NCBI GenBank assembly: GCA_977017645.1
Contig: OZ360224.1
Coordinates: 30,628,001 to 30,692,000 of the forward strand
Reading direction: 5' to 3'
Origin: Torpedo marmorata
Taxonomy: Eukaryota
DNA length: 64,000 nucleotides
Part shown: positions 1 through 64,000 of the stretch, piece after piece
Layout: each line of letters starts with the position of its first letter
How positions within the stretch are numbered: the first letter of the stretch is position 1
Notes under the pieces: model-generated
The model's input: the letters and a program-made list of their open reading frames with translations, nothing else
What the model was told of the DNA's origin: nothing
The model's database searches: none
Translations under genes and position numbers: made by a program

Positions 1-1449
1 TGGAATTCAAGAAACCAATATGCAAATTATAAGATGCACTGAAGTAATATGCAATAGATACGAGTAATTTGGTAAAATCTTAAATATGGTAACACTGCTT
101 TCAAATGGAGAATACAGCTGAATTATATAGTTTGAAATTATATTTAACACTGCAAGCTTTGCAAAAGGCACAGCAAATGTATTTTTATTTGGAATTCTTT
201 AAACCTATTCATGCAAACCTGGTTATTTTGCTGCTAAGTTATTATTTTCACTTGGAAGACTTTCATTAAGCTGATATGCAATACTCCACAACATTTTGCA
301 TAAAGCAGTGCATTGTGAATCAATTACGTGACAAAGGACATGATTCCTGTTTTCTTTTATGTCGTTAACAAACTTGTTTCCTTATGATACTTTGAGACAA
401 AAAATATTTGAAGTATTATTTAGACCCTCCTTTAAAAAGGTCCAATATTTAAAACTGAAATTGGAGCTTAGCTACAATAAGTTTATCCTTAATTAAATCT
501 AAGGCACCACATTAGATTGAAGGAAATGAAAATTTTCTAAACTTTTATTTTCCTTTGCAAATGTTATTGTATTCTTCCAAGGACTCATCTTTTATATTCA
601 GTAACAGCAAACGTCTTAAAACAGAGCACTCATCCCTAAATGAATACACAACCCATGTTTCAAACAAAGCTGTTTTCTAAAGATTTACCTACACCTTGCC
701 CTCCTGTATTCCTTCCCCTATCGTATACTAATGTAATTTTTTTTTTCCGGTAACACTATCTCACGCACAGTTCTACAAATGCCAAGAGCTCACAAGTAAC
801 CTGCACACATTGCCATTGTTCATCCTGGACTTCGGCTGCGAGTTAGCAATCCAAATGTGGGAGAAAATCACGGTTGTGCAGAATCCCATTCTGTCTCAAT
901 GTCCACACACCTTTCTGGCACAGACTGCAAGAGTGAGATTTCTCTCCCTTGCCTAAGATCAAGTCAGCCAATCATAGCATCCCCAGTGCAACCCTGACTG
1001 TCAGGGAACTTAAGACCACAGTTACTGGTCAGCAATGGTACTATGCCATTCTGGAGAATTTATGAATGATTTAAGTGTTCTTAAGTTTAAAAAAAAAGAC
1101 AAGAATATGTTTGCAGAAAGAAACAACCAGGTGGAAGGATATACAAGGAGAAAAATCATAATTTCTGAGGACTCTGGGAAAGGACCTTATTCAATATTTA
1201 AAAAGTTTGCTATAATGTACAAAACTTAACACACAATTGGTTACTATTTTGAATTCTAACAGATGGTTGCAGAAATAGTCTACTAAGCAGACTCCACTTT
1301 AATTTTGTTGAGGTATTTCAACTTTCTATTGACAGTCAGTAATGTTCAGTTGACCAATGAACATTACAATTTAACCCAACCTACCCTGGAAAAAAACTTT
1401 ACCTACAAAATACCATTCAAAATAAGCCATTCTCAAATAAATATGTATA

Positions 1450-1791
1450 CAGGCAGTCCCCGGGTTACAAACGTCTGACTTACGGACAACTCATACTTAC
1501 GAACGGACTACACACGGCTTCCGGTGCGTCGGCTCGAGTAAGGAGAATGCCATCCGCCATTTTAAGTCGGATCACGTTGCCGTTAACACTGTGTTGAGTG
1601 TGCCTACTTCAAGAAATTGACTCCAGTAGTTTTATATGCATAGAAAGGTAAAATATATACTATATACTAAGACAAACATTTGACTAACTGACGCTAAATA
1701 AGAACTGTATGTACCTGCTCTGACTTACCTACAAATCTGACTTAAAGACAGACTTAGGAACGGATCTCGTTCGTAACCCGGGGACTGCCTG
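1450..1791. mobile_element. Non-autonomous Tc1/mariner (Tigger/pogo-like) MITE
   Basis: Terminal inverted repeats CAGGCAGTCCCCGGGTTAC / GTAACCCGGGGACTGCCTG, flanked by TA at 1448-1449 and 1792-1793; no transposase ORF. Confidence 0.9.
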
Positions 1792-2871
1792 TATTTGTTG
1801 TTTTACAGAATCTGTTAAAGTTTTTCCATATAAAATCTGCAAACACTAATTTCTCGCATTGATGAAAATCAAGGGAAATATAGAAAGGGAGAACCAAAGA
1901 AATTGTTTTTTTTTTTTTTTAAACAGCATATTGGAATAAACCAAACAAGAAAACTAATCCTAATATTTTGATGCATATATGCTAGTGCAGTACTCATGGC
2001 TTAACAGAATGGCTTAAAGTTTTATTCACCTGTTGAACAAGACAGCTGACTATAACTCAATGACTATCCTTTTACTGGAGTGAATACATTTAAACAAAAA
2101 GACAAGCTTTCTTTTGAACCAAACAAGTAAAACAAGCTGCTCAATGAGTTCTTATCCGATTGTTTTAATCTATCTTATATACATCCTTCGAAAAGGATAC
2201 CATCTCTAACAAAAATACTTGCTTTGAAATCGTGGTTGTAACTTCCAGAATTATAATGACCTATCTCCTATATCAGTGAGCAAGTGTCTGGTTGAGCACA
2301 AATCGCAAGGTTCTGGTCAGGCTACAAAAACAACCAACATTTTACTTATGTTACATTAACAAATCCTTTGTAGATCCTCTGCCAATCGTAATTTAGAGAA
2401 TGTAAACAATTACAGTACTGTTAACTCCATCTGGCCTGGCTGTAAGCCCATCCAATGCTCCATGCTAAGAAAAAAATAAAGTGCAATTTGTACAACTTGT
2501 TATCTTCTATCACAGTTCATTCTGTTACGTGGACGTAGTTTCAAACTTAAACCCCACTCCACTAAAATCCAAAGGGGTATTATTTTGTGGTAGCTAATTA
2601 TAAAATAAAAGGAAACTTTAGAAAGGCTAATTGAGAGCAAATCTGTAATCTTCTCTTGGACAAATCTGCACATACATTTCAGAGCCTTACTTTAGGATAG
2701 TATAAAATGAAAACATACAAGAATGGGTCTGTGATCCAATATTCCCAGAAAACACAGGAAATAAATGATTGTGGGTTGAGTGCATTGTAGTACTGTTCCC
2801 TGCATACTGGATCACCCCATATGTTTCATCAATGACTTTATTATTTCAGATTCAGCTTTCTAATATAACTG

Positions 2872-3005
2872 NNNNNNNNNNNNNNNNNNNNNNNNNNNNN
2901 NNNNNNNNNNNNNNNNNNNNNNNNNNNNNNNNNNNNNNNNNNNNNNNNNNNNNNNNNNNNNNNNNNNNNNNNNNNNNNNNNNNNNNNNNNNNNNNNNNNN
3001 NNNNN
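2872..3005. other. Assembly gap (run of N) downstream of the MAP3K7 stop codon
   Basis: N run seen directly. Confidence 1.
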
Positions 3006-3187
3006 ACACATACCATCCATATCAGAGAACAACAAAATGACTGTAGTGGCATCAGCTTTGAAAAAAGCTATCAAGATACTGTTTTTTCAGCTTATAAAAA
3101 CTTCTGTAATTTAAAAAAAGGTAGTTTTCCTTCTGTCGGACAAACTGGTTGTGCAATACGAGTTTAGAATAGCTATGCTCAATGCAC

Positions 3188-3193
3188 TTTATT
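3188..3193 (-). promoter_or_regulatory. Candidate proximal polyadenylation signal (AATAAA) of MAP3K7; more distal candidates near 2021, 545 and 184
   Basis: TTTATT on + strand = AATAAA on gene strand, about 650 nt after the stop; usage cannot be determined from sequence. Confidence 0.35.
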
Positions 3194-3835
3194 TGATTTA
3201 CATTATAAATACCTCAGAGATTAATACTATTGGATGCTTTCAGAACTTTCAAAAATATCCAGCCAGAGGACCCTTTTTTTAATTAGCATAGAGCTCTGGA
3301 CAGCTACAGTTACTGTAGATCTGCCCCAATTAAAGGATATTATAGTTAACGTATGGTGACCAGAGGAAAATGCTGCTAGCCTCCAAGGCACATTAGCATC
3401 CAGCATTATGAGCAATTAAGTCCATAACAGGCAAGAATTATCAGTAGGGCCCAACCATCAGTTTGTTTTGGTTTAGATATTCCCTTCCCTTCTTGTAACA
3501 TGTTAACTGAATTGCAGTTTCTTACAAATAATTTATTGCCAAAATTTTATCTAAAACATCTCTCAAATCTAATTGGTGATTGAACTAAAATATGCATGGA
3601 ATGAAATTAAATACTATCCTATTTAAAAAAAAATCAACTAAAGACAATGTTTTTCTGATGTACAAGGCTGCAATGGAGATGCACAGAAATCCACTTCCAG
3701 AACACAACAGAGAGGCCTGAACACTGAATTAAGTTATCCATAGCAGGTCATCTCCCAATAAAATCAGTCTTTGTGTGACTAAGCAATAGTCTCGTGCATG
3801 TAGCATTGGTACAAGGGCCCACACATTCCATTGCC

Positions 3836-4016
3836 TCAGGATGTGCCCTGCCGCTTCTGCTGCTGGGCTCTTATGTATTCTAGCCGCTTCTTACATTCTT
3901 GATAGTATGTAGATAAGCTTTTGTTTTCTTCCAAAAGTTTCTTATGTTCTTGAACCAGTCGGGAGGTATTCTGTTGATCTTTTTCATCCTGGTCCAGTTC
4001 TGCTATTAATTCTTGC
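3836..4016 (-). CDS. MAP3K7: MAP3K7/TAK1 terminal coding exon (TAB2/TAB3-binding C-terminal coiled coil)
   Basis: Translates (K)[59 protein letters not shown], near-identical to the vertebrate TAK1 C-terminus; acceptor ttacag at 4017-4022; TGA at 3836-3838. Confidence 0.98.
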
Positions 4017-4529
4017 CTGTAATTTGCATCAATTTTTAAAATGTTACCTAACTTTGCACATGGTAACACCGGACTACAAAATATGCTCTGAATTAATGAG
4101 AGAGGATGCAGATGAAATTTACTGGGATGATATCAGGGAGAACATTCCAGAGTTTAGGATCTCAGCGACAGGAAATAAATGATTTGGAGGCATGGAAGAG
4201 GTCTGTCTGGTGCAGCACAAATATACCAGTCTACAGAGGAAGGCAAAGCCGTGAAGGTATTTCTCAAATAAAGACAAGAATTTCAAAATTGAGGGTTTGC
4301 TCAACCAGGTAAGCACGCTCAGGGTGAAGAACAAACAGAACTTTGTTTGGAAATAGGACCTATGAAAGTGGAAACAAGATGATTTCAACTTCATTCTCAG
4401 CTCATCATTCTCTCACCTGAAATTTCACTATACTCCCTTCAATTATTGAGTCCAGAGAGATACTGCATGTCTTTCAGACCACTGAGACCATGCTGAATCC
4501 TTTGAGCAGTATAGAGGATGTAGAAGTTC

Positions 4530-5905
4530 CCTCAAGAGGGAAATAAGGATGGCAAAAGAGGGTGTGCGAGATGTATCAGGCAGATAAGGTTAAAGAGAAT
4601 CCAAAGAGATTCCATAAGAATATTAAAGGTAAAAGTAACTAGGATAGAGAATAGGGCTCTTAAAGGTCAACAAGGTCATCTATGTGTGGAGCCACAGGAA
4701 ATGGCTGAGTTCCTAAACAAGTATTTCTCATCTGTATTTACTGTGGAGAAAGACATGGAGGCTAGGAAACTTGGGGAAGTAAACAGCGATGTCTTGAAGA
4801 GAATCCACATTACAGAAGAGGAGGCGCTGGAGATAAATTAACTGGGGCTTGATGAAATGTATCCTAGAAAATCTGGGTATCTAGGGAAACAAATTACAGG
4901 AGGCCAATCAGAGATATTTCAATCATTATTAGACACGAGTGAGGTGTCTGAAGAATTGAGGTTTGCTCATATTGTGCCTCTCTTTACAATAGGCTGCAAG
5001 TACAAGCCAGGGAACCACAGACTGATGAGTTTAAAGTCAGTCACGGGCAAGTTACTGGTGGGGATCTACATGTATTGGAAAGATAAGGATTAATTAGGGA
5101 TAGTCAGTGTGTTTTTGTGTGTGGGAAATAGTGTTTTAATTTGTTTTTTGAAGAATTGACCAAGAATGTTGATGAGCACTAGACGTTGTTTACATGGACT
5201 TGAGCAAGGCCTTTGACAGGGTCCTGCATGATATGCTGGTGCAGAAGATCAGATCCAGGGTGAACTGAATAACTGGATACAAGATTGGCTTGATGGTAGG
5301 AGATTGAGGGTGATGGTAGACGGTTGTTCCTTGCATTGGAGGCCTGTGACCAGGGGGTGTGCCGCAGGGATTGGTGCTGGGTTCACTGTTGCCTTTCATC
5401 GATGTTAAAAACGTGGATGACAATGAAATTAGCATAATTAATGTTTACAGATTACACCCAAATTCGTGGTATTGTTGACAGTGAAGAAGGTTATCTCGGA
5501 TTACATCAAGATCGATGAACTGGGAAAATGGGCCAATGAATAGTAGATGGAATTTAACTTGGACCAGTGCGAGGTATTGCACTTTGGCAGTTTAAACCAG
5601 GGCAGGACTTACATGGTGAATGGTAGGGCCCTGGACAGTATTGCAGAACAGAGAGACTTAGGGATACAGGTACATAGTTCCATGAAAGTGGCAACACAGG
5701 TAAACAGGATGGTGAAGAAGGCATTTGGCACGCTCACCTTCATCCATCAGGGCATTGAGTGCAAGAGCAGGGAGGTTATAACATTTGTGAGTCTGCACTT
5801 GGAGTATTGTGCAGTTTTGGTCATCCAGTTATAGGAAAGATATAATTCAGCTCAAAGGGTGAATAAAAGATTCACGAGAATATTACTGGAACTGGCGGAC
5901 TTGAA
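4530..5905 (+). mobile_element. Degenerate CR1 LINE ORF2 fragment
   Basis: Broken RT-like frames (IVPLF..KPGNHR, DLSKAFD, GVPQG, MEFNLDQCEVLHFG) with many stops and frameshifts; ends approximate. Confidence 0.85.
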
Positions 5906-6481
5906 TTTAAATAATTTGCTTTTCAAAATTCCTTCCAAAGTGGAAAACCTCACACTTTCCCTCACTATAATCCTATAATTATTTTGCCCCCACACTCAAC
6001 GCATTTACATTGCAGGGTGACACTGCTATTCCTTGGTCATGGTCAATATCCCTGGGTTAATACAACTGCGGCAACACCATTACTACAATAATGGGTTTCT
6101 TTCATAATTGCTATTTTTGTCCTCGGTGAGAATTTATGTGTTAGAGGGTTGCTCTTGAAGTAACTTTGATGAACTCTGGAAAAGAGGCAAGCCCCTGGAT
6201 TTGGAAATGATTGAAGTATTCAATCTCTCCCTTGCTCTTGTGGCTTGTCTGCCACTTACTTCTCAAGACACCCAGATTAGCCTTGATGACAACATCCTAA
6301 GAACAAAGGAAAAACTGGCAGACACATGTAACAAGTTATTTTCTTCTTGTCACTCTTTCTCTTGGATATGCTCTGAAATAATACAGCATTATCAGATCTT
6401 CCAACAACAAAAAACCTGCAGGTTTGACGTTTTAATTTAAACTCCTTGTACAACAAGGAAAATACAAATAACTCTCACTTA

Positions 6482-6640
<159 letters not shown>

Positions 6641-7315
6641 TCATGTCTTAATAATCAAATTAAAATTGATTAAAAAAATCAATCAAAAACATATTTTGAA
6701 AACTAAATACTGTAGGCGGGTTTATCCAGATTACTAGAAAATAATGGATTTTCAGGCTTATATGGGGGTTATATTCAAAGAACATTGTGGAAGAACGGAT
6801 AAGAACAAGGCAACATTTACTAAATTATTAACTACATCAGTACACAGGCATAGATGTGGAAAAAGCACCAGCCAATTTTGTGGAAGTGGAAGGATAACTT
6901 CACATAATTTCAAACCTAATCAGTCAATAAACAAAACTATATTCCTGCTCCCAGTATCAGGTATTTCCATGGAAGCAAACACATGAAACTGAAACATTAG
7001 CTTGAATTCTTTCTCCACAGATAATGCTTGACCAGCTCAGCAATTCCAGCATTTTCTGTCCTTATTGCCAAGTTAACAGCTGAAACAAGTGCTTGACGAA
7101 TTCCCCTTATCTGCAGTCACCAACATTTCAAAAGTGGACACAGGCCACTTAGAGAATGTAAAGCTTTATCTTTATGTTATAAGAACATGTATCCAACTGT
7201 ATATTCACTGCATGAACTAGTACATAATATTTCCTTGAGAGAATCATTCCAAACATAAGTACCAGCCGTTCAAATAAACTTCACAATGAGTATTTCTCAG
7301 TATTTAAAATAATCA

Positions 7316-7435
<120 letters not shown>

Positions 7436-8282
7436 TTAACTCAAATTATTAGGTTACATATATTTTGTTATGTTTATTTATGGGAACTGACTTCAAATCT
7501 TGTCAAAGTCCAGCTGTCTGAGGGCAGCTGCTTGCTTAGTCTGGTAAAGAACATCATTTATAAAGCAAGTTCAACAGACCAGCTGTTTGTTCAAGTGGAT
7601 TTCTGCTATCTATAGATTCAATGAGGAGAAATTTTTCCTCGTATGTTTTCTTCATTACTTAAGCTTTACCTTGGGACTTCACATTTCAGAAGAGATGCAC
7701 ACATGATGGTGTAACAGGAAATCATAATTCACAACTTTTGCATGTAAGTAGGGGATGGACTTTTACTGACATAGGACATGATCTCGCTTTCAGATGGCAA
7801 TTCAGCAGCAGTGATGATTACCAGCAGGGAAGGGAATGAAACTGATCAAAATATCAAGCCATCAGCATACACTGACTTGTCTTAGATCAACATTGGTAAC
7901 ATTATTTCCTGTCCCTCTCCAAAGAGTTCATGATGTTGTGAGATTTAAAAATAAGATGACATTTAAAGTATGCAAAAATAGCTGTTAATAATCATCAATT
8001 ATTTCTTAAATCATTTCATGATTTCCACATCAGATTTGTGGCAGTTAACAAAAACTGCCTCAATTCAATGCCATCTTTTGGATCCAATTAACTACACCCA
8101 CTACAGCATGCAAGTTGAAGTTATGTTGCTATACAATTAAGAAATTATTTGAGTTGACTCGCTCACGATCATTTTGGCTGTGTAATTCACTATTCTATTC
8201 ATTTTCTTAAATATTTTCCAAAGTCAACTAAGATCACACAAGGAAAAATGATATCATCAGTATTTGAACTACAGTAGACTGG

Positions 8283-8540
8283 AAACAAACAGAAGACTGC
8301 AGATAATAGAATCTGAAGCTAAAAACAATCTGCTGGAGGAACTCAACAGGTTGAGCAGCATCAGTGGAAGAAAAAGAATGGTCAATGTTTTAGTCAGAAG
8401 CCCTTCATCAGGATTCAACCTTGGTCCAGTCTTGATGAGGGATTCCAGCCTAAAGCATCGACCACCACTCAACTTTCTGAATAGCTCCAGCAGATTGTGC
8501 TTAGTCTCTGAATTACAGTATCTTGCATTTAGCTTCTGGA
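8283..8540. repeat. Short quasi-palindromic repeat, probably Penelope-derived; relatives near 9205-9330, 14300-14460, 15040-15120, 15270-15330
   Basis: Shared motif CTGCAGAT..GAATCT..TGCTGGAGGAACTCA.CAGGT..AGCAGCATC and its reverse complement recur across the window. Confidence 0.6.
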
Positions 8541-9829
8541 CTGCCATTCATCTTTTTCATTCACTTTTCAGGATCTGGACATTGCTTAAAACATCAGCAT
8601 TTACTTACTCCCCAACCCAAAATGCCCAAGAACTGAGTGGTTTGCTGGGCCATTTGTGAATCTGGAGTCACATATAGACCAGCCACGATAAGGCTTGCAG
8701 ATTCTCCTCCCTGAAGGACAACAGCGAGCAACCTAGAACAACCTGGTAATTTTTGGCCATCATTATTTTGGTAAATGATTGAGCCAAGCTCTGGGATCAA
8801 AGCCTACTCCTGTTCCTAATTCATATGTATGCATCATTACTATTATGTAGTTTTTTTCCCCAAATGCCAGATTATTAACCAAATTTAAATTTCACAACTT
8901 TCCTGGTGAGATTTGAATTTTGGTCTCAGGATAATTGGTCTGGTAATTTAACTGTTGCACCAAAGTATATGCAGGGAAGGGGGCCTAATTAAACAAAAAG
9001 GCAATTTGGCACATAACTATTTAACTGCATACCTAAGCACATCACAAAACTTTCCTTTTTCTCTTTAATATTTTATAAATGAAAACTGATTGTGAAATTG
9101 AAATGGATAGATGATTTAAAAACAGCAATGCAGCAAGCCTCAATCGGAATATATTATCTGGTGTTTTCTATTGACCGATGTTTCCAGTATACAAACAACA
9201 GTTTATTCTGCTCAGGCCCGAAACCTTGGTTACCCTTTACTTTCGATAATGCTGCATGACCTGCTGAGTTTCTCCAGCACATTTGTGTATTGCACTACAA
9301 CCCAAGTGTCTGCAGACTTTCCTGTTAAACTTCAACAGCTTATTCCATCAGCTCTTGACGTAGTTAGCTTAATCAAGTGCCCAATAAAATGCTTGTGAAG
9401 CATCTCACCCTCCTACACAACAGGCCAGTAGCTTAATCGCAAACATCAAAAGTGTTTAAATTATTTTATAATCAAAAAGTAAAATACCAAGGATTTGAAT
9501 TTTTGATTGTTTCACAATTGTCAGAAACGTATCCAATGAACTGTAGAATCTACAAAAATATCAAAATTTATTTAAATTGTGAAAAAAATCTTAAATACGG
9601 TACATTTTTGGGTTTCAGAAAGAACAGATTTATTTTATTAGCTGAATTTTTGAGCAATGCTGGAGTTATATGCAGCCTGACAAGTGCTTGCCATTTCCCT
9701 CAGACACTGGTGTATTTGGGTAGAACTGACTGAATCAGCACAAAATATGGTACTGTATCAGTTAAAATAATAACCAAAAAAATAGGAGCAAGAACCATTT
9801 GGCACATCATGCCTTTTTAAATTAAAACA

Positions 9830-9918
9830 TTTTTTTAGACATACAGCACGGTAACAGGCCATTTTGGCCCATGAGCCCGTGCCATCCAATTACACCCAAT
9901 TAACCTACACCCCCGGTT
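9830..9918 (-). mobile_element. 3' part of a tRNA-derived V-SINE, cut off by the adjacent CR1
   Basis: Matches the 3' ends of the SINE copies at 15700-15950 and 45510-45779. Confidence 0.8.
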
Positions 9919-12900
9919 AATAGACAATAGACAATAGGAGCTGGAGTAGGCCCTTCGGCCCGTCGAGCCAGCACCGCCATTTTACAGATCATGGCTGATC
10001 ACTACTATCAGTACCCTTTACCAGCCTTATCGCCATAACCCTTAACTCCTCTGCCCACTAGAGTCTTATCTAACTCTCTTTTGAACATAATCAGCGAATC
10101 TGCCTCTACCACCCTCTGTGGCAGAGCATTCCACAGATTCACACTTCTCTGGGTAAAAAAATTTTTCCTCATCTCCGTCCTAAAGGGCCTTCCCTGTATT
10201 CTTAAACTATGCCCTCTAGTCCTCGTCTCTCCCATCATTGGGAACAAGTAATCTGACTTCACCCTGTCTATCCCCTTGATAATTTTGTATACCTCAATCA
10301 TGTCCCCCCTCATCCTTGTAAACTCCATCGGATATAAGTCCAGTTTTTCTAACCTTTCAGCATATGTCAACCCTGCCATCCCTGGAACTAACCTTGTAAA
10401 TCTGCGCTGCACACCCTCTATAGCTAGTATGTCCTTCCTCAAACTTGGAGACCAGAACTGGACGCAATACTCCAGGTGGGGTCTCACCAGGGCCCTGTAC
10501 AACTGCAGAAGGGCGTCTCTGCTCCTATACTCCAATCCCCTCTTTATGAAAGCCAACATGCCATTTGCCTTCTTCACAGCTTTCTGAACCTGCATGTTAG
10601 CCTTCAGTGACCGGTGAACAAGTACACCCAGATCCATCTGCACTTCCCCACTCCCTAGCTTGTCTCCATTTAAATAATACTCAGCCTTCCTATTACTGCC
10701 CCCAAAATGGATAACCTCACATTTGCTCACATTGAACTTCATCTTCCATTCTTCAGCCCACTCCCCCAACCTGTCCAAGTCCCTCTGCATTTTCCTGACA
10801 TCCTCTTCACACTTTACACCGCCACCCAGTTTAGTGTCATCTGCAAATTTGCTCATGTTATTAATAATCCCATCATCCAAATCATTTACATAAATGACAA
10901 ACAACGGAGGACCCAAAACCGATCCCTGCGGCACTCCACTCGTCACATCCTGCCATCCTGAAAAAGACCCGCTTACCCCAACCCTTTGTTTCCTATTTCT
11001 TAACCAACTTCCTATCCATGTCAGCACCTTACCTTCAATACCATGCTCCCTGATCTTGCCCACTAGTCTCCCGTGCGGTACCTTATCAAAGGCCTTCTGG
11101 AAGTCGAAATACACCACATCCACTGGCTCTCCCAAGTCCACCCTTTTTGTCACATCTTCAAAAAATTCCAGAAGGTTAGTCAAGCATGACTTACCCTTAA
11201 GGAATCCATGCTGACTAGCCCTTATACTATTTTTTCTGTCTAAGTGTTCTGCTATTACTCCTTTTATGATAGATTCCAATATCTTCCCCACCACTGACGT
11301 CAGGCTGACCGGTCTATAATTTCCCGTTTTCTCCCTCCCTCCCTTCTTAAAAAGCGGCACGACATCAGCCACTCTCCAATCCACAGGGACCTCCCCCGAA
11401 TCTATGGAGCTTTGGAAAATGTCGACCAGTGCCTCCACAATTTCCAGAGCAACCTCTTTAAGCACCCTGGGATGCAGCCCATCAGGCCCTGGGGATTTAT
11501 CAGCCCTCAGTCCCAACAATTTACTCACAACCTCCTGCTTCTGGATCCGAATATCTATCAGATTCCCTACTTCCCCAGGAAAGTTCCCCAAGTCTCTTGA
11601 TACTGCATGACCACTACCCCCTAACTGACCATAACCAATATCCTCCTTGGTGAAGACAGATGCAAAGTACTTGTTAAATTCCTCAGCCATTTCCTTGTTT
11701 CCAGTAATAATTCCACCCTTTTCCAATCTTAATGGCCCAATTTTAGACCGAACCAATTTCTTCCTCTTCACATATTTAAAAAAGCTTTTTCTATCCTCTA
11801 TTATATTACTTGCTAATTTCCTCTCGTACTTCATTTTCCCCTCTCGTATGACTTTCTTAGTTACCCTCTGATGCTCTTTGAAGGTTTCCCAATCCTCTAG
11901 CTTCCCACTCTGCTTCGCTATCTTATATTTACTCCCTTTGGACTTGATAATGCCCTTGATTTCATTAGTTAGCCACGGCTGCCATTTGCATCTCCTTGTG
12001 CCTTTCCTCCACTTTGGAATGAATTTGTCCTGAATCCTGTGAAAAATGTCCAAAAATACCTGCCATTTTTCCCCAGTTGTCCTCCCAGCTAGTGTATCTT
12101 TCCATTTTATTTTGGCTAGCTCCTCCCTCATAGCTGCATAATCCCCTTTATTTAACCTCAGTATAGATGCTTCCGACTTCCTTTCTTTTTCCCTTTCCAA
12201 TTGCAAATCAAAAGTAACCATACCATGGTCACTATTCCCTAATGGCACCCCTACTTCGAGGTCACTAATTAACTCTGCGTCGCTGCACAGCACCAAGTCC
12301 AGAATCGACTTCCCTCTGGTAGGTTCCTCCACTAGCTGCTCCATGAATGTGTCTCGTAGACATTCTATAAACTCACTCTCTTGTTTTCCTGCCCCCATCT
12401 GATTTTCCCAGTCCACCTTCATGTTGAAGTCCCCCATAACTACCGTATTGCTACCACTTTGACATGCCACTCTTAATTCCTGATTTATACTACTTCCTAT
12501 ATCTGAGCTACTTTTTGGAGGCCTGTAAATGACCCCCATTATGGTCTTCATGCCTTTGCAATTTCTTAATTCAATCCAAACAGACTCTACCCCACCTGTT
12601 TCAATGTCTTTCCTTTCAAACGCCTGAACTTCATTACTTACCAACAGAGCTACCCCACCACCTCTTCCTAACTTTCGGTCCTTTCTGTAGGACGTGTACC
12701 CTGGAACATTTATTTCCCAATCCTGTCCCTCCTGCAGCCATGTCTCCGTAACTCCGATAATGTCATAACCTCCCATTGCCATTTGCGCCTCAAGCTCATC
12801 CATTTTATTCCTTACACTCCGGGCATTCATATACAATACCTTGATACCATATCTCCCTTCTTCCTCCACCTTTGTTCCTGATGCACTTGCCCCTACTCTC

Positions 12901-13018
12901 CTATCACTTTTAGTTCCCTTTTTCCTTATGGTTTCACCGTCTATCGGATCCACCCCTATATTCACTCTCCTATCTGCTTCCCTATCAGTCCCGTTCCCTT
13001 CCCCCTGCCAAATTAGTT
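9919..13018 (-). mobile_element. Young CR1 LINE, 5'-truncated, with uninterrupted ORF2 (APE endonuclease + reverse transcriptase)
   Basis: About 1000 open codons (stop at 10008): YMNARS, GVTETWL, GDFN, SDH (endonuclease); PQGSVLGP, FADD (RT); short 3' UTR and (TATTGTC)n tail at 9919-9936. Confidence 0.95.
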
Positions 13019-15360
13019 CCGTCTTGTAGTGAGATTCAGGGTTGATCTTGTAAAAGATCACTTCCCTGCGTAAACCCCACACCTTTAATTTCTTTAACAC
13101 TCCAATCTATCCCGTGTATATTCAGTGATTGAGCCTCCGTAGCCCTCTTCATTAATGAACTCCAAAGTTTCATTACCCTCTGCGTGAAGAAATTTCACCT
13201 CATCTCAGTCCTGAACATCAGTTTACATGGTGGGTCTCTGCCAATTACACACATTCAATTGTATTTACCACACTGCATCAGATTTTCAAGCACAGGTACA
13301 TTAACCCATTGTTAATGACCTGAAGCTGCATTGATAAGAGGTCATTCCAAAACCCCAGTGTCTCTTGCATATTGATGCTACACTTAATTCACCTTAAAAG
13401 AGTAAAAATTCAGTCAATTGATCCACCATTTGTATAGGCCCATGACCAATTGAAACCACTTACTGGTCTGATTACTTTCAGCTGGTGTAATATTTGAACT
13501 CAATTTAAATTCAAATTAGTTTACTTCAGTAATCTTATGGCCCTTGACCTGTCAATAATTGCATGAATATCGTTAATGAATGCAACAACAATCAGTATTT
13601 ATCTGGTATTGTCAATATAATAAGCTATCTCAAGGCACTTCACTGATTTGATACATAAAAATCTTGACTAAAGAGATGGATTTCATGGGAACCCATAAAG
13701 TAGAAAGACAAGAGAGGTTTGAAGCAACTCACAGTTTAGATGCAAAACAACTAAAAACTGGATGGCGAAGGGTGCAGCCATGAAAATTGGTGAAATGCAA
13801 ATGTGTAGTACGGGGAGAGCAGATACCTTGAAAAGTTGGTGGGGAAGGAGGAGTTGCAGAGAAAGAGTGGAATATTGATTTCATTGACGGAGGCCTTCAC
13901 ACTTTGGGCTCTCGTAAAATTTGGGGGATGTCCTTCTTTGTTGCAGCAATAATGAATTACAAAAGATTTTTCTGTTTTCGTGTCGGAGCGCTGCAATGGA
14001 TAATTTCCTCCACCTCAGCTGTAAAACCAATACAGCCTGTCCTCTGAAAGTTCCATTTTACAACTCATTTAGATGCTATGACAGGGATTTGAACTGCCAC
14101 ATGATGGAAAGTCCTGACGTAGAGTTCGGGACAAGCAAACAGGAATGCCTTCACCACCTGATGAGACAAATCTCCCCAAAGTTTTATTCCCTTCTATAGT
14201 TTGCTGAGTAAAAATTTGGATGATATTTGGCAGTTATGCGTCAATTTAGTTAGTGTCAGACACCAAGTGAGAAGAGAATATTTAGCTTTCCGAAGATCAG
14301 TGATCAAATGCAATACACTAAAGAGCTGAAGAAACTCAGCAGGTCATGCAGCATCCATAGGAAGTAAAAGGTGACCAATGTTTCGGGTCTGAGCTCTTCA
14401 TCAAGTCATGCAGCATCCACAGGAAGTAAAAGGTAACCACATTTTGAACCTGAGCCCTTTGTTTAACATGGTCTTGTTTATCTTTCAATAATCAAATGGT
14501 ATTTTACAAAAATCTAGAAGTTTCATACAGATACCAGCTTTTTGCACTTGAATTTCCATCACTAATATGTCAATGAGAAATTAGCAATTTCAATGGATTT
14601 ATCCTTGCAGTACTCCCGAGATAGCTCTGAAAGTATGGGAAGAGAAGCCATTCCTGGTATTTCTCTGCCATGATAAGAAAATAAAAATGTACTTAGGTTA
14701 GAACGATCCCACCCAGCTGAAGGAAGATGTTCTTTCAAAGGCCTCAACTGAGCAGTGGAGGATGAGAAAGAATAGTTTTAACATTCAGAGTCACTTGGGA
14801 TACTATTTTCAACTTCTTCTAGAGCTGTTTTAAGGCAACAACTTATTTGGAGTTGTAGGAAAGACAGGCATGGATTTGGGAGACAACAACAAAGTGAGGT
14901 TGGAAATTACAGTGAAAATAGTGTTGGTATAAAGGGAGAAAGGACAGAAATTAGATACAAGATCAAGTGTAGCTAAGGAAAACCCAATTTTGGCTTCGTG
15001 GGCTAATGGGAGGGAAGCAATGAAAATATATTTTTTCCTGATGAAGGGTTTTGGCCCATCTATTGGCTTCCATGGATGCTGCCTGACACATTGAGTTCCT
15101 CCAGCCTTTTGTGTGTTGAAAAGATATTCTCCTTTTTTTGACAAAAATCACACATTAACATCTTGCACTTGTTGTTGGAAGTGTGTGGGAAAAGGAGTGT
15201 AAAGGGATGAAGAAATAGTTTGTAATGGCGTAGTGATGCCAGAAGTTGGTTTTATTCAGCAGATCATGGAAAGCATCTCTCCATGGATTCTGCCTAACCC
15301 ACCGAGTCCCTCCAGCTTCTCTTTGCTCAAACAATAGCAGGAGTAAACCACGAGGCTTCA

Positions 15361-16400
15361 CAAACCTGCCCCTTAATTCAACCTGATCATCAATGATTTA
15401 TGCTCGATTCCTCTTCTGTGCCAGTTCCCGGAATTCCTTGATCTACCAAATATTTATCGATCTCTACCTTAAATACATTTAATTATTTGACCTCCACCAC
15501 CCTCTGGGGCAGAGAATTCTAGAAATTCACGACCCACAGAGATGAAAGTTCCATGAGGTTCAGTTTCATAAATTCAACCCCTTATTTTGTAATTCATCCC
15601 TTTGTTTGTGGTTCTCCCATTTGTGAAAACATCTCAGCATCTCCCCTGTCATGCTCCCTGAGGGCCTCATAGGTTTGAATAATTTAATTTTTAAAATTTA
15701 ATTTTAATTTAATTTAGGCATACAGCATGGTAGTAACAGGCCCTTCCGGCCCTTGAGCTCGTGCTGCCCAAATACTCCAAATTTACCTACAACCCCCGTA
15801 CGTTTTGAAGGGTCGAAGGAAACCGGAGCACCCGGAGGAAACCAACACAGACACGGGGAGAACATACAAATTCCTCACAGATAGCACCGGATTCTAAACC
15901 AGGTCGATGGCGCTGAAATAGCGTTGCGCTAACCACTATGCTAACTGTGTCTCTCTAAATAAGGTCACCCTCATACGACTAAACTTCAAGGAATGTAGAC
16001 CCAAATTGTCCACCTCTTGATGGGATAACCATCTGATCCAGGAATTAGCCTGGTGAATCTTCTTTGGACTGCGTCGATGTTAGATGTTACTATATCTTTT
16101 TTTTAAGGTAAGGGGACCAAAGCTACGTACAGTATTCCGTGTGGTCTCACCAACACCCTGCACATTAGCAACATCTCCCTATTTTTAACCTTCACAATAA
16201 AGTTCACAATGCTGTTTGCCTTTCTTGTGGGCCAGTCTGATAACTTTGTGTGATTCATGCACTACAACACCTTGATCTTTCTGAACATTTAGTCTCTCTC
16301 CATTTAGATATTAATCCAAATTTTGAATCCTGTTTCACAAGTGCATGACCTCACACTTCCCCACATTAAACTCCATTTGCCAAGCTTTTGCTCAATCAGT
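15361..16400 (-). mobile_element. Old CR1 3' fragment interrupted by a V-SINE
   Basis: Degenerate similarity to the 3' part of the CR1 at 9919-13018; ends approximate. Confidence 0.7.
15700..15950 (-). mobile_element. tRNA-derived V-SINE (HE1-like)
   Basis: V-domain-like core TTCTCCCCGTGTCTGTGTTGGTTTCCTCCGGGTGCTCCGGTTTCC on - strand; CR1-like 3' end; AT-rich tail. Confidence 0.85.
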
Positions 16401-16519
16401 CAATCTATATCCAATTTAAAACAATGTCCTCATCACCTATCCAGTTTGATCCATATAACTTAAATCTCCATGTATTTTATTTTGTGGGTGGAATCATATT
16501 CTCATAATAAAGAAAATAA

Positions 16520-17225
16520 AGTTAATGCACTTTGGAAGGTTGAACTGGAATGCAGAGTAAGTGGTTAATGGAAGGATTATTAGCAGTGAGGAGGAACAGA
16601 GGGATGCTGGGGTCCAAGTCCATAGATCACTGGAGGTTGCCGCACAAGTTGATAGGGTGGTTAAGAAAGCGTATGGTGTGCTGGCCGTGAGGTAATGTTG
16701 CAGCTCCAAAGAACTCTGGTTAGACCACACTTAGAGTAGTGTGTTCAGTTCTGGTTGCCTCATTATAAGGATGTGGAAGCTTTAGAGAAGGTGTAGCAGA
16801 GATTTACCAGGATGCTGTCTCGATTGGAGAGTGATGATGGATGAGAAGCGAATTAATAGAGGTGTATACAATTATGAGAGGTATAGATAGGGTGGAGAGC
16901 CAGCACCATTTTCCCAGGCTAGCAATGGTCAACACCAGAGGACATAAGCTGAGTGAGGGAAAGGTTAGGGGGAGATATCAGAGTTAAGATTTTTCCCCCC
17001 ACAGAGGAGTGATGGGTACCTGGAATACATTGCCAGGGGTGGTGGAGCAGGCTGGTACACTATGGATATTTAGAAGACTTAGATAGGCACATGAATGTAA
17101 GAAAAATAGAGGGTTATGGGCTGTAAGCTTGGTAAGAGTTAGATTCATGCTGGAATAGGTTTATATAGGTCGGCACAACATCGTATACTGAAGGGCCATA
17201 GTGCGCTGTAATGTTGTATGTTTTA
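16520..17225 (+). mobile_element. Degenerate CR1 3' fragment
   Basis: LVRPHLE..VQFW-type remnant and CR1-like 3' UTR. Confidence 0.8.
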
Positions 17226-18512
17226 TGTCTGCACTATTGTAAGGTTATACTTAATTACTTCCTCTTGTCATACTGCTTGCATTACAGTCTGGGTCTTGAA
17301 TTTCTGCTTTAAACACACTCGGGAAACTATGCCCAAAGTATGCTTGAAATTACAGTGGTTAGTTTCTTGTTCAAAATAGTGGTGCAGTTTATGTAAATGC
17401 AAGATCTTCTATGAACCAGCAAACCATACACAATAATTTAATGCAATTATTTTACTTTAGTTAAAAAGCATTAATTGAAGCGTTTGTGTGGCTATCTGGT
17501 TCTGTTTTATTAATGCAGCTGCTAATGGGTTTACAGGCAAAACTAATACTTACTGAGAATACCAGTCCCCTTGGAATAAATAATACAATTTAATATCGTT
17601 GATATGGACATAATACTTATGTATGGCTGTGCATGAAAATATGTAATTTAAAGATTTTTCCTGAACCAAAGAAATTAGCTGAATCTCACAATTCCAACAT
17701 GGCAGCATGTCAGTTCTGTAGACAGTGCGCGATCTGGGCAAATAGAATCCTGAACAGGTATAAAGGATGAACATAAATGGTTATGGGCATTAGTCATCTT
17801 TAAATCATCTCTAATATTTGCACTGGTTTCATCAATGTCACCCTTACTACATTGCTATGACTAGTTTAAGTGAGTGGAAAGGGCATTTTTAATTAAGTTG
17901 CTGGCAAGGGGTTGGTGGGGCCCCAAGGATTGAGGCTGTCATTCACACATGAGTGAAGGTGAGGAAGGGGCAGTGGGTCCTGCACCAGAATACACTTGAA
18001 ACAGAACAACTGCATTTGTGCAAAATTAGGACTCTGAGGACTAAGCGGGAAGTGCATGAAAGAGTTGTACTGTAATGTATAGATGTATATTTGAGACAAA
18101 CTTGCAAAGAATATGTGGTTATCACATATTCTGTATGTGTCATGTGCCCCTATATATCCTTTTCTTTCTTTTTCAATCTTTATATTAATCATATTATAGG
18201 TAAACAATACATGAGGAGAGTAGGAGTACATAATCAAGAAAAAATATATCACTATATGACATCATATGATATAACATATTGCATTACACCACAATTAACG
18301 AATATGTTCGCAACTCCTCAAACTGAAATCTTAAAAAAAAAGGATTTTTTTTATTATATAAAACCCCACCTAATCAAAAAAAAACAAAACAACCTATATA
18401 TCCAACTACAGTTTGAAGTTAAACTTAGTTTTTTTTATTTCCCCTCTGCTGTTTCTCCCAGGACGATTCCATCCCACATATTGGACTGTCCAGAACAAAA
18501 CCCATAACAAAC

Positions 18513-18624
18513 CTGCTAATTCATCTGGTGTCCATGCATAGTTGCGAGTAGTTTTCTCAGGATTTCCTGTGGCAGTGATCATCCTCACACTTGGACTAGA
18601 TGAGCGGCTGCTATTTCTGCTGCC
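18513..18624 (-). CDS. MAP3K7: MAP3K7 coding exon (112 nt)
   Basis: GSRNSSRSSSPSVRMITATGNPEKTTRNYAWTPDELA; atccag acceptor, gtttgt donor; phase 1 joins the next exon. Confidence 0.95.
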
Positions 18625-20640
18625 CTGGATGTGAGAAATCGGAATAAAATTTCTTATGATAATTTTGTTTGAATTAATCATATTTACTATAACATTTGAC
18701 CAGTTAAAAAATAACAATCACGATGTCAGATGATCAGTGATACCTTGACATATTGGAGCTCTTTAAAGCTAGTAGAGTTGAGTTTGAATCACTCAACAAA
18801 CAAGTTTTAGCTATTCTGAAAGGTTCAGGTAAATATAAATTCTGACCAGATTTTACCACTTTGTTCAAAAAAATCCATGAAAATAACTTTCCATCACGGG
18901 AAATTAACTTTTATTTCACAACCTTTGAGTGGTTAATTCTATGTGATAGTAACCAGTAAGTGTCACTATGATTTACAGCATGCGTTACAAAATCTAATAG
19001 AGTTGGGGCAGTGATCAGGAAATAGCAAAAGCTTGGAGTTAGAAAATGTGACAGAAGAAATATGAGAACTATTATCTTTTGATACCTGAATAAATTAAAA
19101 ACTGCTATAAACCTTTTCTGTGGATCACTTAGTATAACCAGTGACTGAGCCATACAAGCTAGGAGGGTGCCAACTTCATCATCTTGTTAAATTTATAGTT
19201 CTTCTATTGATGAACTGTGGAATAGTAGAAGGAAAGATGGAACAATTAACCTCAATATCATTGTGATAAAGAAATTTAGCCAGTTCTTTTGTTCCTGACA
19301 GCTATCCGGTGACCCCTGCTGGATGCAGATATGTTAGCAAATCTGGCTGCCAGGGTAACTGTCTGTCTATTAATTCCTTGGAATAAATGAATAGTGTCCA
19401 ATTTCACAGCAAAATATACAAAATCGTGGACTGCGATATTCAAAACATGTTGAAATCTTGCCACCTCTTTTCATTTTAATTAAATCCAACATAAAATCAG
19501 CCCCAATGAACCAGTAATTTCAATGATTTATTATTTGGACAAGAGCAACTTGTTTGTGCCTTTGAAATTAATACTTTTAAGATGGATGGGAACAAGTAAA
19601 AAATACTTATCACTTTCTCAAACACAAAATTTCCAATTTTCAACTGAGTTTACCAAGTAAAAGTACTATGAAAAAAAAGACTGCAAGTATTGCAAAAATC
19701 AGCAAATCTATATCCAACCAGTCAAAGCTTGTCATACTGTGATGCATGTTTTACATGTTATTTTTCTGGTTGATTATCATTCAAGCAGTGACCTGGAGCC
19801 CAGATGCAGAGTTTAAGTTGAATGGGGATGTAAAGAGGGGATTTAGCAGCTGCAGTTATAAAACAAAGTTTCTGTTCAATCTTCACATTTTGGGCTGGGT
19901 GTGAGGTGGGCTACAAGACATATATTTTAAGTGGTGTGCAGCAAAAAAAAAAAATTAAGAAACTTAGAATAATAAATTTGATGTCATTTAACAAGCAATC
20001 ATTGATCTTGAAGTGGTACATCAGACTTGCAATGTTCAACATTAAGAGAAAAGATTGCTCTCCACAACCTAAGTATGTAAATGTATAGAGACCATTTTAA
20101 AAGCAATGTTACCATGGGGCTCAAATGTTGCAAGGATATCATTTGATTCAGTCAATATATTTTCATTATTCACCAGTAGATTTGATAATACCGTTTCTTA
20201 AAAGTCTAAGAGTGAAGTTGCTGTCTTAGAAGAATCATCACCAGCGCACAAAAAGTAGAGAAATGGTGCAGATAGGATAAAAGGAACTCCAATGATGAAT
20301 TGATGAACTTCATTGTCATACATCCAACTCTGCTTAAAAATGTTAACTATTTTCTCTTAATGATGCACTAGTCTCCAGCTCGTGGTTTTACTGGAGTGAG
20401 AGTATGAAATCTGTAGCTTATTACTAATTTAGAGTCAATCAAGCACCTGGTGAAGTTGTCAATAATAACAAGTCAATGTTTTTCTACCATACTCCTTTTA
20501 AATACACAAAAAATCCTTCTCTATTCCATTATCCAACATTTCAAAATGTTCTTAATGGTTTAGTATAATTGCATGGTTTTAGGATTACGTTGGCCTTGGT
20601 GAAGATAATGAGATCTTTTTTCACAATCAGTAAGTCTTAC

Positions 20641-20705
20641 CTGGTTAGACTCAGTTCCAACAATTGTTAAGTCCTGAATCGACCTGCGCCTTTGTTGTTC
20701 ACTGC
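20641..20705 (-). CDS. MAP3K7: MAP3K7 coding exon (65 nt) with the RRRS phosphorylation motif
   Basis: (G)SEQQRRRSIQDLTIVGTESNQ; polyT-gctcagcag acceptor, gtaaga donor. Confidence 0.96.
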
Positions 20706-20778
20706 CTGCTGAGCAAAAAAAAAAGGCAATAATGGTCTGGGAGCAAGAGTTCAAACACAACTGCTGCTGGTGGATTTC

Positions 20779-20794
20779 AGAAAGAAAGAAAGAG

Positions 20795-20833
<39 letters not shown>
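20779..20833. repeat. (GA)n / purine microsatellite
   Basis: Seen directly; pyrimidine tract on the gene strand about 75-130 nt upstream of the acceptor. Confidence 0.95.
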
Positions 20834-20834
<1 letters not shown>

Positions 20835-21302
20835 CAGCTGCAGTGTTCTAACTAGGAGCACATAGTGTTGTCAACATAACTAAGTCTAATCTAGTGACCA
20901 CTCCTACCACACGAATAGCTACTTCAATCTCTTCGCCATTTTTTGTCACATGCTCTGAGAGACCATATGCAGGAGACTAGAGTTGATTATGGCAACTATT
21001 TAAGGGCTCTTACGTGATGATTTGCAAGAACAGGACTGCTGACATTAGTCAATAGTGCTAAACTTTGCTTCTTTACTCTGAGACTTCCTCCCAAGGCCTT
21101 CTGTCCTTGTTATATTTTCCCAGTGTAAAGGTGAGACAAAAATAATTTTGCTGTAAAATTTCTGGCAGTGTCTAACTTAAAAAAAAATCACCCAGACTGT
21201 TAATAGAATACCCCTTTAAAGACAAAAGAAGTATTTTCTCAGTATCTATTAATTTTTCTTTCGCACATTAAGTAGCTGCGATATCAAATGTAGTTTCACA
21301 TT

Positions 21303-21535
21303 AAGGTTAAAGGTTCCATTATTGTCACGTAATACTACATTTAGAATGTAACATACATGAAATTCTTTAATTTTTGTCTACCGTAAGGCAGACAGTCGCT
21401 ACTTTGTCCAGTGCCCCTCAAAGAAACCTACAGCACCTGGTGTTCCTAGGCAGTCTCCCCTCCAAGTACTGACCAGTCCTGTGCCTGCTTAGCTTCTGAG
21501 ATCAGACATTACCAGTCGTATTCAGGCTATTGGTG
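21303..21535 (-). mobile_element. 5S rRNA-derived SINE (SINE3-type): 5S head of about 105 nt plus LINE-like tail
   Basis: Minus strand 21530-21425 reads ..GTCTGATCTCAGAAGCTAAGCAGG..CTGGTCAGTACTTGGAGGGGAGACTGCCTAGGAACACCAGGTGCTGTAGG (diverged 5S); tail ends GTGACAATAATGGAACCTTTAACCTT; possible TSD CATTA. Confidence 0.88.
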
Positions 21536-23076
21536 CATTAACCTTGAGTAAGATTGTATTTGTAAATAAATTATTTCAAATAGTTCTCAGAAAACCTAAA
21601 TCTTGTATGCTAGTGTATTCACTACAACTCTTGAGCTAAAACAAAAGCCACAACTTTATTTTTACCCTGCCTGGTCAGGTAACAATGAACTGGCGAAGTG
21701 TGGTTTATGGCCAAACCAACCACAAACACTCCAGATTCTGTAGTGGTATCTGAATATCAAGCAGCTTCTCAGGGCCCAGGGTTTTAATTGGTAAACATAA
21801 ATTGACAGACAGTGCCAAATGGCTGTCAATTTGGATCACAAGAAGACTTTTTTTGGGAATTGTCAGAGTCAAGTTGAGACATGACAATCAAAGACTTAAC
21901 GTTGCTTTAAACTACGAGGGATTTCAGTCATCTTTTAAATCACTGAGTTGGAGGCTTTGAGCAAGGATATGCATTTAACTTGCCCTTGTTTCTTTTGCAC
22001 AATATTAAGGAAAATTGAATCCTGTTTTTCTTTCTGACGTGACATTTTTGACATTTCAATTATTACTACTGCCCTTTCTTCATACAGGTACTAATATAAA
22101 AAGCCAGCATGCAGTACAACAATAAAGACTGATCACCAGTGATAGCCAACTTACAACTAAGCCAATAACACTTACCAGTACAATAAACTGCTCGTGTAAT
22201 AAACGCAGCAAATTAAGGTCAGGTTTAGGATTCATATCACACAAAATACACTGTACTCACTTCTGCACCTTGATAGATATTAAATTGTTTCTTGCAATGC
22301 AATGAGATTGATTAAAATTGACAAACTGCGGTCAGTGGCAAACAAACAGGGCAAATCCCTTGCAAATGCCTGAGATTTTCAATGAGTCTCTCAATCAAAA
22401 CTCCATTTCACTGCAGAACTCTGAACAGGAAGTTTTGGGCCTCTAAAAAAGAGCAAACAACAGTGGCTCTGAAACTAAATTAGTGAATTCTTGAGATTCA
22501 CAGGCCTTGCAATTGAATTTTACCGTTTTTTGGTCCAATAAACCACTGTGGCAATTTGCATTGATGCTACTTCCGAGATCTCTCCAAAAAAAAAATTAGC
22601 CAAAGCAAAAAGTTTGATAGAGCATTCGGGTGGTTTACATCCAGAAAGAAAACATGCTAAACCAGAAATGACATGGTTCTCAATGGGATTACATTCAGTG
22701 CAGTGCAGCTGCTGACACTTTGCTGCAAGACTGTGCCAGAGGGACATCAGGCCTTAAAGACAGGCAGCCAGACAGCAACAACACACAAAGCCACATGCAG
22801 AGGATAATTAGGACAACAGTAAATTGAGTGGAAAAGCAAATTCTGGAGAGGATGCAAAGTCTGCAGAGATATAGATGTGTTAAATGAGTCGGCAAGTGTC
22901 TGGCAGATGGAGGTCAACATTGGTAAATGTGAGGTCATCCATCTCAGAAGGGAAAATTGTAAATCAGACGATTATTTAAATGGTAACAAAATGTAGCATG
23001 GTCTGGTGCAGCAGACAATTGAATTTAAGAGCAGGATGTTCTGTTGCCAATGTACCAGCACTGGTGAGGCTGCACC

Positions 23077-23640
23077 TCAAGATTCCTTTATTGTCATGTC
23101 ATAAAACAGATGTAATATTACACAAAATTTGCTTTGGTCTACCATAAGGCACACCGATTTGCTATCAGCAGAAATTGCTGGGCACCTCTTACACCTCCCG
23201 CAGCCTCCACAGCCACAGACTCCAGTCCAAACCATCAGCAACCCGAGCTCCAGATCCAAATCTCCGAGACGATCAGGAAGCCTTCAGCGCCCTCAGCACC
23301 TTCTCGCATCCCGGTTCCGATACCTGGTACCCCTTCAGCCAGTCTCCAGCAGTCCGCAGCCTGGTGCGAGTCCTTTGACCGCAGTCGCCAGCAACCCACA
23401 GCCTGCATGGGTTCCTCACCTCGAGTCGCCAAAAGTCCGCCACGTGTGTTCTTCAGCCACAAAGCCCGCACTGGTCCGCCGCCGTGGTCACTGTCTCCTC
23501 TGCTTCTCCTCAAACGGGATGGTGATCTCCCCTTTTTTTGCTGCCCTGCGCCAGTCCTCTTCTTCCTCAGAGTCTGCAAACCTTCAAGGCTGCTGCTGAA
23601 TATAGGCGCTGCCATCTTGGGCCTAGACTCCGCGGTCTCA
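23077..23640 (-). mobile_element. GC-rich non-autonomous retroposon (same family as 48017-48835)
   Basis: Extensive similarity to 48017-48660; 3' end GACAATAAAGGAATCTTGA; inserted inside a CR1 remnant. Confidence 0.85.
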
Positions 23641-23794
23641 GGCTGGATTACAGTATGCATTCTGGTCCCCTGACTTGAGAAGGGATATATACACTTTGGA
23701 GGGAGTGCAGAGGTGGTTCATCAAGTACAGTCCAGAAGTTAAGAGGTTAGCTTTTAAGAAAGATTGAGTGGCCTAGGACTATACTCATTGGAGT

Positions 23795-24470
23795 TAAAGT
23801 TCAAGATTCTGTTTATTGTTGTGAAAACAAAATGTTTCCCTTTGTTTCCCGTGTAAAGGCACTCAAAAAGCTGCCATCAATATATCGCCACTATGTAGAC
23901 AAGCAAGAAAATCAAAAGAGAGTCCCTTCAGAGGCATTGAGTGTCTGTGGATACCACCTCCTCTCCTATGCTTTCTGCCCTTCCATAGCCTTACAGTCTC
24001 CTGTCCTGTCCAGCGGCGAACCAGAGTTTGAGGCATCAAAGTCACCATCTTGGCCCCGGTTCTGAACCCTTGAAGCAATTAAGGAGTTGTCAGTGCCCGA
24101 GGGCCTTCAGGAGCCCTGCTTGCCATCACCACCCTCAAATCAACGTCTCAATACCTGGTTCCCACAAGCCGGAAGCCCACATCCACGTCTTGGTATGAGG
24201 CCTTTGTCTGCCAAGTCCCGTGCTGGTCTGCTGTGTTTTCTACCCTGTAGGGTCCTCTACTTGTCTTCTCCTTCTCATCAATGGTGAGGGGGGAGGGGGG
24301 GGAGGGAAATGTTCTCCTCCCCTGCTGCCCTGCACTGCCAATCTTGTCTACAGGCAGTTTAAACATGCCCAGGGGTGTCGGGTGGGACAGATGGTCAGTA
24401 GGACCCAGCGGAGGGGTGCTGGAAGACCATGACTCCGCTCTCCTGATCTCCCTGGATCCCCACTAGTGGC
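23795..24470 (-). mobile_element. More diverged GC-rich non-autonomous retroposon
   Basis: Tail ACAATAAACAGAATCTTGAACTT and AAAAGAGAGTCCC motif shared with 48017-48835. Confidence 0.6.
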
Positions 24471-25880
24471 GTTGAGGGGATGAAAGGAATAGCTACGATA
24501 AAAACTGGGAGGTTGTTTCCATTGGCTTGGCAGGTGGGGCTAAAACCAGGGGACGTAATCTCAGAATTCAGGGGAGTAGATTTACGATAGAGATGAGGTG
24601 GAACTGCTTGTCCCAGAGAGCAGTGAATCCGTAAAATTCTCTGCCCAATGAAGTATCAGATGCAGTTAAAAACAAATTGAGAGATTTTTGAAGAATAGTG
24701 GGATTAAGAGTCATGTGAAAGGGAGTGAGGGTAAGTGGACTCTGCATGACTTTCTATCCCGTAGGCCACAATCAGTGAGGTCCAGTGACAACACCTCCTC
24801 CACGATCATCCTCAATACTGGAGCACCACACAAAATATATTATTCACATGATTTTAAAAGGTATTTTTCCCCATCATTAATGGGTTTCTTGGAAATTATA
24901 CATTTTTTTGACATTCATACATATCATCTTTCAACTGTTGCCAGGATTTGAGGAAAGGACATCCAAAGATCATGACAGATAATATTCCCATATGGTAATT
25001 TTTTAAAGCAGAAATTAACTATATTTTCTCCACTGAATCTGGTTTAAAATTATACATGCAGAATTTCTAAATGCAAAAGCACTTCCCTGAGCTCCACCAG
25101 AACCAAGTGCTTTCAGGATAGCACTTGAGAATATTTTGGGAGTTAAAACTCTAAAATGATTGGTTATGACGAGGTGGCAATGTTATTTTGGTTCTTATTA
25201 CAAATATATGCACTGACATTTAAAAAGCTAATGATATTTTAACATTGCTAACTTGGTTATAAGGATAACTGAAAGAATATAAAATACATAAAATGGATAT
25301 TTGAAGATGCTTCACTCTAATCTTTATGGGTGAAATTTTCAATAACCATCAGGAATTGTATCTTTCAGATTAAGAGCAACTTCAAACTAATAGCATTACA
25401 TTTTTTTTCCAGATTTAGAAAACGGTCCTATTCCCTCATAAACAGCACCACTATAAAAACAAAAAGACTCTACTAATATAGGCCCAGTGGGTGGTGGATG
25501 AGGGAACTCTCACGACTTTAAAAAAATATCTAGACAAGAACGTGAATTGATGAGGCAAGGAAGACTGGGGTCAAGTACTGGTAAATGGTATTAGTGTAGA
25601 TAAATACCTGATGGTCAGCATGGACAAGATGGGCCAAATGGCATGTCTGTGCATGAGAGGAATCACCTGCTGGTAAAAATAAATGAATCTCATGCTGGCA
25701 AAAGATGATGCACTTGCTCTGTTTTAACTGTACTTTTCTCTATACCCTGTACAATTTAACTTATTATAACACTACTCCTTGAACTGTTGTCTCATTTATT
25801 TATTTGATATTATTGCAATATCCATGCTGTACGAGTTGACTTGCCTTGATAGCATGCAAAACATAACATTTGACTGTTTC

Positions 25881-26304
25881 TTAGCAGGAAAGAAAGTGTA
25901 CTTCAATATAGAGGTTCATGTTTTCAAGCACATGTATCTTCTGCCTGATGGAAGGAGGACTGTGGTGGGATAGGTCCTTTATTATGTTGGCTGCTTTCCC
26001 AAGACAGCAGGAGGTATCGATGGAATCAACAGAGGGCAGGTTGGATATATGGCGGTCTGAGCTGCTTTCACAACTCTCTACAGTTTCTTGAAGTCTTGGA
26101 CAGAGCAAGCAGTTCCTGTACCAAACATCTGGACAGATAATGTACTATGGTGTTCCTGTAAAAAAATTTTAAGGGGTAAAAGACTTCGGGGGCATGCCAC
26201 ATTTCCTCAGGCTTCTGAGACTGTAGAACCTTGGTGTGCCTTCATAGTTGTAACATCAATCTGGTTGGACCAGGACGGCTGTGGGTGATATATACTCCGA
26301 AGAA
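25881..26304 (-). mobile_element. Old Rex1/Babar-like LINE fragment
   Basis: LPSVDSIDTSCCLGKAANIIKD remnant, homologous to the C-terminus of the adjacent RT. Confidence 0.7.
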
Positions 26305-27690
26305 CTTAGATTAGATTAGATGCACTTTATTGTCATTGTACCAGTTCAAAACAAGCCAATGAGATACAACTAGCATCCAACCAGAAGTTAAAAAATAGTG
26401 CTATATACATTAGAATAAAACATGTGCAATAAAAACCAACAATAACCTAATCAACAACGACAACCTATTCAACAACAAACTATTATAAAAGTACTGATAT
26501 TACACTGTGAGTGCAGTACCACTCAACGCTATGATTCAGTGTTCATCAGGCTCACAGCCTCATGAAAGAAACTCTTCTTCAGCCTGCTGGTACGCGAGCG
26601 AAGGCTCCTGTAGCGTCTGCCCGATGGGAGAAGAGTAAAAAGTCCGTGGTTAGGGTGAGATGCATCCTTAATAATGTTCCTCGCTCTGCCCAGACACCAT
26701 TCTCTATAGATGTTCTCGATGGTGGGCAACTGCAAGCCAATAATCCGCTGGGCAGTTTTCACCACCCGCTGGAGTACTTTGCGGTCTTGTACTAGGCAGT
26801 TACCATACCACGCCGAGATACCATATGTCAATACGCTCTCAATGGTACATCTATAGAAATCCAATAATATCCTAGGACAGAGGTGTACCTTCCTCATGCT
26901 TCGCAGAAAGTAAAGACGCTGTTGTGCCTTTTTAATCAGCTTTGAAGAATTCAAGGACCAAGTAAGATCTTCAGAAATCTGGACGCCAAGAAATTTAAAA
27001 CTTGACACACGTTCCACCACAACTCCATGAATGTAAATGGGGACGTGAGTGTGGCTTCCAGTACGCCTAAGGTCGACAATGATCTCCTTGGTCTTCTGAG
27101 TATTAAGTATCAGGTTATTATTGGCACACCACAAGGCCAGGTGCTGAACCTCATCCCTATAGGCCGTTTCATCGTCCCCTCTGATCAGGCCAACCACCGT
27201 GGTGTCATCTGCGAACTTGATTATGGAGTTCGTACTATGTACAGGAACGCAGTCGGAGGTAAAAAGGGAATACAAAAGAGGGCTCAGCACACAACCCTGA
27301 GGTACACCGGTATTCAAGGTGAGAATGGAGGAAAAAAGATGGCCTAACTTAACAGATTGGGGTCTGCTCGGTAGGAAGTCCAAAATCCAATTGCAGAGGG
27401 ATGAGCTGATACCAAGCAAACGAAGTTTGGTAATCAGCTTGGAGGGAATAACAGTATTGAAAGCCGAGCTAAAATCTATGAACAGCATTCTGACATAAGA
27501 GTTAGAGCTGTCCAAGTGTGTCAAAGCAGAGTGGAGCACTGTAGAAATAGCATCCTCGGTCGACCTGTTGGTACGGTAGGCAAATTGATGAGAGTCCATA
27601 GTGGCAGGCAAACAGAATTTCAAATGTGATAAAACCAATCTCTCAAAACACTTTGCGATGATGGGAGTAAGTGCAACTGGACGGTAACTT
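26305..27690 (-). mobile_element. Rex1/Babar-like LINE, 5'-truncated, with an open RT domain
   Basis: ORF ending 26529: [54 protein letters not shown]; tail GACAATAAA..(TCTAA)n. Confidence 0.92.
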
Positions 27691-27799
27691 GAAGCTCTCC
27701 ACCATCTCTGCCTCAGCACCTCTTTTTTCTGAAGTCAATGATCGTTTTGCTGGCAACCTGGGAGAAATTGTTATCCTCACTCTCTGTCTCATCTTTGTT

Positions 27800-28240
27800 T
27801 AAGATCTATCTTGCAGATGGTGTCAGAGGGCTGTGTTAGAAGAATGTCTAATGATAGAATAAAAAAAGCAGCTACTTTATGGAGACCTGACAGAGGGCAA
27901 ATTGTCACGTGATGAACAGAAAAAGATATTCAAGGACTTAGAGAATCCCTGAAGAGTTTCAAAATTGGCACGCATTACCGAAACAACAAGCAATGGATCA
28001 TCCTGTTTGAACTAGCATAAAAAGCAGTATTCAATCATATAAGGAAATTAGAATGGATGTAGGAAGGATGAAAGAATCTTGAAACTCAAGAACCACTGAT
28101 GCTACAATATCCCTACACCTCTATCCTGTGTGAAAGTAACTTTCAAGCGCAGCTTGGTCTAACCTGCTACCTTCCTACACATTGCAACACTAAAGACTAG
28201 ATGTCATGGTCTCACTTGAGAATGAGTGATGAACAACAAT
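27800..28240 (+). mobile_element. Degenerate RTE-clade LINE 3' fragment
   Basis: QLLYGDLTEGK..QKKIFKD remnant, typical of RTE ORF C-termini. Confidence 0.6.
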
Positions 28241-28254
28241 AGGAGCAATTGTAC

Positions 28255-28745
28255 AAAAGCAGTAGGTAGACCACATCTGGAGTACTGTGAACAGTTCTAG
28301 TCAGCACATTACATGAAAGATGAGGTAGCAAAAGAGAGAGTGCAGAGGAGATTCAGCAGGATGTTGCATAGAATAGAGGGCCGTAGTCATAAGGAGAAAC
28401 TGAACAGGCTTGGTTTATTCTACAATTATGAGGGGTGTACTTAGGATAGATCATCAGAATCTCTTTTTTTCAGGGTAAGGGAGTCTACAAATACAAGTTT
28501 ATAATGAGAGGGCAGATCTGTGGGGTATATTTTTCCACAAAGAGGGTGGCAAATATCTGGAATGAGCTGCCAGATGTTATCAGATTCAATTATAATATTT
28601 AAAAGGTATTTGGATAGTTACTTGGTGAGAAAAGGCATGGAGTGATAAAGGCCTAATGCAGGCAAAAGAGATTTGCAGACAGGCATCAGGGACAGCGTGG
28701 AATTGGTGGGCCAGAAAGTTATTTCTGTGTTATGCAATTCTATGA
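28255..28745 (+). mobile_element. Degenerate CR1 3' fragment
   Basis: RPHLEYCEQF remnant and CR1-like 3' UTR. Confidence 0.7.
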
Positions 28746-29020
28746 TTCACAGTTCAACAAACCGACTAGTTTATCATGATTAATCTAACTGGATTAAAAT
28801 CCATCCTCAATTGAACATATGGCAATCGCTCAAATATTCTAGTTTTCACTGCTCATCAAACCATGACATTTCTTTCTTACTTTCCCAGCTACACTCTTTC
28901 CAGTATCTCAAGGAATTCTGCAATTCCAAACACCTCAATTATTGATTGTAGACCACTGTATGGGTGTTAGAATGTCAACATACTTTGAAAGGATAATCCA
29001 AAGTATGTTAGAATGAACTA

Positions 29021-30046
29021 CCGTATTTGACGGCATACAGGACCCACTGGCATATAAGATCCCCCATTTTAGCGGGAGATTTTAGGAAAAAATTGTTTTA
29101 GTGTATTTACGGGTAAGTTGGCGAACGGGTTCCTCCTACAAGGACCCCTTGTAGATAACGCATGTGTGTGTGCCTTCACTAACCTCGATGGAAACCCTCC
29201 AGCCTTGCATGGCCGAGACGCCGAACCCTCCTCACACACGAGCAACAGCAGTAACATGTCCTCCTGCCCGCCGAGGCTCAGGCCGCTTCACCCCACTGTG
29301 CAAACACCGATTGATTGACAGGCGCGCTGGGACCTGCGGGCACGCGAGGGCGGGTGGGAGAGATGCCGGTCACCAGGGCAACAGGCAGGGCCCACCGTCG
29401 CGGGGAGCAGACGATCGATTGCTTTGAGGGAAGCGCTGGGCCTCGATAATCAGGCTCCACGCTGAGCCTCTGTTCGATGAGCACGGCCCCCCGAGCAAAT
29501 TGAATGAGGCGCGGGGGCAGTCAGCCTGTCGAGCTAAGCTCGACAGGCCGCTTACTCGCTGCCACCCGCCCCTCATTCAATTTGTTCGGGGGGCCGTGCT
29601 CGTCGAACAAAGGCTCAGCGTGGAGCCTGATCATCGAGGCCCAGCGCTCCCCTCAAAGCAAGCGATCGATCGTACCATCGGTGTGTACTACAAACACGGC
29701 CGTTGCGCTACTGGCGGGGGCCGCCGTGGTTGGCCTTCTCACCGGGGGAAGTGAGCGGTGGCTGTGGCTCCAGAAAGCACGGGCCACCCGAGGGAAGGTG
29801 GTCCGCGAAGCTGCGGGCCCGCTTCCTGGACAGCCGCAGCACCTCTGCGGGCTTCTTGAAGCTGGATGAGTAGCTTGAGCGCTTTCCTCCGGTTGCCATC
29901 TTGCGGATGAAAGCCTCCACTACGTTTGTATTTCGGTGCCCAAAATGGCGGCACCAAAATGTCACCTTCGCGTATAAGACCCGGGGGGCGGGGTTTTGGG
30001 GTGATTTTTGGGAAAAAAGGGGGGTCTTATATGCCGTCAAATACGG
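29021..30046. mobile_element. GC-rich non-autonomous pogo/Tigger-like DNA transposon with a long internal inverted repeat
   Basis: TIRs CCGTATTTGACGGCATA / TATGCCGTCAAATACGG; TA on both flanks (29019-29020, 30047-30048). Confidence 0.92.
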
Positions 30047-31071
30047 TACTTCCAACACAAGTAATACACTATGTTCTTTTTAGGTTGATTGGAAAGGAAA
30101 ATTAAAAAATGTAGAGGCAGTGCACACATTAATACCTTTCTCAAAGAGACTTCAATAAAATAGAATTATAATTGTTCTTTATAGAAACTAAATTTAAAAA
30201 ATATTAAAACACAAAGAATTTGCAATTTGAGCAATATGTCCAGACAGAGTTCAAACATTCAGACACAAAATAATTTGCACCCTTCAACTTGGCATTGTCT
30301 CAGAATAACCAGTTAGATCACAAAACAACTAGGTTCTTCAAATTTTCTTTTGAAAGCAACGAATTGTTACAAAAAAGGCACTGAAAGCATTCATCTGCTT
30401 GTTTTGTATACATTGCAAAATTTGTTAAAAAGCAAAAACAAAAGTTGTCTTTGAATAAATGTAGAACTGTCACTACAGTATTCAAGACAGCTCAAGAACT
30501 TAACATGATCTGTGAATAGATTTCTTGCTTTCAAAGCACAAAGTCTCAATGTGACTCACAGATATGCAAAAACACACATGATAAACGCAAACACAAAAGT
30601 CATGCAAGTGCTGAAACAACACACACACAATAATTTATTTATTGTGCAAGCATAGTGGTCAAAAGCTCAATTATCAAAGATCAAAGGTGAAGGAAAATAC
30701 TTTTTGCTCCAGAATAACATAGCAACAGATTAAATAATTAATGACATCAATGCATGAAACTGTTGGACCTGCCATATTAGTTCACTTTACACATTGATTC
30801 CTTTTTATGAGAATTGAGTGCCACTGGCAAGACTTGTATTTAGTGCCCATTCCTACATGGCCTTGAGAAAGCAGTGGTGAGCCACCTTCGTGAACTACTT
30901 AGTGAGTTCCGGAATTGTGATCCATCTATGATTAAGGAATAGCGATGTATTTCCATGGCAGGACTATGTACACTTTATGGGGACATCTCCATGTGGCGGT
31001 GCACCTGTGGACCTGCTATGATAGTCCTTTTTTAGTATGAAAGGTGTCCACATGTGCACAAGTAAATGCAG

Positions 31072-31465
31072 TGTAAGGGTTAAATTGAATTGTAAGTTGA
31101 AAGCAGCTAGAATATTGTTTACGAATTCCATGAGTATGTCTCCATAGTAACAGTTTTTAGCCAAGGTCTTTTTTCTGTGAGTTTAATATAAACAAGTTAG
31201 TTTTGAATTTGCATTTGTACTGTGTAGAACCAGAGCAAAATGAAGACGGTCCGGATAATTTCTTTAACCGTTCGTTTGCAAGTATTAACGTATTAATATT
31301 TTATTGGCCGTTTATTAACTGTTTTAAGTATAGTTTAATTGTTTTAATAGTTCTAATAAACAGTAAAAAACTCAATGCTACTTTAGAACGGACTATTCGT
31401 TTAACAAGTCAAACAACGATGTCTGCATGCTGCCCAAGCGATTATAAAGGGAAATAGTCACAATA
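31072..31465 (+). repeat. 5' LTR of BEL copy 1
   Basis: Starts TGTAAGGG; direct repeat of 39118-39528 (roughly 95% by eye). Confidence 0.93.
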
Positions 31466-31655
31466 TTTTAGTCAAAGAAAATTAGGACTATTGACTCGTA
31501 AATCAATAGAAGACTATTTAGTCAAAATAATTTGGATTATTGACTCATTAGTCAATAAAATGGACAATTGACTCATTAGTCAATAGAAGATAGATCTTCA
31601 AGCAAGACTATTTAGTCAAATGAATGGACTATTGACTCGTTAGTCAATAGATGAC
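31466..31655 (+). repeat. Tandem array of short palindromic units in the leader of BEL copy 1
   Basis: Four copies of approx. CTATTGACTC(A/G)TTAGTCAATAG plus three TTTAGTCAAA. Confidence 0.85.
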
Positions 31656-31785
31656 GGAATTGAAGACATAGAAAGTTGGAAATTGGATTTGGAAGAGAAG
31701 ACTGGATCGATTGGGCTCTGTTTAGAGCAGATCGATAAGGAGGCACAAACATCAACAACCAAGACCATTGAAGAAGCGGTAAGCC

Positions 31786-34081
31786 CTCTTGGAAATAGCG
31801 ATCATAGTATGATTGAATTTTTCATACAGATGGAAGGTGAAATAGTTAGATCTAAAACTAATGTATTATGCTTAAACAGGGGAGACTATCACAGGATGAG
31901 GGAGGAATTGGTCAGCGTGGACTGGGAGCACAGGCTAGTTGGTAGAACAGTTGAGGAACAGTGGAAGATTTACAAGGAGATTTTTCACAATGTTCAACAA
32001 AAATATATTCCAGTTAAGAATAAGGGCAGCAAGAGAGGGAAGAGTCAGCCGTGGTTAACTAAGGAAATAAAGGAGAGTATAAAATTAAAAGCTCAGGTGT
32101 ACAAAGTTGCAAAGAGTAGTAGGAAACTGGAAGATTGGGAAAACTTTAAAAAACAACAAGGAACAACAAAGTGGGTAATAAGAAAGGGGAGAAAGGATTA
32201 TGAAGGTAAATTGGCACAAAATATAAAAACAGATAGCAAAAATTTTTATAAATATATAAAACAGAAGAGGGTGGCTAGAGTTAACATAGGACCCTTGGAA
32301 GATGAGAAGGGGAAATTGATATTGAATAATGAGGAAATGGCCGAGGCCTTGAACAAATATTTTGTGTCAGTCTTCACGGTGGAAGACACGTCCAGCATGC
32401 CAAAGAGTGGAGATAGGGATGCGAATGTTGGTGGAGGCCTTGATAAAATAGTTGTTACAAAGGAGATAGTGATGAACAAACTAATGGGACTAAAGGCGGA
32501 CAAATCCCCTGGTCCTGATGAAATGCATCCCAGGGTTCTGAGGGAAATGGCAGAAGTTATAGTCGATGCATTGGTGGTCATATACCAAAATTCTCTGGAT
32601 TCTGGGCAAGTCCCGGCAGATTGGAAGACAGCAAATGTCACGCCACTTTTTAAGAAGGGAGGTAGACAGAAGACTGGGAACTACTGGCCAATTAGCTTAA
32701 CTTCTGTAGTTGGGAAAATGATTGAAGCTGTCATTAAGGATGAAATAGTGAGACATTTAGAATGAAAGGGTTCAATCAGGCAGACGCAGTATGGGTTTAG
32801 GAAGGGCAGATCTTGTTTGTCAAACTTGTTACAGTTCTTTGAGGACATAATGGGTGCGGTAGATAGAGGGGAACAGGTTGATGTTGTATATTTGGATTTC
32901 CAGAAAGCGTTTGATAAGGTGCCGCACAAGAGACTTATCAGTAAGTTACAGATGAATGGAGTCCAGGGAAGTATATTGGCATGGATTGAGGATTGGTTGT
33001 CTGACAGGAGGCAGAGAGTCGGGATAAATGGGTGTTTTTCTGATTGGCAGACAGTGGTAAGTGGGGTGCCTCAGGGGTCGGTGCTGGGCCAACAACTGTT
33101 CATCATTTACATTGATGATTTGGAGGAGGGGACAAATTGTGGTGTAGCCAAGTTTGCGGATGATACTAAATTGAGTGAAAGAGCAAATTATACTGAGGAT
33201 GTGGAGATGCTGCAGAGGGATATAGTTAAGTTAGGTGAGTGGGCAAAGGTCTGGCAGATGGAGTACATTCAGTAAGTGCGAGGTTATCTACTTTGGCAAG
33301 AAAATAAAAGAGCAGAGTATTATTTAAATGGTGAAAAACTGCAGCATGCTGTAGTGCAGAAGGACTTGGGAGTGCTTGTGCACGAATCGCAAAAGGTTGG
33401 GTTGCAGGTGCAGCAGGTTATTAAGAAGGTAAATGGAATGTTGGCCTTCATTGCTAGAGGAATTGAATTCAGGAGCGAGGAGGTAATGTTGCAACTGTAC
33501 AAGGTACTGGTGAGACTGCACCTGGAGTACTGTGTGCAGTTCTGGTCTCCATATTTGAGGAAGGATATACTGGCCTTGGAGGCAGTCCAGAGGAGGTTCA
33601 CTAGGTTGATCCCCGAGATGAAGGGGTTGACTTATGATGAAAGATTAAATCGTCTGGGATTATACTCGCTCGAGTTCAGAAGAATGAGAGGAGATCTTAT
33701 AGAAACATATAGAATTATGAAGGGGATGGATAGGAAGAGGTAGGAAGGTTTTTTTCACTTGCGGGTGAGACCAAAACTGGGGGACACAGCCTCAAGATTC
33801 GGGGGAGTAGAGTTAGGACAGAGATGAGGAAAAACAGTTTTTCCCAAAGAGTGGTGAATTTGTGGAATTCTCTACCCAGGGAAGCGGTTGAGGCTGCTTC
33901 ATTGAACATATTTAAGGTTCAGTTGGATAGATTTTTACATAAAAAAGGAATTAGGGGATATGGGGAAAGGGCAGGTAGGTGGAGTTAGGTCATTGATCAG
34001 ATCAGCCATGATCTTATTGAATGGCGGAGCAGGCTCGATGGGCCGGTTGGCCTACTCCTGTTCCTAATTTCTTATGTTCTT
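31786..34081 (+). mobile_element. 5'-truncated CR1 LINE nested in BEL copy 1
   Basis: ORF pieces homologous to the CR1 at 9919-13018 (PLGNSDH, PQGSVLG, FADD) with a few stops and frameshifts; tail TTCTTATGTTCTT. Confidence 0.95.
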
Positions 34082-34483
34082 AGCCATTGGAAGTTCCTTC
34101 TGTGTGTTTATTACAAATTAGAACACAGTTTGGTGCAATTGCCTATGAGGACTGTTTTGGTTCTGGAGAGATGGGTGTGCATGTTTGATGTCTGAGTGCG
34201 ACAAACGACACAATGGAAGAAACAGAATCTGTAGCTGCTAAGGAGCTATGTGTCGAGAAGATGAAGAAAACAGAACTTAAAGATTAATTGCAAAGGCAGC
34301 AATTAGATAAAGGGAAATAAAGCGACTCTTCAAGCAAGACTGAGGGAGGATATAGATAAGAAAAGGATTACAGTTGTTAGGGATACACATCCCACAAAAT
34401 TACTGCAAAAACCATTAATAGAATTTGAGACCGACCTCTCACTAGTGGCTGAAGCTATATCACAAGATGGTGGTGTGGAGGAT

Positions 34484-35345
34484 TATTACGTGCTCCCAGT
34501 TCATTTTCAATTGAGTGAGACTGTCACTTTAAGAGAACAAATCAAGCTGCAAGTTTGGGAGTTTGACTGTGATTTGACAGACTAGGACAGCGTGTACTAA
34601 ATTGGATACATCTGAATAGAGAGGAAGTGGCCCTGGAAAACACAGGTGCAGAGACCATGTGACCAACAGATTCAAGACACAGGACACAGTTTGCTCAGGG
34701 GCCATTTTAAGGAAGCAGCACTTGGAGAAGCATCTCTTTAAAGGGATACTGTGCTGAAGTGGCCTCGTGTGGTAATAGACAATTTGTCTGATTTCTCTCT
34801 GTAAGAAGAATGAGTTTACCCCACCGTGGCCAAAGGAATGGTCACTTTTGAAGGGGGATTAGTGTGCAACACTGTGACCAGAAGGGAAGGTCACTATTTC
34901 GGCTGACCCACGAAAGGGTTCTGGAAGCTTTGTGAAAGCCACTCGCTTCGTTTCCCCAAGGAAAAGAGGAGTTTTGATTGCCACTCGTCTGAAAAGGACA
35001 TTTCTTTGGAAGCACCTCGACAAGGATTTCGTGAGTTTACAACAGTCTGTCACCCCGGTCTCTCCCACCTACTCCGTGATTACTTCTTTGATCAATTTAA
35101 GAGTCTTCGTGTCAACACTGGATTTTCTGAGACTGAACTTTGGACTAACATTCCAGAATTGTGCCTGAGCTGTAGTGGCTTGGGGTATTCCACACACCCA
35201 TAAGTATATTCGCGCATAGTTGGGGGTTAAGTTGATAAGTTTAGATAAATTAGATAAGGTGTTATATTATTGGTAATTAATAATTAAAAATATTATTTTA
35301 AATATAACACTGTCTTGGCTAATTTCTATTGCTGCTGTCGTAACA
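34484..35345. mobile_element. Solo LTR (probably Gypsy-type) nested in the BEL gag
   Basis: Inverted termini TATTACG (from TGTTACG)...CGTAACA; 4-bp TSD GGAT (34480-34483, 35346-35349). Confidence 0.8.
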
Positions 35346-35349
35346 GGAT

Positions 35350-37774
35350 GAACAATCCAAAATAGAGACATGGTCAGAGATTAAAGCAACACCTGACGTA
35401 CAGGACCTAATAGGACCTAGCGATAGTGCGTCAAATACTTCCAGCAGGAGAAGTAAGATGAGCTCTAGAGCAGGCTCCAGAGTTTCAAGAACTGAATCTA
35501 TGCGTTTAAAAATTCAAGCAGACGCGGCAGCTCTTAAAGTGGAAAGGCAATGAATGCTTCAGTATGAATTGGACTTAAAAGATAAGGAGGAGCTGCTAAG
35601 AATGGAGGAAGTTCAGCTAAAAAAGCAAAAGAAGCAACTGGAACTGGACAGAAAAATTGCTGTTAATGAGGCCAAGTCACAGGCACTAGAAGGCTCAGTG
35701 GTATTTAGTGCTCGAAGTAAAGTACCAAAAGCATCAAGTTTTGATGAAGGACTTCAGAAAAAGAAAATATTGAATACCAAAGCTGAGCCAGTGCTACGAT
35801 ATCCATACGGGCTTGGTCCTGAAATCGACAGGTCTAGACAAAGGGCTGAGCCAGTGATAGAATCATAATATATGCTTGGTCCTGTACCAGGCAGGTTACG
35901 GCACGGGGCTGAGCCAGGGCCGCGGATGCGAGATGTGCAAGATCCCGGATTAACCGGGTTGATGCAAGGAGCCAGAGTTCAAACCCCAATGATGGCCACA
36001 TTGGACAAAGATGGGAGCCAAATGCCATCTCTTATAGGGTCATACCAAGCGCTCCCGGCAAGTATTAGAAATCTGGGTGAACAAAGTAACGTACGCCCAG
36101 GCACAACAAAACAAGATGAGATAGCTGCATCATTAATGTAGTTACATACTCTCTCCTTTCTGCCCAAGAGAGAGATACCATATTTTTATGGTGACCCCCT
36201 TGAATTCCACTCGTTTATGAAAAGCTTTGAACGCAGTATTGAAATTAAGTGTCAAAGCCAGGAGGATTGTTTATATTTTTTGCAGCAGTTCACAAGAGTA
36301 CCACCACAAGAACTCGTAAAGAGTTGCCAACATATGAATCCTGATGTAGGATTCAAATAGGCTAAGTGGTTACTAGAGAAGCATTTTGGCGACAAGTATA
36401 GAATTTCTAGAGCTTATTTACAGAAGACTCTTTCATGGTCGTTAATAAGACCAGAGGACAAGAATGGTTTACAAGCTTACGCCCTCTTTCTAAGAGGATG
36501 TTGCAACGTCATGACGGAGATTGGCCACCTTCAAGAGCTTGACATACCTCAGAATATGGTAAACATTGTAGATAAATTACCCAAATGGATGAGAGAATTA
36601 TGGAGAAGTCAGGTTGTTGAATACCAAAGAAGAAACTACGTGACAGCTACTTTTAAGTATTTGGTGGAGTTCATTGAAGGACAAGTGGACGTTGTCACAG
36701 ATCCAGTGTATTGAATTAAAGGTACTCAAACAGTGAGTAAAGAAGTTGAAAAGTCCAAATCGTATTCTCTACCAAAATTGAAGAAAAGTACATTTGCCAC
36801 CTCTCTGACAGTGGAATTAAGGAAAAGGAAAGTTTGCCTGCTGAGAAGAAATGTTTGTTCTGTAATAATAAGCACGATTTGGAAAAGTGTGCACAGATGG
36901 AAAAAACGCATAGTGAGAAAATCGCTTTTTTGAAGAAAAATGGAGTATGTTTTGGCTGTCTGTGTAAAGGACACATCAGCAAAAACTGCAAAAAGCGACT
37001 CAGCTGTGATATATGTAGTCAAAAACATCCTAAGATACTACATATCTTCAAGGAAAAGAATACGGAAAAGGAACAAACGTCAAGGGAAGAAGCAGATGAA
37101 AACAGTGCTGACGCTTCAGTATTGACAAGTGGTCTTACTGGGGCCGGTGCAGATAACTGCAAACTCTCAATAGTGCCTGTACAAGTTAAGGCCAAGAATG
37201 GGAATGCAACGGTATGTACACATTCATTTCTTGACCCAGGAAGCACTGCGGGGCTTATGAAAAGGCTTAATCTTGAAGGAAAAAAGTCAAGGATTCCATT
37301 GAAAACCATGGGACAAGAAAAGGTCATTGAAACTAACATGGTTTCAGGGTTAGATGTTGCTGGAATACACAGCGACGATTTTTGTGATCTTCCAGGCATA
37401 TATACACAGAAGACTATGCCTGTGCATAAAGGAAACATCCCACATCAAAGTGATGTGGATCAGTGGTCATATCTGAGAAAGGTTTATATACCGGAAAATA
37501 GATCTGAGATAGAGATGCTAATTGGTTTAAATGAACCAAAGAAGTAATTCCGAGTGTGAGAGATGGACCTTACGCTATCAAAACTATGCTTGGATGGACA
37601 ATCAATGGACCATCAGAAAGATAGAATGATATTGCTCAGAAGCAGTCAACAACAGGTGTCAATATGATATCTGTTGTGAAACTCAACGAACCATTGAAAC
37701 AACCGTTCAAGACAGACTTTCCTGAATGCCTTGATAACAATCAAAAACCTTCAAAAGAATACAAACAGTTCTAA
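35350..37774 (+). pseudogene. BEL gag-protease region, disrupted by stops and frameshifts
   Basis: [78 protein letters not shown]. Confidence 0.9.
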
Positions 37775-38225
37775 GAAAATCTTACTGACGAAAATAAATC
37801 AAGAGCATCTAAACCAGTAAAGAAGAAATTGTTTTCATCAAAAATGGATGAAAATGAAGTATTAGAAGATGCTGCAAATACTGCTGGTGATTATTCTTGC
37901 GAAGCAAAATCTGGGGCAGGAATGAAACAAATGTCTGGGAACAAATCTGAAAGTAGCTTTTGTAGCCCAGATGCACCAGCAAACAAGATCAATGCAGCAT
38001 GTTTTAAAATGAGCGAACACAGAAAATTGTGCTGATGGTATAAAGGAGCATTTCATTGACAATATGGTGCAACTGCCTTCAGAGTACAAAATGTTGAAAA
38101 GGAACTTAGAAATATTGGATATTCCAGAAAACAGTGACCAAAAGGGTTTTAACTTTGTACTTGGAAACAAAACTGAATCTGATGATTCTTCAGTTTTGAA
38201 AGTAAACAAGAGAGAAGATCAGAGA

Positions 38226-38774
38226 GCAGTTGACAAGAATGGAGAATTAATTGTAAATATAATTCGTAAAACCAAGCGGAAGAAAAGAATAACTGCTAAA
38301 GAAATGAATGCAGTTATTGAAGAAAGGGATTTAGCCTTATCAAGATGCATACAGTTGAAAGAGGAGATTCATTTTTTGAAAGAGAACAAGTCATTGTTTA
38401 ATGACACAAAACAACTGACTATGGAAAACAATCAAGAATGTACCTTGAAGACCCAGTTAATAACGATGCAAAAAGAAAGGAATATTACATTTCACCAATG
38501 TAAGAAGGAAGGTGAAAAAATTCAAACATCTCGAGTATACTACAGAAGGGCTGAAAGCAGAGGTACCAATGCATCAAATAACCTTTTTACTCCAAGTCAA
38601 GTTACTAACTTCTCAGAAGATAACAGGAAAATTACTTTCCTATTGAAAGAATTAAATGCAGAGAGGGAGTCTAATAAAAGACTTCAAGATAAATTGTCAG
38701 AAAATGAGACTGAATTGGAAGTTGCAAAATTGGATCCGGAATTACAGGAAAAGACAATAGAAGCCAGAGTGGCT
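38226..38774 (+). pseudogene. Captured, intronless, order-permuted MIPOL1-like coding segment in BEL copy 1
   Basis: KNGELIVNIIRKTKRKKRITAKEMNAVIEERDLALSRC..LTMENNQECTLK..IQTSRVYY followed by TPSQVT..ITFLLKEL..SNKRLQDKL..ELQEKTIEARVA. Both blocks match MIPOL1 as I recall it, but in reversed order. Confidence 0.85.
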
Positions 38775-39117
38775 GTTGATGAGTTTGAGGAACCAATGTC
38801 GTTTGAGTTCTACCTTTTCTATAACCAACTGCAGAAGAGAAAGAAAAAAGGCCCATCTTGTGCCCTCAAGAAAGTGAATACCTTGGAAATTAAGAATCGT
38901 GTTCAAGCACTGGATAGGGCCAGGGCAAAGCGGATTAAGACTAAAAATGGCTTTATGAAACAGACCAATTACCAAAATCTGTCTTTTACGAGAAGTAGAG
39001 AGCTTTAATGATAGACTTTCACTTTCTTTTGAATATTTACCCAATGTATTACTATGTTTGTTTTTTTCTTTATAATGGTAATTATTATTTTTAGATATAA
39101 TAATTAGGGGCCAATAT

Positions 39118-39528
39118 TGTAAGGGTTAAAATGAATTATAAGTTGCAAGCAGCTAGAATATTGTTTACGAATTCCATGAGTATGTCTCCATAGTAACAGT
39201 TTTTAGCCAAGGTCTTTTTTCTGCGTGTTTAATATAAACAAGTTAGTTTTGAATTTGCTTTTGTACTGTGTAGAACCAGAGCAAAATGAAGACGGTCCGG
39301 ATAATTTCTTTGACCGTTCGTTTGCAAGTATTAACGTATTAATATTTTATTGTCCGTTTTATTAACTGTTTTAAGTATAGTTTAATTGTTTTAATAGTTC
39401 TAATAAACAGTGAAAAACTCAATGCTACTTTAGAACGGACTATTCATTTAACGAGTCAAAAAATGACATCTGCATGCTGCCCAAGCGATTATAAAGGGAA
39501 ATAGTCATAAAGGGAAATTGTCGCTACA
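39118..39528 (+). repeat. 3' LTR of BEL copy 1
   Basis: TGT...ACA, preceded by the purine tract and followed by the TSD. Confidence 0.93.
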
Positions 39529-40958
39529 TGCAGTAAATTTTGAAGAGAATAAATAATTCAACCAAGTGCCAGTGATAAGAGTGAGAAAATGTTTTAGGTG
39601 ATAGATATGGTGCCAATCAAGCAAGATGGATATCAATCATCAAATGTCGGAAATGCACTCAAAAAGGTGTGTGAAGAGTATTTAATCTTGTCTCCTTGAG
39701 TTACAAACCTACGAGGAAGATGAACAATTTTAAGAAAATCTTCAGGAAGAGCAAATCCCCCCCCCTCAAATTAATTTGCAACTAAGTCTATGTAAATCAC
39801 CACAACCCACCCCCCCCCCCCCCACCCACCCTCCACCCAATTAAAGTTGCCCAAAGCTTCATATAGGTTTGTAGGCTTCTTAGGATGTCTGGTCATGAAG
39901 GTCATTCTGAGACCAAAGGATCCCCTTAATCTTTTGTTTGCAATTTCCCCAATTCAATTCTAATTTGCATTAAAAGAGGTCAAAATTCAGTTATATTATA
40001 AACTTTGAAGGATTTTCCCAGAATAATACTTGATGTTTAAATTTCAAAAAGGTCTCATTTTTTCCCCACTTATTGATGTTGATGAATTTAGCTCAAATAG
40101 AGTGGTATCAACAGTTTTTGCTAAGAATATAAAATATAGAAAATAGTTATAAAGTTTATAAATCAAATAAAAACCATTAAAGGCTTTGAACGTGAGTAAA
40201 ATACTTTTTAAAATGTAGATTCCCCATTTCAGAGCTCAAGAATCATTGTTCAAATCATTTTGGCTCAGATTCTATGCAAGACTTGTCCTGGAGTCAAATC
40301 CAAATGGTTATTCTCCATGTGTAGCACCTATCATTCAGTAAGTCCTTAACTGAGGGTGGGCAAATGCAAAACCCAGGATAACTTTTGTGCAATTGGTGAA
40401 CACCGGTGGTTCCCTTTGAAACAACGGCCAATGTGACTTAACCCATTATTTCCATTTCTCTTTCATCAGATTCTGTCTGACGTTTGGTGTTTCCATCAAT
40501 TTTGGTTTTGATTTCAGATTAGTAACTGATTCCTTGCTTTAGTTAGTAGTTATTACATTGGCATAAGACGTAGTCTGGAGGATTTGATCCAATTTTTTTT
40601 AAATAATATGTTTCTGTTGTTTCATTTATGCAACCCCACTGCTCTAACTTCTATTTATTCCTCTCCTGCATGACAAAAGTGTTTTAATTCAGTCTTTAAA
40701 ATACAGACACAAGTTACATCACCAAGCAGTGGAAACTTTAGTACTAGAGAGAGACTGGCTGAGTTCAGTCTATTTTGCTGAATAAAATAACTACTACCCT
40801 TTTTCCACTGCATAATGTAGAAACTTACATCAGAAAATTGTTGAGTTTTATGTGGATTCTGCAGCAGTCTCTGTAATTTGGAGCAAGAAGTAAGTCGGAC
40901 ACCATATTTATCAGCAGTTAGCCAGCTAGCTAGCCAGACCAGTAGTTAGAACTGGTAC

Positions 40959-41039
40959 CTGATATGACGATCTGCGGAACATCCAGTATGTTACCAAATG
41001 AAGCAGTTTTACGGTGGCCTCGTTTTGGCTTTGGGCGGG
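40959..41039 (-). CDS. MAP3K7: MAP3K7 81-nt cassette exon (mammalian exon 12)
   Basis: (A)[26 protein letters not shown]; ttttgcag acceptor, gtacca donor; symmetric phase 1-1. Confidence 0.96.
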
Positions 41040-41065
41040 CTGCAAAATACACACACACAGGTACG

Positions 41066-41185
41066 CATGCAACAAATAGCTAAAATAGATACGAAGCACG
41101 TTACAACTTGGAACAATGCCATTCTCCTCACAGAAACAAAAATTTTACATGGGTTCAGTTCATGCACCACACAAGGCACCATGCA
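41066..41185 (-). promoter_or_regulatory. Three TGCATG (RBFOX) motifs upstream of the cassette exon
   Basis: CATGCA on + strand at 41066-41071, 41161-41166 and 41180-41185. Confidence 0.75.
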
Positions 41186-41781
41186 AAAGCAAAAATGTTA
41201 CACTTCACCCAGACTTGTTGCACAGGAAAAAGCAAATAAAGCACAGTACAGCCAACTTCGTCGTGGTTTACAAGATATTTTACCCAATAAGCCTTTGAAA
41301 AGCACAATGCACATTCACACACCTTTAAAATGCTAAATTCAAATAGCAATGTGTAATCAACACAGTACAGTGTCAAATGTAACTACAGATATGGTTGAGA
41401 AATGAAACAAATTTGATGGAACAAGATTCCATAGAAAATGTCTCCCATGGCCAAGGAAGGGTGTGGAGGGAAGGGGAGAAAAAACCTCCCTCCCTCACTG
41501 CTATCCTTCCAAAGATTGTCTAGTTTTGGAGACAGCACTTAGATGCAATCAAATATTTTTTTGTAAACTGCTAGTGACATGAGCAAACATATTCCTGGCA
41601 CATCGATTTGTAAAAAGGCACAAAGCAACGGCAACTCCAAAACTAGCACACACAGGATTAATTGGTTTTAGCCTGACAGTTCAATCTTGAAAACAGTTAG
41701 CTTCAGAAACCAGTTCCAAAATTCATCTTTAAGGTTATTATTACTTTATATAATTCCCACCCGTTATTTGTAGATTTTTAC

Positions 41782-41947
41782 CTGTAGTAGCATTCATGAT
41801 TCTGGCCTCCAATTCAGAATAATTGCTGAGGTCAGCACTCAATCTCTTTTCCTCCAGTGTAGCAGCCGCTGATTGAGTTCGCCCTCCAGAAAGACTCTCC
41901 ACACTGCTCCCTCGAGACAGTGGCAGATTTAATCTTGTAGAGTCACC
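41782..41947 (-). CDS. MAP3K7: MAP3K7 coding exon (166 nt)
   Basis: GDSTRLNLPLSRGSSVESLSGGRTQSAAATLEEKRLSADLSNYSELEARIMNATT; ctaacag acceptor, gtaaaa donor. Confidence 0.95.
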
Positions 41948-42409
41948 CTGTTAGAACAACTAAATTTAAGCTGTGTGCTAAAGTGCAGTGTGTTTCTATT
42001 ATTTGCAAATTCTTCAGGAGTGGCATCCTTTGTGTTCACAATGAGCACAAAACTTTGCAAACATACTACTAATGACATCCATCGCAATACTAATTTCACT
42101 AGTCTCTACATAAAAAGGATGCTTTTCAGAAACCGAGCAGGCTTTTAATCAGTACAATACTCCCCTTTCAGTTAATCTTTCCTCTTAAGCTGTGTAATAC
42201 AGTACTCAGTCTCATTTTCAAGAAAAGTCACTGCTTACACATATGAATTTCCCGAGTTTGGAACCTGAGAAATATACAATTTAAAGGAAAGCATTTGCAG
42301 AAATGTTTGATGTGAGGAAATAATTTTAAACAAATTTTACTCACAGATTGGAAAGTTCGCACAATGTTACCAGAACAAAATGCACCAAAACTTTAGCTTC
42401 CTTCTTAAT

Positions 42410-42610
42410 CAGACTGTGTGGGTTTCTCCCCAAGCTCTTCAGTTTCTTTCTACCTCCCAAAGATATGCTTGCTGTAGGGTTAATTGGCTACGGTAATTAA
42501 CCCTAATGTAAGTGGCTGGTGTGGGAATAATATGCGAGAGAACAAGTTACAGAGCAATAAATCAGGACATGGAATTGATCTGGGAGCTGGCACTGACTTG
42601 ATAGATCTCA
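42410..42610 (+). mobile_element. Degenerate V-SINE remnant
   Basis: GACTGTGTGGGTTTCTCCCC..TTTCTTTCTACCTCCCAAAGA resembles the V-domain. Confidence 0.55.
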
Positions 42611-44689
42611 TTACATTCTATGTTGTAATGAAATAAGTAGATTTTGGGAACTGTGTAATTTTATGCTTTCACCTATCATTGGTCCATGATAATAGGTGTC
42701 TGCTTTTTGGAAGTCAGATAACAATTTTGAAACTGGTAAAATTCTGAAGTCATCACTAACAATAGATATGTTTCTGTTGCACTTGCCCCATTTTGCTTCT
42801 TTTTTTTTACCCTCAACGCTGTTTCTAGGCTGTTGAGACTGACTAAATCTTATTTCTTTATTGTAAGGATAGTCTCTCTCTTTCTCCCTCTGTCTCCCTG
42901 TCACACACACTCACATCATTGTGTTGATTTCCCTTCAATTTTCCCGAAATTTAATTGGTTGTGATATATCTTTTATGTATATTTATAGGAGACAGAAATG
43001 TATAGTAAAAATTTATGGTAAATTTGCTTTCGAATTTGTTTTGATCATTTAGAGAAGTGTGTACAGTTTTGGTCATATAGTATAGAAAGGATATTGAGCC
43101 AATTGAGAGGGTGGTGATAAGATTTACAAGGATAATACGAGAAATAAAAAAATACTGTTCAGAAAAAAAATGGACAGGGACTCTTTTCTCTTGTGGATTA
43201 ACATAATGGAAGGTTTAACAGGTCGGATATAAAGGGCACATTTTCACCTGTGGGGGTAAAACATAATAAAAGACTGTCAACGAGAGGTGGTTAACGAGAA
43301 ATCCAACAGTATTTGAAGACTTTTTCTAACCTGTGGAGTGGAGAGAATGTGGAACTCTCAAATCTGTATTTAAGAGGAGATTGAACAAAGATATGACAGG
43401 GGTCCAGAGAACTTGCACTGATTTATTTTTAATGAGGAAACATGGGAGAAGACAGAGAGGGTAAATACCAGCATTGATTAGTTGGAATGAAAGGACATAG
43501 TGTGAAAATAAATATTCTTAACTGTAAAACTGTACAACTCTTAAGTTAGCAGTTCTCTTGGATTGATATCATTTTATTTAATGTTTTTTTGCTCAGTTGT
43601 TTTAGCTGCTTATGTACGTATATAAAGCAAGATCATCATATTTCACAATGGATTAATAGTTTTGCTTCAAGACAGTTTTATATTTTGACATACTTTACCA
43701 CAATACTTGTGGCATTTGCTTTTTTTGAAATTATTCCACAGGTTTATCCTTTTAAATAATGACAGGCACATGATAGTCTGTCTAATTTTACCTCTTCACA
43801 TTTGGCTCCCTTGCCCTTACCTTTTCAACATAAAGATGTAATAATCTTGGTTTAGTCAATCTATTTTACACTTATCCAAAGCCCACTGGCTCTTTGAGCT
43901 TGCTATGGGCACACCCTATAGGAGGCCGACAAAACCTATCTTGCTTATCTATGGTAGCCATATAATATCTTCAGGGAGATGAAAAGACAAATAAGAACTT
44001 CTGTCAATTAACAATCTCTATTATTTTGCTTCAACTCCAAACAAAATCAAACAACTTCCAGGAAACTGCAGGGATTTTCCATTTCGGTTGCTTAGTCATA
44101 AAATCCAGACGTTTGTTTATGGAAGTTTCCACAACAAAAGAGATCCAACATAATTAAAGTTTTAGAAAACAACAGGAAAGCGAACATCATACGTATCCCA
44201 TTTGTCTCATTTTATGATTTAATGAAATGCCGAGCAAACTGCTAAAATAACACCTGGCATACAAAAGATTAACTTTATGAGTTATTTCCATACAACCCTT
44301 TGTGGAGATGATTTAGCAAAATGTACATCTTCACAAAAACATTTTTGAGGAAAAATATCAAATAATTATAAAATACTGGCAAGCTGGAACAGAAACAGTA
44401 AATCGAAAATAAAATGATGACAAATTGGCACAAAGAGGATGTTGCAATTGTGATGTGCATTTAAATCATGACCAGGCTGATGATAAAATGAATCCTCCTT
44501 GCTAATAATCGAGATTCCATGCGATTTGAGTTTAGACAGTCTGCATCCAAAATTCAGAGGAGAGATGACTACAATTGAAGGGACAGTGAAAAGATGGCAT
44601 TGTGCAAAATGAAACAGTCGCAATATTTTTAGGAAGTATATAGCGTTAAGACACAGTGGATAGAACATTACAAGGAACTTTTCCTTGAA

Positions 44690-45480
44690 AATAGAAATGT
44701 ACAGTGCAGGAACAGTCCCTTCGGCCCATCATGTATGTGCTGGCTAAAGATGGTAACCAAAGCTAATCCCATCTTGCTGCACATGGTCTCTTCCTCTCTT
44801 CATTCCCTGTCTATTCATGTGTCTGCAAAAATGCCTCTGAAGCATCACAATCATATCTGCTTCCACTAACTCCCCAGACAGTGAATTCCAGGCATTTTCC
44901 ACTTTGTAAAAAAAAAATTGCCTTGCACATCTGTAAACTTTCCTCCTCTCAGTGTAAACCTATGCCCTCTAGTATTTGACCTTTCTATCCTGTGAAAATG
45001 ACTCTGATTATCCACCTCTCCTAATTTTATGTACTTCTATAAAGTTGCGCCTCAGTCTCTGATGCTCCAGAAAAAAAAAGTTTGTCCTTCCTCGCCTTCT
45101 AGCTAATGCACTCCAATATGTAACAGAAGCTAAAATTTTTCTTCCTAAATGTTTATTTCACCAGCATGCTAGTTTTCAGAGACATATAAAAGAACTCCTA
45201 GGTCCCTTTGAGCATCAACATGTTTGTCCAATCTTTTCAAACAGCTAATGCACTGCATTCTAAGCAGCAACCTGGCAAAATTCTTCTGCATCCTCTCCAA
45301 AGCCTCCATATTCTTCTTACAGTGCAGCGACCAGAACCACACGTCAAACATGGCCTATCTAAAGATTTTGTACAGCTTAAAAATGACTTTCCAACTTTTA
45401 TACTGAATGCCTTGACCGATGAAGACAAACATGATGCATGCATTCTTTATCTCCCCCATCCACTTGTGTTGCTGACATCC
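44690..45480 (-). mobile_element. Degenerate CR1 3' fragments
   Basis: ALERMQKNFARLL and QRDLGV remnants; CR1-like 3' UTR near 44690-44800. Confidence 0.7.
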
Positions 45481-45509
45481 ATCTAGCATGCTGAAAGTGA
45501 GGAAAGATA

Positions 45510-45779
45510 TAAATTAAAATTTTAAATGAAATTTAAATTAAATTTAGGTAACAGGCCATTTCAGCCCATGAGTCCGTGCCGCCCAATTTACACCCAATTA
45601 ACCTACAACCCCCGGTACGTTTCAAACGGTGGGAGGAAACCGGAGCTCCCGCGGAAAACCCACGCAGACATGGGGAGAACGTACAAACTCCTTACAGACA
45701 GCGCGGGTTTCGAACCCAGGTCCCGATCGCTGGCGCTGTAAAGGCATTGCGCTAACCGCTATGCCAACCGTTCCGCCCA
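45510..45779 (-). mobile_element. Full-length tRNA-derived V-SINE (HE1-like)
   Basis: Box A TGGCATAGCGG, box B GGTTCGAAACC, V-domain core, CR1-like 3' end and (TAAATT)n tail. Confidence 0.92.
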
Positions 45780-45991
45780 CAATGTTCTAAGTCACAACAT
45801 TAACAACTCTCGTCAGAACCAGTGAGAGGAAATAGTGTAGCAACAGTAGAGAGGAAATTTTTTTTTAAAGTTGGCTCTGCAGCATATATTAAAATTCATA
45901 CTTAATTAAAAGTTAAAGAAAATTACGTTAAAACAAACAGAGACCATTCAATTTAGGTAAAATAATGCCATGCACAGAATAATTTACTCAC

Positions 45992-46143
45992 TGATTGTTT
46001 AGATGAAAGTTTTAGTGACTGGGCCAACTTTGATTCTAAACGCTTGATTGTGTCGTTGGTAGTATTTGCATGCATGTCACCAGGTTCTGCATTGGCATCA
46101 CTCTTGTTACTGGTATTTGTAGAGGTATTTTCCAAGAAAGATC
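45992..46143 (-). CDS. MAP3K7: MAP3K7 coding exon (152 nt), the most 5' exon found in this window
   Basis: (G)SFLENTSTNTSNKSDANAEPGDMHANTTNDTIKRLESKLAQSLKLSSKQS; ctctttgttag acceptor, gtgagt donor. Confidence 0.95.
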
Positions 46144-48016
46144 CTAACAAAGAGATGGCATAATTTATCTGTTGTTTCTAAAGAGGCCTTTCTTGTGACC
46201 ACAAAGTAATTATTAAAAGCATTTATTTAATGCTTTAAAGAGGGTTTAGATAAAAATAACAAAGAACTCACTTATGATAGGCATCAAAGTTGTTTACAAA
46301 ATACCCAATTAACTGAAGTATGCCACTTTCAATTTAAATAAACTAAAACTATAAATTATTTTCTAAAAATTAAGTATACAAACATAAATCTTACTTTCTG
46401 GCTAAACGTAAAAGACAATCATAATCTAAACAATAGTATTCAATACAGCACTATTGTTTTCCTTTTTAATATTTTTATTGATTTTACACAAATAAACATA
46501 CATGCACAAAACATTTATGGAATGCACAATAATAATGACAAATTACATAACTCAATAAAATATAAAAGCACATTTAGCGCACCTATAATACAAAAGTACA
46601 TCAAAAAGAAAATTTTATCACGTATAGGCGTGACTCTAAACCCCATCCCCAAACCAACGTAGTATGATTAAAGAAAAATTGTACTTGGTTCCTGAAATAA
46701 AACGGCAAAATACTGAAATTCGGGATTAATATTATGCCTAGATGTTATGGAAATAATTCAGGAATGGTCCCCACAACATTTGAAACCTTATATTTGAGTT
46801 ATTAAATGAGTAAGGGATCTTTTCTAAATCTAAACAGGACATAATGTCCCTCAGCCACTGAGCATGAGTGGGCAGGGCAGCATCCTTCCATCAAAACAGT
46901 ATCGCACATCTGGCCAAAAGAGAGGCAAAAGACAGAGTACGACATTTGATTGGAGTTAAAAGAACATAATCCTCTCCAGTTGCACCAAAAAGAGCAACCA
47001 AAGGATTGGGCTCTAGATTTACATTAAGGATTAAAGATAAAAGTTTGAAACACATCCCTCCAGTATTTTTCAAGGCTAGGACACGTCCAGAACATATGAA
47101 TTAAAGAAGCCTCTCCTCTCTTACATTTATCACAACAAGAGTTTACATCTGAATAGATACGAGATAATTTGACATTAGACATATGTACAACTTTAAATTG
47201 TAACAAACAATGACGAGCACAAAAGGATGTAGTATTAACCATCTTAAAAATTAAATCCCAAACTTTGTCCGATAATGAAAGGTTTAAATCCTGTTCCCAG
47301 GCATTTTTAATTTTAACTAGGGGGGCATGTCTCAAACCCACCAACTTAACATAGATGATGGATATTAAACCTTTGCGAGAATGTTGTAAACTAAAAAATA
47401 CACCAACAATGTTCGCATCAGGTGCCCCAGGAAAATCAGGTATCTGAGATTGAAGAAAATGCCTGATTTGCAGATATCTGAAAAAATGAGTATTTCGTAA
47501 ATTAAACTGTTCAGAAAGCTGTTCAAATGACGCAAAGCTGTTATCAATAAAAATATCTTTGAAACATTCAATACCCAATCTATGCCATTCATGAAAAACA
47601 AGATCATGCAAAGAAGGTTGAAAAAGATGATTGGATAAAATAGGGCTTGAAAGAGAAAAACCATGAAGTCCAAAGTGTTTTCTGAACTGCACCCACACTC
47701 TCACAGTGTGCCTAACAACAGGATTACCAATTGATTTATTTGAAGAGAAGGGAAGTGAGGATCCAAGAAGTGCTGAAATGGAAAAGTTTTTAGCAGAGTT
47801 CAGCTCCATTGCTACCCATGTTGGACAGTCCACTCGGTTATGAAAATGTAACCAAAACATAAGGTTGCGTATATTGACCACCCAATAATAAAATCTGAAA
47901 TTAGGTAGCGCCATGCCTCCGTTCCTTTTAGATTTTTGAAGATGAACTTTATTTAGACGAGGGGAATGATTGAAAAAGATATAAAAATTTAGGTAAGATA
48001 TTCATTTTAATAGAGT

Positions 48017-48835
48017 TAAGATTCAAGATTCAATTTATTGTCATGCAATAAAACAGTGTCATATTACATGAAATTGCTTTTGCCTGCTGTAAAGCAGACA
48101 GATTCGCCATCGGCAGAAATTGCCTGAAGCGCCTCTTACAGTCAGAGAAAGAGAAACAAAAGAGAGTCCCCCCAGAGTCACCCAGTGTCCGTAGAATCGC
48201 CTCCAGCGCTTTCGCAGCCACACAGAGTCCAGTCCAAACCATTGGCAACCCGAGCTCCAGATCCAAACCTCTGACACGGTTAGGAACCCTTCAGCACCTT
48301 CGGCACCCCCTCGCATCCCGGTTCCGATATCTGGTTCTCCTTCAGCCAGTTCGAGCCAGTCTCCAGCAGTCCGGCGCGAGTCTCCCAACAGCAGTCTCCA
48401 GCAGCCCACAGCCTCCGTGGGTTCCTCGCCTCGAGTCGCCAGCAGCCCGCCGCATGCATTGGTCTTTCAGCTGCAGAGCCCCCTCACTGGTCCGCCGCCG
48501 TGATCACCGTCCTGTGGGTCGTCTCCTCTGCTTCTCAGACGGGGGATGGTCTCCCCGTTTTCTGGTGCCCTGCACCAGTCCTCCGCTCCGCTGGAGTCTG
48601 CAACCCCTCGTGGCTGCTGCCGATCAGAGGCCCTGCCATCTTGGGCGCAGACCCCGCGGTCGCGGGATTTTAAATAAAACTACCGTCGGCTCCTTCAAAG
48701 CCTGTGTGGAGCTGACGGCAGTTGACTGGGCGGTTGGACCCCGCGGGAGCGCTGTATCTCCGCTCCCCGCTCTCCGCGGGTCCGCACCAGCGGCAGCGCT
48801 GCTGTTACAGTGGCTCCGGCAGCGCCGCCATTTTT
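48017..48835 (-). mobile_element. GC-rich non-autonomous retroposon nested in L1 ORF2
   Basis: 5' end AAAATGGCGGCG; 3' GACAATAAA(TTGAATC)n; L1 sequence resumes on both sides. Confidence 0.88.
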
Positions 48836-48989
48836 CAATACGACCGACGAAAGATGTAGAAAGGGGCAACTATTGCGTTAAAGAATGTTTCACATGATTT
48901 AATAATGTAAGAACATTTTCTTTAAAAAGATACTTATGATTCTTTGTAACTGTAATACTGAGAGTGTTAAATTGATTTTCCACAATCTT

Positions 48990-50638
48990 TTAAAAAAAAA
49001 ATATTTTATTTAAAATTTTTAAATCACACATTACATAGTTTAAAATGCAAAATTATCAAATTACATGTGATACATTTTCACCCCCCCTCCCTCCCCTCCC
49101 CTCCCTAACCCTCCCGAAAAAAAGAAAGAAGAAAAGGATAAAGTAAGGAGAATGTCACTCTAAACAAAACAACTATAAACTAATTTCATTGTGGAGCACA
49201 GGTTCGCCAGTCAGATCCAATATCCGGAGATCTTCAAATCCTTAAACCGACAGTTTTTATATATGGGCTCCATATTTTCAAGAAGAAATTATATTTATTA
49301 CGTAAATTATAAGTAATTTTTTCAAGTGGTATACATGAACGCAATTCTGCATGCCATCTTTCTAACCCTAAATCTACATCAGATTTCCATGTAATAGCAA
49401 TGCATTTCTTAGAAACAGCTAAAGCAATACGTAAAAATTCTGTTTGATAAATATTTAATTTCATTTTAACACTGATTCTTTTAATATCTCCAAACAAAAA
49501 TATCATAGGATCCATTGGGAGTGTAATTCTTAATACTTTATCAAAAAACTTTTTAACTTTCAACCAAAAATCATATATCTTTGGACAAAACCATGTAGAA
49601 TGTACAAAAGAACCTTCCTCTCTATTACATCTAAAACACAAGCCGGATAATGTTGGATTAAATTTCTTTAATTTTTTTAGTGTTAAATATAATTGATGAA
49701 AAAAGTTATATTGCACCAATCTATATCTAACATTAATAATCTTCGTCACACTTTGTTTACATAATTCTTTCCAATGTTCTTCATCTATTGTTACGTTCAA
49801 ATCTGTTTCCCAATTTAATCTTGATTTATGAATTCCTGGTTTAGGCATTTTCCTCTGTAACAATCTATACATTTGAGAAATAAATTTATTAACACCTCCA
49901 TTAGTAACTAATAATTCCAATTCACTCTGTCTTGGTAAAGTCAAACTATAGCCCAACCTTTCAACTAAAAATGCTCTGATTTGATAATAAGCAAAAATTG
50001 TATTATTTGATATATTAAACTTATCTTTCATTCTTTGAAAAGTAATAAATTTACTAGCTTCAAAACAATCATTTATTTTCTTAATTCCCTTTTGGAACCA
50101 AATTTTAAATAATTGATTATCAACAGTAAATGGAATAAGTTTATTTTGATACAGAGGCATTTTTCGAGAAATTGATCCTTTCGCTCCTATCTCTCTATTC
50201 CATATTTCTAACAAATGTCTAAAAATAGGAGAATTTTTCCCTCTTGTTAATAATAATTTAGAATTCCATTTATAAATAACTTCTTCTTTCAAATCTTCTC
50301 CTATATTATTTAATTCTATTCTAATCCAAGCAGAAAATTTTCCTAAATCAAACATTTCGTTAATAAATTTTAATTGGGCTGCTTTATAATAATATTGAAA
50401 ATTAGGAAGTTGTAAACCACCCATTTCATAATTCCAAATTAATTTCTCCATACCTACTCTAGCCAACTTTCCTTTCCACAAGAATTTCCTAATAATTAAA
50501 TTTAAATCTTTAAAACATTTTTGAGGAATTTCATAAGGAATTGATTGAAAAAGATATTGAATTCTCGGAAAAACATTCATTTTAATACAATTTACCCTTC
50601 CCATTAAAGTTATAGGTAAATCCTTCCAACTCTCCAGA
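48990..50638 (-). mobile_element. Second L1 family, 5'-truncated, nested in the host L1
   Basis: 13-bp TSD TTTCCACAATCTT (48977-48989, 50639-50651); open 456-aa ORF2 C-terminus with CFRC..H..C. Confidence 0.93.
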
Positions 50639-53600
50639 TTTCCACAATCTTAAAAGGAAGATTAGGTGCATTCAAAGGGAAAAGTTCACTTTTATGCAGA
50701 TTTAATCTATATCCTGAAAACTGACTAAATTGAGAAAGTATTTATAGCATAGATGGTAAGGAAGTGTCAGGGCTTGATAAGAAAAGCAAAAGATCATCCG
50801 CATAAAGGGAAACTTTATGTTCAATTCCCTTCCTACAAATCCCTGAAATATCCTCGGACTCTCTAAATGCAATCGCTAATGGCTCTATGGCCAAATCAAA
50901 GAGTAATGGACTTAGAGGACATCCTTGATAGGTTCCCCGTTGGAGATTGAAAGGTTGTGACTGTTGAAAATTAGTGAGAATTGAAGCCATAGGGCATGAA
51001 TACAATAATTTAATCCATGAAATAAAACATGGTCCAAAATAGAATTTTTCTAAGATCGTAAATAAATACATCCATTCAACTTGATCAAACACTTTCTCTG
51101 CATCAAGGGAAAGAACACATTTAGGAGCCGCATTGGAAGGTAAATATAAAATATCCAATAAGCGACGTATATTAAAATAAGAGTAACGGTTTTTAATAAA
51201 ACCAGTCTGAGCTTCAGAAATGATAGATGGTAAAATATTCTCCAATCTATGGGCAAAAAATTTAGGCAAAATTTTTACATCTACATTTAATAAAGAAATT
51301 GGCCTGTGGGAGGAGCACTCAGTTGGATCTTTACCTTTCTTTACTATGAGAGATTTACACGCTTCGTTAAATGTTGCTGGGAGATTACCCTGCCTAAACG
51401 AATCAGATAACACAGAACTTAATTGAGGTGAAAGCAATTGAGAAAATGATTTGAAAAACTCCACATGAAACCCATCAGGTCCTGGAGCTCTTCCAGAATG
51501 CAATGAAGAAATTGCAGCAGCTATTTCCTCTTGCGATATAGGCTAATCTAGTCTCGTTTGGTCATCCGAAGAAAGCGTGGGAATATTTAAGCGATCCAGG
51601 AAACTATTCATCAAACTGCTATCATTTGTGAATTCAGAAGTATAAAGTCGGGAATAAAATTTACGGAATGTATCATTTATCTCAGAATGATCTGTAATAA
51701 TGTTACAATCCTCCTTTCGAATCTTTGTAATTAGCCGCTTGGCTTCAAAACCTCTCAACTGATTAGCTAAAAGCCTACCAGATTTATCACCATGAATATA
51801 AAACTGACTCTTACTCTTTAACAGTTGCCATTCAATCGGATACGTCGAAAGGAGATCAAATTTAGTTTGAAGTTCAACTTGCTTTTTATATAACAGGATT
51901 TTTAGTTTGAGCATATTGTTGATCTATTTGTTTAATTTGATTAACTAATTCTAATCTTTCTTTATTGGCCTTCCTTTTTATATTCACAATATAAGAAATA
52001 ATTTGCCCCCTCAGAAAAGCTTTCAAAGCATCCCAAACAATCAAACTAGAAGTTTCTGATGAAGTATTTGTATCAAAGAAAAAAGTTATCTGCTACTCCA
52101 TAAATTTCACAAAGTCATTACCTGATAGCAAACTCGATTTGAAATGCCAACGTCTTTTAATTTGAGGGAGGCTAGGAAGAGTCATAGATAATACAAAAGG
52201 GGCATGATCTTATATTACTATACTCTGATAATTACAAAAACGAGTCAGTGGGATCAGTTGATTATCAATAAGAAAATAATCAATTCACGAATAAGTTTGA
52301 TGAATGTGTGAAAAGTAAGAATACTCTCTCCTATTTGGATAAAGAAAACGGCAAACATCAGAAATACCATAATTTGATAAAAAAGAATGAATCAATAAGA
52401 CAGATTTACTCATTGTGGTAGGGTTAAGAGACGAGCGATCCAAAGCAGGGTCTAACCAACAGTTAAAATCCCACCAAGTACCAGAGAGGATAAACTCAAG
52501 TAAGGAAGAAAAAAAAACATTCAAAAAACCCCACCTCATCTACATTAGGGGCATAAATATTAGCAAAAACTACTATTTTATTATACAATTTCCCTGAAAC
52601 AATGACATAACGACCATTTGTATCTGATACAACATTGTGATGAACAAAAGGAATATTATGATTAATAAGAATCGAGACCCCCCCTGGCTTTAGCCTTAAA
52701 GGAGGAATGAAAATGCTGCCCCCTCCACCTTGTCATGAGGCAGGAATTATCACAACTACGAATATGCGTTTCTTGTAAAAAAATACAATAGTAGCTTTAA
52801 GTTGTTTAATTCTTCTCTTAACCAGATGATTCAAACCTTTTACGTTCCAACTAAGGAAAATTAATAGAATTATCCATACTTTTTCATGAATAATGTAAGT
52901 TGGTTAGCACAAGTAATATCCAGACTCCAGGTGTCAGCCTTGAGGCAAAGATTTGAAACTGGTACTAAATTGTAAATATCCCTTACAAGGTCAGAATTTG
53001 TACAGATTCCTAAAGCCATAACAACCTTGAGAAAACAACCCCACACCCTCCCCCCCTCCCTCCAACCCCAAAGCCAGACAGCTGCTAAAGATGTCAACAG
53101 CAGGCTCTTCAAAACAATCCATTTTGCACCCAAATAAATCTTCCTGCTGGACATGTTATATCTAGCTCCATTCCTGTTAATGTAAATATAATCAGCTCTT
53201 CCAAACGATACATAATTCTATTATGACTACACCCAAAAAAAAAAGAGTTCTTTTAAAATTTCTCATGTAACTTTAAAAAGTATATGATAAAGTAAAAATT
53301 TGAATCATTATTACTAAAAGAAAAATGAATGTAAAATTCTCAATATTCTTCTCTCAGTTTTCTTCTCGTAAAAAATTCAATAGCTCAATGAATTTAATAC
53401 AAGAAAAATACTCCATGAATACAACCCTAGTAGGTTTATTACCCCATAAAAAAAAATTGCCTGGGAAAATAAAGCCAGCCAGTCATCGACCAACAAATAT
53501 TATGTAACAAGTGTTAGAAACCTTAAAAGTAATAATAGACAATCATCTTCAGTCATCAGGTAGAAATTCACACTGGGCACGATGTAGAAGGGAGATCATC

Positions 53601-54722
53601 TAGGTAGATCCGAGCCTCTTCAACCGAGCGCAGCCACTCCTTGTGTCCATTAGAAAGTGTAACGCGGAGATGCGCGGGATACATCAAGGAAGGTGTAAGA
53701 GCCGTAGGCTTGGTTACTTACCTTAATCGCGGCGTTCCAATGGTCTCAGCGAGGTTCGGAGGAGACACGGAGATTAGTAGGACGTGCTGGGACTATTGAG
53801 TATTCTGCGCATGCGCTAGAGTGCCGATGGGCACATGCGCAGTTGGGAAGTGACGGCAGTATGCGCGGTGGAGTATGTGCAGTTGGAGCATGCGCGAATC
53901 GGGGAAGAAGGAGTATAAAATATGGCGACCAAGGAGGGTGAGTGAGATCGCCATATCTTTCATTGACCGTCAAAAGAATGTTTAATATAACGTTTAAAGG
54001 ACATTTAAAGTAACATTTTAAAGGATCGTTTAAAGAACGTTTAAATGAGTGTTAAAGGAATCGTTTAAAGGAAGTTTATAGACGTTTTGAAGAATCGTTA
54101 TTAAGCATCGTTATCAAGAATTGTTTACATTTCATTAAAGAAGATATTTAAGTTATTGAAGATTGCTACAAGTTATCATGTGTTAATAAACATTTTGAGC
54201 ATATTGGACTTTGTTAGTAAATTAATTGAAACGCGTCAAGAACAAGTATCTCACCTAGCCTCCAAGTGATTATTTGTTGGATTGAAGTCACTATATGTTA
54301 CTCAATGAAAGAATTATTGTTTGGAACAGAAAATTGAAGGAAAGAAGATAGAATAATCTCTCTGTGCTTTGGACTGATATTTAAAATAAAATGGTGGCCA
54401 TCTTGGAAATGCCTCGAGTTAGGGGCAGTTTGTAATCCATATCCATCTGCCATGAATAACAGCCAGAAAGGGATTTAGAGCTTCAAATCTTATAGTAAAG
54501 TGTCCTATAAATAAGTTGGAGAAACCATTTCTGGAAAATCAGCGATATTATTGACGGATGTTGTGGTGGAAACTCGTTTGTGAATAGCAGCACATTACAG
54601 TCATCTGAAGTGGTAGGCATAAGTCTGTGGACTCCTGTGTATCTTTGGCAAGTTAGAACACAGATTGGATTTGCTGCCGCTAGTCCATTGGGGACTGTTG
54701 ATTTGGCTAGTGTTGTGTATGC

Positions 54723-56098
54723 TTTTTTAAAAAAAAAATTTATTTAAAATTTTTAATCACAAGATAGTACATGTTTATAAATTTCAGAAATATCAAAATA
54801 CATGTGATATATTTTCACCCTCCCCTCCCTTCCCCCTCCCTTCCTAACCCTACTACTCTAATAAAAAAAAAGAGAAGGAAAAAAAAGGATAGTGGAGAAT
54901 GTCAATCTAAAAGAAAACAACTATACATTAATTTTATTGTGGAACACAGGTTTGCCAGTCAGACCAGATGGCAAGAGATCTTCAAATCTTTAAACCCACA
55001 GTTTTTATATATGGGCTCCATACCCTCAAAAAGAAATGATATTTATTACTTAAATTATAAGTAATTTTTTCAAGTGGTATGCATGAACGAAGTTCTGCAT
55101 GCCATCTTTCTAACCCTAAATCTACATCAGATTTCCATGTAATAGCAATGCATTTCTTTGAAACAGCCAAAGCAATTTGCAAAAATTCTATTTGGTACAT
55201 ATTTAATCTCATTTTAATACTAATTCTTTTAATATCTCCAAACAGAAATATCATAGGATTCATTGGGAGTGTAATTCTTAATACTTTGTCTGAAAACTTT
55301 TTAACTTTCAACCAAAAAGCATGTATCTTTGGACAAAACCACGTAGAATGTATAAAGGAACTTTCTTCCCTATTACATCTGAAACATAAATCTGATAATC
55401 TCGAGTGAAATTTCTTTAATTTCTTAGGCGTTAAATATAATTGATGCAAAAAATTATATTGTACTAACCTATATCTAACATTAATAATTTTAGTCATACT
55501 TTGTTTACATATTTCTTTCCAATGTTCCTCATCTATTGTTATATTCAAATCTGATTCCCATTTTAATCTTCATTTATGAATTCCTGGTTTAGGCATTTTT
55601 TTCTGTAACAATTTATACATTTGAGAAATAAATTTATTTATACCCCTATTAGTAACTAGTAACTCCAATTCACTTTGCCTTGGTAAAATTAAACTATGAC
55701 CCAACCTTTTAACTAAAAATGCTCTCATTTGATAATAAGCAAAAAGTATTATTTAGTACATTAAACTTCTCTTTCATTCTTTGAAAAGTGATAAATTTAC
55801 TAGCTTCAAAACAATCACTTACTTTTTTAATCCGATTTTGAAACCAAATTTTAAACAAATGATTATCCATAGTAAATGGGATAAGTTTATTTTGATACAA
55901 AGGCATTTTACAAGAAACTAACCCTTTCCCTCCTATCTCCCTATCCACTTTATTCCATATTTCTAACAAATGCTTTAAAATAAGAGAGTGTTTACCTCCT
56001 CTTAATAGCAATTTGGAATTCCATTTATAAATAACTTCTTCTTTTGAATCTTCTCCCATATTATTTAATTCTATTCTAATCCAAGCAGAAGATTTTTC
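54723..56098 (-). mobile_element. 5'-truncated L1 (same family as 48990-50638) inside BEL copy 2; the 5' part of gag is missing at this point
   Basis: Colinear high similarity to about 48990-50340; no TSD found. Confidence 0.9.
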
Positions 56099-57666
56099 TG
56101 ATTTACAAGAAAATTACAATCGAAGAGCTACCTTAAAAGACTTGGTAAATTTTCTTGAACGACAGGTGTACATTGAAACAGATCCAATATATGGAAATAC
56201 CAGAGACAATTCAATGGGAAACAAAGATGAAAAGAGTCCAACTCACAGCCTCATCCGAAATTGAAAAGGAGTACTTTTGCTACTAATGTGTCAGTTATAA
56301 ATAAAGAAAAAGATAAAGTAAATAAGGAAAAGGAAAGTTTGACTAATGAGAAGAGTTGTTTGTTCTGTAAAGGCGGACATACTTTGGAAATGTGTTTACA
56401 GCTGGAAAAGAAGGAACATAATGAGAAGATCGCTTTCTTAAAGGAAAATGGAATATGTTTCAGCTGTCTGTGTAAAGGGCACATCAGTAAAAACTGTAAG
56501 AAGCGACTTAACTCTAACATATGCAATTTGAAACATCCTAGAATGTTGTATATCCATCAAAGAAAGAAGGAATTGGAAAAGGAGCAAACAGAAACAAAGG
56601 AAACAACAGAAAACAATGTTATAACCTCGGTTCAGACAAGTAGTCTGACCGGGGCCGGTACAGATAACTGCAAACTTTCAATAGTGCCTGTACAAGTCAA
56701 GACCAAGAAAAGGGGATGCAACAGTACATACATATGCATTTCTCGACCCAGGCAGTACTGCATCGTTTTGCAAGAAAGGACTAATGAACAAACTTAATAT
56801 TCAAGGAAGAAGGTCAAGAATTATGTTGAAAACCATGGGACAAGAAAAGGTCATTGAAACCAGCATTGTTTCAGGCTTAGAGGTTGCTGGATAGGATGAC
56901 AAAAAATTTTGTGATCTTCCAAGCTTATATACTCAGAAGACTATGCCTGTGCACGAAGGAAACATTCCGCATCAAAATGATTTCCATCATTTGTCTTATC
57001 TGTGGAAGGTTTATTTACCTGAAGTTAACTGAGATAGAAATGCTGATTGGGTCAGATGTGCCAAAGGTTTTGGAACCACTAGAAGTAATACGGAGTAGAG
57101 GGAGTGGACCATACGCTATTAGAACCAAGCTTGGTTGGACAATCAATGGACCACTGGAAAGAAATAATGATATTGCTAAGGAAAAGTTAGCGATAAATAT
57201 TAATAGGATTTTGGTTGTGAAAGTTGATGAGTTAAGGGAAGAGCAAAAGACTGTGAATAAGAAAGTCACTTTTGAAGAAAAGAAAACAGATCAATGTGAA
57301 AATAAATCAAAGGTATTAAAAACAACATTGAAGGAATTATGTTCATCAGAAATGGATGAAAATTAAGTATTAGAAGATGTTGCAAATAATACTAGTGATT
57401 ATTCCTGTGTAATTGAATCAGAGGCAGGAATAAAACAAGTGACTGAGAACAAATTTGAAAGTAGATTTTGTAGTTCAGAGGTTTCAGCAGACAAAGTCCA
57501 TGAAGAAATGTTGCAATGTGATGTAAAACTGGAGAACGCAGAAAATTGTGCTGATGGAATAAAGAAGAATGTGAATGATAATTTAATGCAATTGAATTCA
57601 GAGAACAAAATGTTGAAAAGGGAATTGGAAATATTAGATAATCATGAAAACAGTAAACATAAAGAT

Positions 57667-58103
57667 TTAATTGTAAGTAAAATTCGCAGTCAGAAAGCGG
57701 AAGAAAAGTATGACTGCTGAAGAAATAAATACAGTTATTCAGGAAAGAGATTGAGCATTATCAAAATGTAAAAGATTGGAGGAAGAGATTAATATTTTGA
57801 AAGAGAACAAGTTATTGGTTAATAACACAAAAGTTGATTATAGAAAACAATCAAGAATGTAAATTGAAGGTTCAGCTACTAACAATGCAGAAAGAAAGTG
57901 ATATTGTATTGCAGAAATGTAACAAGCAAGATGAAGAAATTCAAAAATTTCACAGCAGGGTTGACAATAGAAATACTAATGTATCACATGATATTTTCAC
58001 TTCAGATCAAGTTATTAATTTCTCGGAAGGAACTGAGACTGAATTGAAAGTTGCAAAATTTTATTTGGAATTGCAGGAAAAGGTAATAGAAACCAGAGTG
58101 GTT
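57667..58103 (+). pseudogene. Second copy of the permuted MIPOL1-like segment, in BEL copy 2
   Basis: MTAEEINTVIQERD*ALSKCKRLEEE..ENNQECKLK..EEIQKFH|SRVDNR..FTSDQVINFSE..LELQEKVIETRVV, with frameshifts and an internal deletion. Confidence 0.82.
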
Positions 58104-59375
58104 AAAGAGACTCGTTTATTAAAATCGAGAGGATCAGATAATTATTCAAATTCTGGTTCTAAGAGTTTAAATTCTTCACATGAGAAATGGAATACTGAAG
58201 AAAGGAATAAAGTGAAACGACATGCTGAAGAAGTGCCTCGTGTTAAATTCAAAAGAAAAGCTGTATCTATTTTGTCTGAGGAAGATTTGAGGTTTACTGG
58301 TCAACATTCTAACTCAAAGATTCTGGAGATAAAAGAACTTTGATAAATACAAACTGACTTTATGTTGTTGTTGTATACTACACAGGTTACAGACTTTTAT
58401 TGATCCAGAGTTATGGTAAACTCTGGTTTTATGAAGAAAGAAGAATTGTATATTGTTTGAATGTTATATGGTTATTGTTATTTATAAATGATTGTGTAAT
58501 TATTATTTAAGACATTGCGTCTAATTATAATAATTAGGGGCCGGTGTAAGAGCCGTAGGCTTGGTTACTTACCTTAATCGCGGCGTTCCGATGGTCTCAG
58601 CGGGGTTCGGAGGAGACACAGAGATTAGTAGGCCGTGCTGGGACTACTGAGTATTCTGCGCATGCGCTAGAGTGCCGACGGGCGCATGCGCAGTTGGGAA
58701 GTGACGGCAGTATGCGCGGTGGAGTATGCGCAGTGGAGTATGCGCGAATCGGGGAAGAAGGAGTATAAAATATGGCGACCAAGGAGGGTGAGTGAGATCG
58801 CCATATCTTTCATTGACCGTCAAAAGAATGTTTAATATAACGTTTAAAGGACATTTAAAGTAATGTTTTAAAGGATCGTTTAAAGAACGTTTAAATGAGT
58901 GTTAAAGGAATCGTTTAAAGGAAGTTTATAGACGTTTTGAAGAATCGTTATTAAGCATCGTTATCAAGAATAGTTTATATTTCATTAAAGAAGATATTTA
59001 AGTTATTGAAGATTGCTACAAGTCATCATGTGTTAATAAACATTTTGAAGATATTGGACTTTGTTCGTAAATTAATTGAAACGCGTCAAGAACAAGTATC
59101 TCACCTAGCCTCCAAGTGACTATTTGTTGGATTGAAGTCACTATAGAAGGCTTGGAACCACGCTTGTACAACTCTGACATTATTTCTCTGTATTTGGCGC
59201 GCTGCTTCATAATTTCGGGACAGTAATCTTCTACAATCCTGATCTGCTGGCCGCAATAATTGAGTTTCCCTCTTCGACGAGCTTCACGAATCAAAGAATC
59301 CTTTATTTGATAATGATGTAGCCGAAGAATAACCGAGCACGGTCTCTGCTCCAGAGCCGGCTTAGGACTTTTCCT

Positions 59376-60565
59376 CCACAATCTCCATCAGTACCGGAGC
59401 ACCACAGGGCTGTGTTCTAGCCCTCTGCTCTACTCACTTTACAACTACGACTGTGTAGCTCGGTATGACAATAACACCATCTACAAATTTGCCGACGATA
59501 CCACGGTAGTAGGTTGTATAAAGGAAGGAAGGGGATGAGTCAGCACACAGGATGGAGATTGAAAACCTGGCTGAATGGTGCACCAACAACAACCTTGCAC
59601 TCAATGTCACCAAAACTAAGGAGCTGATTGTTGACTTCAGGAAAGGAAAGCCAGATGTATACAATCCAGTGATCATTTGGGGTATCAGAGGTGGAGAGGG
59701 TGAGCAAATTTGGTTCTTGGGAGTCACTATCTCCAAGGATCTTTCCTGGACCCAACACACCAATGGCATCATGAAGAAAGCAGGTCAGCGCCTCTACTTC
59801 CTCAGGAGATTGCAGAGGTTTGGTATGACACCAGAAACCCTGGCAAATTTCTACAGATGTGTGGTGGAAAGTATGCTGACCAGCTGCATCACGGTCTGGT
59901 ATGGGAACACCAACACCCCTGAGCGTAAAGCCCTCCAAAAGGTAGTGGACACAGCCCAGGACATTACTGGCAAAACCCTCCCCACTATTGAGTACATCTA
60001 CAGGAATGTTGGTTATGTATTTCTACCTTTGCTACATAAAAGACACTGTTTGACCTGCTGAGTTCTCCAGCTTTTGTGTTTTTTACTTCAACCACGGTGT
60101 CTACAGATTTTCGTGTTTACTTTTTTACATCTACAGGGAACGCTGCCGTCGGAGGGCAGCAGCAATCATCAAAGACCCACACCACCCAGCACATGCTCTG
60201 TTCTCACTGCTGCCATGAGGAAAGAGGTATAGGTGCCACAAGGCTCGCACCACCAGGTTTCGGAACAGCTGCTACCCCTCTACCATCAGAATCCTCAACG
60301 ACAAAGTCAAATTGGAGACTCATTTAAGGACTCTTATTCACGCACTTTATTGATTTTTCTTTGCTGTCTCTGTATTGCAGTCAGTTCCATTTTCAGTTTC
60401 ATTCGTTACCTGTTAGCAGTTCTTTTGATTGTTTACATGTTTACGCTGTGTACAGTTTACTTTTGCACTTCCAATTAGTGGTAATTCTGCTGCGCCCGCA
60501 GGAAAAAGAATCTCATGTGACTATTGTCAGAGTATGTACTCTGACAGTAAATCTGAAATCCGAGG
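59376..60565 (+). mobile_element. Rex1/Babar-like LINE 3' fragment nested in L1 ORF1
   Basis: [30 protein letters not shown]; tail CTGACAGTAAATCTGAAATC. Confidence 0.88.
60007..60125. repeat. Short Penelope-derived-type repeat inserted in the Rex element
   Basis: Flanked by the direct repeat TACATCTACAGG(G)AA (from 59993 and from 60126); contains TGACCTGCTGAGTTCTCCAGC. Confidence 0.75.
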
Positions 60566-62039
60566 TTTGAAAGAACGGTGAGCTCTATCAATCTCTGGCA
60601 GAGATGGAAGCAGCTCCTTCCCAAAAACCACGCAAAGCAACTCCGAAAATATTTCTGTAGATTCAGCCAAACCCAGAATTCGTAAATTCTGTCGTCTGCT
60701 CCTGCCTTCTCAGTCAACGACTTTCGCCGTTAGCTTCAAATTGCTGTCGCTTAATCTGGAGCATACATTTTCCACATAAGTGATTAAATTCTTGCTCAAC
60801 AGATGACAAACGTTCACCGTGTTCCTCGGCTAATCTCCGGATTTGGTCAAGATTAGTATTAATCTGACCCAAGATATCTTTAAAATCGTCAGCTAACGAC
60901 TGTCTGTGCTGATTCAGTAGATCAGTAATAGCCTCCATAGTTAGATTAGTTGGCACTTCTTCTTTCTTCCCTGATTTGCCACTTCTTGTAGCCATTTTAA
61001 TGCAAGTATAAGTAGAAGAAAGAAAAGGCGAGTAATATGAAACACTTTGGTTGTAAAATAAAGAACCAAATAGATGGAAGAAACGTAAAGTAAGCAGGAG
61101 CATCAGACTGCTGCTGCTACACCACGCTGCAGTCCTCTATTGTTTTAAATGGATACAACTTTGTCAAATTTTTTGTGTAGTAATGATAAATGTTTATAGC
61201 CAATTTCTAACACAATTTAATTGAAAGAATTCCATTCCAGTGACCTGGTGGACAAATCCGTTACAGGGTGATAGCTTCTATTAAAGACCATAAGTTCTCT
61301 GGTTGTGTTAAGTTCTGTATTCTACAATTTGGAAATGACAAACAGTTGATTAACCGCGAGTCAGAATTCACTGCAACTCCAGCCAACAATTCTTGAGTGG
61401 AAGTCAGAACAAGATTGGGTTTAATCAGGTCACCCCATAATTGACAATTAGCACCCTAAATCTTGCTGTATTGCTTATGGATAATGAGTGGCCATTTCAC
61501 AGAGTTAGGGAAGTCTGCCAATGATTTTAACAGTGGGTGTCAGTTACTGTTTCCACCAGGGAAATATATATTTTAAAAGGAAACCAGGGAAAAATATATA
61601 TGCCAAGTTTGTTTTCAAATATTAAACATGTTCCAATTGATTCACCTTATTCTCCTCAAAAGAAAGTATTTACATTAAACCTTTACTGTTACACACAACC
61701 CCAGGCATTTCACAGGAGCAAATAAAGAAATATTAACATCGATCCACCTTAGATTTACTTGGGCAGATTTTAAGGAGCATTTTAAAAGAGAAGCAGATGC
61801 ACTGGGAGGAAATTCCACAACCTTTAAAAATAAGGATAGGAATTTCAAAACCAAGTCACTGCTTCTCAGGAATCATCTGAAGTCAACAAGCACTCATGTA
61901 ATGGGAAATTTGTAATTTCTCTCCATTTAGATAACAATCTTCATTTTGATTCCTCTTACTGAGATGCATAACCTAACACTTTCTTGTATTAAACTCCATT
62001 TTGCCCACTCACTCAACTCATCTGTATCTTGTTGAAGAA

Positions 62040-62562
62040 TCCAAATAAGGAGATGATCGTGGACTTCAGGAGGTCACATCAATAACTGTAGTGGAGAGAG
62101 TAGAGAGCACCAAGTTCCTTGGAGTCCACTTAACTAGTGACCTATCGTAGACACACATCTCCTCACTTGTCAGGAACGCGCAACAGCGACTGCACTTCCT
62201 GAGAAGACTGAAGCGGGCAAGGCTACAGGAGCTCTATCGAGAGTGTCCTGGCCGGCTGCATCACAGTGTGGTACGGTTGCTGCAGAGCAATGGATGGGAG
62301 GTCAATCCACAGGACCATAAGAGTGACAGAGAGGATCATTGGGGTCTCCCTCCTCCCCATCAATGTGATCCACAGGGATCGTTGTCTGAAGAGGGCGTAC
62401 AAAATCATTGAGGCCCCCTACCACCCCGCATACAGCATCTTTCAGCCACTCCCGTCGGGAAAGAGATACAGGAGTATCAGAGCCAGCACCATCAGGCTGA
62501 GAAACAGCTTCTTCCCACGGACAGTGAGAATGCTGAACGACCAATGGAACTGCTCACACTAA
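62040..62562 (+). mobile_element. Rex1/Babar-like LINE fragment inside a CR1 remnant
   Basis: KFLGVHL, AQQRLHFLRRLK, LPSGKRYRSIR. Confidence 0.8.
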
Positions 62563-62639
62563 CCATCTTCAGGTTCCTCTCTATTGATTCTACTTGTTAT
62601 ATCCTCAAAGAACTTGAGCAAATTTGTTAAACAGGATTG

Positions 62640-63420
62640 GTTGTTCATTATTGTCATGTATACGAAGATACAGTGAACAATTTTGCTGTGCGTGCTATCC
62701 AGGCAAGTCAACCTATACATAGCACAACAGGTTTGCAAGAATAGAAACACATGAGCCAGGGATAGTGCAGGCTATAATGTCACATGAAACAAAAAGTGCA
62801 TGGTATCGTGTTAAAGAGAAAAGTAAAGTTAAATAGTGCAAGGTTTTGGTAATGGGAGGTCCATTCAAGAACCTGATAACAACAGGAAAGAAACTGTCCT
62901 TGAATCTGGTGTGTGTTTTCAAACTCATGCATCTTTTGCCAACAGGAGGGGGAAAAGAGAGTGACTAGGGTGTGATGTGACCTTCAACATGTTGGGTGCT
63001 TTTCGGAGGAAGCCAGAGATGAAGTCAGAGTCGACGGAGGGGTGTTTGCTCTGTATGATGGCCTGAGCTGCATTCACAACTCTGTGGTTTCTTGCAATTT
63101 TGAGCAGAGCAAATCCCATATCAAGCTGTGATGCATCCAGACAGAAGAGTTTCTATGGTGCATCTATTAAACTTGGTGAAGTACACTGGGAACATTCTGA
63201 ACTTCCTTAGTCTCTGAGGAAGTAGAGGTGTTGGTGTGCTCTCTTGACCCTAGGGTCTACATAGTTGGATCAGGACAGGATGCTGGTGATAACTATTCCC
63301 CCAAAAAATATGATAGCATTCTACCATCGCCCCTACAGCTCTATTGATACAGATGGTGAGGTGTGCTCCACCCCACTTCCTGGTCAATGACCAGTTCCTT
63401 AGTTTTGCTGACATTTCCCT
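62640..63420 (-). mobile_element. Older Rex1/Babar-like LINE 3' fragment
   Basis: RFKDSFFPVVIRFLNG remnant; GACAATAA tail. Confidence 0.7.
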
Positions 63421-63574
63421 TGGTTTACTCTTAGATTTACTAGTTTCATAACCGCAGTAAAGGAGCCTACTCTATGGATTCACATATTTAAAAGACACAA
63501 TTTCACCAGCTCACATCACCATTCATATTACATCATGGCTTGAAAGATCAAGCCCTGAAGTTATAGTACATAAA

Positions 63575-64000
63575 TGCGTAGTAGTGTATTTCTGTCAAAG
63601 ACAACGTTTCTTAAAAATGCCTAAAGTAGGATTCCATAAATCAAGATTAAAATGGGAATCAGATTTAAATATTAATATAGATGAAAAACATTGGAAAGAT
63701 TTATGTAAATTGAGTATGACTAAAATTATTAATGTTAGGTATAGATTAGTACAATATAATTTTTTTCATCAACTATATTTAACACCTAAAAAATTAAAGA
63801 AATTCAATCCGGCATTATCAGATATGTGTTTTAGATGCAAGGATGAAATTGGTTCTTTTGTTCATTCAACATGGTTATGTCCTAAAATTAAGGATTTTTG
63901 GTCTAAAGTTAAAAAATTTTTAGATAGAATTTTTAATATTATGTTTCCAATGGATCCTATGTTATTTTTATTTGGAGATATTAAAAAATTTAGTATTAGA
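63575..64000 (+). mobile_element. L1 ORF2 3' fragment (family of 48990-50638), running off the window edge
   Basis: KIINVRYRLVQYNFFHQLYLTPKKLKKF..CFRC; orientation opposite to the other two copies. Confidence 0.9.

Follow-up and report, generated by a model that had tools for sequence, protein, structure and literature searches.

The locus analysed here, a 64-kb stretch of Torpedo marmorata DNA (the window), carries two retroelements on the + strand in which a gag-protease reading frame runs into host-derived sequence (cargo) in place of pol. This raises the question of where the cargo came from, how it was captured and why its reading frame was kept. Both elements have the features of BEL/Pao LTR elements, namely paired LTRs with a TG start, 5-bp target-site duplications and a purine tract (Table 1). 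Pol-bearing BEL/Pao copies in the same genome (6.2 Gb) consist of single frames of ~2,000 codons with LTRs 98-100% alike, and contain Peptidase_A17, DUF1759, DUF5641, RT and integrase domains in that one frame. The gag-protease region matches these copies at 70% in copy 1 and 87% in copy 2, and both window copies also match their last pol codons and purine tract. RT, RNase H and the integrase core were absent from all cargo copies. The cargo family is thus a non-autonomous BEL/Pao LTR derivative. A T-rich stretch common to the copies follows the 5' LTR; where a tRNA primer-binding site would lie, it lacks a TGG start. A Pfam scan of nine window frames gave no domain above cut-off, and none of the matches from a PDB search named the window's host gene. 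Contigs from four sequencing runs in three studies cover the element, among them one of 1,217 nt that spans 37854-38892 and comes from a run guessed to be RNA; they say nothing on expression.

Table 1. Features of the two elements in the 64-kb window (positions of the window)
Feature	Position	Strand	Remark
Copy 1 target-site duplication, 5 bp	31067..31071 and 39529-39533	+	
Copy 1 5' LTR	31072..31463	+	95.7% identity to own 3' LTR
Copy 1 BEL/Pao gag region, decayed	34235..37130	+	alignment to L083; Pfam DUF1759 on relatives
Copy 1 aspartic protease and first RT-region codons	37131..37774	+	FLDPGST 37227, GWTINGP 37592
Copy 1 BRCA1 mRNA piece	37775..38226	+	85% to host exons on C61
Copy 1 MIPOL1 exons F (part), G, H, spliced	38226..38545	+	
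Copy 1 MIPOL1 exons B and C (part)	38546..38775	+	upstream of F-H in host gene
Copy 1 Elongin A remnant	38769..38848	+	89% to host exon on C41
Copy 1 IARS1 and NDC80 remnants	38843..38929	+	86-88% to longer subfamily D pieces
Copy 1 final BEL pol codons (integrase end)	38930..39005	+	outside cargo frame in sibling copies
Copy 1 purine tract, 5' of 3' LTR	39100..39117	+	identical to pol-bearing copies
Copy 1 3' LTR	39118..39528	+	
Copy 2 target-site duplication, 5 bp	53689-53693 and 59146-59150	+	
Copy 2 5' LTR	53694..54295	+	96.9% identity to own 3' LTR
Copy 2 gag end and protease	56126..57240	+	87-88% to young pol-bearing copies
Copy 2 cargo	57241..58343	+	BRCA1 57241-57675, MIPOL1 57663-58112, Elongin A 58100-58321
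Copy 2 3' LTR	58545..59145	+	

The first-pass annotation had read the copy 1 frame as continuing past two point stops into the cargo, and this proved correct: GPYAIK.. (37565), the stops (37622 and 37772), ENKS (37790) and MDENEVLED (37844) lie in one frame. Further damage in copy 1 comprises several stops and one unrelated stretch (~34484-35344) in the gag region, and frame breaks at 37538/9 in the protease/RT-start segment and at 37992/3 in the BRCA1 piece, which contains one splice join, into the large exon. Copy 2 behaves likewise, its GWTINGP frame being open from 56881 through ENKSK (57298) to MDEN, with the first stop at 57364. Compared with copy 1, it leaves the protease region earlier, without DFPE..KQF, and its cargo terminates on the pol stop context EL-stop (EIKEL-stop). 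Its MIPOL1 piece has a permuted order and an 81-nt in-frame deletion. The cargo begins (ENKS..MDENEVLED) with BRCA1 and not with MIPOL1, which comes next. BRCA1, Elongin A, IARS1 and NDC80 had all been missed as cargo.

In the family as a whole, pol has been replaced by pieces of spliced host mRNA from up to five donor genes. The order is BRCA1, MIPOL1, Elongin A, and subfamily D additionally contains IARS1 and NDC80. The BRCA1 piece (E 2.5e-71) is 70% identical to BRCA1 of Narcine, the nearest protein being that of a ray. It corresponds to amino acids 201-413 of the Narcine protein, between the RING and BRCT regions, and consists of four spliced host exons; the least diverged copies are 90-100% identical to a single host locus on C61. 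The MIPOL1 piece (E 1e-63) was mapped to a host gene on C40. The Elongin A piece (PF06881, E 6.7e-16) derives from five spliced host exons on C41, and the two window subfamilies have retained separate, non-overlapping stretches of it. IARS1 (E 7.5e-78) and NDC80 (E 2.9e-14) were recognised in subfamily D as protein matches; a further piece there resembles the Elongin A N-terminus weakly (E 0.049). What copy 1 has as its tail is left over from the IARS1-NDC80 join, and L274 represents an intermediate form. All pieces are partial, lie in the sense strand in place of the internal ORF and have no poly(A). Short overlaps, which may represent microsimilarity at switch points, occur at the BRCA1-MIPOL1 and Elongin A-IARS1 joins and short unexplained linkers at two others.

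Exact matches to a BRCA1 cargo motif numbered at least 17,697 in the genome and those to an Elongin A motif at least 11,325, with none for either control; both counts are floors. The main set for analysis began with 147 loci, from which 37 (same place or ≥97% alike), five members of a single duplicated cluster and a split piece were dropped. This left 104 distinct copies, of which 49 belong to group A, 34 to the copy 2 type, 13 to the copy 1 type and 8 to D. Many group A copies were chosen by protein score and are biased to open frames; two further samples were chosen by position.

The exon order within the MIPOL1 piece bears on the nature of the captured RNA. The cargo contains exon F (part), G and H, followed by B, C and the start of D. 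At the join (38545/38546 in copy 1) the donor of exon H is linked to the acceptor of the upstream exon B, exactly at the splice sites. Exons B-H of the host gene total 780 nt and give one stop-free frame round a circle. Of 46 group A copies, 27 carry the host H-B join without a single changed letter, and a motif of 22 letters spanning the join had at least 5,515 exact matches in the genome (control 0). The other capture joins examined fall mid-exon, as template switches would give; it is therefore unlikely that the H-B join fell on two exon ends by chance. In the present assembly each MIPOL1 exon is single-copy in 326 kb at the host locus, with no genomic exon duplication. Nor does the cargo contain sequence from exons outside the putative circle: C-terminal exons matched the host gene only, and for the large upstream exon a single one of 77 scored candidates gave a match. 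From the order and exactness of these joins, the MIPOL1 piece was likely copied from a circular RNA. Trans-splicing, an ancestral allele with an exon duplication or a 2-nt switch on linear mRNA may also account for the H-B join; for the last, both exons at the join end in AG and so offer the same letters.

We also compared the cargo family with pol-bearing copies in trees of 34 cargo rows and 14 rows with pol, taking up to 12 from any one group and applying no formal clade test. The protease of the copy 2 type grouped with young pol-bearing copies (100/99) on a stem of 0.03, while the cargo stem was ~0.16. Since the protease stem is short and the cargo stem long, the cargo has changed its backbone. 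The integrase end of young copies is 96-98% identical to that of a pol-bearing copy. Thus both gag-protease and the 3' end have been exchanged with pol-bearing copies. A pattern search for a pol-bearing relative of the copy 1 backbone gave 35 matches, of which 20 were inspected; 19 continued into BRCA1 and one into RT. The latter was only 71% identical to copy 1, so the search yielded no helper for it.

The end of copy 1 had been described as a typical BEL pol C-terminus. The tail does match pol-bearing BEL copies, with 82% DNA identity at 38930-38987 to the sequence encoding RQVRIKTKTG(F/Y)LNRPI(N/T)K(V/I)CLL, but RIKTKNGFM and RPITK lie in different frames, and there is no stop directly after REVE, where the frame continues. 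The presence of RIKTK in the cargo frame results from copy 1's own changes and was seen in none of 14 other copies of its type; one flagged match among these siblings reads RPILC and is not the integrase motif. Nor are the last integrase codons kept as protein, as had been proposed: only 15 of 39 measurable copies have them in the cargo frame, and in most of these they lie behind a stop. Group A reads them in another frame, while the frame of the copy 1 type stops within the IARS1-NDC80 remnant. In the copy 2 type it ends on the pol stop context, and a large sub-lineage carries ~200 nt of integrase end behind that stop. The distance from the frame end to the purine tract was 72-418 nt in 54 of 56 copies followed, with different stops in each subfamily, compared with 10-202 nt in eight pol-bearing copies. 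Because the tail is mostly out of frame or behind a stop, the most fitting view is that it serves in cis, next to the purine tract, and is renewed by recombination.

Upstream of this tail the frame has been preserved. The three joins were in frame with gag-protease in 80/88, 95/100 and 93/96 measurable copies (16, 4 and 8 of the 104 being unmeasurable), and these joins span several distinct breakpoints. The position-picked sample gave 24/25, 25/26 and 27/28, and the second such sample, which includes tandem near-copies and overlaps the first, gave 55/57, 56/56 and 54/56. Of 32 position-picked copies, 14 still have an open frame all the way from the protease motif through the Elongin A piece, and some natural copies carry 488-803 open codons spanning the joins. 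Internal indels, counted after raw binning with its edge artefacts had been set aside, were in frame in 13 of 16 cases when common to at least five copies and in 35 of 108 when private (P=0.0005); shared frameshifts are confined to the region near the 3' end of the frame. With the host and group A used for polarisation, the fixed changes on the branches of copy 1, copy 2 and D comprised 134 nonsynonymous, 58 synonymous and one stop, compared with 134.4, 48.1 and 10.5 expected from the same mutation spectrum. The one stop is a single-site call, and the number falls to zero when the carriers' whole codons are read. In an independent sample of 23 copies chosen by position the numbers were 74, 29 and 0, with 70.8, 25.1 and 7.1 expected. 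In-frame fusion therefore exceeds chance. The replicating lineages carry a single gag-protease-cargo frame in place of pol, with joins in frame and stops purged, so the earlier comparison with transducing retroviruses was apt.

Selection on the protein itself is a different matter. In final tests corrected for mutation spectrum, which replaced an earlier uncorrected one, cargo dN/dS was below 1 in most cases (0.81, 0.86, 0.83 and 0.69; P 0.05-0.16), the pooled value being 0.83 (P=0.06). The independent 23-copy sample gave 0.90 for fixed changes and 1.02 with shared ones, and decay controls gave 0.87-1.00. For gag-protease dN/dS was 0.48, 0.58 and 0.20 (P 0.010, 0.012 and 0.0008), a contrast softened by its own decay control of 0.76 (P=0.003). 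BRCA1, MIPOL1 and Elongin A have all lost sequence through in-frame deletions. Amino-acid constraint on the cargo is thus weak or none, and a weak constraint may exist. Since stops were purged while dN/dS is 0.7-1.0 in the cargo compared with 0.2-0.6 in gag-protease, it is the frame that was selected and hardly the protein. Of the proposal of a single cargo ORF with dN/dS below 1, the first half held, since neither stops nor frameshifts have become fixed upstream of the 3' end, and the second did not, dN/dS being near 1.

We believe it reasonably probable that this is a non-autonomous BEL/Pao family whose captured RNAs are kept open because a stop distant from the 3' end would trigger nonsense-mediated decay. 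Spliced host RNAs would have been captured, likely by template switching in the particle, as for the loci described in PMC5131818. The element would make its own Gag and protease and borrow RT and integrase in trans, and cleavage at the protease/RT boundary would remove the cargo as a disposable tail. The filter would then sense where translation ends and not what is made; it may be a decay pathway that attacks RNAs whose 3' UTR is long. According to PMC2925335, full-length retroviral RNA with its long 3' UTR is subject to such decay if it is not shielded behind the gag stop. BEL elements, being one frame, would have needed no such shield until pol was replaced. Several observations go against nonsense-mediated decay as the filter. 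The BRCA1-MIPOL1 core persists in 60/60 copies, whereas mere filler would be free to disappear; three of the shared indels shift the frame; the ~200 extra nt behind the stop are tolerated in the copy 2-type sub-lineage; a weak protein constraint may exist; and the gag-protease control softens the contrast with the cargo.

The persistence of the core also speaks for a second explanation, that the cargo protein, through its BRCA1-MIPOL1 core and coiled coil, slightly aids Gag-fusion assembly or entry into helper particles. MIPOL1 was present in 30/30 copies picked by the BRCA1 motif and in 30/30 picked by the Elongin A motif, both choices being independent of MIPOL1, and in two subfamilies of separate origin the cargo has contracted to this core. 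The lowest dN/dS values, 0.69 on the youngest branch (P=0.05; 25 of 60 copies dropped) and 0.51 for the BRCA1 part (P=0.045), agree with it, as does the fact that no proline was fixed in the MIPOL1 part, where the spectrum predicts few. In contrast, dN/dS of the MIPOL1 part was 0.85 and 1.12, the copy 2 type has 46 residue changes, and in-frame deletions are spreading (21-132 nt in BRCA1; in MIPOL1 81 nt and 48 nt, the latter in the coil of 4/35 copies). We consider a benefit of this kind unlikely. Its boldest form is less probable again: a host circRNA would have been co-opted as a retroelement part, MIPOL1 coil and BRCA1 on Gag would aid assembly or hijack helpers, and this would have driven tens of thousands of copies and serial germ-line exon shuffling. 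The useful coiled coil and the interference with host MIPOL1 suggested in the first-pass annotation find no backing in a cargo dN/dS of 0.69-1.02 with in-frame deletions in every piece.

Alternatively, the cargo could act as a spacer, giving the RNA or polyprotein, translation included, a minimal length for protease activation, particle geometry or packaging. Twice it shrank from 2-3 kb to ~1.1 kb, with no shorter cargo in the copies observed, and gag and pol form one frame in pol-bearing BEL copies, as such a role would predict. Yet length differs almost threefold among successful subfamilies, and a need for RNA length alone leaves the purge of point stops unexplained, which makes a spacer rather improbable. 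An action on the host, in which the fusion is a dominant negative of MIPOL1 or BRCA1 or a source of silencing RNA that aids spread, appears very improbable. Thousands of sense BRCA1, MIPOL1 and Elongin A coding copies make cross-silencing conceivable, but young copies are 79-85% identical to host exons with no sign of that identity being held, the BRCA1 piece avoids the RING and BRCT regions, and the host exons read normally. Finally, that the in-frame joins were the luck of one founder, then copied, is scarcely credible: related copies are indeed not independent events, but the frame is kept at about seven capture joins, across eight or more large deletions and at several new breakpoints between protease and BRCA1 and between MIPOL1 and Elongin A. 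Stops, moreover, are missing on three long separate branches, and this deficit already refutes the idea, a count as low as that observed arising in 0/5,000 shuffles.

In acutely transforming retroviruses, pol is replaced by host coding sequence fused to gag and a helper is needed; the host protein of these gag-onc viruses is the selected function. The cargo family has the same architecture, whereas its host protein is apparently not selected (dN/dS 0.7-1.0). The maize element Bs1 is low copy, and the title of a paper on it reportedly refers to a hybrid open reading frame. Bs1, unlike the present family, is a plant element. Both are LTR elements with pieces of several host genes, as described for Bs1 in PMC7264820. 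Tan et al. 2016 (PMC5131818) reported LTR-mediated retroposition in animals, with the mouse 'Super' retrocopy among the cases. The loci described there resemble ours in that the internal ORF is partly replaced by partial spliced mRNAs between LTRs, with short microsimilarity at mid-exon joins and several parental genes per locus, and in that some had further rounds as non-autonomous elements, one mosquito case involving BEL. As described, those loci are low-copy and most older ones have loss-of-function changes, whereas the cargo family has >17,000 copies and one gag-protease-fused frame held open over long branches; the word 'circular' is absent from the main text of that paper. Dong et al. 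2016 (PMC4897178) described mouse circRFWD2 pseudogenes in 33-42 copies, whose mechanism they call mysterious. These share with the MIPOL1 piece a non-colinear join at splice sites, circle exons only and an association with LTRs. Unlike them as described, our putative circle piece is part of a complete LTR element flanked by target-site duplications, shares the reading frame of gag, and has a join that occurs at least 5,515 times. Non-autonomous Athila elements (PMC2410132) likewise keep open frames and recombine between families; the frames described are their own genes under purifying selection, in contrast to a host-derived tail with no clear amino-acid constraint.

Our literature search found no description of the cargo family; the supplements of PMC5131818 and PMC4897178, and the Bs1 papers, may bear on its novelty. 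LTR-mediated retroposition, Bs1 and circRNA pseudogenes were known, and the scale, the probable circRNA cargo and the frame selection are apparently new. Capture by an LTR element, then mass amplification, would provide a direct structural route for the retrotransposition of circRNA, a matter left open in PMC4897178. The family is also a natural experiment in which selection on the openness of a frame can be told apart from selection on its protein. Its dated copies number in the thousands, some with early stops and others lacking them, and allow a test of whether RNA surveillance forces LTR elements to keep captures in frame and so biases them toward multi-gene fusion proteins. In this genome, >17,000 BRCA1-like pieces and thousands of MIPOL1- and Elongin A-like ones will confound annotation and read mapping.

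In the Torpedo marmorata genome (G000), about 25 near-identical copies of the element with an internal deletion form one cluster at G000:C80, 14.8-16.7 Mb (loci L011-L030), which likely arose by segmental or tandem amplification, and smaller tandem runs of copies are found on contig C1 at 1.50-1.52 Mb. Locus L045 (G000:C42:9558001-9567500) holds tandem repeats, 100% identical, of a 405-nt unit that crosses the back-splice join, and a single open frame of 459 codons contains them. A T-rich stretch lies 3′ of the LTR in the cargo copies at L037, L084 and L135, and no TGG-type primer-binding site was evident after the 5′ LTR in these three copies. The joins in copies L089 and L084 carry short linkers: ∼11 nt separate the RT start from BRCA1, and ∼20 nt separate MIPOL1 exon D from Elongin A.

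The start of the large exon of host BRCA1 (L212) lacks 9 nt, corresponding to three residues, that are present in both the cargo and the Narcine protein. The cargo thus retains the older BRCA1 state. In the record for Narcine BRCA1 isoform X2 (P0022), the RING domain is replaced by ∼180 N-terminal residues resembling a retroelement gag; this gag-like start is perhaps an annotation artefact. A second, exon-split Elongin A-like gene (L170-L171, G000:C25:175.31-175.34 Mb) matches the cargo at 74-77% and is not its donor.

Other repeats in the window, together with exon-like stretches, are listed in the table.

Other repeats and exon-like stretches in the window
Feature	Window position	Strand
CR1-like open frame, 1,032 codons	10008-13106	(-)
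Decayed relative, inserted in the copy 1 leader	31644-33743	(+)
LINE-like stretch, replacing or interrupting the 5′ part of copy 2 gag	54725-56113	
Exon-like stretch	3836-4132	(-)
Exon-like stretch	about 41790-41960	(-)

Four cargo-bearing copies are contained in the introns of the host MIPOL1 gene (L064, L072 and L079; G000:C40, 64.34-64.50 Mb), and two of them, oppositely oriented, lie on either side of exons E and F. Back-splicing can be favoured by inverted intronic repeats. The two exon-like stretches received no name from Pfam or PDB searches; we take them to resemble MAP3K7/TAK1. Copies 1 and 2 would lie antisense within introns of such a MAP3K7/TAK1-like gene.

Follow-up and report, generated by a model that had tools for sequence, protein, structure and literature searches.

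In the mouse, pseudogenes derived from the circular RNA circRFWD2 (33 of high confidence, 42 in all) are found beside MMERVK10C-int sequences; the mechanism by which circular RNAs are retrotransposed was left open by Dong et al. 2016 (PMC4897178). LTR-mediated retrocopies form a second group of related systems. The cases given by Tan et al. 2016 (PMC5131818) include a two-gene chimera in the Pao element BATUMI, a retrocopy in the mosquito element BEL18, the four-gene 'Super' retrocopy of the mouse and the maize element Bs1, with three genes and 1-5 copies. Circular RNAs of MIPOL1, the gene of interest here, occur in mammals, for example hsa_circ_0031700 (PMC8783515) and circ-Mipol1 (PMC9888537, PMC8176118). 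Here we describe a retrotransposon from the ray Torpedo marmorata, found in a stretch of 64,000 nucleotides of contig OZ360224.1 (the window), which has features of both groups.

The window contains a non-autonomous BEL/Pao LTR retrotransposon (copy 1, 31067-39533), the RT-to-integrase region of which is replaced by host cargo (Table 1). A 5-bp target site duplication (TSD) is expected for BEL/Pao elements. Both this hallmark and LTRs with TG...CA ends are present in copy 1, and between the two LTRs host mRNA pieces, without poly(A), take the place of the internal ORFs. Comparison with the autonomous BEL polyprotein of this genome gave E 1e-108, with no match in copy 1 to aa 1034-2075 of that protein; since RT, Peptidase_A17 and integrase are absent, copy 1 is classed as non-autonomous. 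It shares with the autonomous BEL/Pao elements L124-L128 the Gag and protease (aa 1-1011), the C-terminal tail of Pol (aa 2076-2126) and the purine tract that precedes the 3' LTR, whereas the core with RT, Peptidase_A17 and integrase (approximately aa 1012-2075) has given way to cargo. The autonomous polyprotein (L124:1885-8286) starts with a SAP domain (E 1.3e-8). Copy 1 is inactive: frame changes and two nested insertions disrupt its gag-protease frame. The first of these insertions is a LINE, probably of the CR1 type. Pfam searches revealed DUF1759 in sister copy L080 (E 4.8e-10) and DUF1758 in sister copy L087 (E 0.003, below the curated cut-off); two ORFs of copy 1 that were tested match neither domain, and the cargo frame matches no Pfam family. 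Elsewhere in the window, LINE-type RT frames are present on the minus strand at 10008-13106, 26529-27734 and 49234-51923, one of them with 1,032 codons and both endonuclease and RT.

Table 1. Features of the two BEL/Pao elements, in positions of the 64,000-nt window
Feature	Position	Strand	Remarks
TSD TGCAG	31067-31071 (left), 39529-39533 (right)		Flanks copy 1
5' LTR (TG...CA)	31072-31462	+	95.7% identity to 3' LTR over 393 columns
Nested LINE insertion	31786-34092	+	Later than the element; RVT_1 at 32766-33272; sister copies L074 and L117 lack it
Second nested insertion	34484-35344		Sister copies lack it
BEL/Pao gag-protease region	35344-37772	+	Frame broken; matches aa 113-1033 of this genome's autonomous BEL polyprotein
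BRCA1 mRNA fragment	37775-38226	+	77-88% identity; joins nt 77-149 of native exon B9 to the opening 402 nt of the large exon by splicing
Spliced MIPOL1 exons g-i, g starting at nt 45-48	38222-38545	+	Ends at exon i donor; 86-90% identity to native
Back-splice-type junction	38538-38557	+	Exon i end / exon c start at 38545/38546; phase 2 to phase 2, in frame
Spliced MIPOL1 exons c and d, d up to nt 94	38546-38775	+	92% identity
Elongin A fragment	38769-38848	+	Native exon E4 nt 788-870
Short remnant, 72 nt	38843-38914	+	88% identity to the IARS1-to-NDC80 join of subfamily D
Pol C-terminus remnant	38926-39000	+	DUF5641 region of autonomous element
3' LTR	39118-39528	+	Purine-rich tract directly before it, common to autonomous element
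Second element (copy 2), subfamily B	53692-59033	+	Repeats 53692-54183 and 58543-59033 are its LTRs, 96-98%
Cargo of copy 2	57242-57670 (BRCA1); 57663-58100 (MIPOL1); 58100-58321 (Elongin A)	+	

The central piece of cargo is derived from MIPOL1. Segment 38226-38774 forms an open frame of 183 codons within a MIPOL1 homology that spans 38222-38775 and starts mid-exon, at nt 45-48 of exon g. A protein search with this frame returned MIPOL1 (137 of 787 candidate proteins reach E<=0.001), with a batoid MIPOL1 as best match (E 1.6e-64). Alignment to Pristis MIPOL1 gave two swapped HSPs, aa 352-479 on 38199-38576 and aa ~210-285 on 38544-38774. The native gene is located on the minus strand at G000:C40, with one genome match each for the C-terminal and the middle stretch, and its exons a-j are present once each and in normal order in the 400 kb fetched. 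In the element the order is g (3' part)-h-i-c-d, without introns. Native exon i ends with TACTACAG, followed by gtaagc, and native exon c starts with CAGGGCTGAA, preceded by tag. The acceptor of exon c is a tandem (NAGNAG) site, tag/CAG/GGCT (L060:7879-7881), of which the element junction uses the proximal and the linear contig of organism C the distal site. Exon c starts with A in copy 1 and with C in the native gene; of the 309 exact junction matches, the first 100 listed include 74 with C (hand count).

The donor of exon i is joined exactly to the upstream acceptor of exon c in 56 of 57 copies; copy 2 of the window, with a 9-nt loss at this place, is the sole exception. The ordinary splice joins are exact as well for g-h (59/59) and h-i (60/60), and for c-d in 51 of 57 copies, the other six carrying deletions. 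In subfamilies C and D the MIPOL1 piece extends to about nt 18 of exon e, no element going past nt 20 of that exon, and the mapped copies contain exons g, h, i, c, d and e only, never a, b or j. Exons c-i comprise 780 nt, run from phase 2 to phase 2 and have one stop-free frame around the circle. In Hemitrygon, a MIPOL1 isoform without exon j has its break at the residue of the i-c junction. A sequence-only reading of the window had described 38226-38774 as an intron-free frame of two MIPOL1 blocks in swapped order, joined between phase-2 exon borders, and had predicted a donor at 38545 and an upstream acceptor at 38546. All of this agrees with the native exons. That reading had also named a permuted or tandemly duplicated native gene and a mid-exon junction as grounds for abandoning it; the former was looked for in the native gene and is absent, and the latter is at odds with the exon-exact join. 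The non-colinear junction is therefore not explained by parent-gene order or by a duplication in this assembly.

We consider it likely, from the structure of the insert, that the MIPOL1 piece was copied from a back-spliced circle of exons c-i which was co-packaged and read through at its junction by the RT of a helper element. No exon beyond c-i occurs in the insert, whose length is below that of one circle. Exons c and i are flanked by long introns (49.6 and 61.8 kb), which contain the best reverse-complement match among 36 intron pairs, a match that is weak and not specific: same-orientation repeats between the two introns are as many and stronger (64 vs 59), and the repeats postdate the capture. 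Set against an element copy, a MIPOL1 mRNA-like contig of a related species falls into two swapped pieces that meet at the i-c junction (runs X6 and X8). Native exon b is absent from the runs recorded as RNA. Contigs from four runs guessed to be RNA were compared with native exons c-d and with an element copy: the native ones are linear, and none could be recognised as a native i-c join. Contigs cannot show rare forms, so these results speak neither for nor against the circle, and the circular template is one we infer. For the mouse, the one published primer pair suggests, on our reading, that circ-Mipol1 spans exons e-g and not c-i, and no MIPOL1 rows are present in the supplements of PMC8516421 and PMC8176118.

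Among the other sources of such a junction, trans-splicing of two MIPOL1 pre-mRNAs (donor i to acceptor c), followed by capture of the linear, exon-repeated transcript, is improbable, yet survives best. It would give an identical junction, and because the captured piece is shorter than one circle its sequence would be that of the circle too; moreover, the cargo in PMC5131818 is usually linear poly(A) RNA. Against it, no exon outside c-i occurs in any mapped copy, and MIPOL1 circles of human and mouse are listed in the literature. Non-colinear exon junctions in animals mostly arise from circles. Slightly less probable still is an ancestral MIPOL1 allele with a tandem genomic duplication of c-i, which was captured as ordinary mRNA and later lost. 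The length and phases of c-i would provide an exact, in-frame junction, and the capture is old, with element-type contigs in organisms B and C. Each native exon is present once, however, no repeat was found in the eight MIPOL1 proteins inspected, and the mRNA-like contigs of organism C are colinear.

A chance backward jump of RT on linear MIPOL1 mRNA, or a joining of recombined fragments, would have to hit both exon ends, and we regard it as very unlikely. The family is rich in template switches and deletions, and when the proximal acceptor is used a 3-nt microhomology (AGC) lies exactly at the junction in the linear mRNA; all backward jumps in exons b-j were therefore counted. Of the 6,947 in-frame backward jumps with a microhomology of 3 nt or more, only 3 are exon-exact, which amounts to about 1% over some 20 junctions. 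As an internal control, none of 17 other junction classes (each in at least two copies; hand count) joins two exon ends. One deletion in subfamily B falls 2 and 6 nt from exon ends, via a 6-nt microhomology, and shows that such jumps are drawn to exon ends; on the other hand, the linear mRNA of organism C uses the distal acceptor, with a shorter microhomology. Capture of unspliced, swapped pre-mRNA pieces and later splicing of the element RNA from donor i to acceptor c, conceivable as a route to an exact junction without a circle, is the least credible, as intron-bearing pieces would have to be captured twice, whereas every other join in the cargo is already spliced, and none of the 57 copies has intron sequence at the junction.

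On neither side does the MIPOL1 piece border on BEL sequence: 37775-38226 is BRCA1 and 38769-38848 is Elongin A. As judged from homology, the cargo is a mosaic of spliced pieces from up to five host genes, namely BRCA1, MIPOL1 and Elongin A, with IARS1 and NDC80 in some subfamilies, a point that the sequence-only reading overlooked. The BRCA1 piece upstream of MIPOL1 (~450 nt; 12 proteins among 694 candidates, E 1.8e-71) is spliced across up to four native exons, and the downstream Elongin A piece, which is far longer in subfamilies C and D than in copy 1, across up to five; the native loci are on C61 and C41, respectively. Both have their best matches in the electric ray Narcine. Subfamily D additionally contains a 5' piece of Elongin A, cytoplasmic isoleucyl-tRNA synthetase (IARS1, E 7.5e-78) and NDC80. 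The latter was weak in a first test (E 0.0011) and clear with a longer piece (E 2.9e-14); the short piece matches no Pfam family. All gene-to-gene switch points lie mid-exon. At the BRCA1-MIPOL1 switch 2 nt are shared exactly with today's genes, whereas approximately 17 intervening nt separate MIPOL1 exon e from Elongin A in subfamilies C and D (L086:7589-7607 and sister copies), and later deletions in the elements have overlaps of 5-7 nt. Nine nt of BRCA1 (three codons at the start of the large exon) are kept in the elements and in Narcine and lost in the native gene (L093), so the elements preserve an older BRCA1 allele. The Narcine BRCA1 isoform P0122 lacks the RING domain and is perhaps an annotation chimera; its N-terminus (residues 1-185) may resemble a retrotransposon Gag.

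On the circular-template reading, RT of the helper would have stepped onto the 780-nt circle close to nt 18 of exon e while making the minus strand. Copying d and c backward, it would have passed over the back-splice junction to i, h and g, covering 587 of the 780 nt, before moving on to BRCA1 sequence from nt 48 of exon g. The circular template proposed by the sequence-only reading is supported by what its sequence predictions gave. The template switch at the back-splice junction that it suggested is not needed: RT would read through this junction, and the switches are mid-exon on either side. Co-packaging with template switching is indicated by the position of the likely circRNA copy inside an LTR-bounded, TSD-flanked element, beside four mRNA captures. 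The subfamilies would then be the product of further captures, recombination between co-packaged elements and deletions, and the lines that spread would be those with one open frame from Gag-protease through the cargo, probably because stability or packaging of the RNA depends on translation all the way through.

Four subfamilies were distinguished. C and D, which hold 587 of the 780 circle bases, are closest to the native exons (88-98% identity), followed by A (copy 1 of the window; ~82-94%) and B (copy 2; ~71-91%, with further deletions). A tree of 59 copies and the native gene on MIPOL1 exon coordinates likewise places C and D near the native gene (mean distance 0.068) and A and B on long stems (0.136 and 0.229), with 22 of 22 B copies in one clade (support 1.0); the truncated copy L096, labelled A by the script, groups with C/D. 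The BRCA1-MIPOL1 switch is common to A, C and D (48 copies), and a 3-nt loss in exon h is present in nearly all copies, L087 being without it, which points to a single capture. The shared switch points also show that the element was re-mobilised. D (L112-L116) retains the 5' Elongin A piece but less of pol than C (L078-L092). Since simple deletion turns neither C into D nor D into C, elements that had been loaded separately have probably recombined. Contigs of organisms B and C, from runs guessed to be RNA, span cargo joins or have exon c adjoining exon i sequence; the capture is therefore likely older than the split of these organisms from this species.

That a BEL/Pao element propagates the cargo, as had been supposed from the sequence, is evident from the copy number. 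The junction 20-mer of A/C/D has 309 exact matches (control 0) and the junction pattern of subfamily B 11,397 (control 1); all 20 loci fetched with the latter are members of the family, and by eye it is present in 6 of 10 independently identified B copies. Unselected DNA contains 6 copies in 690 kb, from which approximately 54,000 copies are estimated genome-wide (95% range 20,000-118,000; 6.22-Gb genome). The 62,283 search candidates are no measure of copy number and do not enter these figures. In several B copies, repeat pairs at LTR spacing are 99-100% identical, and the gag-protease of this subfamily is mostly 80-90% identical at the protein level to an autonomous BEL with a 2,134-codon frame; together these suggest recent spread with a current helper. 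Four subfamily B elements with the permuted MIPOL1 piece reside in the introns of MIPOL1 itself (G000:C40 64,340,4xx; 64,408,1xx; 64,487,5xx; 64,495,0xx). About 30 cargo copies of subfamily A lie close together on the same strand at G000:C80:14.8-16.7 Mb, likely as a tandem or segmental array, and L149 (G000:C1:1,498,506-1,518,362) consists of five head-to-tail subfamily B units with a period of 4,964 bp, two of which were fetched and are 99.8% identical.

The reading frame is kept in 15 of the 17 shared junction classes and lost in two; 14 of 16 gives p=1.2e-5. Left out of this count were duplicate fetches of five loci, classes seen in one copy, the BRCA1 difference of 9 nt, which is a loss in the native gene, and four subfamily B BRCA1-MIPOL1 joins that were scored out of frame from overlapping BLAST ends, three of which read in frame. 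Majority-shared substitutions include one stop where 17.9 are expected; when native-branch changes are roughly subtracted by hand, about 0 stops stand where 9 are expected. The shared stop is located in the Elongin A portion of subfamily B. Single-copy changes, in contrast, include 32 stops, with pN/pS of 0.6-1.4. For shared changes, native-branch changes included, pN/pS is 0.50-0.55 in BRCA1 and 0.56 (A), 0.88 (B) and 1.43 (C/D) in MIPOL1, the latter range giving little sign that the MIPOL1 amino acids matter. An open reading from protease to Elongin A is present at 7 of 21 subfamily B junctions. The copies were mostly picked as best matches and the subfamilies share history, so these counts are not fully independent. 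In view of the shared stops, the retained frames and the shared pN/pS values, selection for read-through is favoured over selection for the MIPOL1 protein sequence.

The circular-template reading predicts a specific 780-nt circle, which can be tested, and would make the element a fossil record of back-splicing in the ancestral ray germline. A non-autonomous element that keeps a host mosaic in frame at no fewer than 11,397 copies also turns the need for translatability into a testable question. As a practical matter, false circMIPOL1 calls and false paralogues of BRCA1, MIPOL1 and Elongin A are to be expected in rays. A more speculative and rather doubtful picture is that a circRNA with an endless frame supplied an in-frame coiled-coil module, that the resulting Gag-protease-BRCA1-MIPOL1-Elongin A fusion works in spreading the element, that the junction now ranks among the commonest repeats in a vertebrate genome of 6.2 Gb, and that transcripts or small RNAs from it act on the five host genes.

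Both ingredients, retrocopies of circular RNA and multi-gene capture by LTR elements, are known; the combination, the scale and the frame retention were not found in print, and a search of the open-licence literature gave no report of this BEL/Pao cargo family. The sequence-only reading was right that circRNA-derived pseudogenes are known from mammals and overlooked that their association with LTR sequence in the mouse was already in print (PMC4897178). Like the circRFWD2 copies, the family described here has a multicopy back-splice junction, no poly(A) and LTR-element sequence in the flanks. In circRFWD2 there is no intact LTR-bounded carrier, whereas here the carrier is a BEL/Pao element with LTRs and TSD, in a cartilaginous fish, and instead of 33 copies there are at least 11,397 junction copies with the frame kept open (PMC4897178). 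The likeness to LTR-mediated retrocopies, as PMC5131818 describes them, is also clear: spliced host pieces replace internal ORFs, switches are mid-exon, several genes are joined in one element, and the pieces are in sense orientation, often in frame, and re-mobilised as non-autonomous elements. In PMC5131818 the word 'circular' is absent and each case comprises a handful of copies, in contrast to the up to five genes, four subfamilies and, by estimate, tens of thousands of copies found here, with the frame retained over 14-23% lineage divergence.
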